From sequence record NC_070952.1: a stretch of DNA of 64,000 nucleotides, one strand, 5' to 3'. The notes under the pieces were generated by a model, which had not been told where the DNA came from, searched no databases, and saw only the letters and a program-made list of their open reading frames with translations. Every line of letters begins with the position of its first letter. The stretch's first letter is position 1. This document shows, one piece after another, positions 1 to 64,000 of the stretch. Position numbers and translations under genes: made by a program.

Positions 1-216
1 TTACCTCCTTTTGTTGATAAACGCGCATTCACCTCTAATGCCGATTATGAACTGGGGATTGAGGTCTTCCAAATGTGGTATGAATACGCCCGTAATTATC
101 TTCTTGCTAATCATGAGAAGAAAGCATCGTTATGGAAACCAGGACATGTGGATGGTAAGTGGAGCGATAAAACTATGTTGATGCTCGTAATCATTGTAGC
201 TGGTTTAGTAAATTAA
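1..216 (+). CDS. 3' end of a gene cut by the window edge; PG-binding-like C-terminus, paralog of 342..671
   Basis: Frame 1 is open from base 1 to TAA at 214-216; translates ...GIEVFQMWYE...GHVDGKWSDKTMLML. Confidence 0.7.
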   Translation, partial: LPPFVDKRAFTSNADYELGIEVFQMWYEYARNYLLANHEKKASLWKPGHVDGKWSDKTMLMLVIIVAGLVN

Positions 217-223
217 GTCTCAT

Positions 224-255
224 CTTCCTACTCTTCCTAACGGGAGAGTAGGAGG
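224..255 (+). terminator. intergenic hairpin (TACTC family)
   Basis: CTTCCTACTCTTCC-TAAC-GGGAGAGTAGGAGG just after a stop codon. Confidence 0.6.
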
Positions 256-287
256 GTTCAGATTTAGTTGGAAAGGATTTCAGACAT

Positions 288-305
288 ATATAATTACAGT
301 GTATA
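288..305 (+). promoter_or_regulatory. candidate phage early promoter motif
   Basis: ATATAATTACAGTGTATA, matches the 9-copy intergenic consensus ATATYATTANNGTGTAWA. Confidence 0.6.
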
Positions 306-341
306 AACAATAACTGTTTAATTAAATTCAAGGATATCACT

Positions 342-671
342 ATGTACAACTATGCTGAAGTAAACCATTTCAATACCCGTAACAACGACGGCGTTGCATT
401 CATGCTGAAGACTCTGTCTAAGTTCGATGCTAACGTTACTAAAGAAGAAACCATTGGCTACACTGCAATGGCTGTTCTGAAAACTCTGGCGCGTAAAGTG
501 TTCGGTGCTCTGCCACTGTTCCGTACTCGCATCACTGCTTCTGGTGTTGAAACTTTCCAGGCTTGGTATAACGACCTGGCTGAAGTTAACAACATGAAAA
601 GCCTGCGCGCTACTGGTGTCTGGGATGAAGCTACTGCAGCTGCATTCAACAGCATCGTAATGGCGGCTTAA
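342..671 (+). CDS. small protein with peptidoglycan-binding-like C-terminal helices
   Basis: AAGGA RBS; GVETFQAWYN...LRATGVWDEATAAAF resembles the PG_binding_1 pattern FQ...DG.VG..T..AL. Confidence 0.6.
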   Translation: MYNYAEVNHFNTRNNDGVAFMLKTLSKFDANVTKEETIGYTAMAVLKTLARKVFGALPLFRTRITASGVETFQAWYNDLAEVNNMKSLRATGVWDEATAAAFNSIVMAA

Positions 672-775
672 TGAAACGCAAATCAATTGCATCGGCAACT
701 TAAGGGATTAACCTTATACTGTCGGTGCAATTGAATGTTTATCTATCTAAATTTTTTTGTTCTGAGGAACTATAA

Positions 776-1453
776 ATGAGTAAAGTATTATTGGCATTGG
801 ACATGGACGATACACTGTGCGATACCCAGGAAGAAGTGGTTATTCGTCTGCGTCGCAAACTTTACGACACGGCAGCTTGGGATGATCTTAAATGGGTTTA
901 TGATTCTGTCCATGCTAATCGTAAACACGGTACCCATTCTACCATGCTGTATCCGCCACATCTTCGTGATATCATTAATAAAGACATCATCCAGGAAGGC
1001 GGTTATGTTAAAACAGTTAAACCCACCAAACTGATCACCGATGGTGAGTTTGTAAAAATGTTGTATCGACTGCGTGATGTGTTAGCTGACGATTTAACAA
1101 CTGTTATTGCCACCCATCGCAATAATGAACAAGAGGTGTATCAGGGAACAGTAGACTGGTTAGATGGTGTCGATTTCTCTAAACATCTTAATGATCTTCA
1201 TTTCATCGACAGCCGAGAATACAGTAACAAGATTGAGTATTTAAAAATGCTGTACCCTGAGCATGAGATTCTGTTGCTGGATGATAACCCATTCGGTAAT
1301 CTCCAGACTGTCCACCATCCGCATGAATCTGTTTTGGTGTATGAAGGTCTATGCACCTACGACGCTTATAAACATCAGAACAAATTCAGGTCCGTTAATG
1401 CGCTTGGAAATATGATCATAGATTTTTCCGGACGGGATGATAATGAAAAATAA
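776..1453 (+). CDS. HAD-superfamily phosphatase, probable 5'(3')-deoxyribonucleotidase
   Basis: Motif I LLALDMDDTL, IATHR, K in NKIEY, motif IV LLLDDNP. Confidence 0.75.
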   Translation: MSKVLLALDMDDTLCDTQEEVVIRLRRKLYDTAAWDDLKWVYDSVHANRKHGTHSTMLYPPHLRDIINKDIIQEGGYVKTVKPTKLITDGEFVKMLYRLRDVLADDLTTVIATHRNNEQEVYQGTVDWLDGVDFSKHLNDLHFIDSREYSNKIEYLKMLYPEHEILLLDDNPFGNLQTVHHPHESVLVYEGLCTYDAYKHQNKFRSVNALGNMIIDFSGRDDNEK

Positions 1454-1937
1454 ACGCACGGTGACGTGGATCGTTACTAATGACGACGTCACCAAAGGCA
1501 TTGCCGGAGATTGGGAGGGTGAACTCCTTACTCTCATGAATGACCTGGTTGAATACGAGGTACAATTTCGTGACCTTCCCTTTGAGAAAGACATGAGTAT
1601 GGGTAAACAGAACCGTCTCGCTGATTTTGTAACGGCGGGTGCGTATCTGGTATTCATTACTAATATCGTCACTCAAGAAGTTATCGGGACCACATTGGTG
1701 CGTCCTGTTGATTCAGGTGAGCATCGTCTTGCGTTACTTGGCTTCCTCCATATTAAGAAGAAATACCAGCGCAAAGGCTATGGTGCTCACCTTATGAACG
1801 AAGCAGAAATGATTGCCAAGAAGATGGGGTGTCATGCGATACGTCTTTCTGTCTTAGGTAAAAACAAATCGGCTAAAGAGTTCTACGGCACTCTGCTCTA
1901 CTCCACCACTGAAATCTTCATGGCTAAAAGCCTTTAG
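1437..1937 (+). CDS. GNAT-family acetyltransferase
   Basis: Acetyl-CoA motif A LHIKKKYQRKGYG and NKSAKEFY. Confidence 0.85.
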   Translation: MIMKNKRTVTWIVTNDDVTKGIAGDWEGELLTLMNDLVEYEVQFRDLPFEKDMSMGKQNRLADFVTAGAYLVFITNIVTQEVIGTTLVRPVDSGEHRLALLGFLHIKKKYQRKGYGAHLMNEAEMIAKKMGCHAIRLSVLGKNKSAKEFYGTLLYSTTEIFMAKSL

Positions 1938-1945
1938 GAAATATA

Positions 1946-2659
1946 ATGCCAAATTACAACAAAGTTTTAAGTTCTTACATTGCGCCAATCAGTTACTCTC
2001 TGATTCTCGCAACTGATCTGCGGGGCGCCATTGGTTTGAACAATGGTCTCCCTTGGAAAGGTATTGTTGACAATAAAGAAGACATGCAGTGGTTTCGTGA
2101 CAAGACCAAAGGCAAGATCATTGTCATGGGTTATAACACCTGGGTGAGTATTGGTCGCAAACCTTTACCCGGTCGTGTCAACATCATCATCACCGCTAAT
2201 CATCGTGATGAGGTTAATCGGGACATCGGTGCGCATGTCCAGACACTCATCGCTGCTGAAAAGAATCTCCCTACTGTTTTGGTTTATGGGAATCCTCAAA
2301 TCGCAGTAGATGGTATTAAAAATGGTATTGGTGATTTCCATCTGGGCGGTGAAGTTATGGTCATCGGCGGCGCTAAGATTTATGAAGCGTTCATGGAATG
2401 GACTTCCCGTATTTACTTGACCACCTTCGACTACGAGTTTGAAGCGGATACCTTTGTTAACCTGGATCTGGATAAATGGGATCTTTGTTATCGCGATAAC
2501 TTAAATACCCTAAAGCCTAAGTTTGAGGTTTGGGATTGCACAGAGGAAGCCGCTGAGCGTGCTGACCTCGATGTCATGCAAATCAGTTATGAACATAAAC
2601 CGGCTGCTGGGTTCCTGGCCGAATACTACAAAGAAAAAGAGGATAAAGCGGATGTTTAA
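1946..2659 (+). CDS. folA: dihydrofolate reductase
   Basis: AIGLNNGLPW, DMQWF, IVMGYNTW, KPLPGRVNIIIT, VIGGAKIY. Confidence 0.95.
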   Translation: MPNYNKVLSSYIAPISYSLILATDLRGAIGLNNGLPWKGIVDNKEDMQWFRDKTKGKIIVMGYNTWVSIGRKPLPGRVNIIITANHRDEVNRDIGAHVQTLIAAEKNLPTVLVYGNPQIAVDGIKNGIGDFHLGGEVMVIGGAKIYEAFMEWTSRIYLTTFDYEFEADTFVNLDLDKWDLCYRDNLNTLKPKFEVWDCTEEAAERADLDVMQISYEHKPAAGFLAEYYKEKEDKADV

Positions 2660-2963
2660 TCTTACTCCTGAGCTGGCAGGCAAGTCAGTAGAAAACGATA
2701 TCTTTTTTGCTGTTCGTAGCGGCAATGGAAAGATGGTTGTTGCCGGCCAACACGGTTCGATGGAAGTTCCTGGTGAAGGGGTCAAGTTGGGCGAGCGTTT
2801 CTTTAATACCCCTCAGGGTGTTATCGTGCGTGCTGCTGAACTGGACGACTACCGTCGCAGACAGACAGTGATGCTTGAAAAGACTGTTCGGGTCGGTAAG
2901 ATCGCTGTGGGTAAAATTGCTTCCTATTCTCAACTGAGAAAGAAAAGCAAGAAACGTAAGTAA
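2652..2963 (+). CDS. hypothetical protein with basic C-terminus
   Basis: In-frame ATG at 2652 overlaps the DHFR stop; followed by a hairpin. Confidence 0.6.
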   Translation: MFNLTPELAGKSVENDIFFAVRSGNGKMVVAGQHGSMEVPGEGVKLGERFFNTPQGVIVRAAELDDYRRRQTVMLEKTVRVGKIAVGKIASYSQLRKKSKKRK

Positions 2964-2968
2964 TCTTG

Positions 2969-2992
2969 AGAGAGGGAGACATCTCCCTCTCT
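2969..2992 (+). terminator. intergenic hairpin
   Basis: AGAGAGGGAG-ACAT-CTCCCTCTCT. Confidence 0.55.
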
Positions 2993-3009
2993 TTACTGGG
3001 ACGGTGAAA

Positions 3010-3387
3010 ATGCGGACATTTATATTTGGCTTTGGTTGGGAACTGTTGGGATTCACGTTATATTATTTAGCTTGGGGATGGATTGCAAGCCTCCTTGAAA
3101 ATAAAATAACCTGGCTTCAGAACAGAGTTATTTGGGTCGGTGCTCTTTCGGCTGCTATGCTTCATCCATTTGTGGTGAACTACATTGTGGTAGTATTCTG
3201 GACAATGATGGCGGGAACAATTCTTCTTCTATGGGGAAGAACAACCGGGGACTTTATCAAGGAAAAACTAACCTGGATAAGGGGAATCAATGCGCATCTA
3301 TTACGCCTCGCTATTTTGGTTATTGCTTTTGTAATTCTGCGTAATAGTATGTTTTATTATTATCCGGAGAAAGTTTGGTATTACTGA
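3010..3387 (+). CDS. hypothetical integral membrane protein
   Basis: About four hydrophobic segments. Confidence 0.6.
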   Translation: MRTFIFGFGWELLGFTLYYLAWGWIASLLENKITWLQNRVIWVGALSAAMLHPFVVNYIVVVFWTMMAGTILLLWGRTTGDFIKEKLTWIRGINAHLLRLAILVIAFVILRNSMFYYYPEKVWYY

Positions 3388-3423
3388 TTTTTATTTATTC
3401 TCCGTTAAAATAAAATCAGACAG

Positions 3424-3441
3424 ATATTATCTAGGTGTATA
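3424..3441 (+). promoter_or_regulatory. candidate phage early promoter motif
   Basis: ATATTATCTAGGTGTATA, about 30 nt upstream of the ClpP-like gene. Confidence 0.6.
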
Positions 3442-3471
3442 ACTTACAATGATATTTGCTGGAGATAAACG

Positions 3472-4110
3472 ATGCCAGAAGAAAACAAAAAAGATGAAGG
3501 TCCAGGTCTTTATCAGATTTTCCTTAAAGATAAGATTACACCGGAGGGACTTGAAGATCATTTTGAGACCCTCACTTCTTTACCTTATGGATCTAGTTTA
3601 ATGATCTGGTTGAATTCTCCAGGAGGAAGCCCTCAGACCGGGTTCATGTTAGATGACAAGTTAGCTGCGAAAAATATTAATGTCACCTACATTTCCTATC
3701 TTTTTAATGCTTCTGCGGCGTGCACTCTTCCGCAGTTATCAGATGCGATACGACTCAGTTATCCGCACTCCGTATTTACCTTCCACGGGGCAAGCATTCA
3801 TGTAGGAAATCGAAGAGACCAGTTTGACATGATTGTGGGGTATGCGGCTGAATCTATCGATCGTACCAATGATCGCTGTATGGCTAAAGTAGGGTTATCT
3901 AAGAAAGACTTTAAAAAGTTCAATGGTGACGATATTATTTTCTATGGTTACCAGCTTTTGGATGTGGGTGAACATGGTTGGATTGATGGACTTATTTTAA
4001 AAGAACATGGAGCTGGGAAATTTCTTATCAAAACACGAGACGGAAATAAGATCATTGATGTCTCTAAACATAAACGGTCTGATATCAAAGGCCTTCCAGT
4101 GGTAGAATAA
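3472..4110 (+). CDS. ClpP-like serine protease
   Basis: LNSPGGS, NASAA (Ser), FTFHG (His), GDDIIF...GWID (Asp region). Confidence 0.8.
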   Translation: MPEENKKDEGPGLYQIFLKDKITPEGLEDHFETLTSLPYGSSLMIWLNSPGGSPQTGFMLDDKLAAKNINVTYISYLFNASAACTLPQLSDAIRLSYPHSVFTFHGASIHVGNRRDQFDMIVGYAAESIDRTNDRCMAKVGLSKKDFKKFNGDDIIFYGYQLLDVGEHGWIDGLILKEHGAGKFLIKTRDGNKIIDVSKHKRSDIKGLPVVE

Positions 4111-4115
4111 AAATA

Positions 4116-4328
4116 ATGACCTACGTACTTTTGATTACAGCAGCTATTTTAATTATGATGTGGTTTTCAACCGGTCTCTTTACCTGGTTGAAATTCATGT
4201 GGTGTTGTGGCGAACCTTACAGTAAACGTAAAGGACTTACCCAGCACCTGAAGTACTTCGGCGTAACCTTAGGGTTGATCTTTGGTTGGCCTGTGTTTTA
4301 TACCTGGTTGTGGCGTAAGACCGCATGA
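4116..4328 (+). CDS. small membrane protein
   Basis: Two hydrophobic segments ending in GWP. Confidence 0.6.
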   Translation: MTYVLLITAAILIMMWFSTGLFTWLKFMWCCGEPYSKRKGLTQHLKYFGVTLGLIFGWPVFYTWLWRKTA

Positions 4329-4645
4329 TCGGTAAAAAGGTGCTATACACCTGTGACGGCAAAGGCGGAAGTTACGAGTTAGTTGGCGTAGCAGAAGGTG
4401 GGATTGTCGTCAATAAAAGACACAACTATGTTGAGCTGGGAAAATCAACAGGTGCTGGATTATCTCGTGGTGAATCCATCAATGTGTTTCGATCAAAACT
4501 GGGTGGGATCTCATTCACGGTTACTGACACCGCACAATACGTTCCCTTTACTCCCAAAGTCGTTTACAAAGACACGATTACTGGTAAGTTGTTTCATCGG
4601 GAAAGCGAAGATTTCGCTACCCGGATGCTTCTTGTAGCAGAATAA
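4325..4645 (+). CDS. hypothetical protein (weak DUF1653-like VVYKD...GKLFHR)
   Basis: ATGA overlap with the previous gene; continuous ORF. Confidence 0.55.
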   Translation: MIGKKVLYTCDGKGGSYELVGVAEGGIVVNKRHNYVELGKSTGAGLSRGESINVFRSKLGGISFTVTDTAQYVPFTPKVVYKDTITGKLFHRESEDFATRMLLVAE

Positions 4646-4685
4646 GATTTATTGCCCCCATACTTTAGAGATATAAGGAAAAGAC

Positions 4686-6248
4686 ATGTCTGTATTAGCC
4701 GAACAAACTTTCACCAACCAACAAGACACTCGTGACATTGTAGATGAAGTCATGCAGAATGCATTTGAATCTGTGTGTTCCACTATGGGTCCGAATGGTC
4801 GCTATGTGGTGATCAATCAGACTAACCGTCCAAAGGTTACCAAAGACGGTGTGTCGGTTGCCAAGGCGCTGGACTTCAACGAAGCTCGTCGTAATCTGAT
4901 TGCCAAGATTATCACCGAACCTTCTATCAAAACTGATAATGAAGTGGGTGATGGTACAACGACTACTGTATTCCAGACTTTCCAGCTGTATAACAAATTC
5001 AAAGACAAGATGAGCTTTAAGAACTTGCGTTATCTGGATCAATTGATCCGTGACGTGAAAGCCCATATTGCCACATTGATTATCGAATCCAAAGTAACGG
5101 ACGATAAGTTCCGTGCCATGTTGATGACGTCTTCGAACTATGAAGAAAGCATCGTTGAAACCATTCTGGAAATCTTCTCCAAGTACGACAAACCGAACAT
5201 CAGTTTGATCCGTACGCCGGCGTTGAAGAAAGATGAAATCGATCTGACCAACGACATCTTCTTTGAAGCGGCATTTGGTTTTGATCAGATGAACAGTCGG
5301 CTCGGGTCTAAAGGCTTTGTGGTGGATCCACACGGTGCACTGATTGTGTTGGTCGATGACACTATCCGCACGGTCCATCCTGATTCATTGTCGCTGATGT
5401 CCAATGTGGATTATGCTCGTCCGGTGTTGTTGGTTGCGCGTAACTTCGAAAGTAATGCGTTACAAGAAATCAACCGCTATAACTCCGAGATCGATCGTCA
5501 AGCGATCGTCCCAATTCAGTTGTCTGCGGCGGGTCGTTTGGGTGCAGCACTGTTTGAAGATCTGGGTACTTTACTCGGGGCTAAACCGATCTTTGATTTA
5601 CGTACCGTGGGTAAAACTGACGTCTATTCTAACGAAGCTGGTTTCGTCATTAAAGCCCGCGGTATTTATATCGATGCTTCTCAGGAATATGTTGTTCCTG
5701 CAATTGAAGAAATCGTTAAGCCGCTGGATGAACGTTACGAAGCTCTGAGTGTCGTAGAACGTGCAACAGTTATCGGTAATGTCCTGTTCAGTCGTATCAG
5801 TCGTCTGCGTGCCAATAACATCACTATCCGTGTAACCGGTGTAACTGATTCAGATACCTCTGAGCGTTATTATCGTTACGAGGACGTGATGAAAGCAGCG
5901 CGTACCGGTTTGCAGTACGGTGTTCTTCCGGGCATCGGTTATGCTTATATGGAAGCGTCTAAGTTCGTTAAAGCGTTACCTCAACAATCTGATGAGGGAC
6001 TCGAACAGCTACGCCAAGATCTTGCGGATCTGTTGACCTATCAATATACCTATCTGACCGGCATCGAACAAACCGATGCGGACTACGGTAAATATGTTGA
6101 TTTGGTTACCGGTGAAGTTTCTGATCAACCGACTGCGGTATTTGATAATGCTGCTGCAACGATGATTGCACTTGAGGGCGCGTGGGCAACTGCGAAAACT
6201 TTGAGTAAGATCAACAATGTCATGGGTCGTTCTAATCAGAGCTACTAA
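4686..6248 (+). CDS. groEL: phage GroEL-like chaperonin
   Basis: TMGPNGRYV, KVTKDGVSVAK, EVGDGTTTT, GVLPGIG; lacks the GGM tail. Confidence 0.93.
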   Translation: MSVLAEQTFTNQQDTRDIVDEVMQNAFESVCSTMGPNGRYVVINQTNRPKVTKDGVSVAKALDFNEARRNLIAKIITEPSIKTDNEVGDGTTTTVFQTFQLYNKFKDKMSFKNLRYLDQLIRDVKAHIATLIIESKVTDDKFRAMLMTSSNYEESIVETILEIFSKYDKPNISLIRTPALKKDEIDLTNDIFFEAAFGFDQMNSRLGSKGFVVDPHGALIVLVDDTIRTVHPDSLSLMSNVDYARPVLLVARNFESNALQEINRYNSEIDRQAIVPIQLSAAGRLGAALFEDLGTLLGAKPIFDLRTVGKTDVYSNEAGFVIKARGIYIDASQEYVVPAIEEIVKPLDERYEALSVVERATVIGNVLFSRISRLRANNITIRVTGVTDSDTSERYYRYEDVMKAARTGLQYGVLPGIGYAYMEASKFVKALPQQSDEGLEQLRQDLADLLTYQYTYLTGIEQTDADYGKYVDLVTGEVSDQPTAVFDNAAATMIALEGAWATAKTLSKINNVMGRSNQSY

Positions 6249-6258
6249 GTAACCAGGT

Positions 6259-6286
6259 GCTGACTCAGGGAGATCCCTGAGTCAGT
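6259..6286 (+). terminator. intrinsic terminator hairpin
   Basis: CTGACTCAGGG-AGAT-CCCTGAGTCAG followed by CATTATTTTTTTTT. Confidence 0.7.
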
Positions 6287-6454
6287 GTCTTCCTCATTAT
6301 TTTTTTTTGTTAAGTTATATAAAAGGGTGGAACGGAATCTGATAACCATCATGCAAAGGAGAACTAGCCCTGAACTCGATGAATATCCGACTGGCATATC
6401 GAGGCACAGCATGCAGCTGATGAGAGCAGTAACTTCCTGTAAAGGAGGTGTAGT

Positions 6455-6730
6455 ATGTCGTTGAACCGCTTGGTGGCTGTAAAGGACCGTGGGAGAAAGT
6501 CATTCTTCTCTCAAGATAACTTGCTTGCCTTCATTTTTGTTGTCATGGTTGTGACAATTGCATTAATCCTTAATTACGGTGTTTTTGCCTATTTCACTTT
6601 AGGTGCTTTGGTTGTCCGTATTTTTGAAATAATTTTTGAATTAAAGAACAATATGTTAGACAAACCTTTTCTGAACTATATCGTTCTGTTAGGTTTACCT
6701 GCACAATGTCTTTGGACTCTTTACCGTTAA
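6455..6730 (+). CDS. small membrane protein
   Basis: AAGGAGG RBS; 2-3 hydrophobic segments. Confidence 0.65.
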   Translation: MSLNRLVAVKDRGRKSFFSQDNLLAFIFVVMVVTIALILNYGVFAYFTLGALVVRIFEIIFELKNNMLDKPFLNYIVLLGLPAQCLWTLYR

Positions 6731-6742
6731 TTAGGTACTTTT

Positions 6743-7330
6743 ATGGCTTCTCTTCATTTTCATTACAGCACCATGAATGCCGGCAAGTCAACCAACTTGC
6801 TACAAGCTAACTATAACTATTTTGAACAGGGGATGAAAACGTTTGTTCTCAAACCTGCGATAGATACGCGCGAAGGTGAGGCGATCATCAAGTCTCGCAT
6901 TGGGTTACAAACAGAATGTATTTTGTTTACCCCCAATGAGAATCTGTATACCTTACTTCGTGCAATGATGGACGAACACGGGAAACCGGCCTGTATCTTT
7001 ATTGATGAAGCGCAATTCATGTCAGAGAGTCAAGTCATCGAACTCTCTGATGTTGTTGATAAACTACAAGTCCCTGCAATGTGTTACGGGTTGCGTACTG
7101 ATTTCCAGGGTAAGCTGTTTCCAGGGTCGTCCATGCTGTTTGCCCGTGCTGATAAATTGGTCGAAGTCAGAACCGTTTGTTGGTGTGGTAAAAATGCGTT
7201 TATGGTGTTGCGCCTTAATGAAGATGGCGATGTAGTCAGAGAGGGCGACCAAGTAAAAATTGGTGGCAATGATAATTACGTTTCTGTTTGCCGTAGACAT
7301 TTTCGTGTTGGTCAGATAAAGACAGATTGA
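6743..7330 (+). CDS. tdk: thymidine kinase
   Basis: YSTMNAGKST, FIDEAQF, YGLRTDF, CWCG, YVSVCRRH. Confidence 0.96.
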   Translation: MASLHFHYSTMNAGKSTNLLQANYNYFEQGMKTFVLKPAIDTREGEAIIKSRIGLQTECILFTPNENLYTLLRAMMDEHGKPACIFIDEAQFMSESQVIELSDVVDKLQVPAMCYGLRTDFQGKLFPGSSMLFARADKLVEVRTVCWCGKNAFMVLRLNEDGDVVREGDQVKIGGNDNYVSVCRRHFRVGQIKTD

Positions 7331-7355
7331 TTCAGTTACATTCCATTTCAGACCT

Positions 7356-7373
7356 ATATCATTTAAGTGTATA
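7356..7373 (+). promoter_or_regulatory. candidate phage early promoter motif
   Basis: ATATCATTTAAGTGTATA. Confidence 0.6.
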
Positions 7374-7419
7374 TGAACAATAATGTTCTCTCTCATTTAA
7401 ATAGGTTAAGGAATTAAAA

Positions 7420-7884
7420 ATGGAAAACGTAAAATCAGCTGCAGATATCGAAGATCAGAAAGTTTGGGATGACAAGACCGATGAAGAAATTGGTGCAGCC
7501 CTGGGTCGTATCCAGTTGGAAGCCAAAGGTCTGGGCGATGCTCTCGGTCAGAGCATCATTGAAGATGTCCTGAAAAACGCTAAGCTTGCTCAAGTTAAAA
7601 CAGGCAAGTTTACCAAAGACAATCGCAATATGATCGGTGCAGCTTTGGGTGTGGCTTTGGGTGTGGGTCTGGAGGTGTTATCACCAACCGGTTCTAAAAC
7701 CTCAGCAATCACTGCTGGCGTGGTTGGCGGTGCAGCCCTGGTGTTCCTCTCTCCAATCCTGAAAGCCACTCCACAGTCCACTGGGATCGCCGCAACTGCA
7801 GGTTCCCTGACTTCCCTGATCACTATGTCTGCAGGCCGCATCACTGCGGACTACTTCCCAGGCAATCTGGATCTTGATGATTAA
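7420..7884 (+). CDS. hypothetical protein with Gly/Ala-rich hydrophobic helices
   Basis: AAGGA RBS; MIGAALGVALGVGLEVL and AITAGVVGGAALVFL. Confidence 0.7.
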   Translation: MENVKSAADIEDQKVWDDKTDEEIGAALGRIQLEAKGLGDALGQSIIEDVLKNAKLAQVKTGKFTKDNRNMIGAALGVALGVGLEVLSPTGSKTSAITAGVVGGAALVFLSPILKATPQSTGIAATAGSLTSLITMSAGRITADYFPGNLDLDD

Positions 7885-7890
7885 CACGAT

Positions 7891-7916
7891 AAGGTACTCC
7901 CAATCGGGAGTACCTT
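7891..7916 (+). terminator. terminator hairpin (TACTC family)
   Basis: AAGGTACTCCC-AATC-GGGAGTACCTT then T-rich tract. Confidence 0.7.
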
Positions 7917-8029
7917 TATTTATGCTTTATTTTTTTTTTGTTTTTACTACCTTCTTCATTTTATGAAGGTACCTCATAATTTTCTCAGTAGAGGAAATTA
8001 ACAATGTTTTCATTCCATGGAATATACCA

Positions 8030-8908
8030 ATGAGCCAAACTCCGACCATCAACCAGTATTTACTGGATCTGTTGGTAGCGGGCCGTATCGCTGCTGCAGA
8101 GAAAACCAAAGATCCAAAAGCCATTGCTAAAGCTAATCGCGATTACAAAGACCTGAAAGAATCAGAAGTGACTTTCGGTCCATGGGCACGTGATGCAAAG
8201 ACCGGCGTCAACTCAGTGAAGTTGGTTGCTAAGAGCCGTAACTGGACTATTGAGAAGATGACTTTCAATACCGGTACTCTGGCTGCACTGTCACGTAAAA
8301 ACCAACAGGGTGCTGCTCTGATCTCAGCACTGGATCTGGTTTCTATCCCAAGTTTAATCTACGTCCAGGAAAACGATTCCCGTTACCTGGCAGTGGATGA
8401 CGGGGCCAATGTATTTGAGTCCCTGAAATTAACCGGGTACGAATTCCCTGCTAATTCTTTTGTCCCTACCATTTATGGTAAACCAAAAGAAGACAGCAAG
8501 GCCGTCGGCCAGGTTGATATCGACCACCCTATCGTGGCGGGTCGTTTCTTGCTTTATTACATCACGTCCAGCGCTAAGAAGGGATCTGATGATGATGAAG
8601 TGCAACCTACAGATCAGGAAACCACTGATCTATCTTTGAAAGGTGAAACTAACGTGAGTTCAGATAACACCCAAGACCAAGCTCAAGCCAACTCTAATGA
8701 AGGCGATCAGGCAAACCCAGGCAGCACGCAGACCGAACTGAAAACTCCAAAAGAGCCAGGTCAGTCAGCGCCAACTGCAGGTGACACTCAGGCTAACTCA
8801 GCTGACGGTACCGCTGACCCTGTCGAAACTGCCAAAGAGAACGAGCAAACTGCTAAAGAAAATGCAGAAGGTTTCGAAGAGAAGCAACAGCAGAACAAAG
8901 TTAAATAA
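8030..8908 (+). CDS. hypothetical protein, possibly virion-associated, with disordered acidic C-terminus
   Basis: Continuous ORF; last ~110 aa are D/E/Q/T/N-rich low complexity. Confidence 0.6.
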   Translation: MSQTPTINQYLLDLLVAGRIAAAEKTKDPKAIAKANRDYKDLKESEVTFGPWARDAKTGVNSVKLVAKSRNWTIEKMTFNTGTLAALSRKNQQGAALISALDLVSIPSLIYVQENDSRYLAVDDGANVFESLKLTGYEFPANSFVPTIYGKPKEDSKAVGQVDIDHPIVAGRFLLYYITSSAKKGSDDDEVQPTDQETTDLSLKGETNVSSDNTQDQAQANSNEGDQANPGSTQTELKTPKEPGQSAPTAGDTQANSADGTADPVETAKENEQTAKENAEGFEEKQQQNKVK

Positions 8909-8925
8909 TTAACGCGTTCTTGATT

Positions 8926-8957
8926 AAGTCTAAGGTGGGGAAACCTGCCTTAGACTT
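8926..8957 (+). terminator. terminator hairpin
   Basis: AAGTCTAAGGTGGG-GAAA-CCTGCCTTAGACTT. Confidence 0.65.
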
Positions 8958-8989
8958 ATGTATGTTCATTTACATTATTTTTTAGATTG

Positions 8990-9007
8990 ATATCATTACT
9001 ATGTACA
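8990..9007 (+). promoter_or_regulatory. candidate phage early promoter motif
   Basis: ATATCATTACTATGTACA. Confidence 0.5.
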
Positions 9008-9038
9008 ACTCACATTAATTTCATTAAGGACTTTAGAT

Positions 9039-9527
9039 ATGTTTAACTTAGCGAATACTGAACTGACCCCAAGCAAGTACCTCTTCCAGTTGGTCATGGA
9101 AATCCGTAAAGAACGTGATGAGCTGAAAAAGAACGCCTCAGGAAAAGCGGTCAGCTGCGCGTTGATTCACACCTTAACCTTTAAAGAGGGTGAGGAAGTT
9201 GAATCGGCTAAGCTTCAGTACAGCATGGCTGATGTTGATCGTGATGGGGTGAAACCTGCTGAGTATCATTCTGTTGAATTGGCGGATGGGGGTAATTACC
9301 AATTCGAATATTTGACCGGGTTGATTTCGTCTGCAGCCGAGCATTGCAATATGTTGATTGACTCATTTGCGATGAACGGTGACGTCATGTATAAAGATGA
9401 CATTGTCAACAGCGTCAATGAATTTATCCTGGGTAATCTGACCGCACTGTATGTCTATGACGGTTACTCTGTTCAGACATCCGTTGTAGCCGGCGGTATT
9501 GCCGATATCACTGTTACGGTGGCCTAA
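9039..9527 (+). CDS. hypothetical protein
   Basis: AAGGA RBS; continuous ORF. Confidence 0.7.
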   Translation: MFNLANTELTPSKYLFQLVMEIRKERDELKKNASGKAVSCALIHTLTFKEGEEVESAKLQYSMADVDRDGVKPAEYHSVELADGGNYQFEYLTGLISSAAEHCNMLIDSFAMNGDVMYKDDIVNSVNEFILGNLTALYVYDGYSVQTSVVAGGIADITVTVA

Positions 9528-10030
9528 TGCACATCTACTTGAAGTCCGGTGGGTTAGTTTGTTTAACCGTACCTGAGAATGTGGAGGATGGTTGGAATCG
9601 GATTATCCTTTCCCCGACCGGTCATCCAATCATAACCGCCTTATCTGATGATGTGACGGTAGTCAAATATCACGACCGTACAGATGGGTTGCTAATCATC
9701 TTTCCCCCAGACAGTAAAGAAAAAGCAGTGTGCATGAATTTGCATAATTTGCCAGATACTAATAAACGCCGGGAATTAATCCACGCAGTCTTTGCTAATC
9801 TCCTGGATTACAACGACGGTCGATTAAGTAACGGTAAACGTAATAAAGCAATTATTGTTGTCAGGCCATTATTGCCAGACGTTGTCCGTAATCACGTTGG
9901 AAATAAAGAAGACGGTATTACCTTCTATCTTTACAAAAATCAGCTTTCTGTCTACAAAGACAAATCGCTTAAGGTCAAATTAAGACACTACGCATTCTTC
10001 TCACGCAATATCAAGGATTCACTGTTATGA
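9527..10030 (+). CDS. hypothetical protein
   Basis: TAATG stop/start coupling. Confidence 0.65.
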   Translation: MHIYLKSGGLVCLTVPENVEDGWNRIILSPTGHPIITALSDDVTVVKYHDRTDGLLIIFPPDSKEKAVCMNLHNLPDTNKRRELIHAVFANLLDYNDGRLSNGKRNKAIIVVRPLLPDVVRNHVGNKEDGITFYLYKNQLSVYKDKSLKVKLRHYAFFSRNIKDSLL

Positions 10031-10701
10031 TTGATACACTCATCGGAGCATTAAAAATCTCCCTGAACCAATGCAACACCATCGAGCACCCTGTTGAATA
10101 TGTTTATGAAATCAACCAGGTATTGAACCGCTTTAAAAGTAATCTGTTCAAGCTGATCCCTGACAAGGCTAAACATCTTTACGATCCCAAAGAGTTTATC
10201 CAGCTGCGGCTTTGTTTGGGGTGGAAAATCAACCCAACGTATACCGGCTTCCTCTCAATTAAAGAACAGTCTCCAGTTCTGCTGCATGTTAACGGGTTCA
10301 TTCCTGAACTGGGTTTACGCAAGAATAAAGAGACCACCTTTATTAAAGCAGTGGATGTGTCTGACATCATTAATCTGGAAAAGATCGCCACGATTAGAAC
10401 GGATTATAACCTTCTTAAAACTGAAACTATTTCTGAGATTAAAACCATCGAAGAACATCTGGGTCATACTCACGGACTGTGTGTTTATTATGATCGTGAA
10501 GCACGTAACGATGGGGTGCAAGATTTCACCATGCAAATTGCTGCCGTGGTGTACTCGCAAGTTGATTCCCTTCGTTATCAGCTTGTTCCAGTTGTAGTTC
10601 AACCCAAGTATGCTCACTGCAAAGTGGCGGGTGCTATAGCGGGACGTAAAAGTGCGATAAGTCGTGGATGGGTTGACCATTCTCAAGTTCAGGCAGTGTA
10701 G
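10027..10701 (+). CDS. hypothetical protein
   Basis: ATGA overlap with the previous gene. Confidence 0.65.
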   Translation: MIDTLIGALKISLNQCNTIEHPVEYVYEINQVLNRFKSNLFKLIPDKAKHLYDPKEFIQLRLCLGWKINPTYTGFLSIKEQSPVLLHVNGFIPELGLRKNKETTFIKAVDVSDIINLEKIATIRTDYNLLKTETISEIKTIEEHLGHTHGLCVYYDREARNDGVQDFTMQIAAVVYSQVDSLRYQLVPVVVQPKYAHCKVAGAIAGRKSAISRGWVDHSQVQAV

Positions 10702-10719
10702 AACAGTACTGGATACTTT

Positions 10720-11352
10720 ATGCATACCTATCAAAGCGCTTTTACAAGTCGACCAGTACCTGTAGCAGTTACCCCTACTTTACTGGGTGCTACGATACAA
10801 GTTCTCGACATTAAGAAAGATTGTTTTTACGGGGCTTCTCCCAAGACTGAAAATGGACCATTAGTTATACTGCCTACGGCGGTAAAGCCTGATAATATTC
10901 CAAGCATTCGTGCGGGTGATTATGAAGGGCTGGCATCATCAATTTTTAAATCATCGGTAGTCTTCATGTATACTGATAAGCGTGGTATCTATTTGGATTA
11001 TCACGCTCCGAACAACAGTAAAGATAAAATGCTTGCGTTGTTTGTAGAATGGAAAGAAGTAGGTGTACAGAATCCCAGTCAAAGCGATTTTGACTTGTTC
11101 CTCTGCTACCTTAAGAAAGGAATGTTAGAAAAGCATTTTATTACTATTTTGGCTCAAGGTAATAAAGCACGAAAAGCGATCTTTAAAGCAATTGATTCTA
11201 TTGCCTTCTCAATGTATGAACGATACAACATTGGGAATAACTGTCGGATTGAAACCGGTTATCATGGTGGATGGGATTTGGTTGACAATCTCAAAATTAT
11301 TCGCCATGCAGTTTGCTTAGAACAACTGACTTTGAAGTTAGTCAAACATTAA
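10720..11352 (+). CDS. hypothetical protein
   Basis: 210-aa ORF ending before a convergent hairpin. Confidence 0.65.
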   Translation: MHTYQSAFTSRPVPVAVTPTLLGATIQVLDIKKDCFYGASPKTENGPLVILPTAVKPDNIPSIRAGDYEGLASSIFKSSVVFMYTDKRGIYLDYHAPNNSKDKMLALFVEWKEVGVQNPSQSDFDLFLCYLKKGMLEKHFITILAQGNKARKAIFKAIDSIAFSMYERYNIGNNCRIETGYHGGWDLVDNLKIIRHAVCLEQLTLKLVKH

Positions 11353-11359
11353 GAAAGAT

Positions 11360-11390
11360 ACTCCACTCTCCCATCACGGGAGAGTGGAGT
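11360..11390. terminator. bidirectional terminator hairpin (TACTC-like family)
   Basis: ACTCCACTCTCCC-ATCAC-GGGAGAGTGGAGT between convergent genes. Confidence 0.7.
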
Positions 11391-11400
11391 TAATCTTGTT

Positions 11401-12063
11401 TTATTTTTCTGTTGTGGTAGCGGTTTGAGCAGCTTGCAACGCAGCTTCCAGTTCTGCAATATACGCAGCCTGTTGCGCAACGGTAGCATTGGCATTATTC
11501 AACCGGATCAGATCAGAAGGGTTCTCTTGGATCTGTTGTTGTCGGGTATTCTCCCACGCCTCTGCTTGTTCTTTAGGAACGTAGCCGCGTGTTTGAATAG
11601 TTCCAAGAACTGTTCGAGGATTTGCCAACCCCAAGTTATCTTTCATATAGTTATTGAAATGATCAATAGCTGAATTCAAGAGATCTTTAAATGCCGGCGG
11701 GACTGCACCACAATCAGTGATGATACACAGGTGTTCGTAAATGACCCCATCAACCAACGGGAATGACTTGATGTAAGTAGAAGGAACATACACATCAGGT
11801 GCGTTCTTACTGGACAGCACAATGATTGCACCATTGAGATTAGTCAATGTCGCTAACTGTGCCTGATAGGTTGCGTCATCCGCCCCTGCAGGTTCCCAGA
11901 CCGTCTTAAACAGATCAGTCTTTCTTGCCTGCAATTGAGCTGGGGTTACCACGTCTTCTACTTTATAGAAGCTCGCAGGTTTAACCACACTGTCAAAAGG
12001 CGGATTGGCTTCGAACGAACCCTGAGCATAGAGCTGAGGAATTATGTTCGTGTTTGTACTCAT
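11401..12063 (-). CDS. probable virion structural protein (phiKZ-like core)
   Basis: Coupled to the 443-aa gene; C-terminal coiled coil; position in core block. Confidence 0.55.
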   Translation of the reverse strand: MSTNTNIIPQLYAQGSFEANPPFDSVVKPASFYKVEDVVTPAQLQARKTDLFKTVWEPAGADDATYQAQLATLTNLNGAIIVLSSKNAPDVYVPSTYIKSFPLVDGVIYEHLCIITDCGAVPPAFKDLLNSAIDHFNNYMKDNLGLANPRTVLGTIQTRGYVPKEQAEAWENTRQQQIQENPSDLIRLNNANATVAQQAAYIAELEAALQAAQTATTTEK

Positions 12064-13391
12064 TCGGTCAGGATTCCATCTTTAACGAATTGATAACGGG
12101 TGATCATGCTAATCTTCACATTGGAAGTTCGGCGCGTAATATAAAGCATCCCGTTTTTCGTCACACGCTGAATACCCGTTGGTGGCATACCGTCAGGAGT
12201 CACTGTCATCCCAGCAGCCAGCATCCCTTCCAGGTCAAAGATAAACTGTGAAGTGGATTTACTCATCATCCCAGCTTGGGAATCCGTCGATGGAATAAGC
12301 TGATAATCCGGGAAGATTTGGTTGATCAAAGTAAGATCATTGTGGTTAGTTGGCTTCCCAATAAAGGCCATATGTGCGGACTTATATAAGGAAGGAACGA
12401 CCTGCAACGATTTTATGATCTGACTGCTATCCCAAAGGGCACCATATTTCATCGGGAGGTCAGTACCACCGTCATAAGTAAAGATAGGACTGAAGGTGGA
12501 ACCGGCAACGGTTTCGTTCTGGATACCGATCTTATTCCAGAAAGGAACAATAGCGAATTCTAACGGGTTGAACAAATCGGGGATGACATCGGCCCATTTG
12601 GTTTCATCGTATTTAGAATTCGAGAGTATGCACTCTTTAATTTGTTCATACGTTTGTTCTTCCGCGTCGTTCGGATTTCCATAATAAATCACCGTCCAGT
12701 CACCGGTATTTTTATTTGGTGTATTAACCAGATCGTAAATATCAAAACTGTACACCACGCGTGCACTGTAAGGAGGATAATCTTTCCCTAAGAGTGCATC
12801 AACACGAGCTTCAATTTTTGAAGTGGTTTGCGCCTGGATCAATTGCAAGACTTGCTTGAAGTTCTTATCGGCAAGAGAATCGATATCTGTAATGGGGATG
12901 GGATGGACCACATAGATTTCGCGATAAGGGAATTCCACAGCGAAGTACTCATTAGCAAGCCAAATTTTGAAGTCGTGAGTTACTGTTCCCACTTTCAAAG
13001 TAAAGCTGATGCTAGAGGGTAACCAGATCGCATTGTTGGTGACCATCACACCGACATCAGTCCAAGTCCAATCTGCGACATAAGTTGCTTTAAGTAACTG
13101 CAGACAGGCTTGAGTTGAATTTGTGGTTTTGTTTGCTTTAGCTTGCTCGTAAAGCCAATTGGTCATGTCAGTTATAGGTTTAATGAATGCGTCTGGAATC
13201 TTCTCGTAATTTGAAGTTTCTGAGACACCACGGAATCCCACCAAAGTAATCGGTACACCGGACTGGTTATAATAGTCGGGCTCTTTGGCGTAAGTGATCG
13301 TGTTATTCGTTAATTCGCCTAATGGTGACGTTGATCCATTGATAATCAAGTCATTGATTACAGCAAAGCAACTATAGAGGTTTGTTGACAT
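12060..13391 (-). CDS. probable virion structural protein (phiKZ-like core)
   Basis: 443-aa ORF with AAAGG RBS; next to the RNase H-like gene, as I recall for phiKZ relatives. Confidence 0.55.
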   Translation of the reverse strand: MSTNLYSCFAVINDLIINGSTSPLGELTNNTITYAKEPDYYNQSGVPITLVGFRGVSETSNYEKIPDAFIKPITDMTNWLYEQAKANKTTNSTQACLQLLKATYVADWTWTDVGVMVTNNAIWLPSSISFTLKVGTVTHDFKIWLANEYFAVEFPYREIYVVHPIPITDIDSLADKNFKQVLQLIQAQTTSKIEARVDALLGKDYPPYSARVVYSFDIYDLVNTPNKNTGDWTVIYYGNPNDAEEQTYEQIKECILSNSKYDETKWADVIPDLFNPLEFAIVPFWNKIGIQNETVAGSTFSPIFTYDGGTDLPMKYGALWDSSQIIKSLQVVPSLYKSAHMAFIGKPTNHNDLTLINQIFPDYQLIPSTDSQAGMMSKSTSQFIFDLEGMLAAGMTVTPDGMPPTGIQRVTKNGMLYITRRTSNVKISMITRYQFVKDGILTE

Positions 13392-13441
13392 AGATTAACC
13401 TTTAGCTATAATAAACATATTAATTTGGTGGAACCGCAGCA

Positions 13442-13849
13442 ATGAACATTTTTCTTAGGGAACTAACCAACAGGATCATCAGTTATCTCATCCGAGTATC
13501 CAAAGGTGCTACCTATGAAGAGAAACAAGAACATCTTCTTAAGAAGGTGCTTTTGTTCGCTCTCATGATGGCAATTATGGGCGCAACGATGACCGCTAAG
13601 TATATTGTTACCGGTTGGTATATGAGTGATCTGGAGCGTTCTGTCGAGAAGATTGATACCTTCATGGGAACGCAGCAGGAAAACATGAACCAGTTGTTCC
13701 GCATTAACACTGATCAGTATGGCGAAATCCAAAAGAAAAATAATACACTGAAAGAAATGGAATCAGATATTCGGAAACTTATGGATGATAACGCCAAACT
13801 CAAAGCTGAAAACCAAGAGTTAACTGAAAAGCAAGCAGGGAAGAAATAA
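13442..13849 (+). CDS. single-TM protein with C-terminal coiled coil
   Basis: VLLFALMMAIMGATMTA then a heptad-rich tail. Confidence 0.65.
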   Translation: MNIFLRELTNRIISYLIRVSKGATYEEKQEHLLKKVLLFALMMAIMGATMTAKYIVTGWYMSDLERSVEKIDTFMGTQQENMNQLFRINTDQYGEIQKKNNTLKEMESDIRKLMDDNAKLKAENQELTEKQAGKK

Positions 13850-13907
13850 AATAACACAAGGACGTGAATTAGTTGTTACATAACAAAAACACGTCAGGTA
13901 TTTACAG

Positions 13908-15329
13908 ATGAACATTGTCTATTACATTGTTAGCTCATTCATTAAAGATAAGAACGTAGGTCTTGCTGGCGGTCACGGATACTCTTATGATCCAGCCAAA
14001 GAAAGCAGGCGGAAACTTATCAAGGACACGCCCTCCGTTTACGGTTTCTTTGTGAATGGTAACTATCAAAGTATCCCAGTGGATATGATCGATATTTATA
14101 ACGGCCGTGTTCTTAATCAACCGAATGAAACGACGGCTTTCTTACTTCAACTTGAAATGATAATCAATGAATGGTTAACGAATAAAGTTGATGGTAACAA
14201 GCTGTTGGTTATTACCAACTGTACCAAAGGACACAAAATGGTTACGGCGGGACGTCATCCTGATTCAGTGGATGCCGAACTGTTTCGTCGTGTTCATGCC
14301 TTGTATGACGAGCACAAGAAAGACATCATTCTTGATATCGAGTATTACGCAAAAGGCGGTGAAGGTCCTAAGGTTGCACACAAGCAATTGGAACTTGCTA
14401 TTGCACTTTCTGAATTGCCGGCTTCCGGTGCAGTGGTATTGGATAAGCTTGACCTGAAAGCATACAAAGATCCCGAAGTCGATTTTAATAAACTGGTTAC
14501 TGCCTCACGTTGGTATTTCAACACGGGTGACAAATCAGATTTCTTTAATGTCGATGACCTGGGGTATCGTAAATATACTTTCGGTCGTGTTGACCCAGAT
14601 AAAAACTACTACGGCAAAGCAACACCTGATGTTTACTATTCCTCACTTTATACCAAAACGCCTATTACGGTGTTGGACAAGCTGTTTAACTTCTGTCAAG
14701 AAAATAAACCGAATCCATACAACATCATGTCAGCAGGTAACCTGAACTTTATCAAGTCCAAAGAGATTGCGCGTGTTATCGACACAATCCCTGGGGTCTT
14801 TGGTAAGAAAGATCTGGTCGCACCAATGACAGTGGGTAGTACCGAGGAAGCAGTACTGGTAGAATTCATTGACCCACCAGGGTTAAGTTATCGCATTCGT
14901 GATTCACACATTCGGTTAGACCTACTTCATGGGTTCTTCCGTAAGCGTGACGACAAAGGCTGGTACCGTAACAACCAGTTTATTGATATCACTGATAACT
15001 TCTTTATCAAAGATCCAAAGGGTAAATGGAAGATCCACCCGGACTTTACCAACAACACCTTAACTGTTCCAATTAAAATCGAAGCACCTGGATGTGTTAA
15101 GCCGGTCACCATTAACTTGTCGGTTAAATATGACACACCAGAGCGTAACTCGCTGAACAGCTTAATCACGAATAAGGTAGAAGAGATCAAAGTGTATTTA
15201 GCTTTGGACTTTAATGACCCAGCTGGAGTGTGTTACTCCACTATCGTCAGTACGCCTGATTTTGATTACGTTCATTCAAACAGTATCGCAAACCTTCGTG
15301 TATATAGCCTAAAAGAATTAGGCAGATAA
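13908..15329 (+). CDS. RNase H-like protein (phiKZ gp155-like), catalytic acids apparently lost
   Basis: RNase H strand/helix order with GGHGYSY; synteny with UvsX and the RNAP beta C-terminal gene. Confidence 0.55.
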   Translation: MNIVYYIVSSFIKDKNVGLAGGHGYSYDPAKESRRKLIKDTPSVYGFFVNGNYQSIPVDMIDIYNGRVLNQPNETTAFLLQLEMIINEWLTNKVDGNKLLVITNCTKGHKMVTAGRHPDSVDAELFRRVHALYDEHKKDIILDIEYYAKGGEGPKVAHKQLELAIALSELPASGAVVLDKLDLKAYKDPEVDFNKLVTASRWYFNTGDKSDFFNVDDLGYRKYTFGRVDPDKNYYGKATPDVYYSSLYTKTPITVLDKLFNFCQENKPNPYNIMSAGNLNFIKSKEIARVIDTIPGVFGKKDLVAPMTVGSTEEAVLVEFIDPPGLSYRIRDSHIRLDLLHGFFRKRDDKGWYRNNQFIDITDNFFIKDPKGKWKIHPDFTNNTLTVPIKIEAPGCVKPVTINLSVKYDTPERNSLNSLITNKVEEIKVYLALDFNDPAGVCYSTIVSTPDFDYVHSNSIANLRVYSLKELGR

Positions 15330-15360
15330 CTATAAAGCAATTTCTTTACTTTACTCAAAG

Positions 15361-15389
15361 CCTCTCTACTCCCAATGGGAGTAGAGAGG
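15361..15389. terminator. bidirectional terminator hairpin (TACTC family)
   Basis: CCTCTCTACTCCC-AAT-GGGAGTAGAGAGG between convergent genes. Confidence 0.7.
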
Positions 15390-15410
15390 TATAAGTATGT
15401 TTATTTCTTT

Positions 15411-16466
15411 TTACAGTGCATCCAACGCCATTTGCAGGTATTGGTTTGAAGCTTCACTGGTATGCTTCATGGCTTCTGTTAATCTTGCTTTGATTTCTGC
15501 TGTTTCAATCTGGCCAGCAGTTTTGAGTAACTGAGAATCCAGTGTCAAAACCAGGTCACGCATTTTGTTAGCCGCATTACCTAACTCTACTACTACTTTA
15601 GCCGCACGAGAAACTTGGCGAGAACGTTCATCCTCAACGCCAAATGGTCCCTCACTGTTCATCTTCTCTAAGCGCTTGGTGGCTTCCACCAATGCTGTAT
15701 CAAATTCACGTGCTATCTTAACGATTCGCTCAGCCGCTAAGTTGATCGTTTTGGTATCGGCGAAACTTAACAGAACTTTGGATCCACTAATCCCTGTCTT
15801 TGAATAGAGAATTAAAAACTTATCAATTCCCAGTTCTTTAGAAATGATTTGCTCTGGATCGACACGTTCAATCTCTTCAATGTTTTTAGCAACAGAGTCT
15901 AATCGAGAAGTTAGCTTAACCCCCATCTCGTTGATCAGTTTTTCTGAACGATCGTGTTCGACCAATGGAGCGTGTTCAATCACAGTTTCGTTGATAATTT
16001 TACGATCTTCGTTTTGAACTTTTTTGATTGCATTCAATGCTTTAATGCGTTGAGCAACTTGGATTTTACTTTCTTCGATTGATTTTTCAATCGTTACTTC
16101 AGGGAGAGACATCTCTGTCGGATGATCGATTAACTTATCAAGATCAATTGAAGTTTTAGTGATTGATCTCTGGACCTCGATTACTTCGCGCCGAGGCTTA
16201 CCAAACAACCATTCCTTGATTGCCTTGATAATGGATTTGATCCATTCGTAGACTTTGCTGGCTCCACGTTTGATATTGTCCAGGAAACCTTCCTGACCAT
16301 CAATGATGTCATAAGTCCCACCGTCTAACTTCAGTACCGTTTCAGTGTAAACTGCTTCGGATGTTTTAGGTGCGGTGTGATCGGTAATATCGCGCAAGTC
16401 ATCAAGTCCAACTAGTAATTCTGCTTCATGTTCGAAGCCTGCTACTACAGCAAAAGAACGTTCCAT
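15411..16466 (-). CDS. putative internal head/ejection protein, paralog of 19863..20681
   Basis: DGQEGFLDNIKRGASKVYEWI: G-x-E processing-type motif plus amphipathic helix. Confidence 0.6.
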   Translation of the reverse strand: MERSFAVVAGFEHEAELLVGLDDLRDITDHTAPKTSEAVYTETVLKLDGGTYDIIDGQEGFLDNIKRGASKVYEWIKSIIKAIKEWLFGKPRREVIEVQRSITKTSIDLDKLIDHPTEMSLPEVTIEKSIEESKIQVAQRIKALNAIKKVQNEDRKIINETVIEHAPLVEHDRSEKLINEMGVKLTSRLDSVAKNIEEIERVDPEQIISKELGIDKFLILYSKTGISGSKVLLSFADTKTINLAAERIVKIAREFDTALVEATKRLEKMNSEGPFGVEDERSRQVSRAAKVVVELGNAANKMRDLVLTLDSQLLKTAGQIETAEIKARLTEAMKHTSEASNQYLQMALDAL

Positions 16467-16537
16467 AATAAACCTTAATAATGAGGGTGAGATAATAACA
16501 AATAATCCTACCCGCCTTTCGACAGGTAGGAATATGA

Positions 16538-18679
16538 TTAGAACAGATCGTTAGCCGTAGCGCGTTTGAAACTCACTTGATGATTAAAGTGTTCATGCAC
16601 TGCAAATAAAGATTCATCGAAGACTTCAGGCGGTGTAGGTTCAACATCGTAATAACTTTCAAACCCAGTTATCCCTGTTCCCCACAATCCTTTAACCGCC
16701 AGTGAGACACCGTCAATTTGAGTTGGTAATTTACCCCCACCCAAAAGAACCTCAACCTGCTCTCTACTCCACTCCATGATATCGATTGAACGAGACGTAA
16801 TGTTCTCTTCATTCCCGGTATCAAGATCAACCAGATAAACGAAGCATTCCATATCTTGACCGTTACGATAAATACGGGCAATGGTCTGTTTCAATTCATA
16901 GGAACGGAAAGGGGCGTTCATTAAAATGATTTGGTTTGCCATTAATAATGGGTAACCTTCTTTTAATGTGTTAAAGGTGGTATTCAGTATTTGAATCTCT
17001 TTATTGTCACGAAACTCTGTAACAACTTTATCGATGTCTTTACTGTTCTCACCGTGGACCGATAATGTCTTCATTCCCAGGTTAGCGAAGTAAGAAGTCA
17101 GTTCTCTAATGACGTCGATGTAGGACGTATAGATAAGTGTCTTTTTCTTCACCGCATTCACAAGCTCAGGCAGTTTAGCATGGGCAATGGTGTCACGCAC
17201 TGCATCCATCCTTGCACGCGACAGAACGCGTCCTAGAGCTTCTCCGCGTATCTTCAAGCTAAGGTATTTCACTGCTGATTTGATATTACGGAAATACTTA
17301 AGGTCATCACCCCGTAATTCATTCTCAAGCTTGGCTTCAACCTTATGACAGAACTTGGACTTGTCCGCATCAGTGAAATTGTTATACCCAAATTTCCTGA
17401 AGTATTCTACGGTATCGACATACTGCTGAAGTTCGGCTTCTTCTAATGCGTCACCTTTAATCCAGTTCCGGTAGTTGTCCACATACTTCTGCCAATCGGT
17501 ATTGTACTGTGGCAACACTTTATGGTAATAACTGACCCGTTCTTGAATGAAGTTCATCATCTCAGCACGAATAGCAGACAGCGTGTATTTCTCGGCACCG
17601 GGGAACGACACTGGCCACGGAATAGGTTCCGGTGGTTTACCCATGCCATTAACACTGGTGATAGTGAACTTGATCCGACCCAATCGGTGCGCAAGCATCT
17701 CATTTAAGAAGGCATTATCACGACCGTACATTTTGTTAAAGTCATCTTGAATATAACTATCAAAGAACTTATCAATGACTTTGAACAAGACGAAGGTTTC
17801 ACGACCTTGTGCTTTGATTGGGGTACCTGACATAAAGAGCACATCAGAAACATAAGGATGCGTTCCTAACTGAATCAACCCTTGTGACTGCTGGGATTTA
17901 AATTCATTGTAGTTATGTGATTCATCCACAATGATCTTAATCGGCTCTTTACCATTTTTAGAGATGGCATTGATCAACGGATCATATTCACCTGAGCGCA
18001 AGTTTTCTTTATAGATAATAAAGTAATCGCTGTCAGTGTGATTTAATGGGTTAGTGCCATCAAGTGACGTCCAGATCTTCGGTGGGACTTTAAAGTACTT
18101 ATTGGTCATCTCCTCAACCCAGGGATTATTCACCAGGTGTTTTGGAACTACGATGATAGTCTTATAGGAAGAAATCATTGCCGCCCAAACTAGGCTCGTG
18201 AATGTTTTACCTGACCCTGGCTCTGCATCCAATAAACAACCCCGAAGTTGATAACCATATTTGATCCGCGCATAGTCTTCCAGAAACTCGCGTTGATCCA
18301 AGTAAGGACTCAACTTAAAGTTCTTTAGCGCTTTGTCGACATTATACGGAGCGACTGTTTCAAACGTAGTCTTAATCCATGTTTTGGCTTTGATCTCATC
18401 GAACAGCTGCTTATACTTGTACATCCCAACACGGTAACGATCCACCTGTCGTTTATTCTTGTTGGTCGTAAAATGATCCAAGATCCAAGCTAATTCAACA
18501 ATGAAAAACTGGTGTATTCTAAAGCGACGGTTATTGACCTTTGTGATAATGCGGTTAAAGATAACCGAAGTCCCAAAGTTGGTGCGTAGGTCAGTCTCCA
18601 AGGCATTTAAATTTATACCGGTGACCACATAGTAAGAACCGACCTTTTCAACGCTTGGCGAAAAGTTAAAGAAATCCAT
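16538..18679 (-). CDS. SNF2-like SF2 helicase (phiKZ gp203-like)
   Basis: DAEPGSGKT, VDESH, MSGTP, QTIARIYRNGQ. Confidence 0.88.
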   Translation of the reverse strand: MDFFNFSPSVEKVGSYYVVTGINLNALETDLRTNFGTSVIFNRIITKVNNRRFRIHQFFIVELAWILDHFTTNKNKRQVDRYRVGMYKYKQLFDEIKAKTWIKTTFETVAPYNVDKALKNFKLSPYLDQREFLEDYARIKYGYQLRGCLLDAEPGSGKTFTSLVWAAMISSYKTIIVVPKHLVNNPWVEEMTNKYFKVPPKIWTSLDGTNPLNHTDSDYFIIYKENLRSGEYDPLINAISKNGKEPIKIIVDESHNYNEFKSQQSQGLIQLGTHPYVSDVLFMSGTPIKAQGRETFVLFKVIDKFFDSYIQDDFNKMYGRDNAFLNEMLAHRLGRIKFTITSVNGMGKPPEPIPWPVSFPGAEKYTLSAIRAEMMNFIQERVSYYHKVLPQYNTDWQKYVDNYRNWIKGDALEEAELQQYVDTVEYFRKFGYNNFTDADKSKFCHKVEAKLENELRGDDLKYFRNIKSAVKYLSLKIRGEALGRVLSRARMDAVRDTIAHAKLPELVNAVKKKTLIYTSYIDVIRELTSYFANLGMKTLSVHGENSKDIDKVVTEFRDNKEIQILNTTFNTLKEGYPLLMANQIILMNAPFRSYELKQTIARIYRNGQDMECFVYLVDLDTGNEENITSRSIDIMEWSREQVEVLLGGGKLPTQIDGVSLAVKGLWGTGITGFESYYDVEPTPPEVFDESLFAVHEHFNHQVSFKRATANDLF

Positions 18680-18697
18680 TATAGGGACCTATTCAGA

Positions 18698-19816
18698 ATG
18701 AAAGAACCACAAGTACATGAAATTGCTTTTGTAGATGACAACCATTACAATCTGTATTTGTTCTGTCGTCACCTGCAAGCGAATGTAGTAAATCCCGAGC
18801 GATTCGCTGTTGAGAAGCAAGAATATCGGGATCGTTACAAAGTATCCATTGGTAACCAGTTGTTCTATGTTGCGGCGGATTCGCTGAACAAACTGTGGCT
18901 GGAACTGGATAAAGGTTCGGTTAAAATTTATGAGATCTTGAAAAACAAGATCTTTGACGAACAAGAAATGCAATGGAACCCAGGTATCGATCTGTCTGGT
19001 CAAGAATTCCCTATCGATGAAGGTGATGAATTCTATTCATTGATTGGCCTGGACTACCTCAATGTGGAATCACGCATCAAAGGCATGATGACTGGCACTG
19101 CCACGACCATCACTGAAGTCGCCCATATCCTTAATAAAGAAATGGCGGCTGTCGCATTGAATACCGATATCGTAAAAGATTTCGATGGCATTGTGACTTT
19201 CCGTACTGAACCGGGCAAAGACTTTAACGTTGAACTGTGCTTTGATAAAATTAAGCCAGTTGATCCAGCAAACCAAGCCATTGAAATTCAACGTACCCCG
19301 GTTACTCCAGAAGACCTGAAAACATACTTCCCGGATGCTGGCGAAAAGATCCAATCGCGTTTGGCACATGTCAACAGTCTGGTGAAATCACTGTTCGAAT
19401 CAAAGCGTATTGCTGAATCAGAAATCCTGACCAAATACGCAGCGGGTTTGATTAACGGCGCACTGGTTCCAACCTTCCTGGATCTGAATGTCAACTACGT
19501 TATCTTCGGTGGACGTGACGACTGGTCATCTCCGGGGAAAGACACTCCGAACAACTTGGCGTGTTTCAAATACCTGGATGAAGAGATCGAAAAGATCTTC
19601 GAGATGCTGGAGAACATTCCATTGGAAGAAGGCGTGGAAGTTTGGTCAATGGATATCGATACCTTCGCTATCTTTGGTCGTAAAGATAACAAAGTCGTGA
19701 CTCCTGCACTTCAGGGTTATGTTGAGAATCTGCTGTTACCGTTCTCACAAGGATTTGAAAAGATCTTGACTCAGCGTTTGAGTCTGCTGGATACCCCACA
19801 TATCTTTAAAGCGTAA
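18698..19816 (+). CDS. hypothetical acidic protein, possibly structural
   Basis: 372-aa continuous ORF. Confidence 0.7.
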   Translation: MKEPQVHEIAFVDDNHYNLYLFCRHLQANVVNPERFAVEKQEYRDRYKVSIGNQLFYVAADSLNKLWLELDKGSVKIYEILKNKIFDEQEMQWNPGIDLSGQEFPIDEGDEFYSLIGLDYLNVESRIKGMMTGTATTITEVAHILNKEMAAVALNTDIVKDFDGIVTFRTEPGKDFNVELCFDKIKPVDPANQAIEIQRTPVTPEDLKTYFPDAGEKIQSRLAHVNSLVKSLFESKRIAESEILTKYAAGLINGALVPTFLDLNVNYVIFGGRDDWSSPGKDTPNNLACFKYLDEEIEKIFEMLENIPLEEGVEVWSMDIDTFAIFGRKDNKVVTPALQGYVENLLLPFSQGFEKILTQRLSLLDTPHIFKA

Positions 19817-19825
19817 CAAACATAA

Positions 19826-19859
19826 AACCCTTACCCTCCGTTTAGGAAGGGTAAGGGTT
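19826..19859. terminator. bidirectional terminator hairpin
   Basis: AACCCTTACCCTCC-GTTTA-GGAAGGGTAAGGGTT between convergent genes. Confidence 0.7.
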
Positions 19860-19862
19860 GTT

Positions 19863-20681
19863 TTATGAAAGCTTATCTTTTAATTCATTTGTACGGAACA
19901 TGTTTGATGCAATGGTTCTGTTGGTCTCTACTTTAACATTGTTAACACCAACTCTGAGATCGTTATAAACAGAAGTCACTGTTGTAACAATATCCCTGAT
20001 GAGACTAGCATCATACTCATCTTCTTTACTACGATACTTATTAACATCGCGTTTAAGCCAGACCGCCACCGATTCGGCATCTTTGGTGATATGACCTAAG
20101 ATCTTTAATAGGTCATTTGAGAAATAGATATGACTCAGAGTTTCCTTAAATCCAGCATGGCGTTTAAGGTCTTTAATGTCATAAATAATCCCATCAATAA
20201 GATTCACGAGTTCTTTTGGGACACCGCCATCAGCATAGAACGCGTTATTGTTTATCTTATTCAATAACTCATTCAGTCGATCAATGCCTGTATCACAACG
20301 ATCGTCTAACTCTCTTTTTGCGATGTCAGTCAGTTGATCAGATATTTTAGAAAAGAGTTCGTCGTACTTTGCTTTATTGGCTTTGTAGTCTTCCTCTTTA
20401 GCTCGATACTCTTTATCTATTTTATCTAATCTACCTTTTTCGTCGGTGATCCAACCAATAAATGCAATGATCATGTCCATGATCCATTTACCGGTTTTCT
20501 TGGCGCCTTTCTTAATGGTATCCAAGAAGCCCTCTTGTCCGGCAAAACAACCAGTGTCTTCAGCATGGATTTTAAGCACAGAGAAAGCATAGCGTCCATC
20601 ATCGGTAAGAGCACGACCCGAAGTAATGGATTCGCAACCACTTATCATGGTGGCAAAATGTTCAATATCAGATTGACTCAT
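19863..20681 (-). CDS. putative internal head/ejection protein, paralog of 15411..16466
   Basis: AGQEGFLDTIKKGAKKTGKWI. Confidence 0.6.
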   Translation of the reverse strand: MSQSDIEHFATMISGCESITSGRALTDDGRYAFSVLKIHAEDTGCFAGQEGFLDTIKKGAKKTGKWIMDMIIAFIGWITDEKGRLDKIDKEYRAKEEDYKANKAKYDELFSKISDQLTDIAKRELDDRCDTGIDRLNELLNKINNNAFYADGGVPKELVNLIDGIIYDIKDLKRHAGFKETLSHIYFSNDLLKILGHITKDAESVAVWLKRDVNKYRSKEDEYDASLIRDIVTTVTSVYNDLRVGVNNVKVETNRTIASNMFRTNELKDKLS

Positions 20682-20683
20682 TA

Positions 20684-21466
20684 TTACCTCAGCTTACTAG
20701 CTTCTTGAACCTGAAGCTGAAGAACACGGGTCAATTCGCTGAGCTGCGCCATCATCACACCAGTAAAGGTAATGTTGTCGATCAGATTGCTCACGGTACT
20801 ATTAACCAGAGTTACTTCTTTCTCATTCAAGATGACGGTGCTTGAATCAATTTTTGGTTTCAGGATATTAAGGATATTAATAACCTGGTTACCACGGGTC
20901 GCCACAATTTCAACATCACGTGATTTCAGTGAGTCAACAATTTTATTGAACTCAACTGCCAGCTCGTATGCACCGGAGAAGTTAGGGTACACCTCGTTAA
21001 CTGCACGAGTATACACACGGGAATCTTCCAGCACGTTTGTGAACTGTGCACGGGTTTCGTTGATCAGGATACTTCCATCTACATTGGCCAGCGTAAAAGG
21101 AACTTTACCGGTAGCTGCGATGGTTTTTAATCCACGGTAAACTTGATCAGTTTGGGTGTCGACCAGTTTCAAAAGTGGAACCGTTTTTAAGATATATTCA
21201 ACGTAGTTTTTGAACGATACCTTAGCGGGGTTAAACATTACTGGAGTCGGGATATGTTTGGTAGACACATCAAAATAAACATTCGATGCACCTAACTTAT
21301 TCCAAATCTCAATCCCCTCAACCTTATGGATAGATTTGTTGAAATTGCGTGCGTTAAAGGAATCAATCCCGACGCTAATCTCTTTAAAGAAAGAACTTAA
21401 TTTTTCTCCAACAGTCAGGGCTTCATTTCCCTCAACTGTACCAGGAGCTATAATTTCTGTAGTCAT
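20684..21466 (-). CDS. probable virion/head protein
   Basis: N-terminal EGNEAL motif; upstream of the head-protein paralog. Confidence 0.5.
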   Translation of the reverse strand: MTTEIIAPGTVEGNEALTVGEKLSSFFKEISVGIDSFNARNFNKSIHKVEGIEIWNKLGASNVYFDVSTKHIPTPVMFNPAKVSFKNYVEYILKTVPLLKLVDTQTDQVYRGLKTIAATGKVPFTLANVDGSILINETRAQFTNVLEDSRVYTRAVNEVYPNFSGAYELAVEFNKIVDSLKSRDVEIVATRGNQVINILNILKPKIDSSTVILNEKEVTLVNSTVSNLIDNITFTGVMMAQLSELTRVLQLQVQEASKLR

Positions 21467-21535
21467 GCTATGGCAAACTCCACTAGTGTGCGTAATACGA
21501 AACGTTTCATAACATTTAACGAAAGGGTTCTATAA

Positions 21536-23011
21536 ATGCTGAGTGCATTGAATTTCTTAAAAGACTACGGCGCAGAGTCTAACCTGCAAATTGGTTTTAA
21601 CACTTCCCCAATCTTTGATATGTTGACCACGTCGATGATCAAAGGTAAAAATGGCGTCTGGTATCAGAACGGTGGATTGATGCCAATCAATGCGCTGGCA
21701 GGCGGTAACAACACGCAGAAAACCGGTAAGACGGTAAAGGATGTTGCGAAGACACTGCACCGGTTTAGAAACTCCGTTATCCTGTATGGTGACACTGAAT
21801 CAACCCTGGACATTTCCCGTTTAGCAGAAGAAGTCGATCGTCTGTTTGACGAGGAAGGGTATTTTGCTGAACATATCGAAGATGTGCGTTTCCACTACAT
21901 GCCTAACTCAGCGGGTATTGATGGCACTGAGCTTCACAACAAAGTCATCGAGATCTACAAAACGATCACTGCGTTAAGTGAAAGCAAAGACAAAGCCGAT
22001 CAAGAAGCGTATCGTCAGCTGTTCATGGATACTCCGTTCTGGTCAGAGAAGAACCAGAAGTACATCCAGGTCATGCAACCTATCCTCTTCATCTGTGACT
22101 CGATCTCAGAAGTGATGTTTGACAACCTGATGTTCAAACAGTTCGATGAAGGCGAGATGGATGAAGGCGGTAAGAAACGTACCCGTGATATGGAGATCGG
22201 TAACCTGCGTCGTATCTTGATGACAGATGCCTGTATCTTAGGACCGCGTGTTGGTATGCGTTCATACTGGATTGCACAGTCTGCTGATGTCATCAACATG
22301 GATGGTCGTCCTAAAGAAAAAGACTCTACCTTCCTGCGTCACAATAAGAAGCTGGCCGCACCGAAGGCGATGTTGAAGTTACCGCACATCGGTATTGAGA
22401 TCATTAAAGGCACGCCAATGAAGCAGCCTGATCACTCGGTCATGTATCCGCGTGGTAAAGACTCAACCATGTCTTCTAATGCTCGCTCCAACCCTGAGCT
22501 GGTTCAGTACTTCACAACCACCTTCCGTAACAAGTCGGGTTCTTCTGGTGGGGACCTTGCTTTTGTTGCAGGTCAGGCAGAAGGTATCCTTGAATCGTTG
22601 TCGATGTATGACTCTTTGAAGGACAATAAATACTTTGGTCTGGAAGGATCTGCACAGCGTCATTCTTGTGGTTTGATGCCGGATATTTCTATTATGCGTA
22701 CCACGGTGCGTGAGTTATTGGAAGGTGAAAATGCCAATCCAAAACTTCAACGTGCTATTGAAATCTGTTGGCAGTTGTGGTTCATGCAAACATTCTGGGA
22801 GAACTTCCCAAGCGAATGGTCATTAACCCCCTCTGAAATTTACGCTAAAGGGAAAGAACAAGGGCTGGACTGGGACGATGTCCTGGAGAACACAGTCTAC
22901 TTCTGGCACGATAACCCTGAGCATATTAAGAAGCATACATTAACCGTTTACGAATTGATGGAGATCGTTGTAGGCGGTAAGAAACCATATTGGATCAAGG
23001 ACAAGAAATAA
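21536..23011 (+). CDS. uvsX: UvsX/RecA-like recombinase (phiKZ gp152-like)
   Basis: Variant Walker A GGNNTQKT, YGDTESTL, Walker B FICDS, YWIAQ. Confidence 0.8.
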   Translation: MLSALNFLKDYGAESNLQIGFNTSPIFDMLTTSMIKGKNGVWYQNGGLMPINALAGGNNTQKTGKTVKDVAKTLHRFRNSVILYGDTESTLDISRLAEEVDRLFDEEGYFAEHIEDVRFHYMPNSAGIDGTELHNKVIEIYKTITALSESKDKADQEAYRQLFMDTPFWSEKNQKYIQVMQPILFICDSISEVMFDNLMFKQFDEGEMDEGGKKRTRDMEIGNLRRILMTDACILGPRVGMRSYWIAQSADVINMDGRPKEKDSTFLRHNKKLAAPKAMLKLPHIGIEIIKGTPMKQPDHSVMYPRGKDSTMSSNARSNPELVQYFTTTFRNKSGSSGGDLAFVAGQAEGILESLSMYDSLKDNKYFGLEGSAQRHSCGLMPDISIMRTTVRELLEGENANPKLQRAIEICWQLWFMQTFWENFPSEWSLTPSEIYAKGKEQGLDWDDVLENTVYFWHDNPEHIKKHTLTVYELMEIVVGGKKPYWIKDKK

Positions 23012-23389
23012 ATGTTAGAGTTTAGTTACGATTATTCCGTTTTGGTTATTTCAGAGCCCGACTTCGCCCCGACTGTAAAAGACGAAGTGACTTACTTCGA
23101 GAAGCTGGATGCTTGGCTGGAAAAACGTTCAGCAGATCGTAACTTGCGCAAAGTGAGTGTAACCGGTCGTTATGGTGCGAACACAGAAACACTGCTTGAT
23201 GTTGATGACAAGAATAAAACGTCTTTCCTTAAGTCACTCGATGATCATTTGAATCAGTTTGATGAAGTCATCATCATCACTAACTTCGAGAAAGATATGT
23301 TTATCGACTCATTAGCCAATCGACTAACCGAAATCTCGAAGCCTTTCACTATTTATGGCTACGAGACTCGAGGTTATGAAAAACCGTAA
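23012..23389 (+). CDS. hypothetical protein
   Basis: Starts immediately after the UvsX stop. Confidence 0.65.
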   Translation: MLEFSYDYSVLVISEPDFAPTVKDEVTYFEKLDAWLEKRSADRNLRKVSVTGRYGANTETLLDVDDKNKTSFLKSLDDHLNQFDEVIIITNFEKDMFIDSLANRLTEISKPFTIYGYETRGYEKP

Positions 23390-24053
23390 AGAGATTGAAA
23401 GTGACATCTTGGCATTAGCTAAAGACTTCACGAAAGGTGGTGGAAACCACAAGGTGTACTCCGAACTGTTTGCTCGTCTTAGTGACGAGCAATTCGCTCA
23501 ATTCTGGAACAACATCTGCGACATGAGTTTCATTCCAATGTTCGTGGATAACTTTGATATGCGAGAAACGATTGATTACGATCATACCGTTAAGCTTGCT
23601 AAGAAGTTAGATATTCCGCTTGAGCAACAAGTTATCTTCACTGACCCAGATACTGGGCTGGAACACACCACACCGGAAACAGCTATCGTTGGTATCGCTG
23701 AAGTGCGTAAGCAGCGTCAGTTACAGGCCAAGAAGTTTGGTGCATCCAAACACGACTATAATGTCGAAGACCTCACAGGACAACCTACGGGCGATTCTCG
23801 TGCAGGGGGTATCTCTAACCCAGAGATCCAAGTTCTTCTGTCATTAGGCCTTCCTACGTTGGCTAAAGAGCTTGCCGATGCCCGTGGTGGGGATGTGGGT
23901 GCGTACCGTGCCTACAAGAACGATATCTTGACAACTGGGGTCACCACAACGGAATCAGCGCTGCAGCGAGGTACTGGGGTGAAGTCACTGCAGACAGCTC
24001 ACTTCCTGTTACTCGGTCAGCATATCGACAACGACTTGATGGCGCGTGACTAA
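23355..24053 (+). CDS. virion RNA polymerase beta subunit, C-terminal fragment (phiKZ gp149-like)
   Basis: DLTGQPTGDSRAGGISNPEIQVL matches beta LTQQP..G..Q.GG.R.GEME. Confidence 0.85.
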   Translation: MATRLEVMKNRKEIESDILALAKDFTKGGGNHKVYSELFARLSDEQFAQFWNNICDMSFIPMFVDNFDMRETIDYDHTVKLAKKLDIPLEQQVIFTDPDTGLEHTTPETAIVGIAEVRKQRQLQAKKFGASKHDYNVEDLTGQPTGDSRAGGISNPEIQVLLSLGLPTLAKELADARGGDVGAYRAYKNDILTTGVTTTESALQRGTGVKSLQTAHFLLLGQHIDNDLMARD

Positions 24054-24535
24054 TGGAACAAGAAGTTATTGAACTTACCCCCATTGAACGACTGATCGCT
24101 TTTTATAGTGAAGAGTTGTTTAATGAAATTGTGATCAACCGGGACAGTACCAGTTTCTGGGAGAAAGCAAACTCCTATCTGTTTGAGAACGCGTTAACCT
24201 CGTTTCGTGAAGGGGTTAAGAGTTTACGGGAAGGCATGGTTGAAGATAAAGACATGTTCAACTACTTCAGTGCATTTTGTTTCCGTATCTTTTCTCAACC
24301 CTTCACGGATCCCGCTCTGAGTGTTTTCTCAGAAGGGTTCAATGAAATCGCCGATGATCCGGTCTTCTTTAAAGAAGCGTTTCAATGGAACACCAAGGCT
24401 CTCAGTACCATAGAGGTCCTGTTGCTCTTCCTGTGTGTTCATCGTAATAAGATCACCATTATGCTGGATACCCGTATCAGAACAGAAAGAGCAGCGGCTG
24501 CAGAAACCAGGGCGGTAAAAGGAGGTAAACGATAA
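24053..24535 (+). CDS. hypothetical protein
   Basis: TAATG coupling. Confidence 0.65.
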   Translation: MEQEVIELTPIERLIAFYSEELFNEIVINRDSTSFWEKANSYLFENALTSFREGVKSLREGMVEDKDMFNYFSAFCFRIFSQPFTDPALSVFSEGFNEIADDPVFFKEAFQWNTKALSTIEVLLLFLCVHRNKITIMLDTRIRTERAAAAETRAVKGGKR

Positions 24536-25266
24536 TGTCGACTATCTCCTGCTTTACCAATCTGGATTCGCTGTTTGACCCTCGTCGAGGGATCATTACA
24601 AAAGTGGCGTTGGAAAGTGGTAACACCAAGTTCAATTGGAATACCAACATGGCGGAGGTGTATAAACGTCGCCGCTATGATTATTTCAACCAGCCGGAGT
24701 TAGGGATTACTCAGGAGAAGTACGAAGCACGGTATGCAGCAAGGACCATTAATGACTTTGCTGACGAAACCCAGTGTTACTTCTATCCGAGTAAACTTAT
24801 CCGCAGCATGTTCCGTATGGTACGTGAAGTGGAGTTCGGTGTGGGACAGATGTTATCGGTTTCTACTTTCTCCGTAACTGTTAACTTATATCCCTATACT
24901 TTGACAACGGAATTGTTAGATGAATTAGAATCCGTCATTCGTGGTGCGGTTCCATTTAACATCTCTCTATCTTTTGTAAAGATACCGTATGATGAATTAA
25001 CTCCTTCGGTATTGAACGGATATCAGTATGTCTTTATCTACGATTTCTTAATCGGTAAAGACTACAAAGTGTATTGGGAAAATTACGCAGCTTCCAGTGG
25101 TTCCACTGTGAAGTTCTTCGTTCCCGATATGCTTGTTTACAAAGAACTTCCTGAAGAAATGAGACGCGAAGAGCCGATCGAGACTATAGGAAAACTGAAC
25201 GTTACTCAAGGCGGTAAAATAACCTGGGTACCATGCCTAAAAACCATATTCGATTATTCGGAATAA
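24535..25266 (+). CDS. hypothetical conserved-type protein
   Basis: GGAGG RBS; TAATG coupling. Confidence 0.7.
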   Translation: MSTISCFTNLDSLFDPRRGIITKVALESGNTKFNWNTNMAEVYKRRRYDYFNQPELGITQEKYEARYAARTINDFADETQCYFYPSKLIRSMFRMVREVEFGVGQMLSVSTFSVTVNLYPYTLTTELLDELESVIRGAVPFNISLSFVKIPYDELTPSVLNGYQYVFIYDFLIGKDYKVYWENYAASSGSTVKFFVPDMLVYKELPEEMRREEPIETIGKLNVTQGGKITWVPCLKTIFDYSE

Positions 25267-25273
25267 GGTCATC

Positions 25274-25301
25274 CTCCAGAGAGCCTCACGGCTCTCTGGA
25301 G
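25274..25301. terminator. bidirectional terminator hairpin
   Basis: CTCCAGAGAGCC-TCAC-GGCTCTCTGGAG between convergent genes. Confidence 0.7.
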
Positions 25302-25314
25302 ATGTTGTTTGCTC

Positions 25315-25941
25315 TTAGGAGTTTTCAGCGTCAAAGTCTTCTGGCATTTTTTCACTGGTATTGATTCGTTGTTCAGGGTCAATCTCGAAAGCTTCTTCGA
25401 TTTTCTTACTGTCAAGAATCTGACGACCTTGGAACTTCTCTTCTTCACTGATCTCTTCATCCGGGTTATCGGTTTTGAAGAGCTTATGCTCAGCGAATGG
25501 ATCCAGTGGCATTTGGAATTCAGCGAAGGTAGGCATTACCAGACGACCAGCAGAAACTTCGTTCAGTGCATTGACAAAGGTAGCGAAGCTGGCTTTGTTG
25601 TCTTCCAACTCACGGTCACGCAGACGTTCTTTACGGTCGTCTCGCACTGACTTTTCCATTTGTCCTAACAGGGTGTTAATGGAATCCATCAACTTGGGAT
25701 TGTTTGGTTTATTGAGGAAAGTGGTGGTAGCGATATCCAAAATTAACTTACGTTGTTTCTGGACAATGTTAAGCAAACTCTTCTCATTGTCAACTGAATG
25801 ACCGGCGTTCAGGATTAACTGAATTTCATTGATCAGAGCTTCTTTCTCTTTTTCCTGCACTAACTTGTTTTCATCTTTGTGGTCGTTAGTGTAGACCGGC
25901 GGATGAATACTGTCTTCTTCATCGTACATGTTCTGCTCCAA
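25315..25941 (-). CDS. hypothetical helical acidic protein
   Basis: 208-aa ORF (TTG start, or ATG at 25929). Confidence 0.65.
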   Translation of the reverse strand: MEQNMYDEEDSIHPPVYTNDHKDENKLVQEKEKEALINEIQLILNAGHSVDNEKSLLNIVQKQRKLILDIATTTFLNKPNNPKLMDSINTLLGQMEKSVRDDRKERLRDRELEDNKASFATFVNALNEVSAGRLVMPTFAEFQMPLDPFAEHKLFKTDNPDEEISEEEKFQGRQILDSKKIEEAFEIDPEQRINTSEKMPEDFDAENS

Positions 25942-25973
25942 TTCTTTTTAACCGGCCATTATGTTTGAGACTG

Positions 25974-25991
25974 ATATTATCAAAGTAGATA
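25974..25991 (+). promoter_or_regulatory. candidate phage early promoter motif (divergent match)
   Basis: ATATTATCAAAGTAGATA. Confidence 0.45.
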
Positions 25992-26040
25992 ACAGTGAAA
26001 TCTATTTCGATAATATTAATTAATAGACACGGAGTTATAA

Positions 26041-26595
26041 ATGTTTTTAGATAAGCTGTTAAACAAGATTCCGTATTTTCGCAATAGACGTATTGCTAAG
26101 ATGAAAAGAGATCTTGTTGACATCAAGAATAATTTCGCTAACGGGTTCTTTAATGATGAATTCCTCGTTAGTCTTCACAATATCGTAAATAGCCCTCTGA
26201 TCGCGTTTACAGAGGACATCGTATATGGGACGATGAAAGACATCACCTTAAGAACAAAGTCTTCGGTGAGTGCTTACACGCTGTTAGAAAAGAAGGTTTT
26301 TAAGAAGACAGAATTAGAGAGAAGTCCGTTGATCAGTATGAGCATGAACACGGGCTACTTTAATGAATGGTATTCTAATGAAGCATCGTTACTTAACTTC
26401 ATTGCGATACTCAAGCCATATTTAGCAGCACAGATATGGCTCAATAATAATCCAGAGTTTGAACTCCTCGAAGATGTCGATTTGTCTGAGTACGGTGAAA
26501 TAGATGTGGAGATGTATGACACTTTACTTTACAGACTGTTGCTTGAGGATCTGGTTAATATTATTTCATTTTACTTAGAGATACAGTATGAATGA
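26041..26595 (+). CDS. hypothetical protein
   Basis: GGAG RBS. Confidence 0.7.
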   Translation: MFLDKLLNKIPYFRNRRIAKMKRDLVDIKNNFANGFFNDEFLVSLHNIVNSPLIAFTEDIVYGTMKDITLRTKSSVSAYTLLEKKVFKKTELERSPLISMSMNTGYFNEWYSNEASLLNFIAILKPYLAAQIWLNNNPEFELLEDVDLSEYGEIDVEMYDTLLYRLLLEDLVNIISFYLEIQYE

Positions 26596-26998
26596 TAAAA
26601 AGAAACCGGTGCAGTACATCAAAAACAAGAACTTCGTTCCCTATGAGCAGTTGACTGACGCACCCAGCCGACAGTTCAGGAAGATTCTTGATGAGCTTGA
26701 TATTAATCAAGCCAAATGGAAAACCTATCTTGATGACTATCTTCGCGCTATACACCCTGATGACTCTGGTCCGGCTATGGAAGTTAAACGAGCCCGATCC
26801 ACTGCGCTAGGTAATATCCAGAGCACGTTATTTTGTTCACGTACTCTAAGTCATAACAAGTTCTTAATGGGCTTGAAGATACTCAAGATAAAAGAAGTCC
26901 TCATGGACATCACGGTGACAAAAGAATCTGGTGAGACTAAAACTGTATCAGAGAAAACCATCTTGATGAAAAGCTATGTAGACTTTTCGAAAGACTAA
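26588..26998 (+). CDS. hypothetical basic protein, possibly DNA-binding
   Basis: Overlapping start; K/R-rich. Confidence 0.65.
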   Translation: MNDKKKPVQYIKNKNFVPYEQLTDAPSRQFRKILDELDINQAKWKTYLDDYLRAIHPDDSGPAMEVKRARSTALGNIQSTLFCSRTLSHNKFLMGLKILKIKEVLMDITVTKESGETKTVSEKTILMKSYVDFSKD

Positions 26999-27006
26999 TC
27001 AGATAC

Positions 27007-27033
27007 GTTACTCTACCCTTGAGGTAGAGTAAC
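27007..27033 (+). terminator. terminator hairpin (TACTC family)
   Basis: GTTACTCTACC-CTTGA-GGTAGAGTAAC then CATTATTTTTTTT. Confidence 0.7.
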
Positions 27034-27067
27034 TGTCTTTACCTCATTATTTTTTTTTAGGATTGAT

Positions 27068-28198
27068 ATGACTCTTTTACAAAAATCCGGTATCTTTGAT
27101 ACGGTAGACATCAACAACAATTTACAGAAAGCCAGTCAGTCTATGAGTTCGACGGTGGCAAACCTGACCTCGCAGGTAGTCAACCCGTTCAAGTCATTAA
27201 CCGCAGGTGTACAAGCCGGTGTTGCTACCATTAGCGAAACCCAATCAATAATCAGTAAGAACCTGAGTACATATAAGTCTTCTGCGATTGATGGGATTAA
27301 CAATGCCCTGAAGAACATCACTGGGGGGAAATACAACCTTTCCGATGTCGGGAGTTTGGTAACCTACCAAGATGGGTTCAAATTAAACACTGACCAACTG
27401 TTAAGCTTAGCCGGCAGAGGGATTGGTTTCAGTGTAAGTTCAATGCAGGATTTAAAGAACCAAATCGGCAATGGCTTTATTACTGAATTGAATTCCATGA
27501 CCGGGGGGATTGCAAGTGGGTTAGTGATTGCTGACACTGATGGCAGTTTTGTTAAACTCCACATCGCTGACGACTGGCAATACAGCATGGGGACATCGCT
27601 GATCAACTTCTTAGGGTCGGATGATCCTGAAGGGTTTGGTTCAGTGGTAAACGTTGCAGCAATTAACTCCGTGCTCAACACCCTTTTAAATCAAGCGGTG
27701 CAAAACAGTTTAACCCAGAGCTATTCCAACTTTGGCGACATGTACGTTTATCAAAGCGATTACCATGATGCCTTAATTGACAATGCAAGCACTGCTTCGG
27801 CACGAGGGGATCTGGATTCTCTTACTGAGATTGTCAGTATTGTTGACACAGAAGGTGCAACCAAAATTGCAGCACTGTACCCTAACACGGTACAAGAACT
27901 GTTAACCAACTATTACTTCAGTAGTGATGTTGATCCATCTGACTACCCTAAACTGACTACCGATTTATTAAATGTCTGTACCTCTTTAAATGGTGCTGAC
28001 TGGTATAAGTACCCGACTCAGTTTGGTATGGTAACTAACGTAGGCTTAGTGAGCACCATTTCAGCTGATGCCAAGACTTTGTTAGAAAGTAATGAAGACA
28101 TGATCCCGTTACTTTGTTCATCGGGAATTTTCACAGAGCAATCGGCAACCGAGTTGTTCACCACTGATTTTCCTAATGCAATTAAATTAAGCGCATAA
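27068..28198 (+). CDS. probable tail/baseplate-region structural protein
   Basis: S/T/N-rich 376-aa ORF adjacent to the tail genes. Confidence 0.5.
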   Translation: MTLLQKSGIFDTVDINNNLQKASQSMSSTVANLTSQVVNPFKSLTAGVQAGVATISETQSIISKNLSTYKSSAIDGINNALKNITGGKYNLSDVGSLVTYQDGFKLNTDQLLSLAGRGIGFSVSSMQDLKNQIGNGFITELNSMTGGIASGLVIADTDGSFVKLHIADDWQYSMGTSLINFLGSDDPEGFGSVVNVAAINSVLNTLLNQAVQNSLTQSYSNFGDMYVYQSDYHDALIDNASTASARGDLDSLTEIVSIVDTEGATKIAALYPNTVQELLTNYYFSSDVDPSDYPKLTTDLLNVCTSLNGADWYKYPTQFGMVTNVGLVSTISADAKTLLESNEDMIPLLCSSGIFTEQSATELFTTDFPNAIKLSA

Positions 28199-28207
28199 CA
28201 AACATAT

Positions 28208-28237
28208 TCCTACTCTACCCGATTGGGTAGAGTAGGA
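28208..28237. terminator. bidirectional terminator hairpin (TACTC family)
   Basis: TCCTACTCTACCC-GATT-GGGTAGAGTAGGA between convergent genes. Confidence 0.75.
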
Positions 28238-28255
28238 GCTATGACTTATTTTTTT

Positions 28256-30469
28256 TTAACGGTTAAGTGGACGTCCAGTAAAGATACGGGAAATGTCCCC
28301 AACGATGGAATCATTCACTACCCCTGCAATGGTCGCAGGTTTAAAGATGTTTTTCACATCGGTTGTAAAGCGTGTCAAGCGACGGTTAAGGTCGTTGTAA
28401 CGTAATACAGTATCCAAGTAATCAATACCTGCTGTACGGTTCACCCAGTCGTTATATTTACCCACATCACCTAAGTAACGAGATGACTGACCAGCCACGT
28501 TCAATAAATCTAACGGGTTAGTTACACGACTGATTGGAACAGACATCACTTTGTCCAGATCGGTTACAGTTAAGTTGACACGCAAGTTACGTGGTTTCAT
28601 ATCTGTGGTCCAACCTAGGGGACCTGAGCCAAATTCAAAGGACGCATTCTGAATGATACCAGTACGGATAATCGATTTACCGCGACTGAACACTTTGACC
28701 AAGAACGGTGTGGTGTACGTTGAACCGCCAGTTGAGAACGGCACAATAAACGGCATCAATAAAGACAGCGGTAAGAAGATGTTGGTTGCAATGGAATACG
28801 GATGAGCATACGGGGCTTCAAAATAGAAACTGAAGCTTTCACTGTGCAAGTTGGTTGTTGAATCTTCCCAGTGATCAGGTATTTCTACTTTGGAGTTACC
28901 CAGTAATGCCAACGGGACGTTACCAATAACTGACCCTGCTGCAACCCCGGCTACCGCATCCTTAATCCCATTGACAAACTCATCAACAATCCCAATCCCT
29001 GTTTGCCCGCCACCGATGTTGAACTTGAAGTCCTGCACGGCTGTAACGGTACTGTTGAAGGTAGATGCAATGGCAGATGACGTTGTACTGTTACTGAAGG
29101 AGTCAGACACACTGCCTGTTCCCTCGGTACGGAAAGTAACCCCGTCCAGACCACCGTAGAACCCATCCATCAACAAGGTTCCAATCTGACCCAGCCATGA
29201 ACTTTCATCCACATCACTTGGGCTTGAGATTGTGGTCGGTTCAGTCCCTGACAGCTGCGCCGCTGATTGGGTGGTTGCTGCCGTGTTGGTACCGCCATCC
29301 AACCCAAAGGCTTCTGAGTTGGTTGCCTTGATCTTATCCTGGTATCCCGCAATATAAGCACTGCCGTCTACCGCACCAGTGGCTTGACTTTCAGCACCAA
29401 CCGGTTTGATGTTCTGGCCGGCATCCGCACTGGTATACGCAGACGCTACTTCAGGGTAGTTAAGTTCATCCATACCACGGGCTTTACCTACGGTCTTGAG
29501 TTCCTTCATCAGGTACTCACGTGTGGTTGTTCCAGCAGTACTTCCCCCGTTAGCATTGACAAACCCACTGTCAGCCATCAGGTTATTTAGAATCCCCTCG
29601 ATACGTTGATCCTTTTGCTCCACGGTTCTAATCCCGAACTGGTCATCCAAGTTCTTGATTTCTTTCATGAAGTGTCGGAACTTCCGCACACCACGGGTGG
29701 AGACTTTTAAGATATCAATCGTCCCATCCGGGTTAATGGCATCCGGGAACAACGAGTGCATATACGAAATGTTGTTCTTCGCAATCTCCGTATCGGTCTG
29801 ATAACCTTTCGCACCACCGCCAGCAAAATCACGGTCACCCGCTTTGGTGTTACCCTGGTCTTGACGATCAGCAGGCAGAACACTCAGTGAGTAACCGGCT
29901 GAGATCATCAGGTCATTGAAGATACCTTGAGCAGCAGTAAAGTACATCCCCATAGACGGTTTGCAATAATACCATTTGTTCTTAGGGGTATTCGTCAGGT
30001 ATTCAAAAAAGTTAAATGAGGTAGCAACAATCTGCGCAGGCCAGAATGCAATAGCACCGGCAGCTTGGCCAATGTAGAATGCCCATGTTGGAGCACGTCC
30101 TTTATTCGCCATGATCGATGCAGAATAATCAAACATGTTCAGGATGAATGTGATCATCCCGGTGAATTCCGCGACACCTGCCGTAAAGGTTGCGCTTAAG
30201 GCATTGTCTTGGTGAATGCGTTTATAATACCGACCCTGGTTCCCCATTTTGTTTTCCATTGCGGGCTTAGGGTAGGGATCAGTATTACGACTAAACCCCG
30301 GTAGAGGGTTAACGAATTTGTTATCCCCTACAGCAGTGGAGAAGAAACTGGTATATAAGTCATAATCCGATCTGACTAATACTTTCTCTGGATCTTTAAT
30401 GCCTTCACTCATCAAGCGAAACGATCTGGAAACTATATTCCTGTCTTTATAATCAACGGTAACGCTCAT
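28256..30469 (-). CDS. tail tip/baseplate protein (phiKZ gp182-like)
   Basis: Directly downstream of the gp181-like gene; hub-like C-terminus IPDHWEDS...GIIQNASFEFG. Confidence 0.65.
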   Translation of the reverse strand: MSVTVDYKDRNIVSRSFRLMSEGIKDPEKVLVRSDYDLYTSFFSTAVGDNKFVNPLPGFSRNTDPYPKPAMENKMGNQGRYYKRIHQDNALSATFTAGVAEFTGMITFILNMFDYSASIMANKGRAPTWAFYIGQAAGAIAFWPAQIVATSFNFFEYLTNTPKNKWYYCKPSMGMYFTAAQGIFNDLMISAGYSLSVLPADRQDQGNTKAGDRDFAGGGAKGYQTDTEIAKNNISYMHSLFPDAINPDGTIDILKVSTRGVRKFRHFMKEIKNLDDQFGIRTVEQKDQRIEGILNNLMADSGFVNANGGSTAGTTTREYLMKELKTVGKARGMDELNYPEVASAYTSADAGQNIKPVGAESQATGAVDGSAYIAGYQDKIKATNSEAFGLDGGTNTAATTQSAAQLSGTEPTTISSPSDVDESSWLGQIGTLLMDGFYGGLDGVTFRTEGTGSVSDSFSNSTTSSAIASTFNSTVTAVQDFKFNIGGGQTGIGIVDEFVNGIKDAVAGVAAGSVIGNVPLALLGNSKVEIPDHWEDSTTNLHSESFSFYFEAPYAHPYSIATNIFLPLSLLMPFIVPFSTGGSTYTTPFLVKVFSRGKSIIRTGIIQNASFEFGSGPLGWTTDMKPRNLRVNLTVTDLDKVMSVPISRVTNPLDLLNVAGQSSRYLGDVGKYNDWVNRTAGIDYLDTVLRYNDLNRRLTRFTTDVKNIFKPATIAGVVNDSIVGDISRIFTGRPLNR

Positions 30470-30485
30470 GAATTAAACCTCGATG

Positions 30486-30507
30486 TAAGTGCCCCGAAGG
30501 GCACTTA
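30486..30507 (-). terminator. hairpin between the tail genes
   Basis: TAAGTGCCC-CGAA-GGGCACTTA (TTCG loop on the minus strand). Confidence 0.55.
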
Positions 30508-30515
30508 ATTATCAA

Positions 30516-33500
30516 TCAAACTTTGACAATTGGTTGGCTGGCGCCATTCCTTTTCAAGCTATCCCTGATTTCCTTAAGAACCGTTAACTGTTGAGCATTG
30601 ATCTGTGCACCTACAGAGTCAGCCACATTCATTTGATCCGGCATGTTAATCGCCGGAACAGGGGCTGGAGCCGTTGGAGCAAGAGATGCTGGAGCAGCAG
30701 TCTTAGTCGGAGTACTCGTGCGTGCTGGAGCCGAAGCACCGGCAGTTGGAGACCCACTTGGATTATCAGTGGACGTGGAACTTGTGACAGGTGCATTGTC
30801 GTTAGTGGAAGCAGGTCCTGACGATGTCACCGGACTACTCATTGGTGACGCATTCGCCGTTGGTGGAGGAGTTCCTGCATTAGATGGTGCAGAAGATTTC
30901 TCTGCTTGGTCTAACAAGGCTCCTGTTGCTCCCGGTTTAACAACTTTGGTCTCTGTACCGGTTCCCATCTTGTCTGCTGGAACATTCTTATCCGCGGCTT
31001 CTGGAACATCCGGGGACTGATTGTTCATCGCATTCTGATCACCTGCTTGGGCCGAAGCGTCGTCAGCATTATCTCCACCTGGAATGTTTAATGAACCACT
31101 CCGCAGTTTGTTGAGATAATCATTATAGAAAGCCCGACGTTCGTCTGTTGCAGGAACAGCATTCCCACCGTTAATACCGCGCACCGCTGTATCGAAGTCA
31201 CCGGTTTTCGCAATCGACTTCATTGCGGCACTGTTCTTCAAGAACCATACAGCTGATTCAGCCATAACGTTTGGATCTTCAGAAACCAATTCAGGATGTG
31301 AGACAACATCAATACCTGATGCTTTCTTGAAGGCTTCGTAGTTTGATTTGCCCGTTAACTGGAACAACCCACGACCACGGTAATCCCATCCGTCTTCGGG
31401 TTTCGTGTTACCCAACGCTGGACCTTTTGGTGCCCGACCATAAACATACATTGCTCGTTCAACAGGAGACATCGCAGCAACTTTCTGTGCGGTAGCCGCA
31501 TCAGGGATGTTCTTGAAGTACTTGAGTAATGTCGGCGCTGACCAGTTGGTATTCTCAACGGTGCTTTGATAACCACCCGTTTCCTTTCTTGCCATTGCTA
31601 AAGCAAGTGCCAGGGTTTTATTATCACGGAAGCCTGCTTTCACGAGATGGTTCAGCATTAACTGATCACCTTGTTCAAGCGACATCTTGATTCCCTTATC
31701 GGAACCGGCTTTCTTGATAAACTCAGGGTTAAAGCTTTGATTCGCATTTCCCATGAATTGACCTGCTGAACCTGCAGGACCGCCCGGTGCACTCATTGTT
31801 GCATTTGGATAATACCCACCGGCTGCAGAGCTGCCTCCCGAGGAACGCAGTGGACCGCCGCCTGATGCAAAGCCTGTGGCACCTTTACCGTACACCGCAT
31901 CCATGATGGATTTAGTCTGGGCATCGCTTCCTACTCCATTTGTGGCTGTCGGGGTAGAAGTACTGGTGGCTTCACTTTTCGCTTTCTCCAATTCAGGGTC
32001 TTTGATCGCCGCTTCTTTGGCTTTCGAATCCAATATCTTCATGTACTTGTCAGCACGGTCTGGATAGGTTCCTGAATCAGAATCTGGGAATGGTGACGCA
32101 TTAACGGACCAGATAGGTTGCTGGGTATCGTTAACGGTAACAATCAATCCTAGAAGCTTACGAGCGATAATGGCTTTGTTGGTATCAGAAAGAGAACGCC
32201 ACGTTTTACCAGGTATCCCACCACGAAGCTGTACCGTTTGTTTGCAGTATTCCATCAGTGTCGGTAAGAAACGATCACGGAACCAAATCATCCAGTTGTT
32301 CTTGGATATGATGTTTCTGTCGACGACATGGAAGCTTGCTTTAAACAATTCCAGCAACTGGTTAGACTTACCAGTGAAACGTGCATCTTTGCCAGTCACC
32401 ATGATGAAGCTTTCAGTATAACGTTCTAAACGCAACACCGCTTCAACACGCCAAGGAACACTCTTGTCATTACCGTACACCGCCAGACGTGCTAAAGTAA
32501 AGGCATCAAGATTACCGTCTTTACCGTACATGTCAGAGATATCGATTTTCGTTACATCGGCTGGAGAGGTGATATCATCAACTGCTTGTGCCGAAGCACC
32601 TGCTGCTTTCTGATCCATCCCAGGAGTAATGGCAATCTCAGGCATGCTGGTTGTGTCACCAGACTGACTGTTATCTTGTTTGGCTTGTGCACTTGCATCT
32701 GCGGTCATTGATTCAGGTGTCTTCTCCGGTGGAGCTGGCATTTCCTTTTTCAATTGATCAAACAGTTTGGCGACGGCATCACGAGTTTGTTCAGGACCCA
32801 TGGTTGCTTCTTTATCATCGATACGGACATCGATAGAATAAGGAGGCGGGTTATAACTGGCAATGCCTCGTTGGGCTTGTTCAACAACTTTCACTGCATC
32901 GTAAGACTTAGAGTTATCAAACTCAACAATGTCTCCCATACGTTCGGTTGCAACGGCCACGTTATAAATCATGAACACCGGTTTAAAGCGTGCCATGAAC
33001 CACGTACCGATTGCACTCTTGTCATTAAACTTACTGATCCCACTGTTAGCGAAGTCGTCCACCAGTTTCCCGGTTGGGGTATTCGGTTTCAGTGACGCCT
33101 TGTTATCTTTAATGACCACGTATTGATACAGTTGATTTTCCAGTGCCATAATACGACGAGCCAAATTACTACTCGTATCATGGACACCGTACATTGCCAA
33201 ACGGATCTTTCTTTGGGTGGTGATCTTGTTCGCTGCTTTCTCAACACCAGGGGCGTTGTTAATAACAGGTTTGCCGTCTAGTGCGGATTGTGCTGCATCG
33301 GCTTTTCGGCGATCAGTGTAGAAGGTACCATCAGAAGTCCAGAACAAGCCAATGTTGTCTAACTTCTCATATCCGTCTGGACCCAACACACCCTGAAGTG
33401 CGCTCTTAGCCAGGCTGCCTTGAGGAAGCCAATCGGTAACAGTATTGACTACCTTATCGGTGGCTGTTTGGTGACGACCAGTTACTGGATCAGCATCGCC

Positions 33501-36500
33501 AATATCCAAGTCCTCTGTTCCAGTTTCATAATCCGCTGGATCATTATTGAAGATCTCGTCAACAGCCATTCCACCCAGCGCAGCGTAAGCAGATCCTTTT
33601 GCAAAGCGACCTAATTTACCGCCTCTTCTACGACCCGCTCCACGGTTACCAGCCCGGTTCCTTCTTCTAGCACCTTGACCACGTTGTTCAGGTTCAGGAC
33701 CTATCCCGCCGCCAGCACCTCGTCTTCCTCCGCCTAAAAGACCACCGGCCAGTTTAGTGAAGCCCCATTTCATGAGTTTGAAGATAGGAGAAGAAATCCC
33801 CATTACACCTGAGAAGAGTGCGGTACCAATTTTGGCTAACCGCCCAGTGGATTTCAGCAAGCTACCGAAGACCAGACTCCCGATTGTTCCGATAGGGTTT
33901 TTAAAGAGTTTGACACCAAAGCCACCTAACGCTAAGAACATGTCTTTGATCTTACCAAAGAACCCTTTGCTCTCGCCTTTCTCTTCTTCCCCACCCATGC
34001 CTTTGGTATTTTTAGCGATCTCAATGATAGCTTCATTTACCTTGTGCTTTTCTTCGGAAGCGGCTTCTTTCTTCTTCCACTCCAGTGAGTTAAGACGAAG
34101 ACCTGCACCATCAGAACCACCGGTCATTTTAGAACGGATTGCTTCAGTTAGGTTATCGGTTTCCATTGGGATACCGAAGTGCTGAGACATCATGCGGTAG
34201 ATCAAATCCAGTCGGTGTTCAACCCCAGAGTTTCCAGAGCCTTTCGAACCACCCACGCCGCCAGCGGCACTTCCTGGAGCAGTTGCTTGGCTTGAATAAC
34301 CAAATCGTCCCAAGAGTGAATTGAGTCCAGCTTTAGCCAACCCCGCTGCACCGCCAACCACGCCAGCAACACCAGCGCCCATATTGCGTACAGCCATACC
34401 TGAGGCCGTGACCAAACCTGATTTGTATTCCTCTTCACTAACCAGTTGATTACCTTGGTCATCATAGACTGGCCCATTGATCTCATTCCATCCAGTGATT
34501 GGTTTAAAGTTTCCTGATTCATCACGAGAGTAATATTCACCGGCTTTGAATTTCGCTGCCCTGAGAGCAGGTTCTTTCTGACCTTTAATATAAATGTCTT
34601 GTTGATAAACCAGATCTTTACCCGTGTCAATAATAGAACGAATACGGCCAAGAGGATCGGCAAGGTTATACGCACCCACAATGCCGTCACGCACACGACG
34701 CAGTCCATTCAACGCAACGGCACGACCATCAGCACCAAAGATCTTACCGGCCAGCTCACGCGCTCCAATGACCGCACGTGTTGCGGTATCGAAGATCGGT
34801 CCGCGAATGTCGTTCCACGTTTTAATAACCCGTCGAGTGGCAGCATCCAAATATTCACCTGCTTTTAACTTAGCAGATTTCAGAAGAGGTTCACCCTTTT
34901 CATCCAGGATATCCTCATCGTCATTTGGAGCAGCAGTAGACGTGTTACCGCTTCCGGTACGGTTACGACGTTGGTAGTGATCAACTGCAGCACCGAGTGC
35001 TAAACCGCCGGCGGCAAGCGCTCCTGAGAGCAGGAAGTTCTTACTAGTGGCAGCGGCACCTACGGCACCCAGAATCCCACCCAGGACCATTGGGTTGCGA
35101 CTCATGATGAAGTCCATCCCTCGACCCATCATTCCCGTTGGAAGCTTACTCTTGATTTTATCTAAGAAGGACTTTTTGGCTTGTTCTTCTTGACGTTCTT
35201 CAGAAGGTGTTCCCGCTGTTCCTGTGGTGAGTTTCCCTGCCTTGGCTAACTCCAGGAGACTTCCCATTAACGATTCGATATTCTTGCTGGTACTGAAAAT
35301 ACCGGCATTGCTATCTTTGATCTCAGTCAGTGCACCGGTCATGGTATCGAAATTAACCATTGAGGCGTTCTGACCAGGGGTCGCTTCTGGCTGCGGTTGG
35401 TTCAAGGTTCCCAGGCGTTCATTCAACTGCTGCAGGGTTTCGTTTAATCCGTCCATTGGGTTAACAGTCGGACTACTATTACCACTGGTACGCAGACCAC
35501 CTACCGTTGGGTTCTTTTTACCACCTTTCGGAAGGACACCACGCAGAGCAGGATCGTTCGGGTTATCCATGTATTGACCAATGCGGTCATGGAAAGCCTG
35601 ATTGTTGATCTTGTCAATGCCGTTCTCGGTATAGATCACTCCAATGTCACGGAGCATCTGTTCGTTACCGGTGGCACGCAACAAGTCAATACGTTCTGCT
35701 ACATTCGGGAAGTTGGACTTCAAGTTCTCTGCAGAAGCAGATGCGTTGTTCAGACGTTCACGGCCTTCTTTCGTTGGCATCTTGCTCATCTGTTTCATAC
35801 GCTGGAAACTATCAGAGCTGTTGAACGTGCTGACATCCTGAGTCGTAATACCAAAGTGACGCATCAGCGCAGCATGCACTTCCTTCTGAGCAGAAGGACT
35901 CATCCCTTTGATGTCGCCTAAATAGTAGTACGGGTTAAACCCCATCTCGGCATCAATGTCTTTCGCTACTTGCTGAGCAAACGCTTTACGAGTAGACGGA
36001 GACAAGAACTTATCAGGGTCAATAGAGTCAACCAGAGATAATGATGCTTGAGCGTAACGTTGGAATTCACCGTGAGGCATGAGGTCGGCTTGTACTGATA
36101 CACGACGTTGAGAATCCGTTTGGAATTCACCTCGCATATAGTTATAGCTTTCCGACTCTACATTGTCCTTTCCTGTGCGCATCTTTTCTAAGATCAAGTT
36201 TGTCTTAGAAATCAAACCCGGCAACACTTCGTTTAAGGTGATGTTGTTAAGTTCTTTCCAAATACCTGGCTGGTTAAGATCTTTAACATCACGTTTCTTC
36301 AACGTGTACTGTGTACCACGGGTTTTGTTTGCATCACCCATCAGTTTGTTAATGGCTTCTTTACCGCGGTTAGACGCAGCGTTCAGAGCCGTCCAAGCCG
36401 CTTTAGGAAGAGGTTTCTTACCCGGCGGTAATTCAGAGAGGTAATGTTCATAATCGGCATACTTCATTTCATCCATAGGCTGGTAGTTCTGAGCCATATA

Positions 36501-37730
36501 GTTCAACATCCCAGTACCTGATGTCGATGCGTATGAAATGACGTGACCCACATCAGTGAGCTTGTCGATTTGTTCCTTTATATACCCGGCTTGTTCTGGG
36601 TAGGTTTTTGACAACTTGTCAATGGCCTTTTTACCCGGACCCCGTGTAAAGAACGCAGGCAATTGATCCACCGCAACCCCAGCGATCATATTACCCAAGA
36701 TGTTGCCAACCAAACCGCGGGACAGAGACGTGTCACCGGCCATGTCAATACCATCACTGATATTGTTGGCAAGCGACCCTAATACCCCGTAAGCTTCCTT
36801 ACGGTTATCCGCACTGAACCTGTCACGGAACATTCCCGTCAGACCACCCATCCTTTTACCGACGGTATTAAAGACACGCTGACGCATATAAGCTTTCGAT
36901 GCGGTAAACGTGCTGGTCTTTTGGTAATCACTCATACCGGTGTATTTTGTGATTTTCTTCAGTTCGGTTACTTCGGCGTGAATGCCGGCTTCCATGAACT
37001 TGTAGAACTTGGCACTGTTCACATAAGAACGGGCAGTTAAGTTCAACTGGGCTTGCTGAATACGCGCATCAACATTACGTTGATAGTTAAGCATATCCCG
37101 CATTGCGCCTTCAATGTTCACCAACTGACGATTACCTGCCCCTATAGAAGCCTGTAACGCGCTGGTAGCAGCGACAGTCATTGAGTTAAGAGAATCACCC
37201 AATGAAACGAACATCCCCGACTGAGCGTTCATAGAGGTGTTTAACGCACCCTCTACATCATCTTCAGTTGTACTGTCAACACGTGCATCAAAACGATCAG
37301 ACCGTGTTTCAGACCTTTCCCACATGGAGAAATCTTTGGAACTGAAATTCCCCAATCCCTCACTCAGAAAACCTGGGAGTTTATCCCCCATCTTCTTATT
37401 TATGTGGGACGCAATGTTTTGCAAGGATTTCGCTGATTCCGCATTTTCTTCTCTGAACTCGGTAGCGAGCTGACCAAGACGATCATTAATGAATGATGCC
37501 TTGTCGAGCGCATTACTGAAGCTACTAGGTAAGATAGTGCGCATGCTTCGAAAACGGGCAGGGGAACTTCCCACTGTCTCGTCAACGACGCCTGATAAGA
37601 ATCCCGTTGCGAATGATCTTATAAAACCTTTTCCTTTGAATGGATCCATATCGAAATCCATATCAAAGTCCATATCGCCGCCAAAGGGATCATTATCCCA
37701 ATCGAGCCCGATATCGTAATCATCGGCCAT
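30516..37730 (-). CDS. large tail-associated protein with C-terminal GH19 lysozyme domain (phiKZ gp181 / OBP gp276-like)
   Basis: 2404 aa; ARKETGG...DGWDYRGRGLFQLTGKSNY...INGG; head-to-head with the vRNAP genes. Confidence 0.88.
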   Translation of the reverse strand: MADDYDIGLDWDNDPFGGDMDFDMDFDMDPFKGKGFIRSFATGFLSGVVDETVGSSPARFRSMRTILPSSFSNALDKASFINDRLGQLATEFREENAESAKSLQNIASHINKKMGDKLPGFLSEGLGNFSSKDFSMWERSETRSDRFDARVDSTTEDDVEGALNTSMNAQSGMFVSLGDSLNSMTVAATSALQASIGAGNRQLVNIEGAMRDMLNYQRNVDARIQQAQLNLTARSYVNSAKFYKFMEAGIHAEVTELKKITKYTGMSDYQKTSTFTASKAYMRQRVFNTVGKRMGGLTGMFRDRFSADNRKEAYGVLGSLANNISDGIDMAGDTSLSRGLVGNILGNMIAGVAVDQLPAFFTRGPGKKAIDKLSKTYPEQAGYIKEQIDKLTDVGHVISYASTSGTGMLNYMAQNYQPMDEMKYADYEHYLSELPPGKKPLPKAAWTALNAASNRGKEAINKLMGDANKTRGTQYTLKKRDVKDLNQPGIWKELNNITLNEVLPGLISKTNLILEKMRTGKDNVESESYNYMRGEFQTDSQRRVSVQADLMPHGEFQRYAQASLSLVDSIDPDKFLSPSTRKAFAQQVAKDIDAEMGFNPYYYLGDIKGMSPSAQKEVHAALMRHFGITTQDVSTFNSSDSFQRMKQMSKMPTKEGRERLNNASASAENLKSNFPNVAERIDLLRATGNEQMLRDIGVIYTENGIDKINNQAFHDRIGQYMDNPNDPALRGVLPKGGKKNPTVGGLRTSGNSSPTVNPMDGLNETLQQLNERLGTLNQPQPEATPGQNASMVNFDTMTGALTEIKDSNAGIFSTSKNIESLMGSLLELAKAGKLTTGTAGTPSEERQEEQAKKSFLDKIKSKLPTGMMGRGMDFIMSRNPMVLGGILGAVGAAATSKNFLLSGALAAGGLALGAAVDHYQRRNRTGSGNTSTAAPNDDEDILDEKGEPLLKSAKLKAGEYLDAATRRVIKTWNDIRGPIFDTATRAVIGARELAGKIFGADGRAVALNGLRRVRDGIVGAYNLADPLGRIRSIIDTGKDLVYQQDIYIKGQKEPALRAAKFKAGEYYSRDESGNFKPITGWNEINGPVYDDQGNQLVSEEEYKSGLVTASGMAVRNMGAGVAGVVGGAAGLAKAGLNSLLGRFGYSSQATAPGSAAGGVGGSKGSGNSGVEHRLDLIYRMMSQHFGIPMETDNLTEAIRSKMTGGSDGAGLRLNSLEWKKKEAASEEKHKVNEAIIEIAKNTKGMGGEEEKGESKGFFGKIKDMFLALGGFGVKLFKNPIGTIGSLVFGSLLKSTGRLAKIGTALFSGVMGISSPIFKLMKWGFTKLAGGLLGGGRRGAGGGIGPEPEQRGQGARRRNRAGNRGAGRRRGGKLGRFAKGSAYAALGGMAVDEIFNNDPADYETGTEDLDIGDADPVTGRHQTATDKVVNTVTDWLPQGSLAKSALQGVLGPDGYEKLDNIGLFWTSDGTFYTDRRKADAAQSALDGKPVINNAPGVEKAANKITTQRKIRLAMYGVHDTSSNLARRIMALENQLYQYVVIKDNKASLKPNTPTGKLVDDFANSGISKFNDKSAIGTWFMARFKPVFMIYNVAVATERMGDIVEFDNSKSYDAVKVVEQAQRGIASYNPPPYSIDVRIDDKEATMGPEQTRDAVAKLFDQLKKEMPAPPEKTPESMTADASAQAKQDNSQSGDTTSMPEIAITPGMDQKAAGASAQAVDDITSPADVTKIDISDMYGKDGNLDAFTLARLAVYGNDKSVPWRVEAVLRLERYTESFIMVTGKDARFTGKSNQLLELFKASFHVVDRNIISKNNWMIWFRDRFLPTLMEYCKQTVQLRGGIPGKTWRSLSDTNKAIIARKLLGLIVTVNDTQQPIWSVNASPFPDSDSGTYPDRADKYMKILDSKAKEAAIKDPELEKAKSEATSTSTPTATNGVGSDAQTKSIMDAVYGKGATGFASGGGPLRSSGGSSAAGGYYPNATMSAPGGPAGSAGQFMGNANQSFNPEFIKKAGSDKGIKMSLEQGDQLMLNHLVKAGFRDNKTLALALAMARKETGGYQSTVENTNWSAPTLLKYFKNIPDAATAQKVAAMSPVERAMYVYGRAPKGPALGNTKPEDGWDYRGRGLFQLTGKSNYEAFKKASGIDVVSHPELVSEDPNVMAESAVWFLKNSAAMKSIAKTGDFDTAVRGINGGNAVPATDERRAFYNDYLNKLRSGSLNIPGGDNADDASAQAGDQNAMNNQSPDVPEAADKNVPADKMGTGTETKVVKPGATGALLDQAEKSSAPSNAGTPPPTANASPMSSPVTSSGPASTNDNAPVTSSTSTDNPSGSPTAGASAPARTSTPTKTAAPASLAPTAPAPVPAINMPDQMNVADSVGAQINAQQLTVLKEIRDSLKRNGASQPIVKV

Positions 37731-37757
37731 ACTTTACCCCTTTAGGATAACTCAGAA

Positions 37758-39389
37758 ATGAGCAGAAAACCTACTAACTTTACTTTATTAGATCCCAATA
37801 AAGTGCCCTGGGCTTTAATGAAGCCAGTTACGGTAGCGGATGCCTTTGAAGGGCAAACGAACAACCTTAATGATCAAGGACTTTACTCCACAGAAATATT
37901 TGGTCGAGTGGGAACAGCGGAACGCGACACAACGATTTCTTATATTGATGTTACGCTCCCTATCTTTAACCCAACCTATTTCAAAGCACTGATTCAATTG
38001 AAGAGTCTGTACGGTGAAATCATTAAAGGTCGCGCATACGCTACCTGGGATCCAGTTGAGAAGGATTTCATAAAATCCAATCTCATCGAGGGCGAGACAG
38101 GTTATGCTTTCTTTATGTCTCATTTCCATGAACTCGATCCAAAGCAGAACGAATCATTTAAACGTAAGCAGAAGATCGACCTTGTTGATAAATTTAAATC
38201 ACAAGCGCTATCTAGCAACGTCATTGTTATTCCGGCCGGTATCCGTGATATTGAATTCACCCCGAACGGAACAGGAAGTGTGGTCACGGAGAACGAGGTC
38301 AATGACCTTTACCGTAAACTGATCTTCCGCAGTAAGTCTTTGAACATCAAAAACATCGACACCACCGACCCGGTGTATGATGGGATCCGTTGGGGACTCC
38401 AGGAAAGCTTTAACAACATCGCTGACTTCTTCTTTAATATGCAAGAAGGTAAGCGTGGCTTTATGCAACGCCGTATGTCACGCCGTGCCATCTTTGGTGC
38501 AACGCGTAACGTTATTACCTCGCGTAAAGTGTCGGTTGAAGATTGTGATAATAATGTCACCGGGGATCCTAACTCAACCATTATCGGACTGTTCCAGGCT
38601 TTGCTCGGGTTTAACCTGGTGGCGATCCATCAGTTAACCAACGGGTTCTTGAACGAAGTCTTTACATCGGGAATGGGAACCGCTCGCCTGGTTGATCCTA
38701 AAACGTTGAATGCAGTTTATGTGGAAGTGGGTCCTTCGGTTGTTGACAAGTTCACATCCAGTGACGGACTGACCTCGATGTTCAACGGCTATGGCTCACC
38801 AAACCTGCGTAACCGCGATATTAAAATCTCTGGACATTACTTAGGGTTAGTTTACGATGACGGCAAAGACGTAATGCTCTTGCACGATATCGATGACTTA
38901 CCTGAAGGTCTGGACAGGAAACTGGTTCGTCCGGTAACGTACACGCAATTCTTCTATATGCAATGTGTTCCTGAAATTGAGAAGAAGATGTTGCAAGTTA
39001 CCCGATACCCAATTACTGGGATAGGTTCTATATATCCAAGTCGTGTTTTTGTCATGCCAACGAACTCCACATCAAGTTCCCGTAACTTGTTGGATCTGGA
39101 CGGGCAGACAGTCATTACCAAATTTAACTACTTCCCTACTTATACGAAGAACCCCAGTTATTTCGATGGGATGTCAATTGCCAACATCCGTATTGGACTG
39201 GCAGGTGCTGACTTCGATGGTGACGCCTTATCAGCAAACTCCATCATGGCAGAAGACTCCATTCGTGAAGTTGAGGAGTTGTTTGGTAAACGTGACTTCT
39301 ATATTTCAGGTTCCGGGGATTTCTTATACGACCCGGTACAAGAACCGCATGAATTCCTTTTACGTTCATTAACTAACGGGCTAGCCTAA
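37758..39389 (+). CDS. virion RNA polymerase beta-prime fragment with catalytic loop (phiKZ gp180-like)
   Basis: GLYSTEIFG, RRAIFGATRNVI, GADFDGD. Confidence 0.92.
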   Translation: MSRKPTNFTLLDPNKVPWALMKPVTVADAFEGQTNNLNDQGLYSTEIFGRVGTAERDTTISYIDVTLPIFNPTYFKALIQLKSLYGEIIKGRAYATWDPVEKDFIKSNLIEGETGYAFFMSHFHELDPKQNESFKRKQKIDLVDKFKSQALSSNVIVIPAGIRDIEFTPNGTGSVVTENEVNDLYRKLIFRSKSLNIKNIDTTDPVYDGIRWGLQESFNNIADFFFNMQEGKRGFMQRRMSRRAIFGATRNVITSRKVSVEDCDNNVTGDPNSTIIGLFQALLGFNLVAIHQLTNGFLNEVFTSGMGTARLVDPKTLNAVYVEVGPSVVDKFTSSDGLTSMFNGYGSPNLRNRDIKISGHYLGLVYDDGKDVMLLHDIDDLPEGLDRKLVRPVTYTQFFYMQCVPEIEKKMLQVTRYPITGIGSIYPSRVFVMPTNSTSSSRNLLDLDGQTVITKFNYFPTYTKNPSYFDGMSIANIRIGLAGADFDGDALSANSIMAEDSIREVEELFGKRDFYISGSGDFLYDPVQEPHEFLLRSLTNGLA

Positions 39390-42300
39390 TGTCGAAATTC
39401 ATTCCCTTAAACTTGTTTGCGGTTGATGGGAATGAGGCGTTACAGTACAGCATGTTTGTTCGTCTCTTCGGTACACGCGAAAAGATTAACGATATCACCA
39501 ATCCCCGGTATACACCTATCGGGGACATCATGCTCCCACGTAATTCCCTCATTCATTACCAGCAACACCATCCAGGTGAAGTAGGGCCAAGTAACACCGC
39601 GCCTTTTATTAGTAACTATGATAAACGCATTAACATCTTCTTCAACCCGAACTATGAAGTTGTATTAGGTTCTATTCGCAATGTTCAGGTTCAGTTGAGT
39701 TCGATCATTAAAGCGTATGAAAGTTCGCACTTCATTTATCAGCGTACCCGTAACTACCCAAGCGTTATTGGGAAAGAAGGGGAGCTGTTGGTGAATGACT
39801 TGGCGATTGGGCAGATTACTATTGACTACCGTCGTCGTACAGTCTTCACTCCGTTCCAACAGTCGTACAACACACGCTATACCTTAATGGACTCCGTCAA
39901 TGAGTTCAGCAAGTTTGACAAGCACCAGTTTGTTGAAGTAGCGTTACCCCGTACCTTCCCGACATATAAAGAACTGCAGTTTGCTTTTGATCTGTATAAG
40001 AATTTCTTTAATGCGGATGGACAGATTGTCAAGTACGACAAACGTGCTTTACGGCACTTCCAGGCCGAACAATCTTTCTGGTTGCTTGACCTGTTCGGGA
40101 TCTTAATGGGTTTCGGAGATAAACAATACTCCTTGTTTAACCGTTTGAACGATGACTCTAAACGTCAGTTAGAAATCATCTTCACTTATAACGGCACTTG
40201 TTGGATTGTCAATCTTCAGAACTTGATCAACTTAATGGCTTATTCAGATAAACCGACTGATGATAAACCAAGTTCACTTAAGATTAATTATTTTAAACGT
40301 TTTTATCTTAACCTTATTAGCCTTGTTTCTCCTGTTAATGAGACAGCTATCACTCCTGAGGAAGAAACGGAAGCTTCTGCGGAGGGGGATGAAAATAATA
40401 GCGGATCGCCACTATCCGGAACCAAAACAAATGAACAAACGACCGAAAGGATTCCTAGCGTCAATCCCACTATGGATGATAATCGTGGGCCTAGTTCTCT
40501 CGCTGATCTTTACGCCAGCCCTAAGAGAACTGCTGATGTACCAGTTCACCCCACCGGAGATACGCGAGAAACGCCTGATCCTAAGGCATATCTCACAACT
40601 CCAGATGGACTCGAGGAGGAAGAAGGAGATCTTTCTGGGGAAAACTCCTGGGGACAGGATATTTCAGACGACTTATTTGAACGCGTAACGGTTGAGTCAT
40701 CAACTATCACGCCAGCGTCTGCTGCAACACCAACCTCGGCTATTGAACGTGAATTACGGGAGCTGTCGAAGACTGGGCAGATTACCACACGTGAAGCTGA
40801 GTACTTCATCAATGCGGCCAACAGTTATCGTGATATTGATATCAACGGTCACTCGCTTGAAGAGATCGTAGACATCAAACCTGAGAACATGGTCTTGAAG
40901 AATAAGGATCTGTCACCGGACAGTATTGTTATTCGGGATAAGTCTGTGTTGCGTTCTCGTACGGAAGAACTGCGTACGGAGTACATTACCTCAGGGCTGT
41001 TGGACCGTAACATCATGGAAATGGTGCTGCACGTTCAAAACGGTAAAGTTGCGTTGACTGGCTTGGATCGCGAAACGATTATTACGGCTGACTCTAAGTA
41101 TGATGTTTATACCATGAAGTTCCAGCCGATTAAAGGTAGTCCATCTACCCGTCGTATGCGTATCCCTAAAGTCGAACCCGATGGTACCTTCACCATTAAC
41201 GGCGTGAAGTCCTATGCCCAGTTAATGCGTATGGAATTACCGATTCGCAAGATCACCCCAACCAAAGTGTCATTGACTTCGTACTACGACAAGAAAGTCA
41301 TGGTCGAGCGATCTACCATGAAGGTGGATGATTATGCGTCTTGGTTGCGTAAATCAATCATCGAGAAGTCTTACACCGATAAATCTATTCGGGTAAGTCT
41401 GGGTGGTAACAAACCACCTAAGAGCGATGTCTGTTATTATTACAGCATCCTGGCTTCTCGTTTTAAAGAAATCAGTACGCCGGACTATACCTTTGACTTT
41501 GACACCATTAAGTTGGTTAACGGTAAAAAGGAATTGGCTAAACTGTGTAACGGTGAAAGTTGGTTGATTGGGTTCCAAGGTGATTCACCTATCCTGATTG
41601 ATTCAAACGGACTGGTGTCGATTGACGGAAGTGAGCGGGGATACATTGAGGAGATCTTAGGCCTGAATGTTGCTAAAGCACCTGTTCCTACTGCGACCGT
41701 TAACATCAACGGGTTTAAGTTCCCGGTGATCGTTGTGTTGTCATATTGGATTGGCTTGTCAGAAGTCATGAAAATGTTGAAGGTACAATACCGCACGCTT
41801 GATCCCGATACCCGTGCACAGTTAAGTGCCGATGAGTACCTGGTTTCTTTTGCTGATGAACGTCTGGTATTAAACCGCCGTGATGAACTGTCTACTTTGG
41901 TCATGTCAGGACTTCGTAAGCTAACTGGCTTGTCGAATTTCTCTCGTTCTGATTTGGACAATCCAAACGTCTGGTTCAGTCTGATGCAAGACCCGCGGGT
42001 GAAACCATCTCACTTTAAAGAGATGAGTATGATCTTTGACATGTTCATTGATCCAATCACCATGCGTTTGCTGAAGAAGTTTAAGTACCCTGTTGTCATG
42101 GACAAGTTATTGGTGGAAGCTGTCAAGCTGATGCTTAATAATGAAGCGGAACATGAAATCGAACTTACCGAACAGCGCTTTGTTGGTTATGAACGTTTCT
42201 CCGGTCACGTCTATCGTGAACTGGTTAAAGCAACGCGTCAGTACCGCAACAAACCGAACAACGGTAAAAAGACCTTTGACTTGAACCCTGAAGCTGTGAT

Positions 42301-43753
42301 GATGAACATTATTACAGACTCCTCGTGTCAGGCTACCGAAGAAGTTAACCCTGTGCATCAAGCGAAGACCCAAGAGGAATACACTTTTGGTGGCACGCTG
42401 GGACGCTCTGACCGTGCGATGGTTCGCCGTACACGTGGCCAGCTTCCTAACTACGCAGGGGTGGTTTCTGAGGCAGGTAAAGACTCCGGTAAAGTTGGCT
42501 TCATTGGTTATCTGACCTCTGATGCAAAAATTACTGATCTTTATGGTAACATCAACGTCAAAGAAAAAGGCACCAACGCAGGGCGCGGTTCTGTGGTCAT
42601 GAACTTGCTGTACGGAACAACGAAGGACGATACCAAGCGTACCCTGTTCTCCGGTGTTCAGCAGTCTCAGGTAATGGCTGCAGACAACTATGCAATGAAC
42701 CCATTGCGTACGTCTTACGACTCCATGCTTGCTTACCGTACCTCTGAACTCTATTCCTCTGTTTCCAAGAAAGCCGGTAAAGTAACTGAAATCAGTGGCT
42801 ACGGCATGACTGTGGAATATGAAGACGGATCTACCGACAAGTTCCCATTGGGCTACGAAATCGGGAAAGGAGCAGGTGAGTATCATAAACACATGAAGGT
42901 CACTGACCGGGCGGTGGGTTATGAGTTTAAAGCCGGTGAAGTCTTAGCATTCGATAAAATGTTCTTTGCTCGTGATCCTATTGACAACACCCGTGTTGTT
43001 TGGATGAGTGGTGGGAATGCTCGTATTGCGTTATTTGAGGACCAGTTCACCTTTGAAGACTCCATCGGAATCGTAAAAGGATTTGCTGATGCATCAACTT
43101 CTCCTTTCGTTAAACCAAATGAGTTTACCGTAGACGGAAGTCAATCAATCAAACTGCACGTGAAAGTCGGTGACGAGGTTGAGTATGACCAGATCCTGTG
43201 CGACATTCAGAACCCTGAATCCGCAGCATTTGATTTTGATGATGTAGAAGAGTTTGCGGGCTTGGACCGTTTAGGTATCAAACAGATAAAGGCAAAACAG
43301 TCTGGCAAGATTACCAAGATCGATGTGGTCTACAACGGTGATCCAGAAGGTTGGGATGAAAGTCTCCGTTCCTTTATTAAGAAGCAAGATGCTGTGCGTG
43401 GGAAAATTGCTTCCTATAAACAGATGACGGCTTCTACCGGTGACGTGGGTGGTAACACCTCTGTTGGTAAAAGTAAACTGTATCCTGACACTGCTGTTGT
43501 CCTTATCTATATTGACAACAAGATCAAAACCACTACTGCGGATAAGTTTGTAGTAGGGAACCAGATGAAAGGTACCGTTGGCTTTATCTACGAAAATCCA
43601 ATTTACACTGTGGATGGTCGTCCGGTTGATATTATCTTCTCCTTGAAGTCATTGCTGAACCGAATGGTTCTGAGTCTGCGTGACAAGTTGGTTGCTAATG
43701 AAATCAACAACGTCTACACCACTCGAATGATTTCCAAATACGGCAGGTACTAA
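39389..43753 (+). CDS. virion RNA polymerase beta, N-terminal/middle fragment (phiKZ gp178-like)
   Basis: 1454 aa; SEAGKDSGKVG, FEDSIG, DKFVVGNQMKGTV, VDIIFS. Confidence 0.9.
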   Translation: MSKFIPLNLFAVDGNEALQYSMFVRLFGTREKINDITNPRYTPIGDIMLPRNSLIHYQQHHPGEVGPSNTAPFISNYDKRINIFFNPNYEVVLGSIRNVQVQLSSIIKAYESSHFIYQRTRNYPSVIGKEGELLVNDLAIGQITIDYRRRTVFTPFQQSYNTRYTLMDSVNEFSKFDKHQFVEVALPRTFPTYKELQFAFDLYKNFFNADGQIVKYDKRALRHFQAEQSFWLLDLFGILMGFGDKQYSLFNRLNDDSKRQLEIIFTYNGTCWIVNLQNLINLMAYSDKPTDDKPSSLKINYFKRFYLNLISLVSPVNETAITPEEETEASAEGDENNSGSPLSGTKTNEQTTERIPSVNPTMDDNRGPSSLADLYASPKRTADVPVHPTGDTRETPDPKAYLTTPDGLEEEEGDLSGENSWGQDISDDLFERVTVESSTITPASAATPTSAIERELRELSKTGQITTREAEYFINAANSYRDIDINGHSLEEIVDIKPENMVLKNKDLSPDSIVIRDKSVLRSRTEELRTEYITSGLLDRNIMEMVLHVQNGKVALTGLDRETIITADSKYDVYTMKFQPIKGSPSTRRMRIPKVEPDGTFTINGVKSYAQLMRMELPIRKITPTKVSLTSYYDKKVMVERSTMKVDDYASWLRKSIIEKSYTDKSIRVSLGGNKPPKSDVCYYYSILASRFKEISTPDYTFDFDTIKLVNGKKELAKLCNGESWLIGFQGDSPILIDSNGLVSIDGSERGYIEEILGLNVAKAPVPTATVNINGFKFPVIVVLSYWIGLSEVMKMLKVQYRTLDPDTRAQLSADEYLVSFADERLVLNRRDELSTLVMSGLRKLTGLSNFSRSDLDNPNVWFSLMQDPRVKPSHFKEMSMIFDMFIDPITMRLLKKFKYPVVMDKLLVEAVKLMLNNEAEHEIELTEQRFVGYERFSGHVYRELVKATRQYRNKPNNGKKTFDLNPEAVMMNIITDSSCQATEEVNPVHQAKTQEEYTFGGTLGRSDRAMVRRTRGQLPNYAGVVSEAGKDSGKVGFIGYLTSDAKITDLYGNINVKEKGTNAGRGSVVMNLLYGTTKDDTKRTLFSGVQQSQVMAADNYAMNPLRTSYDSMLAYRTSELYSSVSKKAGKVTEISGYGMTVEYEDGSTDKFPLGYEIGKGAGEYHKHMKVTDRAVGYEFKAGEVLAFDKMFFARDPIDNTRVVWMSGGNARIALFEDQFTFEDSIGIVKGFADASTSPFVKPNEFTVDGSQSIKLHVKVGDEVEYDQILCDIQNPESAAFDFDDVEEFAGLDRLGIKQIKAKQSGKITKIDVVYNGDPEGWDESLRSFIKKQDAVRGKIASYKQMTASTGDVGGNTSVGKSKLYPDTAVVLIYIDNKIKTTTADKFVVGNQMKGTVGFIYENPIYTVDGRPVDIIFSLKSLLNRMVLSLRDKLVANEINNVYTTRMISKYGRY

Positions 43754-44740
43754 ATGACCAACAGCGTTAAGGATGAATCGGTTCTCAAATCGTTACAGAC
43801 TTCGCTGGCAAAACTATCTCTCTACGGAGGCCGTGTTGACGGCCTCTTTGGAGACCTTTGTCGCAAAGCTGTGATTACCATGTTAAACAAAGCGTTCCCC
43901 TCGGTTAAGACCAGTACGCTTCCCGGAAACACGTATGACGCTAACTCGGTGTACACCTTTCTTCAAACTGGCCTTGCTCGTGCTGGTTTGTATACCATTA
44001 CTATTGATGGTAAGTGGGGCCCTACTTCTCAAGGTGCTTTTGACAAGTTATCCCTCGCCTACACTCAAGCGATTAAAAAGTCCAATGGAGAGACCATGCT
44101 TCCGCTACAACCAGCCACGGTAGTTCCCACTCATGTTAATGAAGCGCAACTCAAACTCATGCTGTCACAAGACGCTTGGGGTAAGATCGCTTCTCTCCTT
44201 GATCCGATGAATAAATGTATGGACATGTTCGACATTACATCTGGATTACGCAAAGCCCATTTCATGGCACAAATCCTTCACGAAACTGCTTCTTTTAAGT
44301 ACAGTGAAGAGATTGCCAGCGGTGCGGCTTATGAAGGTCGGGCTGATTTAGGGAACACCCAGCCGGGTGACGGTAAGCTTTTTAAAGGGCGCGGTTGGTT
44401 ACAACTTACTGGCCGTCTGAATTATTTGAAATGCGAAACGTTTCTTCGTCAGCATTTGAATGATCCTTCTATCGATCTTACTTCGTCTGCTACGGCTGCT
44501 GCACAAGTAGCCAACAATCCACTTTACTCCGCTTTGGCATCTGGATACTTCTGGGGTTACATTAAACCGAAGCTGAATCCCACTGCAGATAAAGACGATA
44601 TTTTCTGGGTTTCTGTTTATGTAAACGGTTGGGCTAAACAAGCTAAACCTTATTACCCGAATAAAGATCTGGAGCCAAACGGAATGGCAGACAGGGTTGC
44701 GAAGCTGGCGATTGCTAAACAAGCATTTGGTCTTATTTAA
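43754..44740 (+). CDS. modular endolysin: two PG-binding repeats plus GH19 catalytic domain (OBP gp279-like)
   Basis: VDGLFG, IDGKWGPTS, AHFMAQILHET, YEGRADLGN, FKGRGWLQLTGRLNY. Confidence 0.92.
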   Translation: MTNSVKDESVLKSLQTSLAKLSLYGGRVDGLFGDLCRKAVITMLNKAFPSVKTSTLPGNTYDANSVYTFLQTGLARAGLYTITIDGKWGPTSQGAFDKLSLAYTQAIKKSNGETMLPLQPATVVPTHVNEAQLKLMLSQDAWGKIASLLDPMNKCMDMFDITSGLRKAHFMAQILHETASFKYSEEIASGAAYEGRADLGNTQPGDGKLFKGRGWLQLTGRLNYLKCETFLRQHLNDPSIDLTSSATAAAQVANNPLYSALASGYFWGYIKPKLNPTADKDDIFWVSVYVNGWAKQAKPYYPNKDLEPNGMADRVAKLAIAKQAFGLI

Positions 44741-44757
44741 CTTATAAAGGAACAACC

Positions 44758-44934
44758 ATGTCTAAGCTCGCTGTAGACAACATCATCGTTGTGTCGAACA
44801 TCTTTGAGTTCGTCAGCAAAACCAAAGAAAAGATTGGTTATGAATACCAGGCTCCGCTTGATGCGGATACTCAAAATGAAATAACCTCTCGTGCCATTAA
44901 AGAAGTCATTACAGGAGCTGTTCAGAATGATTAA
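44758..44934 (+). CDS. small 58-aa protein absent from the ORF track
   Basis: AAAGGA RBS; MSKLAVDNIIVVSNIF...GAVQND*; fills the gap and overlaps the next ATG. Confidence 0.7.
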   Translation: MSKLAVDNIIVVSNIFEFVSKTKEKIGYEYQAPLDADTQNEITSRAIKEVITGAVQND

Positions 44935-46444
44935 GCAACAAACTGTATTGATGGCGACACCTATCGCTGCTTTGGCAACCGAGAAAGGTATTGATCTGCA
45001 TGAAGCAGCAAGCGATATCATTAAGGGTCTTGATGAGACCACTTCGAACATCGTGAGCTTCACCCCAGATAACATCGCTGTCGAATTGCCTGATTACACC
45101 GGACTGGTTCCAGAGCACACTGAAGTAATGGATGCAGCGACCACTATGGTTGCCGATGCTATTCGTGGTGCCCTGTACGTTATCTCCCAGAACGTTAAAC
45201 CTATCCTGTCTGAAGTGGAACAACGCCTGCGTGATTCCATCTCTGCTGACTCTGCTGTGGAAACTATTCTGAGCAACGTTCAGCTGGAAATGGTTAATGT
45301 GGAACCTGCGTTCCTGAATTCCTATTTCTACCCAACAGAACCAGCGCCAGCGTTCCGTGACATCCAGACTGTCCGTATGAGTGATCTGCTGCAAGGCAGT
45401 TACCCACGCATGTCTGGTGCCGAACTGGTTGATCTGATTGCTGTGGACGTTCCTGACCTGCAACCGTTCTTTATGGACCCAGCAGAAGTTGAACGCGTGT
45501 ACAGCTCGCTGTTCGTTGAGAAATACTTCTACAGTGTGTTCAGTCCTAATGCAGTAAGTAACGGCGTTGCCAATATCACATCCCCACTGAACTATCGTTT
45601 TGATTCGTTCCGTTCTCTGGTGATTGGTACCTTGATCCTGAATAAGCTGACTTCGATGGATGATCCCATCGACGGTGTCACCGGCATCAGCCTGGAAGAT
45701 TACCGTGTGTCTCTGCGTGTAACCCGTGACTTGTTTGGTACCATGCTCTGGCACTTCAAACAGATCTGGGAGCAGCGTGCTGCTGCAGGTATTGTAGTGA
45801 TCGACAACGGTTTACAATACAAGCCATTGAGCGATTCTTCTACAGGTGACTTGCCAGTTATCAAAGGTCCTCTGGTGATTGGTTATAACAATGCTATCCT
45901 GACCATGTTCGCTGACTCGGATCAATTGAGTTTGTCTGAATATGTGCTGGGCTTTGTTTATGCTAAGTTCCGTGAATACCGTGTGAAAGACATCATCACC
46001 GATAAAGATATCGTGGTTGAAGCGTGGCGCGAATACCAGAACGACGTTTCTACTGCACTGATGGCTAATAAAGGCGCCAATGCACGTCGCGTCTTCAGGC
46101 AGGTAATGGAATCTCTGGCCGGTAAGGAAGAGTACAAGCCACTGCTGGAAATCATGGAAGACAATCTGCCAATGACTCAGCGAGCACTGTCTCGTGTGAC
46201 TCAAGCGATTGACTTGAACGTGTTCTTCAACAACACGGCTTTACTGGATGCGGTGTTACGTGGTAACAACTCACTGATGAACACCCAGCTGGCTGTGGTC
46301 CTGGCAGATGTGTTCGACAGTCCACTGGCACGTGAGATTTTGGTGATCAATGCCAAGAACCCAGCCGGTACTCTGGAACAACAGCGTAAAGCATTATCTC
46401 ACGCGATTGACCAGGTTATCATCAAGCGTCTGCTTAAAGTCTAA
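44927..46444 (+). CDS. head-associated structural protein (phiKZ gp177-like)
   Basis: Synteny between vRNAP and protease; GGAG RBS before ATG 44927. Confidence 0.6.
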   Translation: MIKQQTVLMATPIAALATEKGIDLHEAASDIIKGLDETTSNIVSFTPDNIAVELPDYTGLVPEHTEVMDAATTMVADAIRGALYVISQNVKPILSEVEQRLRDSISADSAVETILSNVQLEMVNVEPAFLNSYFYPTEPAPAFRDIQTVRMSDLLQGSYPRMSGAELVDLIAVDVPDLQPFFMDPAEVERVYSSLFVEKYFYSVFSPNAVSNGVANITSPLNYRFDSFRSLVIGTLILNKLTSMDDPIDGVTGISLEDYRVSLRVTRDLFGTMLWHFKQIWEQRAAAGIVVIDNGLQYKPLSDSSTGDLPVIKGPLVIGYNNAILTMFADSDQLSLSEYVLGFVYAKFREYRVKDIITDKDIVVEAWREYQNDVSTALMANKGANARRVFRQVMESLAGKEEYKPLLEIMEDNLPMTQRALSRVTQAIDLNVFFNNTALLDAVLRGNNSLMNTQLAVVLADVFDSPLAREILVINAKNPAGTLEQQRKALSHAIDQVIIKRLLKV

Positions 46445-47190
46445 TGGATTTTGAGAACCTAAAAAAAGACAGAGAGCGGGTAAACACCGCTCTCAAAGTC
46501 TTGCCTGATGGAAGCGTGGTTGCTGTCAAGAAAGTCACGGTCTGTTTCCCTAAGCGGTTTGAACAAAGTAACCTGGCAGAGATCTCTGACACCGTAACAG
46601 CTATTTTGATGTTGGGTGTGATCTTTGATGGGTCCTATGCGTTCTTTGGGGGAATGGTCAAGGTTGTCTTGAAGCCTGGGGATATTTACGAAGAGACGAT
46701 CAAGAACGATCGTTACTACATGCTTGACTTCGAACCCGGTGATGTTGTAATTGAAGCATTGACTGTTCCTATGGACAGCAATATCGGTTACTACTATTAC
46801 TTGGAGTTCACCAAGTATGCGCGTATTCCTTGGTACCTGGATGCTGATGACCTTCTTGGCATTTATGATGAAGCCAAGTTCTACACAGGTAAATCAATGG
46901 GAACGTGTAACCAAGCAGTCCGCGTGTTGTATGCGTTGACTCAGCGTGATCCGAATAACTTGGACATTCCGTTCCGTTACTCGCCTTCCCTAAAGGACTT
47001 ATCTATTAAACCGCGTATCATCGGTATTAACAACCCAGGACAATTGTTGAACTCAACCTTTAGCCGTTTAGCATCGGGTTATATGGCAGACAACATTATC
47101 TCGGGTATCTTGAACCCTGATACGAAAGTGACAAATCTGGAAGAAGTTATTCGCGGCTTACCTGCCGCCGCAGGAGATAATAATGGCTGA
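46444..47190 (+). CDS. phiKZ gp176-like protein (candidate vRNAP-associated)
   Basis: Synteny: immediately upstream of the head protease; TAATG coupling. Confidence 0.55.
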   Translation: MDFENLKKDRERVNTALKVLPDGSVVAVKKVTVCFPKRFEQSNLAEISDTVTAILMLGVIFDGSYAFFGGMVKVVLKPGDIYEETIKNDRYYMLDFEPGDVVIEALTVPMDSNIGYYYYLEFTKYARIPWYLDADDLLGIYDEAKFYTGKSMGTCNQAVRVLYALTQRDPNNLDIPFRYSPSLKDLSIKPRIIGINNPGQLLNSTFSRLASGYMADNIISGILNPDTKVTNLEEVIRGLPAAAGDNNG

Positions 47191-48034
47191 TATCAGCTTA
47201 GGTAATATCATTCTTGCTGATACAGGTAAGAAAGGGATTCTCAAACCTGACCAGGATGGTCGTTATCTGTTGAACGCAGGTGGATTCAATATGCCTAACC
47301 ATGCGGGCATTACTTATCCGTCCAACGATTACATTCTTGATCAAATCAATGCCAACTCTGATTTGCAACGTCGTGTTAAAATGGGCTATTGCAAAATGGA
47401 ACGTGAACACCCAGAGCCGTTTTTCTATGTGATTGAGAATGGGGTTAAATACGCCAAACCAATGACTGACATTCTGCAATGGATCAACCGTTTACGTTCT
47501 TATGACCCAGCCAACATCTGTGGGTTGATCAGTGAAGTGTTGTTTAAATTTGAAAACGAACGTAACCCTATGGCTCCAATCTGGAACTATATTCGTTGTG
47601 AACCGTTTGGTCCGCTTGGTTCTGAATTTAAAGAATCGTTAGAAAACCCTCGTCACAATACCGCGGTCTCTATCCGTACTCAGATCTCTCCGTTCAAACC
47701 AGGTGAAACCCGTAAGAATGTAGAGTACTGGACTGGATACGACTGGGTCTCTGAACCAGGGATGATTCACGCTAACAAACACATGACGGCAGGCTGTGAA
47801 AGCTTCCTGAATGACTTTGGTCTGAAAGACAACATTCGTAAGTTTAAAGTAAGCGACATGTTGGCCCGTTTGGATGAAGCATTGCATACCGAAGTGGCTG
47901 ACCAAGATGCGTTGATTCGCGTTGGTGGGTTAGAAGCACTGGATCATTATCGTGACGTACTGAATGTAATGAAGACTCGTTACAAGTCAGGCGAAGAGAT
48001 TGGGGCGAAAGTCAATTTCACCGACATCTTTTAA
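47183..48034 (+). CDS. prohead maturation protease (phiKZ gp175-like)
   Basis: EREHP (His), AVSIRT (Ser), YDWVSEPG (Asp); synteny. Confidence 0.85.
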   Translation: MADISLGNIILADTGKKGILKPDQDGRYLLNAGGFNMPNHAGITYPSNDYILDQINANSDLQRRVKMGYCKMEREHPEPFFYVIENGVKYAKPMTDILQWINRLRSYDPANICGLISEVLFKFENERNPMAPIWNYIRCEPFGPLGSEFKESLENPRHNTAVSIRTQISPFKPGETRKNVEYWTGYDWVSEPGMIHANKHMTAGCESFLNDFGLKDNIRKFKVSDMLARLDEALHTEVADQDALIRVGGLEALDHYRDVLNVMKTRYKSGEEIGAKVNFTDIF

Positions 48035-48040
48035 TGGACT

Positions 48041-48068
48041 CTCTACTCTTCCCTAGGGAAGAGTAGAG
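48041..48068 (+). terminator. terminator hairpin (TACTC family)
   Basis: CTCTACTCTTCCC-TA-GGGAAGAGTAGAG then TTATGTTTG. Confidence 0.7.
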
Positions 48069-48182
48069 GTTTATGTTTGCCTGTTAAATTGTTTGATAAA
48101 TCGCAAATAACAACCCACTTATTTTTTATATAGTTTGCAATTATACGTCACAGCATTTCAACATTTTATTAAGGTCTAAACG

Positions 48183-48737
48183 ATGTCTATTAATTTAAAC
48201 ACTCTGCGCATTGCTACCCAAGTACGTGAACTTCTTCTTCAGGGTGTAACACTGAAAAATACTTTTAAAGGAATGGAAGAGACCTGGCTCAGTTTGTATG
48301 ACACAGACAAACGCTGCCTGATCGTGGAACAACACGCTACCAAGGTTAAATTCCAGCTGGTCAGCACCTATGCAATCAAACTGATCAGATACATAAACAG
48401 CATCGTGGGTCTTGATCTGGTTCCGCTGGCACAACAAGATCCAGAAACTCGTACCTGGAAGAACGATGCCGTTGTTCTGAACATCGGTGGTAACAAAGTA
48501 AAGAGCCATGAACATATGTTCCGGGCCATGTTACTTAACCTGTTCGGGATCTCTGAAGACATCATCGCTATCGCGTTTGAACCGACTGCTGAAAACATTC
48601 GTACATATGTTAAGAAAACGTATGACATCGATCTGGGCGATACTGAAGGCTTGACCTCAGAGCTCACGATCGAAGAAGCCGAAGAGGCATTACAAACCTA
48701 CTTGGCTGATCCAACCAAAGCGTATCGACTTTACTAA
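48183..48737 (+). CDS. hypothetical protein
   Basis: AAGG RBS; flanked by hairpins. Confidence 0.7.
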   Translation: MSINLNTLRIATQVRELLLQGVTLKNTFKGMEETWLSLYDTDKRCLIVEQHATKVKFQLVSTYAIKLIRYINSIVGLDLVPLAQQDPETRTWKNDAVVLNIGGNKVKSHEHMFRAMLLNLFGISEDIIAIAFEPTAENIRTYVKKTYDIDLGDTEGLTSELTIEEAEEALQTYLADPTKAYRLY

Positions 48738-48744
48738 TTAAACT

Positions 48745-48772
48745 GACTAAGAGGGGTAACTCCTTCTTAGTC
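48745..48772 (+). terminator. terminator hairpin
   Basis: GACTAAGAGGGG-TAAC-TCCTTCTTAGTC then T-rich tract. Confidence 0.65.
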
Positions 48773-48789
48773 TATTTATTTTCAGGCTG

Positions 48790-48807
48790 ATATTATTAGA
48801 GTGTAAA
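48790..48807 (+). promoter_or_regulatory. candidate phage early promoter motif
   Basis: ATATTATTAGAGTGTAAA. Confidence 0.65.
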
Positions 48808-48834
48808 CTATATAAATATTTTTCTGGAGTTGTT

Positions 48835-49782
48835 ATGGAATCGTTAATGTTGCGTCGTTTTACTCGATCTGAAGAAGATGAACTGGATGTTTTCCACGGA
48901 ACCTCTGTAAAGAAATCCCAGGTAATTACCATAGGGCAGGTTCTTCTTCTTAACTGCTATTACCCAACCCAAGAATTTGAAGCCCCTCGTTTGAATGAGG
49001 CACTGTGCCAATTCAACTATGGTAACGGGCGTGTCTCTCCTTTCCTGAATAAAGTTGACGCTATCCGATTGACTGAATCATTACGTGGACTGTTACCGCG
49101 TATTCAGCGTGATGGCGAGCGCACCCAAATGGGTGATCGTTTAAAATGTGGTGAAGTTCAGATTAGCGGTACCGAAATGCATTTTGCCAATAATGGTGGT
49201 CGGTATAAGAACAGAGGAGATGCTGTTGAGTTTATCAGTGGGTTGATCTCTGGGTTAACTTCTTTTGTGGCGGAGAGTGGGGAACAGTATCCTTTCATCA
49301 CGAAAAAGAAATACGAGAACGGGGTTGACACCGATACCATGTTATTGGTTACCCATCACGGTGACTTAAGTTACGACGCTTTCCCTTCTTATCTCCGTTA
49401 CACCCACTCCACTAACGGACGGGGTGGTGAGCTGACTCTGCAATACGGACAGCTTCGCCTTTATTTAAATGAAGGACATACCCGTGGTGTGAGCTGGAAG
49501 CACTTCTTAGCTGTGCTGGCAGAAGGTCTGGCCAATGTAGCTAAAGCAATAGAAGACGGCGCTAAGCATCATACAGAACGTCTGTATGAAGATCACGTTG
49601 TGCTGGGTAAGTACAATTTCTATGTCGGGATGATTCGTGAATATCGTGGCACCTTTGTGGTCATTAGTTCCGATCTTTCCTGTACTAACTCTAAGGTGAG
49701 TTTTGTTGTTGAAAAAGACAACTTCACTCAGCTGAAGAATTTCATTAAAGCAGTTGTTCTTTATCTGGAGAAAGATAAATGA
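48835..49782 (+). CDS. hypothetical multi-module protein, probable paralog of 51360..52310
   Basis: GGAG RBS; similar length and C-terminal SD....N.K motif. Confidence 0.7.
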   Translation: MESLMLRRFTRSEEDELDVFHGTSVKKSQVITIGQVLLLNCYYPTQEFEAPRLNEALCQFNYGNGRVSPFLNKVDAIRLTESLRGLLPRIQRDGERTQMGDRLKCGEVQISGTEMHFANNGGRYKNRGDAVEFISGLISGLTSFVAESGEQYPFITKKKYENGVDTDTMLLVTHHGDLSYDAFPSYLRYTHSTNGRGGELTLQYGQLRLYLNEGHTRGVSWKHFLAVLAEGLANVAKAIEDGAKHHTERLYEDHVVLGKYNFYVGMIREYRGTFVVISSDLSCTNSKVSFVVEKDNFTQLKNFIKAVVLYLEKDK

Positions 49783-50447
49783 CTGATATTGCGGGCGTAC
49801 AAATTCCTGAGGGAATGAAAGTGGATAATGTAACCTTTAAGGAGAGTTACACCCAGGCTCGGGATGAATTCGGTAACGGTTATATCGAATTCGATATTGA
49901 CGGCAAGATTAAAACTGCTGAGTACACCAATACTTCTTATGGTTCTCCACCTAAGGACGTAAAGGGATACAACAAGTCCATCAAAAACTTCACTGGTATT
50001 CTGGACTTAATTGATTTCACAATCATTGCAGTGCGTGGTCAATTGGTATTTGGATTTGGCTGCGCGGTACCTGAAGCTATGGCTATGTTTACTTCTTTCT
50101 ATAGTTGGGGGCGTATCTGGGAAGAAATGCGTGGACATTTTGGTTCACTGAAAGAAGAAGACATAGAGGCGTTTGAATCAGCCCTGAATCATTTTATCAA
50201 GGGGTTATCGAAACCTTTAGATGAAGAAATTGTTTCTGAGGACTTTATTGATCAGACTAACCCTTTCTTTTCCCACTACAGCGGGCATATGTCGTCGGCT
50301 GCTTGGATGAGTCATATCCATAGTGTTCGTGAGTTGTATCAACGCGGTTACGTAACCGATAAAGATTCTTATTTGGAAGAGCGTTGGGAAGGAAGCTTCG
50401 CCAAAGAACGCACACTTCCTGTAATTCAGGGAAACAAAAATGACTGA
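49779..50447 (+). CDS. hypothetical protein
   Basis: ATGA overlap; GGAG RBS. Confidence 0.7.
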   Translation: MTDIAGVQIPEGMKVDNVTFKESYTQARDEFGNGYIEFDIDGKIKTAEYTNTSYGSPPKDVKGYNKSIKNFTGILDLIDFTIIAVRGQLVFGFGCAVPEAMAMFTSFYSWGRIWEEMRGHFGSLKEEDIEAFESALNHFIKGLSKPLDEEIVSEDFIDQTNPFFSHYSGHMSSAAWMSHIHSVRELYQRGYVTDKDSYLEERWEGSFAKERTLPVIQGNKND

Positions 50448-50829
50448 TAAAATCAGTAAAGTGGTGGAGCTGATTAAAGTAGCTAAACCAAAGAACGTTT
50501 GTGTGTTATTGGAAGTCCCGGTGGGTCATACCTTTGACGATGCCAAAGTAAACAGCCGTAATGTTCAGCGCTTGGATGAGATCTTAGGTGAGGTAGAAGA
50601 TGGGGCGGTTGATCCATCTATTCCTATGACATGCCATCTCGTCACCAAGACACCTGTTAAAGAAGGGCATGCACAGATTCTTCCGATGTACTCTTTCTTT
50701 GATCCAAAGGTGAAACTGCGCAGCGTCATGGTTTATGATCTGGTTCTCGTTAAATGCCTCGACAACAAGTACCTGGTTATGAAAGTACCGGAAGGGATTG
50801 ACCTTCTTCCATTCGCTCAGCTTGATTAA
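50440..50829 (+). CDS. hypothetical protein, degenerate alpha/beta family member
   Basis: YDLVLVKCLDNKYLVMKVP resembles ADIVLYLNMYEQWVVMKTP of 54305..55270. Confidence 0.65.
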   Translation: MTDKISKVVELIKVAKPKNVCVLLEVPVGHTFDDAKVNSRNVQRLDEILGEVEDGAVDPSIPMTCHLVTKTPVKEGHAQILPMYSFFDPKVKLRSVMVYDLVLVKCLDNKYLVMKVPEGIDLLPFAQLD

Positions 50830-50841
50830 AAGGAATAAACG

Positions 50842-51246
50842 ATGGTTGATTGTGATTTGCCTGATTGTCAGTTTGATCCTATCGATCAACGAGACGGTTC
50901 CGATAAGCATTACATTCGTGCGGTCAGTTCCCGTCGTTCTGGGAAATATTTGGTCCGTAACTTGGAACACATTGCTATTGCATTGGATATCCTCCAAGTT
51001 GCCAAGTGTGTAGAAAGCATCGGTGACAGCGAAGGGGTTGATTCTAAGCTTCTGCAAGGCCGGAATATTAATGTCATCTTTGGCATTAAAGGAAATGGAA
51101 CCTGGGCAGGTTACCGTCAATATGTACTTGATAAATACAATATTGATATGGGTCCAGTTCCTGAAAATGCACAGCGTCCGTATTCTGTTACCATTGAAGT
51201 CACTATCCATAACTGGCTGAATGGCGAACCGCTGTTGTTTTATTAA
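50842..51246 (+). CDS. hypothetical protein
   Basis: AAGGA RBS; contains SSRRSGK. Confidence 0.7.
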   Translation: MVDCDLPDCQFDPIDQRDGSDKHYIRAVSSRRSGKYLVRNLEHIAIALDILQVAKCVESIGDSEGVDSKLLQGRNINVIFGIKGNGTWAGYRQYVLDKYNIDMGPVPENAQRPYSVTIEVTIHNWLNGEPLLFY

Positions 51247-51359
51247 TGTATTACTGAAGTAGTAATAACTGGGGATCACTGACCAAACTCCCCATTGCAA
51301 TAAAAACGGTCTAACTGACCAATATCTTTTATCATTCAAACATAAATAGGAATGAACAC

Positions 51360-52310
51360 ATGTTAAAATCTAAAGAGTCCTACTCATCTGAAAAGGCTTA
51401 TATCCGAGCTTTCTTTTTACATAACTCTTATACCACAGATTACCCCATCGACCCAATCGTGGGATCTTTCATTAGAGTAATTCATCCGTGTGAAGATCAG
51501 CCCACTGGTGACGGTAAAGGTTATTATACTCGACCTCAAGTTTTGTTCTTTGGTAATGGAAATTTGAGTCGGTTCTATGAACTGACCGACATGATCAAAA
51601 TTAAAGGTGACCTGGAATTTATGATCGACGCTATTTCTAATTCCAAATCCCCTAAAGAGGTTAATCTTGGAATAAATAGCGTATTTCATGTTAAGCATGG
51701 AAATATTTTCTTTAAGGCTCACGGATCTGAAACAAATACGTATTTTGCATCAAACCCTTTGTCTAGACCCCCTAGTTATGTAAAGGCGATGTTTGATAAC
51801 CTATTGGATTCGATGGATCGCATTATTAATGGAGTTCCGCCCAAGGACAGTGTACTTGAACTGGACGATATGATAATGGCCACGCTTAAATATCAAGTGG
51901 ATGGTGTGCGTTCTGCTATCATAATGACCGCTCGTAAATTTGAAAGTCGCGAACTTAATTTTATTATGCTTAGAAGATCGAATCAGCTGATGACCATTCC
52001 CCACTCATCTAAAGTTAGTGCGCGTGAGTATATTGTACCTTTCTTAGATTTAATCGAAGAAATAGGTGAAGCATTATTAGCTAAACCCGATCTAGAAAGG
52101 ATTGTTCGTTTTGTCGGGGAGCAAGATGATAACATGGAATATATTAACTCTCGGTATGCCGATCTGGGATCAGGCCCTAAGGTATTCACGACGCTTAATA
52201 GTGACCGCTATCCGGCTAATACCAAAATTAACCTTGGCTACGATCCTATTTTTCACAAACAGTTAAAAGAGAAGGTAGTCGAGTTCTGTAATCGATTCTC
52301 TACTTTATAA
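51360..52310 (+). CDS. hypothetical multi-module protein, probable paralog of 48835..49782
   Basis: 316-aa AT-rich ORF. Confidence 0.7.
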   Translation: MLKSKESYSSEKAYIRAFFLHNSYTTDYPIDPIVGSFIRVIHPCEDQPTGDGKGYYTRPQVLFFGNGNLSRFYELTDMIKIKGDLEFMIDAISNSKSPKEVNLGINSVFHVKHGNIFFKAHGSETNTYFASNPLSRPPSYVKAMFDNLLDSMDRIINGVPPKDSVLELDDMIMATLKYQVDGVRSAIIMTARKFESRELNFIMLRRSNQLMTIPHSSKVSAREYIVPFLDLIEEIGEALLAKPDLERIVRFVGEQDDNMEYINSRYADLGSGPKVFTTLNSDRYPANTKINLGYDPIFHKQLKEKVVEFCNRFSTL

Positions 52311-52341
52311 ATACCCTTACCATAAAGTTTATTATTTAACA

Positions 52342-52369
52342 TGTTTACCCAGGACGTCCTGGGTAAACA
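52342..52369. repeat. perfect 28-bp palindrome
   Basis: TGTTTACCCAGGACGTCCTGGGTAAACA. Confidence 0.7.
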
Positions 52370-52389
52370 GTTTAGGAGAATTATTTTTT

Positions 52390-53202
52390 ATGTCTTTAGC
52401 TAATATCGTTTCGAACGTAATGAAGAAGTATACGGTTAACCCAAAGAAAGTTTCGCTGTTCTTAAAGAACAAAAACCTGGGTGATGATGTTTACCAGTTA
52501 GAAGAAGCAATTGCTCTTTTCAAACCTTCTACGCTGGTGATTGGGTTTACCTCTGAAGACTCTCACGCAGTCAGCACAAAGCTGATGGATGTGTTGAAAG
52601 ATCTTTTCCCAGAGATAAAGCTTTATCGTTTCCCTATTAGTCGTAAGTCTAATGGTGAGATGGTGATCAGTTATTCGTATAAAGTTGATGATGAGGACGT
52701 TCCTTATTACCCTAATGCTTCTCAAATGGATTTTATTCTTCCTGACTTTGGTATTGTCATCACAGAAGAGTTATCCATTCTGTCATTCCGACCAGCGTCT
52801 ATCCCTGGGAATGTCAAGTTTAAAGCGGGCGATGTATTAGAAGAACGTAAAGACGAACTTCGTACTCTGGATGTTGAGAAAGAGTACCCGACAGATGACA
52901 TGTATATCGTTAATGACCTGACAAAGAAATGGGTCAAGCGTATTCTTATTTGTCACGCCGGGGATATCCATAAATCCAAAACGATGAATGACCTTACCAA
53001 GATTATTCGTTATGTCTTAATTAGTAAACCACGGATCACTATTCAGACACAGTGTTTGCTTGATTCTGAATCAGCAGCGGATGACCTGCTTGAAACGTAT
53101 AAGACGGCTGACATTGTTCTTCAGCTGGGTGACGAGATTAAAGTCTACGAACCTGAAGACGATGAGCTGGGTGAAGAAAAAGGTTTCCTCTTTTTAGAAT
53201 AA
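52390..53202 (+). CDS. hypothetical protein with two degenerate alpha/beta modules
   Basis: LKDLFPEIKLY; ITIQTQ...ADIVLQL. Confidence 0.7.
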   Translation: MSLANIVSNVMKKYTVNPKKVSLFLKNKNLGDDVYQLEEAIALFKPSTLVIGFTSEDSHAVSTKLMDVLKDLFPEIKLYRFPISRKSNGEMVISYSYKVDDEDVPYYPNASQMDFILPDFGIVITEELSILSFRPASIPGNVKFKAGDVLEERKDELRTLDVEKEYPTDDMYIVNDLTKKWVKRILICHAGDIHKSKTMNDLTKIIRYVLISKPRITIQTQCLLDSESAADDLLETYKTADIVLQLGDEIKVYEPEDDELGEEKGFLFLE

Positions 53203-53210
53203 GGTTAATC

Positions 53211-53609
53211 ATGAAACTTGATGATCTGGTACATTTTCCAATGACAGGAAAGTCTAACTTTACTTTGGATGATATTCTCTTTATGGGTAGCGTTAAAACC
53301 CTAGTGATTGTCCAGAAATCCAAAGGTGAATCATCGGCAGAAGCACTGAAGAAAGAAATGAGTGAGTCTCGTAACTCGCGGGTTTCCAGTATTGTGGTGT
53401 ATTGCGTTCCGTCCGGTGAACCAAAGTTCGATTACAATCCTTTTAATTCGGGGGCTCCTATCTTATTTGAAGAGGTAGGATTAACCAGTGCTATTCTGCT
53501 TGATGTTGAACTCATGGTGATGGAAGAAGAAGGAAGGATGACAGTCATGCGTTATACTGATTTTCCTTCTACCATTGCGCTCTCTAAACGTTATTTTGGA
53601 CGACCATAA
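53211..53609 (+). CDS. hypothetical protein, degenerate alpha/beta family member
   Basis: AAGG RBS; KTLVIV...DVELMVM...TVMR. Confidence 0.65.
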   Translation: MKLDDLVHFPMTGKSNFTLDDILFMGSVKTLVIVQKSKGESSAEALKKEMSESRNSRVSSIVVYCVPSGEPKFDYNPFNSGAPILFEEVGLTSAILLDVELMVMEEEGRMTVMRYTDFPSTIALSKRYFGRP

Positions 53610-53860
53610 TGAAGAAGATTATTCTAGCTTTGTTGTTAGTGTCTGGGTTTGCAAGTGCGACTGTTAACACCATTGATAATATCAATGGTTCTGAAGGTCC
53701 GTATAAGTCCGGTCGCATTATTGTCCAACAAACGGGAGATGGAGATATTTATACTGATCAGAAAACTGGCTGTCAGTGGTATATCATCTCCACAGGTACA
53801 GATGCAAAAATAGACCTGGGTTGTTTCCCGGAGTTTATTTCTGAAGAATTCAAAAAGTAA
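53609..53860 (+). CDS. small secreted protein (DUF6440-like TDxxTGCQ motif)
   Basis: Signal peptide MKKIILALLLVSGFASA; YTDQKTGCQWY; two Cys. Confidence 0.7.
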   Translation: MKKIILALLLVSGFASATVNTIDNINGSEGPYKSGRIIVQQTGDGDIYTDQKTGCQWYIISTGTDAKIDLGCFPEFISEEFKK

Positions 53861-53881
53861 GTGCCATATATCTTCAAGTAG

Positions 53882-53899
53882 ATATTATTAACGTGAAGC
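53882..53899 (+). promoter_or_regulatory. candidate phage early promoter motif
   Basis: ATATTATTAACGTGAAGC. Confidence 0.5.
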
Positions 53900-53960
53900 T
53901 GAAAAGCTGGGAAGACGAATACGTACTTCCTTTATCTTCTTAACCTTAGTGAGAATAAAA

Positions 53961-54293
53961 ATGCAAATATTTCAAATTCACGAATTACTTGAAAATAGTC
54001 CTGGCCTTACTGTTACACTTATTCCTGGTTACGGTAGCGGGTACACTGATGATCAACAAGAGTTTATCAATGGTCATGTGATGGATATGGTTGGACGCCT
54101 TCGTCAACTCGATCCTTCTGTGAAAATTGTTATCTCTTCGATGGACACCAATACCTCTATCCGCGAAGCCGAAATTAAAACGGTGTCGCTGGCACTTACT
54201 TCCGACATTCTTTTGTATGTTACCCCTACCTGCGTGAGCATTGCAAAGTGGCGTCGGTTCCACGATCGTGTTGGTTCTACTGTAGGTAGCTGA
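53961..54293 (+). CDS. hypothetical protein resembling the C-terminal half of a RecA/DnaB-type fold
   Basis: RLRQLDPSVKIVISS...SDILLYV...IAKWR. Confidence 0.65.
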   Translation: MQIFQIHELLENSPGLTVTLIPGYGSGYTDDQQEFINGHVMDMVGRLRQLDPSVKIVISSMDTNTSIREAEIKTVSLALTSDILLYVTPTCVSIAKWRRFHDRVGSTVGS

Positions 54294-54304
54294 TCGAGGT
54301 TGGT

Positions 54305-55270
54305 ATGGAACTTCATCAACGTTGGCTTGCTGTATTACGTGGTGAGCGAATGAAAGATAAAATAGCTCTTGCTGAAGGCAAGATCACTAACGAGGAATAT
54401 ATGGAAAACGTTAACTGGCATAATCATAATAACATCAATCGGCGATACGGTGCTGTTGGACGTGAACGTCAGTTCGTCGAAGCGGGTAAATTGATTAAGA
54501 ACAAAGAGAAAATTCTGGTGCTGGTACCTCATGGCACGTCCGAAGAACTGAACGCGAACTCGATCAGATTCTGGAATCTTCAAGACGTCCTTCTTAATGC
54601 GGTTTATCAAGAAGATCCTGACTCTGCAGATTTGAAAGATCCTCATTATGTATTGATGGATCCCACATTCGATGAGTTACGCAACCCAACTGGTTTGATT
54701 CAGAAAGAAATAACCAAGGCTGACATTGTTCTGTATTTGAACATGTATGAGCAATGGGTTGTGATGAAAACCCCTCATCAGGAATTGGATAACCGTTATC
54801 TGTGGGTTCTGGAAATTCCGGCAGTCAAGCTGGATGATTTGTTTGTTAACAATCCCAAAGAAGTCTGGGTCTACATCGACCATCGTCTCGGTCACACCAA
54901 TGATTGCGAGAATCTGTATCATGGATTCGCTGAACGTCTGGCCAAGGTTAAACCAGATGTTAAACTTCATCTCATGTCTGGTCATCCACATACTGAATGG
55001 ATGCGCGATAAAGAGATCGTTCTGATGGCGGGTCGTTTTGACTTCTTCGTTAAACACGCTCCGCAAACCCCGCATATTGCGAAGGTTATCCCTCTTAACG
55101 AGTTAGTCGAACCTGATTCAAAAATACATCAACACCTGTATTTTGGTCATTCCACTCTGACATCTCAATGCCGCACTGAGTTCTCGCGTGAAAAACCACT
55201 GATGCCATATGAAGCACCAGGGGCTGGGTACTGTGCCGATAAACTGATTCCCGATTCTGACGATAAATAA
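54305..55270 (+). CDS. hypothetical protein with two degenerate alpha/beta modules
   Basis: ADIVLYL...VVMKTP; VYIDH...RLAKVKPDVKLHLMS. Confidence 0.7.
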   Translation: MELHQRWLAVLRGERMKDKIALAEGKITNEEYMENVNWHNHNNINRRYGAVGRERQFVEAGKLIKNKEKILVLVPHGTSEELNANSIRFWNLQDVLLNAVYQEDPDSADLKDPHYVLMDPTFDELRNPTGLIQKEITKADIVLYLNMYEQWVVMKTPHQELDNRYLWVLEIPAVKLDDLFVNNPKEVWVYIDHRLGHTNDCENLYHGFAERLAKVKPDVKLHLMSGHPHTEWMRDKEIVLMAGRFDFFVKHAPQTPHIAKVIPLNELVEPDSKIHQHLYFGHSTLTSQCRTEFSREKPLMPYEAPGAGYCADKLIPDSDDK

Positions 55271-55332
55271 GAAGTAACCCTTATACCAATGTAGTAACAC
55301 CCACCACTCATTTTTAAGTAATAGGATATATC

Positions 55333-55767
55333 ATGTCACAGAACAAACCTTTCGGTAAGATTCAAGATGCACGCGTTAAAGAACTGGTAGAGAATGCCGA
55401 GATCCATAAAGACACTCACCACATCACGTTCAAAACGCCGGCGTCTTTGTCTCCGGAAAAGATTGATCAGATGAAAGAAAGTGTTACCCTGATCAATGGC
55501 TGGGGTCTGGCGGTTGAGGCGGCGACTAATGAAATCGCTCATACTCAATTCCCAGAAACCAAGCAAGAATCCTGGGACGGTCGTTTGTCACTGTTTGATG
55601 GACTGACGATGAATGCCGATGCGCGTCTTAAAGAGACCATTGGTGATGACACCATCTTTGGTGGTACTCAACTGTTTATCGATCATCCACATTCTCAGGA
55701 CATGGTTGATTGGTACTCTACCTTCACTGAAACCAACATCGAACGTGCTAAGAAACTGTTTGACTGA
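55333..55767 (+). CDS. hypothetical protein
   Basis: AGGA RBS; followed by a hairpin. Confidence 0.75.
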   Translation: MSQNKPFGKIQDARVKELVENAEIHKDTHHITFKTPASLSPEKIDQMKESVTLINGWGLAVEAATNEIAHTQFPETKQESWDGRLSLFDGLTMNADARLKETIGDDTIFGGTQLFIDHPHSQDMVDWYSTFTETNIERAKKLFD

Positions 55768-55788
55768 TTAGCTTGCCAGCAGGCGATG

Positions 55789-55815
55789 CCTCCTCTGGGT
55801 TAGTCCCAGAGGAGG
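55789..55815 (+). terminator. terminator hairpin
   Basis: CCTCCTCTGGG-TTAGT-CCCAGAGGAGG. Confidence 0.6.
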
Positions 55816-55837
55816 TTCACTAAGAGGTTTTATTTTT

Positions 55838-56176
55838 ATGCTAAACGAATCCGTTTATTCTAACTTTGAAAAGACGTTTAGTTTGTTCTTAATGCGGTGT
55901 AACCAATTGGATATCGTTGCTCACGATAAGACTAATGCGTTTAAAGATTTAAGAAGGTTAATGCGCGGTGTTTGTAAAGGACCCATTAATCCACTGCTTT
56001 ATAAAAAGTTTGGAGTATCCAATCAGACATATTGTAATTCAAGTATGTGGTCACTGACTTTATCTAATCGCAATGGTGATCTATTATATTTAGATTCGGC
56101 CAATTACCCTTATTTCAAACACTGGATTCTTAATATCAAAACAGCTCCTACACTTAATATATGGAAGTGGTTATGA
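55838..56176 (+). CDS. small tandem-paralog family member 1
   Basis: LTLSNRNGDLLYLDSANYPYFKHWI. Confidence 0.6.
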   Translation: MLNESVYSNFEKTFSLFLMRCNQLDIVAHDKTNAFKDLRRLMRGVCKGPINPLLYKKFGVSNQTYCNSSMWSLTLSNRNGDLLYLDSANYPYFKHWILNIKTAPTLNIWKWL

Positions 56177-56532
56177 TGTATGAGACATTAAGTATCATCC
56201 GCATCATGGCTTGCGATAATAAGAAACGCATGCGACCTCGCAATATTAAAATGCGGGAAGTGGATAAAGAGTTTGCTCGCATTATCAAAACAGTTCGCTT
56301 AGGGAAACCTGTTGCTAAGACTGGGTACATGTACCTTAAGGTGACCGAGAAACGTGAGGGAGATCATGGGTGGGAACTTCACCTTCAGGCTTTCAATACC
56401 CATGGTTCAAAAGTGATCATCAATCGTTCTAATTGGAGTGATTTCAAAAATTGGGTAGAGGGGCGTGGTTGGAACTTCATCTGTAAACCATCTACCATGG
56501 AACAATGGAATCGTGATTATGGACAAAAATGA
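56161..56532 (+). CDS. small tandem-paralog family member 2
   Basis: DKEFARII...HGSKVIINRSNWSDFKNWV; true start may be 56173 or 56176. Confidence 0.65.
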   Translation: MEVVMMYETLSIIRIMACDNKKRMRPRNIKMREVDKEFARIIKTVRLGKPVAKTGYMYLKVTEKREGDHGWELHLQAFNTHGSKVIINRSNWSDFKNWVEGRGWNFICKPSTMEQWNRDYGQK

Positions 56533-57097
56533 ACACGTCAAACACAAACGCAAAATCGTTGTCCCACCACCTGGTTTAATAGGATTCATTTCAAGCCACC
56601 GTCTCACTCCTGTCAAGAGATTAACAGGGGGTAAGTTAGTCCCCACTGAAAAATACTTGTTGGACGTGAAGTTATGTTTCTTCTGGCCAAGCTCATATGT
56701 CGAGATTCATAACAACGCTGATGAAGACCTGATGTTATCCTTCAATGCTTATCTTGATAAAATCAAAATGATCAGGGTAATGTGTGAGGATATGGTCGAA
56801 CATCTGAATACTGGTAAGGGTCCTTTCGTTAGACGTGAGTTTCTTAATGACGCGACAATTAACGATGGGTTTGGTGGAACACTGTTTATGACAGCTGATC
56901 CAGATCATCCAACCAACTATTGTATCTTTGAAGTGTCTAGCTGTTATAAGAAATATCGACACAGTGGAACACCGAGCGTTTTAAAGAAATACCTTAAAGA
57001 TCTAATCTCTTTTATTAACGATGCGGAAACAGACCTCGTCCTTATAAAAGAAAAGATTGATCAAACTTTGTTGGAGAAAAAGAAGGATGAAAAGTGA
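56519..57097 (+). CDS. hypothetical protein, paralog of 58373..58972
   Basis: RREFLN...FEVSSCYKK...LISFINDA. Confidence 0.65.
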   Translation: MDKNEHVKHKRKIVVPPPGLIGFISSHRLTPVKRLTGGKLVPTEKYLLDVKLCFFWPSSYVEIHNNADEDLMLSFNAYLDKIKMIRVMCEDMVEHLNTGKGPFVRREFLNDATINDGFGGTLFMTADPDHPTNYCIFEVSSCYKKYRHSGTPSVLKKYLKDLISFINDAETDLVLIKEKIDQTLLEKKKDEK

Positions 57098-57416
57098 CTT
57101 CTACAAAAATCTGGGATTGATCGTGGCGAGCTCAATACAAGACTCGCCCAGACCGATCACAGATAAACGAAAGCTCAATGAAATAAAGGGAGAGTTAAGG
57201 AATATCTCCAGGGTCTTTCTTTCGGGTGGACGAAGTCTGATAAAGAGCGATTATTTCAAGATTACACCGGGGCGTGATTTATTCATACTCTCCTCTCTTT
57301 CTGGAGGAAACGGGGTGGTCATTAATAAATCAAATGTTCAATTGTTAACGGACTGGGTTGAGCATGGCTCTAAACCGTTAACCCTTGCTGCGTGGAAGAT
57401 AACGTATGGAAAGTGA
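57087..57416 (+). CDS. small tandem-paralog family member 3
   Basis: MKSDFYK; GNGVVINKSNVQLLTDWV. Confidence 0.65.
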   Translation: MKSDFYKNLGLIVASSIQDSPRPITDKRKLNEIKGELRNISRVFLSGGRSLIKSDYFKITPGRDLFILSSLSGGNGVVINKSNVQLLTDWVEHGSKPLTLAAWKITYGK

Positions 57417-57864
57417 TTTTTATAAAAAGTTGGCCAAGTTACGGGTCTACACAGTTAACTCCGTGTTAGAGCGTTCTAAACGCTCCTCTAAGCAAGTCTC
57501 AGAGGACTTCGATAAAGAACTGACTCGTATTGCCAATTCGATTCAGAATGGCTACACGTTGGGCGCACAGCGTATGTCGGCTATGGGTGAGTTATATCGC
57601 CCTTATAAGTATTTGAACGTCACCATGACATCCATTAACCACCCCGAGTTAAGTGTGGTTCAACCGGACAGAAAGTGGAAGAATATTTATAAACCTACAC
57701 ACCCGCCTGCTATCTGTGTGGTAATTACTCGTGGTTCAGTTTCGGTAACGGTAACTGATGAAACAATCAGCAAATTGATCGCGTGGTCCAAGTCCTGGCG
57801 TAAACAGAAACCTACTACGTTTGAGGAATGTGAACAAGATCATTTCTATCAGCAATGGTGGTAA
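57406..57864 (+). CDS. small tandem-paralog family member 4
   Basis: MESDFYK; FDKELTRI; SVTVTDETISKLIAWS. Confidence 0.65.
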   Translation: MESDFYKKLAKLRVYTVNSVLERSKRSSKQVSEDFDKELTRIANSIQNGYTLGAQRMSAMGELYRPYKYLNVTMTSINHPELSVVQPDRKWKNIYKPTHPPAICVVITRGSVSVTVTDETISKLIAWSKSWRKQKPTTFEECEQDHFYQQWW

Positions 57865-57865
57865 T

Positions 57866-58372
57866 ATGAATAATGATCAACTCAAGACTTTTATGACCAA
57901 TCTCGATTATCTTCGGGAAAGGTCATGTCTTGCATTTGTTCACCAAGGAATTACATTTGATCAGATCTTTGACTTATTGGATAAAGAGTTCAAAATAGCT
58001 AATTGTGCTTTGAAATCCAAAATCAAACCTGACTATGTATTCAAGGTGATAAAGGTTGATTTCCGTAAACTCCGCTACCACTCTATTACTATTTCAAGTC
58101 AGTTAGGGTTTACCATGATTCTGAAGAAAGAACACATGGGGTACTTTAACAGCTGGGTGGTTTCAGAGAACGACAGGAAAGCGGTGGGATTCCGAAGTTG
58201 GATGGAGATCGGAAAGACTATCTATAAAGCCATTGACGGAGATGGTGATTGGTCAGTTAGCGATGAGCTGAGAATCAGACATAAGAAAGGGTCTTCAATG
58301 ATGTACAATGGCGAGGTAGAAAAATATCACGTCATGGTTGATAAAGCGAATCGTACATTGGGACTTAAATAA
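57866..58372 (+). CDS. small tandem-paralog family member 5
   Basis: LDKEFKI; GFTMILKKEHMGYFNSWV. Confidence 0.65.
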   Translation: MNNDQLKTFMTNLDYLRERSCLAFVHQGITFDQIFDLLDKEFKIANCALKSKIKPDYVFKVIKVDFRKLRYHSITISSQLGFTMILKKEHMGYFNSWVVSENDRKAVGFRSWMEIGKTIYKAIDGDGDWSVSDELRIRHKKGSSMMYNGEVEKYHVMVDKANRTLGLK

Positions 58373-58972
58373 ATGGCCTGGGTTAAACGCACATTCAAAC
58401 GGGACTGGTTACAACGGTCCCCGTCTCTTAATACTGTCTCTTATCGGCATGAGTTGTCCAATACCACGGTGTGGACAATAAAGCCTGAGAAAGCAGACAG
58501 CGAACCTTCTTTGTTGACGCAGGATGATTATTATCCTCATGAACAAATGTTCGCGATCTTTGAACTGACCTTTGGGATTGGTTCTCAGATTGTTAAGTTG
58601 CATGCCAATAACAACATCGGTGTGACGGATGCATTAAAAGATTATACCCGCAAGCTTGAACAGCTCCGGGATCTTTTGGGTCAGTTTCTCTCCAGTTACA
58701 AAGACTATTACGATATGAGCAAAGTGTTTGTATTGAAAGAGTTTTTGAATACAACGACGGGACCTTCTGCCGTGTACACGTCAATGATCGCTATTGGAAC
58801 TTCGGTGTCTCATGACTTCTTCTTTGACATTGCTTCTTGCGAAGACAAAGCAAGACTTTATGAAACTAAAGAAAGAGATTTTGTTGAACTGATCATCAAA
58901 CTCAATAAGTTTATTACTTCTGCCATAACGGATGCAAAGACAGCGATGGAAACTTATAAAGGTCGCCTTTGA
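58373..58972 (+). CDS. hypothetical protein, paralog of 56519..57097
   Basis: LKEFLN...FDIASCEDK...LNKFITSA. Confidence 0.7.
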   Translation: MAWVKRTFKRDWLQRSPSLNTVSYRHELSNTTVWTIKPEKADSEPSLLTQDDYYPHEQMFAIFELTFGIGSQIVKLHANNNIGVTDALKDYTRKLEQLRDLLGQFLSSYKDYYDMSKVFVLKEFLNTTTGPSAVYTSMIAIGTSVSHDFFFDIASCEDKARLYETKERDFVELIIKLNKFITSAITDAKTAMETYKGRL

Positions 58973-58997
58973 TTTAGTTCCATTGCTGTTCAGCTCT

Positions 58998-59015
58998 ACA
59001 TTATTACAGTGTAAA
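58998..59015 (+). promoter_or_regulatory. candidate phage early promoter motif
   Basis: ACATTATTACAGTGTAAA, about 28 nt upstream of the exported-protein array. Confidence 0.6.
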
Positions 59016-59042
59016 TCCCACTTAAATTTTAAAGGTATTGTA

Positions 59043-59591
59043 ATGAAAAAGTTAATTTCTATTCTGATGTTTGCGGTTGTTCTGTTCTCTGGTTACGCTG
59101 TAGCCGAAGTTAATAAAGCCGGCTGGATGCCTGTTAGTTCAGTCAGCACTGGTCAACTTATCGGGATGACCAACATTGGTTCTCACGGCGGTGAGCTGAC
59201 TCTGCTGTGTGATGTCAAAACACACAAGTTACGCATGGACTATAAAGGCGGTGAAAATCGTTACGACTTGTTCGTATTCTACACCGGCGATAATCCAGAC
59301 ATGACTTCCCCAGACCTCAACGGTAAATTCATCGTTGGTATGAACAGTACAACCCAGGGTCAGGTTTATTATAATGTTCTGAAGGCAAAAGAAACCTTCG
59401 TGATCGCTCGATTCCCGATGGGTTCTGGTGCGAAATACCTTCGCGCGCTGGCCATTGGAAATGAGAATATACCTGAGATCCAACAAGAAGGCGATGAGTC
59501 TTTCTTTGCGGGTTCTGCGATGCGTGAGATGCTGCATGAACTGAGTACCTCATGTCCAGTTAACCAAAACAAAGATCAAGCCGTTTTTTAG
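59043..59591 (+). CDS. exported two-Cys paralog 1 (Sec signal peptide)
   Basis: MKKLISILMFAVVLFSGYAVA; LTLLCD; STSCP. Confidence 0.75.
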   Translation: MKKLISILMFAVVLFSGYAVAEVNKAGWMPVSSVSTGQLIGMTNIGSHGGELTLLCDVKTHKLRMDYKGGENRYDLFVFYTGDNPDMTSPDLNGKFIVGMNSTTQGQVYYNVLKAKETFVIARFPMGSGAKYLRALAIGNENIPEIQQEGDESFFAGSAMREMLHELSTSCPVNQNKDQAVF

Positions 59592-59674
59592 TTGGATGAA
59601 ATAACAGGTATACATAATCAAATTGACTTTAAGCCTTGCGGCCTTTGTGTTGTAGCGTTTAATAAAGGGTGTGC

Positions 59675-60268
59675 ATGAAACGTTTGATCCTGTTACTTGT
59701 TATCGCCTGTTTTACCATGAAGTCATTCGGGCAAAAACCCGGCGTGTACATCAACCAGATCGCCCCCTATCCACGGTTTGATGTATTTGGTACTTTAGGT
59801 CGAACACAAATTACGTACACCAACGGTGATGATAAAAATCCTGAATACTTCATTATTACTTGTGATAAGAACAAGCAAGAAATGAACGTGATGTATTACA
59901 TCACACATGAAGGATTCCAAATCACCGATGCCAATTATTTCACTATTCAAAAGTATCCTCAAAGGTGGTTGAAGATGACCCCTCCTTATCATGCCCCATC
60001 GGCAGTTATTTACGATGCAGGTATGGGCGGTGATGGTAAGTATCTTGTTGCTGCTTTAAGGGGACTGCTGAATGACAGTGATTGGGGTGTGGTTATTACT
60101 TTTGAAACGTACGTTAATGAACACGACATCATTACACAAGCGTGGTCCGACATTATTCCCTCAGAAATACTCAAGCGTGATATCACTTCATCCGACCTGA
60201 GTATCTGTGAGACAACGAAATTTAATTCCATTTTACCTTTAGTGAGTTTCTCAAATGAAAATCCGTAA
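59675..60268 (+). CDS. exported two-Cys paralog 2 (Sec signal peptide)
   Basis: MKRLILLLVIACFTMKSFG; FIITCD; LSICE. Confidence 0.72.
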   Translation: MKRLILLLVIACFTMKSFGQKPGVYINQIAPYPRFDVFGTLGRTQITYTNGDDKNPEYFIITCDKNKQEMNVMYYITHEGFQITDANYFTIQKYPQRWLKMTPPYHAPSAVIYDAGMGGDGKYLVAALRGLLNDSDWGVVITFETYVNEHDIITQAWSDIIPSEILKRDITSSDLSICETTKFNSILPLVSFSNENP

Positions 60269-60884
60269 TCTGTTTTATTTCATCTGTTTTTCCCTGATGT
60301 GTTCAGGCTTCGCAATGGCAGCGTCTTATGACGTGAAAGAAGATGTGAAACAACCGGCACTCGTTGCTGACCTGGCTTCAGTTTCTGCAGACAAGGTAAT
60401 GTCAGGTATTGCTGATATCACTCTGACCCTGAAGAACTCTGAAACCAATACCACGCAGCGTGTTGTGTTGCAGTGCGATACTACCCAACAGACCATCACC
60501 TCGTTCTATTACCTGAATGATGTACTGGGTGGGAAAGCCAAAGGTGCAACCGGGTTCCAGGTGAACGTTTATGACGGACCAGAGGCCGGCTATAAACACA
60601 ATGGTGACGTCAAACTCTTTGACAGTTCTAAAGATAAAGACAACCTGCGTAAATCCTTTGATCGAATGAAGAAATTAAACGGCGTGGGATTCATGTCATT
60701 TGAGTTCTTTGAAACCACTAATGGTATTGATCATAATCCAGTCGCTCACTCTATGTTACTCTCCAGCAGTTATCTGAAGAAAATTCTGGCAGCGATGGAT
60801 GAGTTCCCGGATGTGGACGGCTGCAGTATTAATGGCGGCGCGGTTTCAGTCTACCCATTAAAGAACCTGACTGATTCCATTTAA
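60255..60884 (+). CDS. exported two-Cys paralog 3 (Sec signal peptide)
   Basis: ...LMCSGFAMA; VVLQCD; VDGCS. Confidence 0.75.
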   Translation: MKIRNLFYFICFSLMCSGFAMAASYDVKEDVKQPALVADLASVSADKVMSGIADITLTLKNSETNTTQRVVLQCDTTQQTITSFYYLNDVLGGKAKGATGFQVNVYDGPEAGYKHNGDVKLFDSSKDKDNLRKSFDRMKKLNGVGFMSFEFFETTNGIDHNPVAHSMLLSSSYLKKILAAMDEFPDVDGCSINGGAVSVYPLKNLTDSI

Positions 60885-60917
60885 CGCTTCCAATTACCTT
60901 AGCGAGAAACATAAGAA

Positions 60918-61505
60918 ATGAAGAAAATGTCCAAATGGCACTGGGCTCTTGTGGGGATGACAGCCATCATTGTCATTGGTGTATTGTCAGGGCCTACCGG
61001 AGTGGTGGATAAGTACAAAACCCCTGAAGTGGCAAAAGTGGTAACACCGGACAGCGATCCAACCGATCTGATTGTACCACTTTCATTTCAGTTTCCTAAT
61101 TTAAACGCTAAGGTGGAAATGCGCTGTATTGATCCAAGTACAACCCACAGTGGGTTCTCTTGGGATGTGTCAAGTCTGGATAAGAAAAACCCACCACCGG
61201 CGACAAAGATTTTCTTTAACTTTGCCAAGTCTAAAAGAGATCCACTGGTTGCATCAGGTTGGCGGGGGATTCAATCTCCTAATGACAAGCTTCCTATGGG
61301 AGATGCATTTATGCTGACTGCGATACAGTTGAAAGACGCTGGGTCACAAAGCTATAACCACTATGTGTTTGCAGTTGCAAGTTCATTAGAGGCGGTACGC
61401 AATGTGTCTCAGGAAGATGTGGTTTATGTTCCTGTTGGTGTGGTGTCAATGATATCCACTACCACGATGACATCAAACCCGTGCTCCACGCTACAAACCA
61501 ATTAA
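60918..61505 (+). CDS. exported two-Cys paralog 4 (N-terminal signal anchor)
   Basis: WALVGMTAIIVIGVL; VEMRCID; SNPCS. Confidence 0.7.
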   Translation: MKKMSKWHWALVGMTAIIVIGVLSGPTGVVDKYKTPEVAKVVTPDSDPTDLIVPLSFQFPNLNAKVEMRCIDPSTTHSGFSWDVSSLDKKNPPPATKIFFNFAKSKRDPLVASGWRGIQSPNDKLPMGDAFMLTAIQLKDAGSQSYNHYVFAVASSLEAVRNVSQEDVVYVPVGVVSMISTTTMTSNPCSTLQTN

Positions 61506-61507
61506 AC

Positions 61508-61539
61508 TAACTCTACTTCCTTAACGGGAAGTAGAGTTA
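61508..61539 (+). terminator. terminator hairpin (TACTC-like family)
   Basis: TAACTCTACTTCC-TTAACG-GGAAGTAGAGTTA. Confidence 0.65.
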
Positions 61540-61569
61540 ATCTATTCATTTCTTTTAGGATCTTTCTGT

Positions 61570-62232
61570 ATGAAAAAGTTAGTTTACGGTGTTATGGTAG
61601 TTATGATGTTTTTATTGGTTGGTTGCGATAAAGACAATAACGAAATTGACATGAGCAAAAGTTCGACTGCGAAATCCCATTACAATGAGGAAGATGTTTA
61701 TGGTCCAATCGTGCATGTGGGTGTTATCGCGGATAACGTGGTAATCAAGAATCTCAAATACAGCGAGGACTTGTATACCTACGCAATCGGGATTAAAGCG
61801 GACAAGCCGCATAACGCCGTGGTTGGGTTAATCTGCGATCATCGTTTAAACGGCGCCGCCATTACCTATTCAATTAAAAATGATGACGGGGTGGTACCTA
61901 ATGGTCGGGTTGATATTTCAATTATGAAATACCGTCCAGGAGTAAAGGATATTCGTGAAGCGGATGAAGATGCAGACCCGGTATTCTCCACCGCTAACGG
62001 CGACACCGATTTCTTAGCCGGGGCGCGTAAAGCTGCAGGACTTCCTGCAGATACCATGCTTGCTTTTGTCATTGACAAGGATCAAGAAGACGGATCGTCT
62101 AAAGGGGTTGCCTGGACTTCTCTCTTCACAGCCAAGCAATTAGACAAAGCGTTATCAGGAACCAAAGATAAATGTGGGAGTCTAAAATTGGATTTGAACG
62201 ACACCTACATCGTAGCAGCAAAGGACTCATAA
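61570..62232 (+). CDS. lipoprotein, exported two-Cys paralog 5
   Basis: Lipobox LLVG|C-D; VGLICD; KDKCG. Confidence 0.78.
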   Translation: MKKLVYGVMVVMMFLLVGCDKDNNEIDMSKSSTAKSHYNEEDVYGPIVHVGVIADNVVIKNLKYSEDLYTYAIGIKADKPHNAVVGLICDHRLNGAAITYSIKNDDGVVPNGRVDISIMKYRPGVKDIREADEDADPVFSTANGDTDFLAGARKAAGLPADTMLAFVIDKDQEDGSSKGVAWTSLFTAKQLDKALSGTKDKCGSLKLDLNDTYIVAAKDS

Positions 62233-62247
62233 CGTAATCCTTTGACG

Positions 62248-62271
62248 GTAGAGTGCGATATCGCACTCTAC
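62248..62271 (+). terminator. perfect palindrome/terminator (inverted TACTC-like arms)
   Basis: GTAGAGTGCGATATCGCACTCTAC then T-rich tract. Confidence 0.65.
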
Positions 62272-62316
62272 TTCTTCTTTCCTTTACTTTTTTTCATTAA
62301 AATAATAAATAGATCG

Positions 62317-62334
62317 ATATTATTATGTTGATAC
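62317..62334 (+). promoter_or_regulatory. candidate phage early promoter motif (divergent match)
   Basis: ATATTATTATGTTGATAC. Confidence 0.45.
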
Positions 62335-62362
62335 TATATACATGTTATAAAGGAAACTATAG

Positions 62363-63079
62363 ATGGAAAATGTTATCTCCCTTGATGAGGAAAAAATGCG
62401 TGCAGATGAAGAATGGGCTAAACTGTTCGATCATCGCATCCAAAAAGAATTCCTTCGTCACTGTGTATATTCCATTTCTCTGAATGATCCAGCACATAAC
62501 TTGAATCACGTGATGGACGTGTGTAAGTTAGCAAAACGAATCTGTGCTGAAATTAATTTGGGAGAACGGGATACCCTACTGGTTTACGTTGCATGTTTAC
62601 TTCACGACATCGGCTGTCGATATGAACGGTCACAGCATCATTTGATAGGTTACGGACTCACCTACGAAATCATCGATCGTATCTGGTCTGATGAGTTTGA
62701 TGATGATGAAGTAATGACTATCGCAACCGCGGTACTGGAACACCGTAGTTCCAATAAACAAAAACCCAGCTCTTTGATCAGTTCTATTGTTAGTGTGGCG
62801 GATAGTGGCGCACCAGATTTTGCCAAATACGTACGTCGTGCGGTTCAATTCCGTCTCAAGAGAAACACGGACGTGGTAGTCATCGTGGAGGATGTCTACG
62901 AACATCTATTAGAGAAATTCGGTGCCGAAGGGTATCACTGGAAAAGCTACCCGGTAATTGGTATGGATTTCTTTAAAAAGGAATGGGATGATTTTTCTGA
63001 GAAACTGTGCGATGAAAAGAGCGCTCTAGAATTGATAAGGGCAACCTATATCGCTCTAGGAGGAGGTAGTGTTACGTAA
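62363..63079 (+). CDS. HD-domain metal-dependent phosphohydrolase
   Basis: AHNLNH, LLHDIG, LEHR, VAD. Confidence 0.88.
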   Translation: MENVISLDEEKMRADEEWAKLFDHRIQKEFLRHCVYSISLNDPAHNLNHVMDVCKLAKRICAEINLGERDTLLVYVACLLHDIGCRYERSQHHLIGYGLTYEIIDRIWSDEFDDDEVMTIATAVLEHRSSNKQKPSSLISSIVSVADSGAPDFAKYVRRAVQFRLKRNTDVVVIVEDVYEHLLEKFGAEGYHWKSYPVIGMDFFKKEWDDFSEKLCDEKSALELIRATYIALGGGSVT

Positions 63080-63530
63080 CCCAACTGACTGGTTGATGTT
63101 AGCATGTACGGTATTGGCCATTTTAACTGTGGTCGGTGGTGGAGCTTGGTGGTGGGTTCGTGACATCCCAGCTGCGCAACATAAGTTAAGTTGGCATCAG
63201 GTACTTGTTAATCGGTTTCATTTATCACTGATTGACGATCGTTCCCGATACTGGACGCTTGACATTCTCTACAATGAGAATATAGATTCATCCACCTACA
63301 CTGTTAAAGGTGATCGACATTTAAGTATCCAACTACCGCCGAATGCTTCATTTCGTGATTACGTTTACTTGATCAGGCACTTGGAAGGGGTTCATGAGAA
63401 CTTTGTCGCAATGGCAGAAGGTGTTATTGAAGAGACCAAACTTAAGCGTCTTTATTTGACTAAAGAGGATCTTTCTCTCTTTAGAGAATTCAAAAGGAAT
63501 TTACTGCTGAAGGTACTATTGAAACGATGA
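63069..63530 (+). CDS. N-terminally membrane-anchored protein
   Basis: GGAGG RBS with GTG start; WLMLACTVLAILTVVGGGAWWW. Confidence 0.65.
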   Translation: MLRNPTDWLMLACTVLAILTVVGGGAWWWVRDIPAAQHKLSWHQVLVNRFHLSLIDDRSRYWTLDILYNENIDSSTYTVKGDRHLSIQLPPNASFRDYVYLIRHLEGVHENFVAMAEGVIEETKLKRLYLTKEDLSLFREFKRNLLLKVLLKR

Positions 63531-63937
63531 TAACAATCCTGCTTTTCTTTATACTGTTCTTGATGGCCATGGGAATCGGGTATGTCATGGATGGGGTAAG
63601 AAAATACAAGATCAGTTGTCACGAAACCAGCGACAGTTTTGTCATTCTTTATAATGACAGAAGGATTGTTGTCTCTGGAAAACCCAATACCCGGCTGTGC
63701 ACTTATCGTTGGAAAGGGAAAATAGAAACACTCACCTTTCCAATTATAGATGGTGTGAATCCTCTTGACCAAGTTGAACATTTTATCTCTCGGTATAAAA
63801 CCAGTCGACTTTCCAGATATCTTTTTGATTTCACCAGTATGAAAGAACCTGCTAATTTATTAGCGTTCGATTCGGTGAATGGGAAGGTGTTATCCGAGAT
63901 ACAATTGAAGTTGAAAAGTTATATCAGAAACGCTTAA
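63527..63937 (+). CDS. N-terminally membrane-anchored protein
   Basis: ATGA overlap; MITILLFFILFLMAMGIGY. Confidence 0.65.
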   Translation: MITILLFFILFLMAMGIGYVMDGVRKYKISCHETSDSFVILYNDRRIVVSGKPNTRLCTYRWKGKIETLTFPIIDGVNPLDQVEHFISRYKTSRLSRYLFDFTSMKEPANLLAFDSVNGKVLSEIQLKLKSYIRNA

Positions 63938-63948
63938 GCACAAACAAA

Positions 63949-63980
63949 ACTCCTACTCACCCTTCCAGGTGAGTAGGAGT
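63949..63980 (+). terminator. terminator hairpin (TACTC family)
   Basis: ACTCCTACTCACC-CTTCCA-GGTGAGTAGGAGT. Confidence 0.7.
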
Positions 63981-64000
63981 AAATACTGTTTGTATTTTTT

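Follow-up and report, generated by a model that had tools for sequence, protein, structure and literature searches.

Several families of small proteins are known that are placed in the bacterial envelope by phages or by the bacterium itself. The superinfection-exclusion proteins Spackle (Sp) and Imm of phage T4 are small, encoded as single copies, made early, and located in the periplasm or inner membrane. Llp of phage T5 and the members of the Cor family are short outer-membrane phage lipoproteins that block the phage's own receptor. The bacterial PliC/MliC lysozyme inhibitors, of ~100 aa, use one periplasmic fold in both soluble and lipid-anchored paralogues. Finally, spanins come in two parts, the i-spanin with an N-terminal membrane anchor and a periplasmic coiled coil, and the o-spanin, which is a short outer-membrane lipoprotein.

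Here we describe an array of five genes (g1 to g5) in Erwinia phage AH04 that can be set beside each of these systems. Like T4 Sp and Imm, its products are phage-encoded and envelope-targeted, and in the role we propose they too would act inside the infected cell against later phages. There is no sequence or fold similarity between them, however, the model of g5 having no PDB match at Foldseek E<0.1, and whereas Sp and Imm are single-copy, the AH04 system is of a kind that forms arrays of 3-5 members, each a 160-200-aa two-Cys domain. In the case of Llp/Cor, the likeness is to g5, which is also a phage-encoded lipoprotein with a lipobox, and Llp/Cor serve to change the infected cell's envelope. 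They are located in the outer membrane, in contrast to g5, for which an Asp at +2 and many orthologues with an apparent hydrophobic anchor in place of the lipobox point to the inner membrane, and we found no family or fold match. The array resembles PliC/MliC in presenting a small periplasmic fold as soluble and lipid-anchored paralogues, but those proteins are bacterial and have a different fold, and neither Foldseek nor HMMER matched the array to PDB entries.

The window analyzed here is a stretch of 64,000 nucleotides from record NC_070952.1, which corresponds to the right end of the AH04 genome (GenBank record, 100% identity). According to both the open reading frame listing and the GenBank record, AH04_288-292 are five consecutive genes on the + strand. 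The first, g1 (AH04_288, family A, 59043..59591, +), encodes 182 aa, of which 161 aa form the mature protein, with cysteines at Cys56 and Cys171. It is followed by g2 (AH04_289, the g2-type paralogue, 59675..60268, +; 197 aa, mature Cys63 and Cys178), which shares its last 14 nt with the start of g3. The remaining members are g3 (AH04_290, family B, 60255..60884, +; 209 aa, Cys74 and Cys190), g4 (AH04_291, family C, 60918..61505, +; 195 aa, Cys70 and Cys189) and g5 (AH04_292, family E, 61570..62232, +; 220 aa, lipobox Cys19, mature Cys89 and Cys202). Just downstream of the array lie two genes for small N-terminally anchored proteins, AH04_294 and AH04_295, which are conserved in relatives. We consider it very probable that g1-g5 form a single transcription unit running from a clade-specific AT-rich motif to a strong hairpin, and that they encode members of a two-Cys protein family that is exported by Sec and restricted to OBP-like jumbo phages.

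The motif at the head of the unit (58989..59015, + strand, TTCAG..TACATTATTA.AGTGTAAA) is promoter-like, of the type predicted to be early in OBP and N1M2, and ends ~28 nt before the g1 start codon. It matches the published consensus of predicted early promoters for N1M2 and OBP (PMC7058600), and the general rule behind reading it as an early promoter is given in PMC7598289. By that rule it would be of the AT-rich kind that phiKZ-like phages use as their early (virion RNA polymerase) promoter, and in N1M2 the predicted early motif also precedes some structural and lysin genes (PMC7058600). Of 21 relatives checked, 16 have the motif ahead of their first array gene; the upstream stretch examined shows no full copy in Kc263, IMGVR1, IMGVR2, IMGVR4 and OERK01000028.1, in four of which the start coordinate had been set too far upstream. 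Seven further copies occur on the + strand of the window where 1.44 were expected, a number that 0 of 100 shuffles reached. The candidate early promoter proposed in an earlier note on this DNA is thus a real instance of the predicted early motif of the clade, as judged by its match to the consensus and its presence in most relatives. At the other end, the array is closed by a terminator-like hairpin (62247..62272, + strand, -18.6 kcal/mol, z -6.1) with a T-rich run after it, and a fresh copy of the motif follows at ~62308-62335, ahead of the HD phosphohydrolase gene.

The same note had claimed that each protein carries exactly two mature cysteines, lipobox aside, and this was borne out in all five sequences, as were the motifs it had quoted around them (LLCD, ITCD, LQCD, MRCID and LICD for the first; TSCP, SICE, DGCS, NPCS and DKCG for the second). 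The mature Cys-Cys spacing from g1 to g5 is 115, 115, 116, 119 and 113 residues, and cysteines extra to the mature pair are found in the signal peptides of g2 (C12) and g3 (C11 and C16). Taking the layout as exactly two Cys after residue 35, 99-123 apart, we found it in none of the 25 other annotated window proteins of 150-260 aa, and in all 84 non-redundant array proteins from 20 related loci. It was also present in 8 further proteins from two distant metagenomic contigs. In all 84 + 8 family members these two cysteines are invariant and are the only ones of the mature part. The two-Cys pattern of the AH04 array exceeds chance. In an oxidising compartment such as the periplasm, the pair would most likely form one disulfide, tying a central beta-strand to the C-terminal tail.

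We read the N-termini by rules (AxA sites, the lipobox [LVI][ASTVI][GAS]C, and hydrophobic stretches), and this reading confirmed export signals on all five proteins. The anchor types assigned earlier were retained for g1-g3, with cleavable Sec signals, and for the lipoprotein g5; for g4 the assignment widened from a signal anchor to either a signal anchor or a weak cleavage site. The signal peptide of g1 ends in AVA (next residue E) and an invariant GW follows it in the family A alignment; g1 is predicted from its sequence to be a soluble periplasmic protein. In g2 the signal peptide ends in SFG (next residue Q), with AxA sites in the g2 orthologues, and in g3 it ends in AMA (next residue A), with the mature N-terminus ASYD(V/I)KED conserved. 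The rule-based scan found AxA sites in 16 of 20 family A and 16 of 19 family B members. The N-terminus of g4 has a hydrophobic stretch of 17-19 residues, then SGP, and no canonical AxA, V/S at -3/-1 being a weak possible site. A possible signal-peptidase site is present in three of the four family C members that are not AH04-like (OBP, SXP01 and Survivor), with a clear AxA in OBP only, and the rules found none in the Yubaba orthologue.

Asp at +2 after the lipidated cysteine causes inner-membrane retention (Lol avoidance) in Enterobacterales. The lipobox of g5 is LVGC, with Cys19 followed by Asp20 at +2, and its N-terminus matches the signal regions of NCBIfam lipoprotein families. A lipobox was found in 49 of 67 distinct family E orthologues, 32 of these 49 having Asp at +2. 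The other 18 fall outside the lipobox pattern, which missed at least one near-canonical lipobox among them, and most of them have an apparently uncleaved hydrophobic N-terminus. The E orthologues of Aeromonas-type phages belong to the kind with no lipobox and an apparently uncleaved hydrophobic N-terminus that is likely a membrane anchor. Because of the Asp at +2 and the likely hydrophobic anchor in these orthologues, we predict that g5 is anchored in the inner membrane, on its periplasmic side, and not in the outer membrane. The earlier idea of deployment to different envelope positions therefore holds as far as differing anchors are concerned, and narrows to a choice between soluble periplasmic and inner-membrane-tethered forms.

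Synteny of the array extends over 22 OBP-like jumbo phage genomes, in which it has 3-5 copies and always sits between a conserved ~200-aa gene and the HD phosphohydrolase. The hosts of these phages are Erwinia, Kosakonia, Klebsiella, Serratia, Edwardsiella, Pantoea, Pseudomonas, Shewanella and Aeromonas, and the array is also found on metagenomic contigs of jumbo-phage size. There are three copies in N1M2, Kc263 and PS1, four in Yubaba and SXP01, and five in OBP and AH04. Family A orthologues are present in 22/22 genomes examined and are always first. Together with B, predicted to be soluble like A, and with E, which is always last, they make up the near-universal lineages, and the middle slots hold extra copies, of the g2 type and family C, that vary between phages, the g2 type occurring in AH04-like genomes and on two distant contigs. 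OBP gp302-gp306 and the genes of N1M2, Kc263, Yubaba/Sureiya, pEt-SU, Survivor, SXP01 and the Aeromonas PS1/ZPAH34/CF8 group occupy the same syntenic slot as direct orthologues. These uncharacterized orthologues have the two-Cys pattern, export signals and promoter motif in common with AH04, and differ from it in copy number and middle-slot content. Sequence divergence is much faster in families A and E than in the genes on either side: IMGVR1, as one case, has 45% identity in A and 55% in E, compared with 79% in the upstream gene and 83% in the HD gene. Such divergence and the variation between 3 and 5 copies are consistent with an interface or arms-race role. The fact that three orthologous lineages are kept across hosts of four bacterial orders fits a housekeeping task of the clade as well as it fits exclusion.

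Structure prediction with AlphaFold2 gave a very confident model for g5 (residues 19-220, pLDDT 94.4, pTM 0.89) and a model with pLDDT 77.6 and pTM 0.73 for g4. Both models show a globular, beta-rich protein whose helices are short and number two or three. A Foldseek search with the g5 model against 350,542 PDB chains returned nothing at E<0.1 (best E 0.12), with TM ≤0.34 among the 50 matches listed, and the IalB/VasI-like fold that had been suggested was not recovered. Profile HMM searches of PDB sequences with the array family found nothing, and the family had no match in Pfam, PHROG, NCBIfam, PADLOC or PDB, so that the earlier description of the system as undescribed still applies. In BFVD, only 11 proteins matched the g5 model at E≤0.001. 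They are 182-235 aa long, and those that can be identified come from jumbo phages of this clade. The confidently predicted fold lacks a solved counterpart, and we read the array as an undescribed phage module of the bacterial periplasm. The protein family is new, and the kind of system probably a known one.

The best explanation as a whole combines the anatomy described above with a role as an early periplasmic envelope-guard or superinfection-exclusion module, and we give it a probability of roughly 0.4. The role itself is a tentative assignment. If it is correct, the array proteins would be made within minutes of infection, a timing suggested by the predicted-early motif, and would be stationed in the periplasm and on the outer side of the inner membrane. 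There they could bind the tail-tip, lysin or ejection machinery of phages of their own clade that arrive later, or else conserved envelope components of Gammaproteobacteria. The soluble and the tethered paralogues would each serve a different target, or the tethered one would be the platform on which they assemble. Searching PDB by Foldseek (E<0.1), we found no known exclusion protein or enzyme inhibitor resembling the g5 fold. A more specific form of the proposal, which we regard as speculative and improbable, is that A and B (soluble) and E (tethered) form a clade-specific hetero-oligomeric periplasmic complex, made of a fold without a solved example, that within minutes of infection seals or rewires the interface between periplasm and inner membrane. 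Such a complex might be directed at rival jumbo phages, through a block of their tail lysins or DNA-ejection machinery, or it might capture a universally conserved envelope machine, and the variable middle copies (g2 and C) would be exchangeable specificity modules. If this were true, phage systems for envelope control would gain a new structural class.

A different reading of the same localisation signals, which point to the periplasm and the inner-membrane face, is that the proteins inhibit or modulate enzymes of the host envelope from within the periplasm, examples being peptidoglycan hydrolases, proteases and envelope-stress sensors. In this way they would preserve the wall and membranes or silence stress signaling through a long infection cycle, with one fold used in soluble and membrane-tethered versions, as with bacterial PliC/MliC. 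The mature domains are acidic and soluble (pI 4.8-6.1), the promoter motif is of the early type, and lineages kept across four host orders fit targets that are conserved throughout the Gammaproteobacteria. On the other side, proteins that bind highly conserved host enzymes would not be expected to diverge as fast as A and E do, there is no structural likeness to a known inhibitor family in PDB, and no catalytic or inhibitor motif was recognized in the array proteins. We regard inhibition of host enzymes as rather doubtful.

The earlier note had described all five proteins as one scaffold. Pairwise BLASTP among g1-g5 gave nothing significant, so paralogy requires evidence from profiles and structures. 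With signal-free cores, hhalign gave 98.5% for B vs E, 95.8% for g2 vs B and 94% for g2 vs E. The g5 model matched a 197-aa BFVD entry, probably AH04 g2, at TM 0.69, and the 235-aa entry G9I9N9, taken as OBP gp306 by length and accession series only, at TM 0.89. The homology of g2, g3 and g5 is proven. For these three the one-scaffold claim stood; for g1 it is probable, since family A aligned with the B/E/g2 profile at 85% (E 6e-6) with the Cys1 strand aligned; and for g4 it is weaker than had been stated. An hhalign value of 91.9% for g4 was discounted because it was inflated by signal-peptide columns.

If g4, and possibly g1, were unrelated exported proteins that reached the two-Cys layout by convergence, then the array would simply be a cluster of secreted genes with g2, g3 and g5 as its one family. 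Besides the BLASTP result, this is favored by the family C comparison with the B/E/g2 profile without signal peptides, which was collinear but weak (p=0.02, 2.3% probability), by the 3.6% of A vs C, and by the low TM values of the g4 model against B/E entries (0.30-0.43) and of a 182-aa entry, probably g1, against g5 (0.30). These points are opposed by the Cys spacing of 110-119 in every member of families A and C and by the collinear hhalign alignments, in which both cysteines fall in the same columns, as well as by the 85% that A reaches against the deep profile over the Cys1 strands. The g4 and g5 models also have a common element order, strand(Cys)-strand-strand-helix-strand-strand-helix-Cys. 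In BFVD, the g4 model matched itself and the OBP 161-aa orthologue and then B/E-family entries, and its top 35 matches in the whole library include 6 of the 11 entries that matched g5. We conclude that convergence is distinctly unlikely. The membership of g4, the most divergent protein of the array, is suggested by synteny, the Cys pattern, the weak profile alignment, secondary-structure order and low-TM Foldseek matches.

It could also be argued that the proteins serve the phage's own lysis control, as periplasmic sensors or regulators of lysis timing or as non-canonical spanin-like parts. The array is a core module of the clade, one member is inner-membrane-tethered and the others are soluble in the periplasm, and the small, N-terminally anchored AH04_294 and AH04_295 are encoded just downstream. 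We consider this quite improbable, however, given that the models are beta-rich and globular and resemble neither i-spanin coiled coils nor short proline-rich o-spanins, that the promoter is of the predicted early type, and that g5 has an inner-membrane retention residue, whereas o-spanins are outer-membrane lipoproteins. The identification of any of the proteins as a spanin was rejected on the globular models, the length of g5 after processing (201 aa) and its Asp at +2.

Virion-associated or adhesin-like proteins, to which the Kc263 labels 'adhesin' and 'putative exopolygalacturonase', the nearby tail tube and sheath genes and whole-protein HMMER matches to giant DUF7933/DUF11 surface proteins (summed E down to 1e-18) might point, are very improbable: those matches are sums of many repeats of ≤13.7 bits each, Pfam gave no match to a pectinase family or to DUF7933 or DUF11, the array is encoded on the other strand from the tail genes and comes with export signals and a promoter of the early type, and OBP gp302-306 are labeled 'hypothetical protein' in a record that uses 'virion structural protein' elsewhere, which argues against a virion role. 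The resemblance to DUF7933/DUF11 is local, with ~48 residues (strand, turn, strand, second Cys) resembling part of an adhesin repeat, and as a sequence match it falls short of demonstrated homology. DUF7933/DUF11, pectinase ('exopolygalacturonase') and RcsF were all rejected as assignments, with 0/57 family members matching these Pfam models at E≤0.1; a same-sized Kc263 gene labeled RcsF had no Pfam match either.

Within the array, a perfect 14-bp hairpin lies between g4 and g5 (61508..61539, + strand, -20.3 kcal/mol, z -5.3), with a T-rich tract downstream. It is possibly an attenuator, a terminator or a processing site. Other intergenic hairpins of the window also contain the core of its stem, CTCTAC...GTAGAG.

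The five genes AH04_288 to AH04_292, each labelled 'hypothetical protein' in the record, lie in the right-hand 64 kb of the Erwinia phage AH04 genome (MZ501267.1, 262,639 bp, genus Meadowvirus, host Erwinia billingiae), where subtracting 198,639 from a record position gives the window position. Both the ORF list and the GenBank record show five consecutive genes on the + strand, referred to here as g1 (59043-59591), g2 (59675-60268), g3 (60255-60884), g4 (60918-61505) and g5 (61570-62232), which confirmed the gene array that an earlier note had read from the sequence. All five products open with an N-terminal hydrophobic export signal, and beyond it each carries exactly two cysteines, separated by 113-119 residues and located within the short motifs that the earlier note had quoted. 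Additional cysteines lie within the signal peptides of g2 and g3 and in the lipobox of g5. As a control, the two-cysteine pattern was found in 0 of 25 other annotated window proteins of 150-260 aa. Pairwise BLASTP among the five proteins gave no significant match, so that sequence alone provides a common pattern and not homology.

Phage genomes were searched by tblastn with g1 and g5, and orthologues turned up only in jumbo phages of 234-285 kb: Kosakonia phage Kc263, Klebsiella phage N1M2, Serratia phages Yubaba and Sureiya, Pseudomonas phage OBP, Shewanella phage SXP01, Pantoea phage Survivor, Edwardsiella phage pEt-SU and a group of Aeromonas phages. At every annotated locus the array is flanked on the left by a conserved gene of ~200 aa (the AH04_287 homologue) and on the right by an HD-domain phosphohydrolase gene. 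Two small genes come after the phosphohydrolase wherever the record or contig continues, and in loci extending far enough tail tube and tail sheath genes follow further on, on the opposite strand. The identical layout was present in IMG/VR, JGI, ENA and Logan contigs of up to 279 kb. Harvesting every ORF within the array slot of 20 genomes yielded 84 non-redundant proteins, and all 84 have exactly two mature cysteines at a spacing of 99-123 residues, mostly 110-120; two distant contigs added eight family members, all with the same pattern. The number of array copies varies from three to five across relatives, and their order is fixed at both ends, with g1-like proteins (family A) first and g5-like proteins (family E) last in every array. 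The g3-like family B is nearly always present, while the g4-like family C and g2-like copies (g2 type) occupy the middle slots in some lineages. OBP, pEt-SU and CF8 have one orphan copy apiece. Short ORFs of 53-136 aa without the family pattern occupy the middle slot in some Aeromonas phages and in one metagenomic contig (L025:6325-6582, L026:6330-6587, L027:4485-4880 and L030:5503-5913 in the loci compared).

Common descent of the five was assessed by hhalign on cores that begin 32 residues ahead of the first conserved cysteine, so that signal peptides contribute nothing. These signal-free cores matched at 98.5% probability for B and E, 95.8% for B and g2 type, and 94% for g2 type and E. A deep B/E/g2 alignment of 57 sequences was assembled from the window proteins together with matches from a word index and from an HMMER profile search of 1.84 billion representatives. 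The resulting profile matched family A at 85% probability (E 6e-6) over the strands around the first cysteine, with that cysteine aligned; under other hhalign settings the probability was 37%, and the alignment ran over the whole length with both cysteines aligned. Family C, compared without signal peptides, gave 2.3% probability (p=0.02) in a collinear alignment with both cysteines in register. A value of 91.9% for the deep profile against family C was discarded because both alignments contained signal-peptide columns, and without them it fell to 2.3%. The single scaffold that had been proposed for all five proteins is thus secure for g2, g3 and g5, which without doubt form one family; g1 is very probably a further member, and g4, where the profile evidence is weaker, is probably a divergent member.

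Distant matches in the profile search all came from metagenomic contigs of jumbo-phage size, and no cellular homologue was among the matches drawn from the 1.84 billion representatives. Giant DUF7933/DUF11 adhesins that appeared in the HMMER search were rejected as repeat-summing artefacts on their per-repeat scores. Scans of g1-g5 against Pfam, PHROGs, NCBIfam and PADLOC gave matches at the signal-peptide level only, the 57 sequences of the deep alignment, all scanned against Pfam, had no family in common, and profile HMM searches of PDB sequences gave no match. The family is therefore outside these four collections, and no PDB relative was found. The Kc263 orthologues of families A and B (L002:4935-5549 and L002:5643-6266) are annotated 'adhesin' and 'putative exopolygalacturonase', and no family search backs either label.

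Mature g5 was modelled with AlphaFold2 from a 57-row alignment at high confidence (pLDDT 94.4, pTM 0.89). In the model, two short helices at the N-terminus precede a beta-rich domain with about ten strands and additional short helices. The first cysteine is located at the end of a central strand and the second six residues past the last helix. Since both cysteines are invariant, other cysteines are absent and the predicted location is periplasmic, we infer that the two form a disulfide. Foldseek of this model against 350,542 PDB chains returned nothing below E 0.12, with TM values of at most 0.34 among the 50 matches listed. The IalB/VasI-like fold raised in the earlier note was not borne out, the PDB search of the g5 model having given nothing below E 0.1, and lysozyme-inhibitor and Spackle-like folds were ruled out as relatives at the same threshold. 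In BFVD the g5 model had 11 matches at E<=0.001, all of them 182-235 aa long. G9I9N9, the best match (235 aa, TM 0.89), is OBP gp306 going by its length and accession series, and a 197-aa entry in the AH04 accession series (TM 0.69) is probably g2. The g4 model (pLDDT 77.6, pTM 0.73) is less sure because only 12 close sequences stand behind it. From the first cysteine onward it has the same order of elements as g5, namely strand (with the cysteine), strand, strand, helix, strand, strand, helix and cysteine. Its leading BFVD matches were itself and the 161-aa orthologue of OBP; six of the 11 entries matching g5 were among its top 35, at TM values of only 0.30-0.43. As modelled, the array fold would have no solved relative.

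Export signals were called by a rule-based reading of the N-termini. By these rules, classical signal-peptidase-I sites are present in g1, g2 and g3 and in the majority of A and B orthologues, and g5 has the lipobox LVGC. A lipobox was found in 49 of 67 distinct E-family sequences, and 32 of these 49 carry Asp at +2, which is the inner-membrane retention signal of Enterobacterales. The remaining 18 fell outside the lipobox pattern, which missed at least one near-canonical lipobox (P0033); most of the 18, mainly from Aeromonas-type phages, have a hydrophobic N-terminus that appears uncleaved and is apparently a membrane anchor. Both apparent anchors point to placement of the E protein at the periplasmic face of the inner membrane. 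In g4, a hydrophobic stretch of 17-19 residues is followed by SGP without a good cleavage site, and outside the AH04-like lineage most family C orthologues have a possible signal-peptidase site, clearest in OBP. On this reading the five would differ in anchor type, g4 having either a signal anchor or a weakly cleavable signal. In their mature form the domains are hydrophilic and acidic, with pI values of 4.8-6.1. Judged from these N-termini, some array products would be soluble in the periplasm and others tethered to the inner membrane.

An AT-rich motif, approximately TTCAG-N3-4-GATATTAT(T/C)-N3-GTGTA, is common to intergenic regions of the window. A partial pattern of it had seven matches, all intergenic and on the + strand, where 1.44 were expected, and 0 of 100 shuffles reached seven. 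One copy (58989-59015, + strand) heads the array ~28 nt before the g1 start codon, and a second lies ahead of the phosphohydrolase gene (about 62308-62335). Other copies, likewise intergenic and on the + strand, were located at about 268-300, 3416-3445, 7347-7378, 8981-9010, 25965-25995, 48781-48810 and 53873-53900. Genes headed by copies include those for a ClpP-like protease and the HD phosphohydrolase. The candidate early promoter that had been placed before the array turned out to be an instance of the promoter predicted in N1M2 and OBP. In N1M2 it has 31 predicted sites, and its place at the head of early-type operons in OBP was the ground for calling it early there (PMC7058600). According to a review (PMC7598289), an AT-rich motif of this kind, detectable by bioinformatics, turned out to be the early promoter, from which the virion RNA polymerase transcribes, in all phiKZ-like phages with transcript data. 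The motif was seen ahead of the first array gene in 16 of 21 relatives checked; one metagenomic contig (OERK) had only a degenerate copy, and for Kc263 and the metagenomic relatives IMGVR1, IMGVR2 and IMGVR4 the start coordinate lay too far upstream for a full copy to show. By this reasoning the array would be expressed early. A literature search found no transcriptome or functional study of the OBP-like clade. Host-type (sigma-70) promoters were dropped from consideration, since the sigma-70 scan performed no better than shuffles. Hairpins are predicted between g4 and g5 (-20.3 kcal/mol, z -5.3) and, followed by a T-rich run, after g5 (-18.6 kcal/mol, z -6.1). Intergenic hairpins with the stem core CTCTAC...GTAGAG lie at 15364-15386, 27011-27029, 28213-28232, 48041-48068, 61511-61536 and 62247-62272, several of them between convergent genes or past gene ends, and look like a phage-specific family of terminators or processing sites.

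The array is a clade-specific, probably early operon of exported two-cysteine paralogues, and its first and last members have changed quickly. Identity to IMGVR1 was 45% for A and 55% for E, compared with 79% for the upstream gene and 83% for the phosphohydrolase; to OBP the corresponding values were 29%, 36%, 62% and 66%. In the same relatives, divergence is far greater in A and E than in the flanking genes, with B and g2 in between. Fast divergence, early export and a variable number of copies are hallmarks of phage proteins that act at the envelope against competitors or host functions, and for this reason we rank a role in guarding the envelope or in superinfection exclusion first, tentatively and at a probability of roughly 0.3. 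The same three lineages persist across hosts of four orders, so the targets would be either conserved in all these bacteria or components of the phage clade itself. Of the latter kind, a possible target would be the tail lysins of relatives that arrive later, with T4 Spackle as an analogue. Inhibition of host periplasmic enzymes or of stress sensing is ranked second, as a doubtful though serious alternative. Control of lysis comes third and is unlikely, and a role in the virion or as an adhesin, ranked last, is highly improbable.

Intracellular DNA shielding is a familiar trait of jumbo phages of the phiKZ/OBP type, and to our knowledge almost nothing is known of how they act on the cell envelope. 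If exclusion or control of envelope enzymes were true, it would explain how these slow-growing phages guard the infected cell from outside, and periplasmic binders would gain a new protein fold. Early exported phage proteins acting on the envelope are of a kind already known; what would be new is the multi-paralogue array, the mixed anchoring and the fold. The anatomy of the array is clean, and the region holds a defined and conserved module, probably expressed early, whose exported proteins comprise three ancient lineages plus variable middle copies. Even without a function, the misleading 'adhesin' and 'exopolygalacturonase' labels are corrected and a curatable family is defined.

Elsewhere in the window, two genes encode wall-degrading proteins, AH04_261 (30516-37730, - strand; 2,404 aa, an endolysin by its annotation, with a GH19 domain) and the transglycosylase AH04_264 (43754-44740), and these could in principle be targets of a Spackle-like exclusion protein. 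The 83-aa product of AH04_277 (53609-53860) carries a signal peptide and two cysteines. In the corresponding position Kc263 has an equally sized gene with the label 'outer membrane lipoprotein RcsF', and neither product matched a Pfam family. Downstream of the phosphohydrolase, AH04_294 (63069-63530) and AH04_295 (63527-63937) each open with a hydrophobic membrane-spanning stretch, gave no match in family searches and are retained by most relatives, with identities of 22-48% beyond the AH04-like lineage. Given their hydrophobic starts and conservation, the envelope-directed gene set may reach past the five array genes. Directly upstream of the array, AH04_281-287 (55838-58972) form a run of small genes without export signals, whose translations look mutually related and in several cases have similar W-rich C-termini. 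Two of them, AH04_283 and AH04_287 (~200 aa each), have a C-terminal pattern in common, and in all relatives the array is bordered on its left by a conserved AH04_287 homologue.
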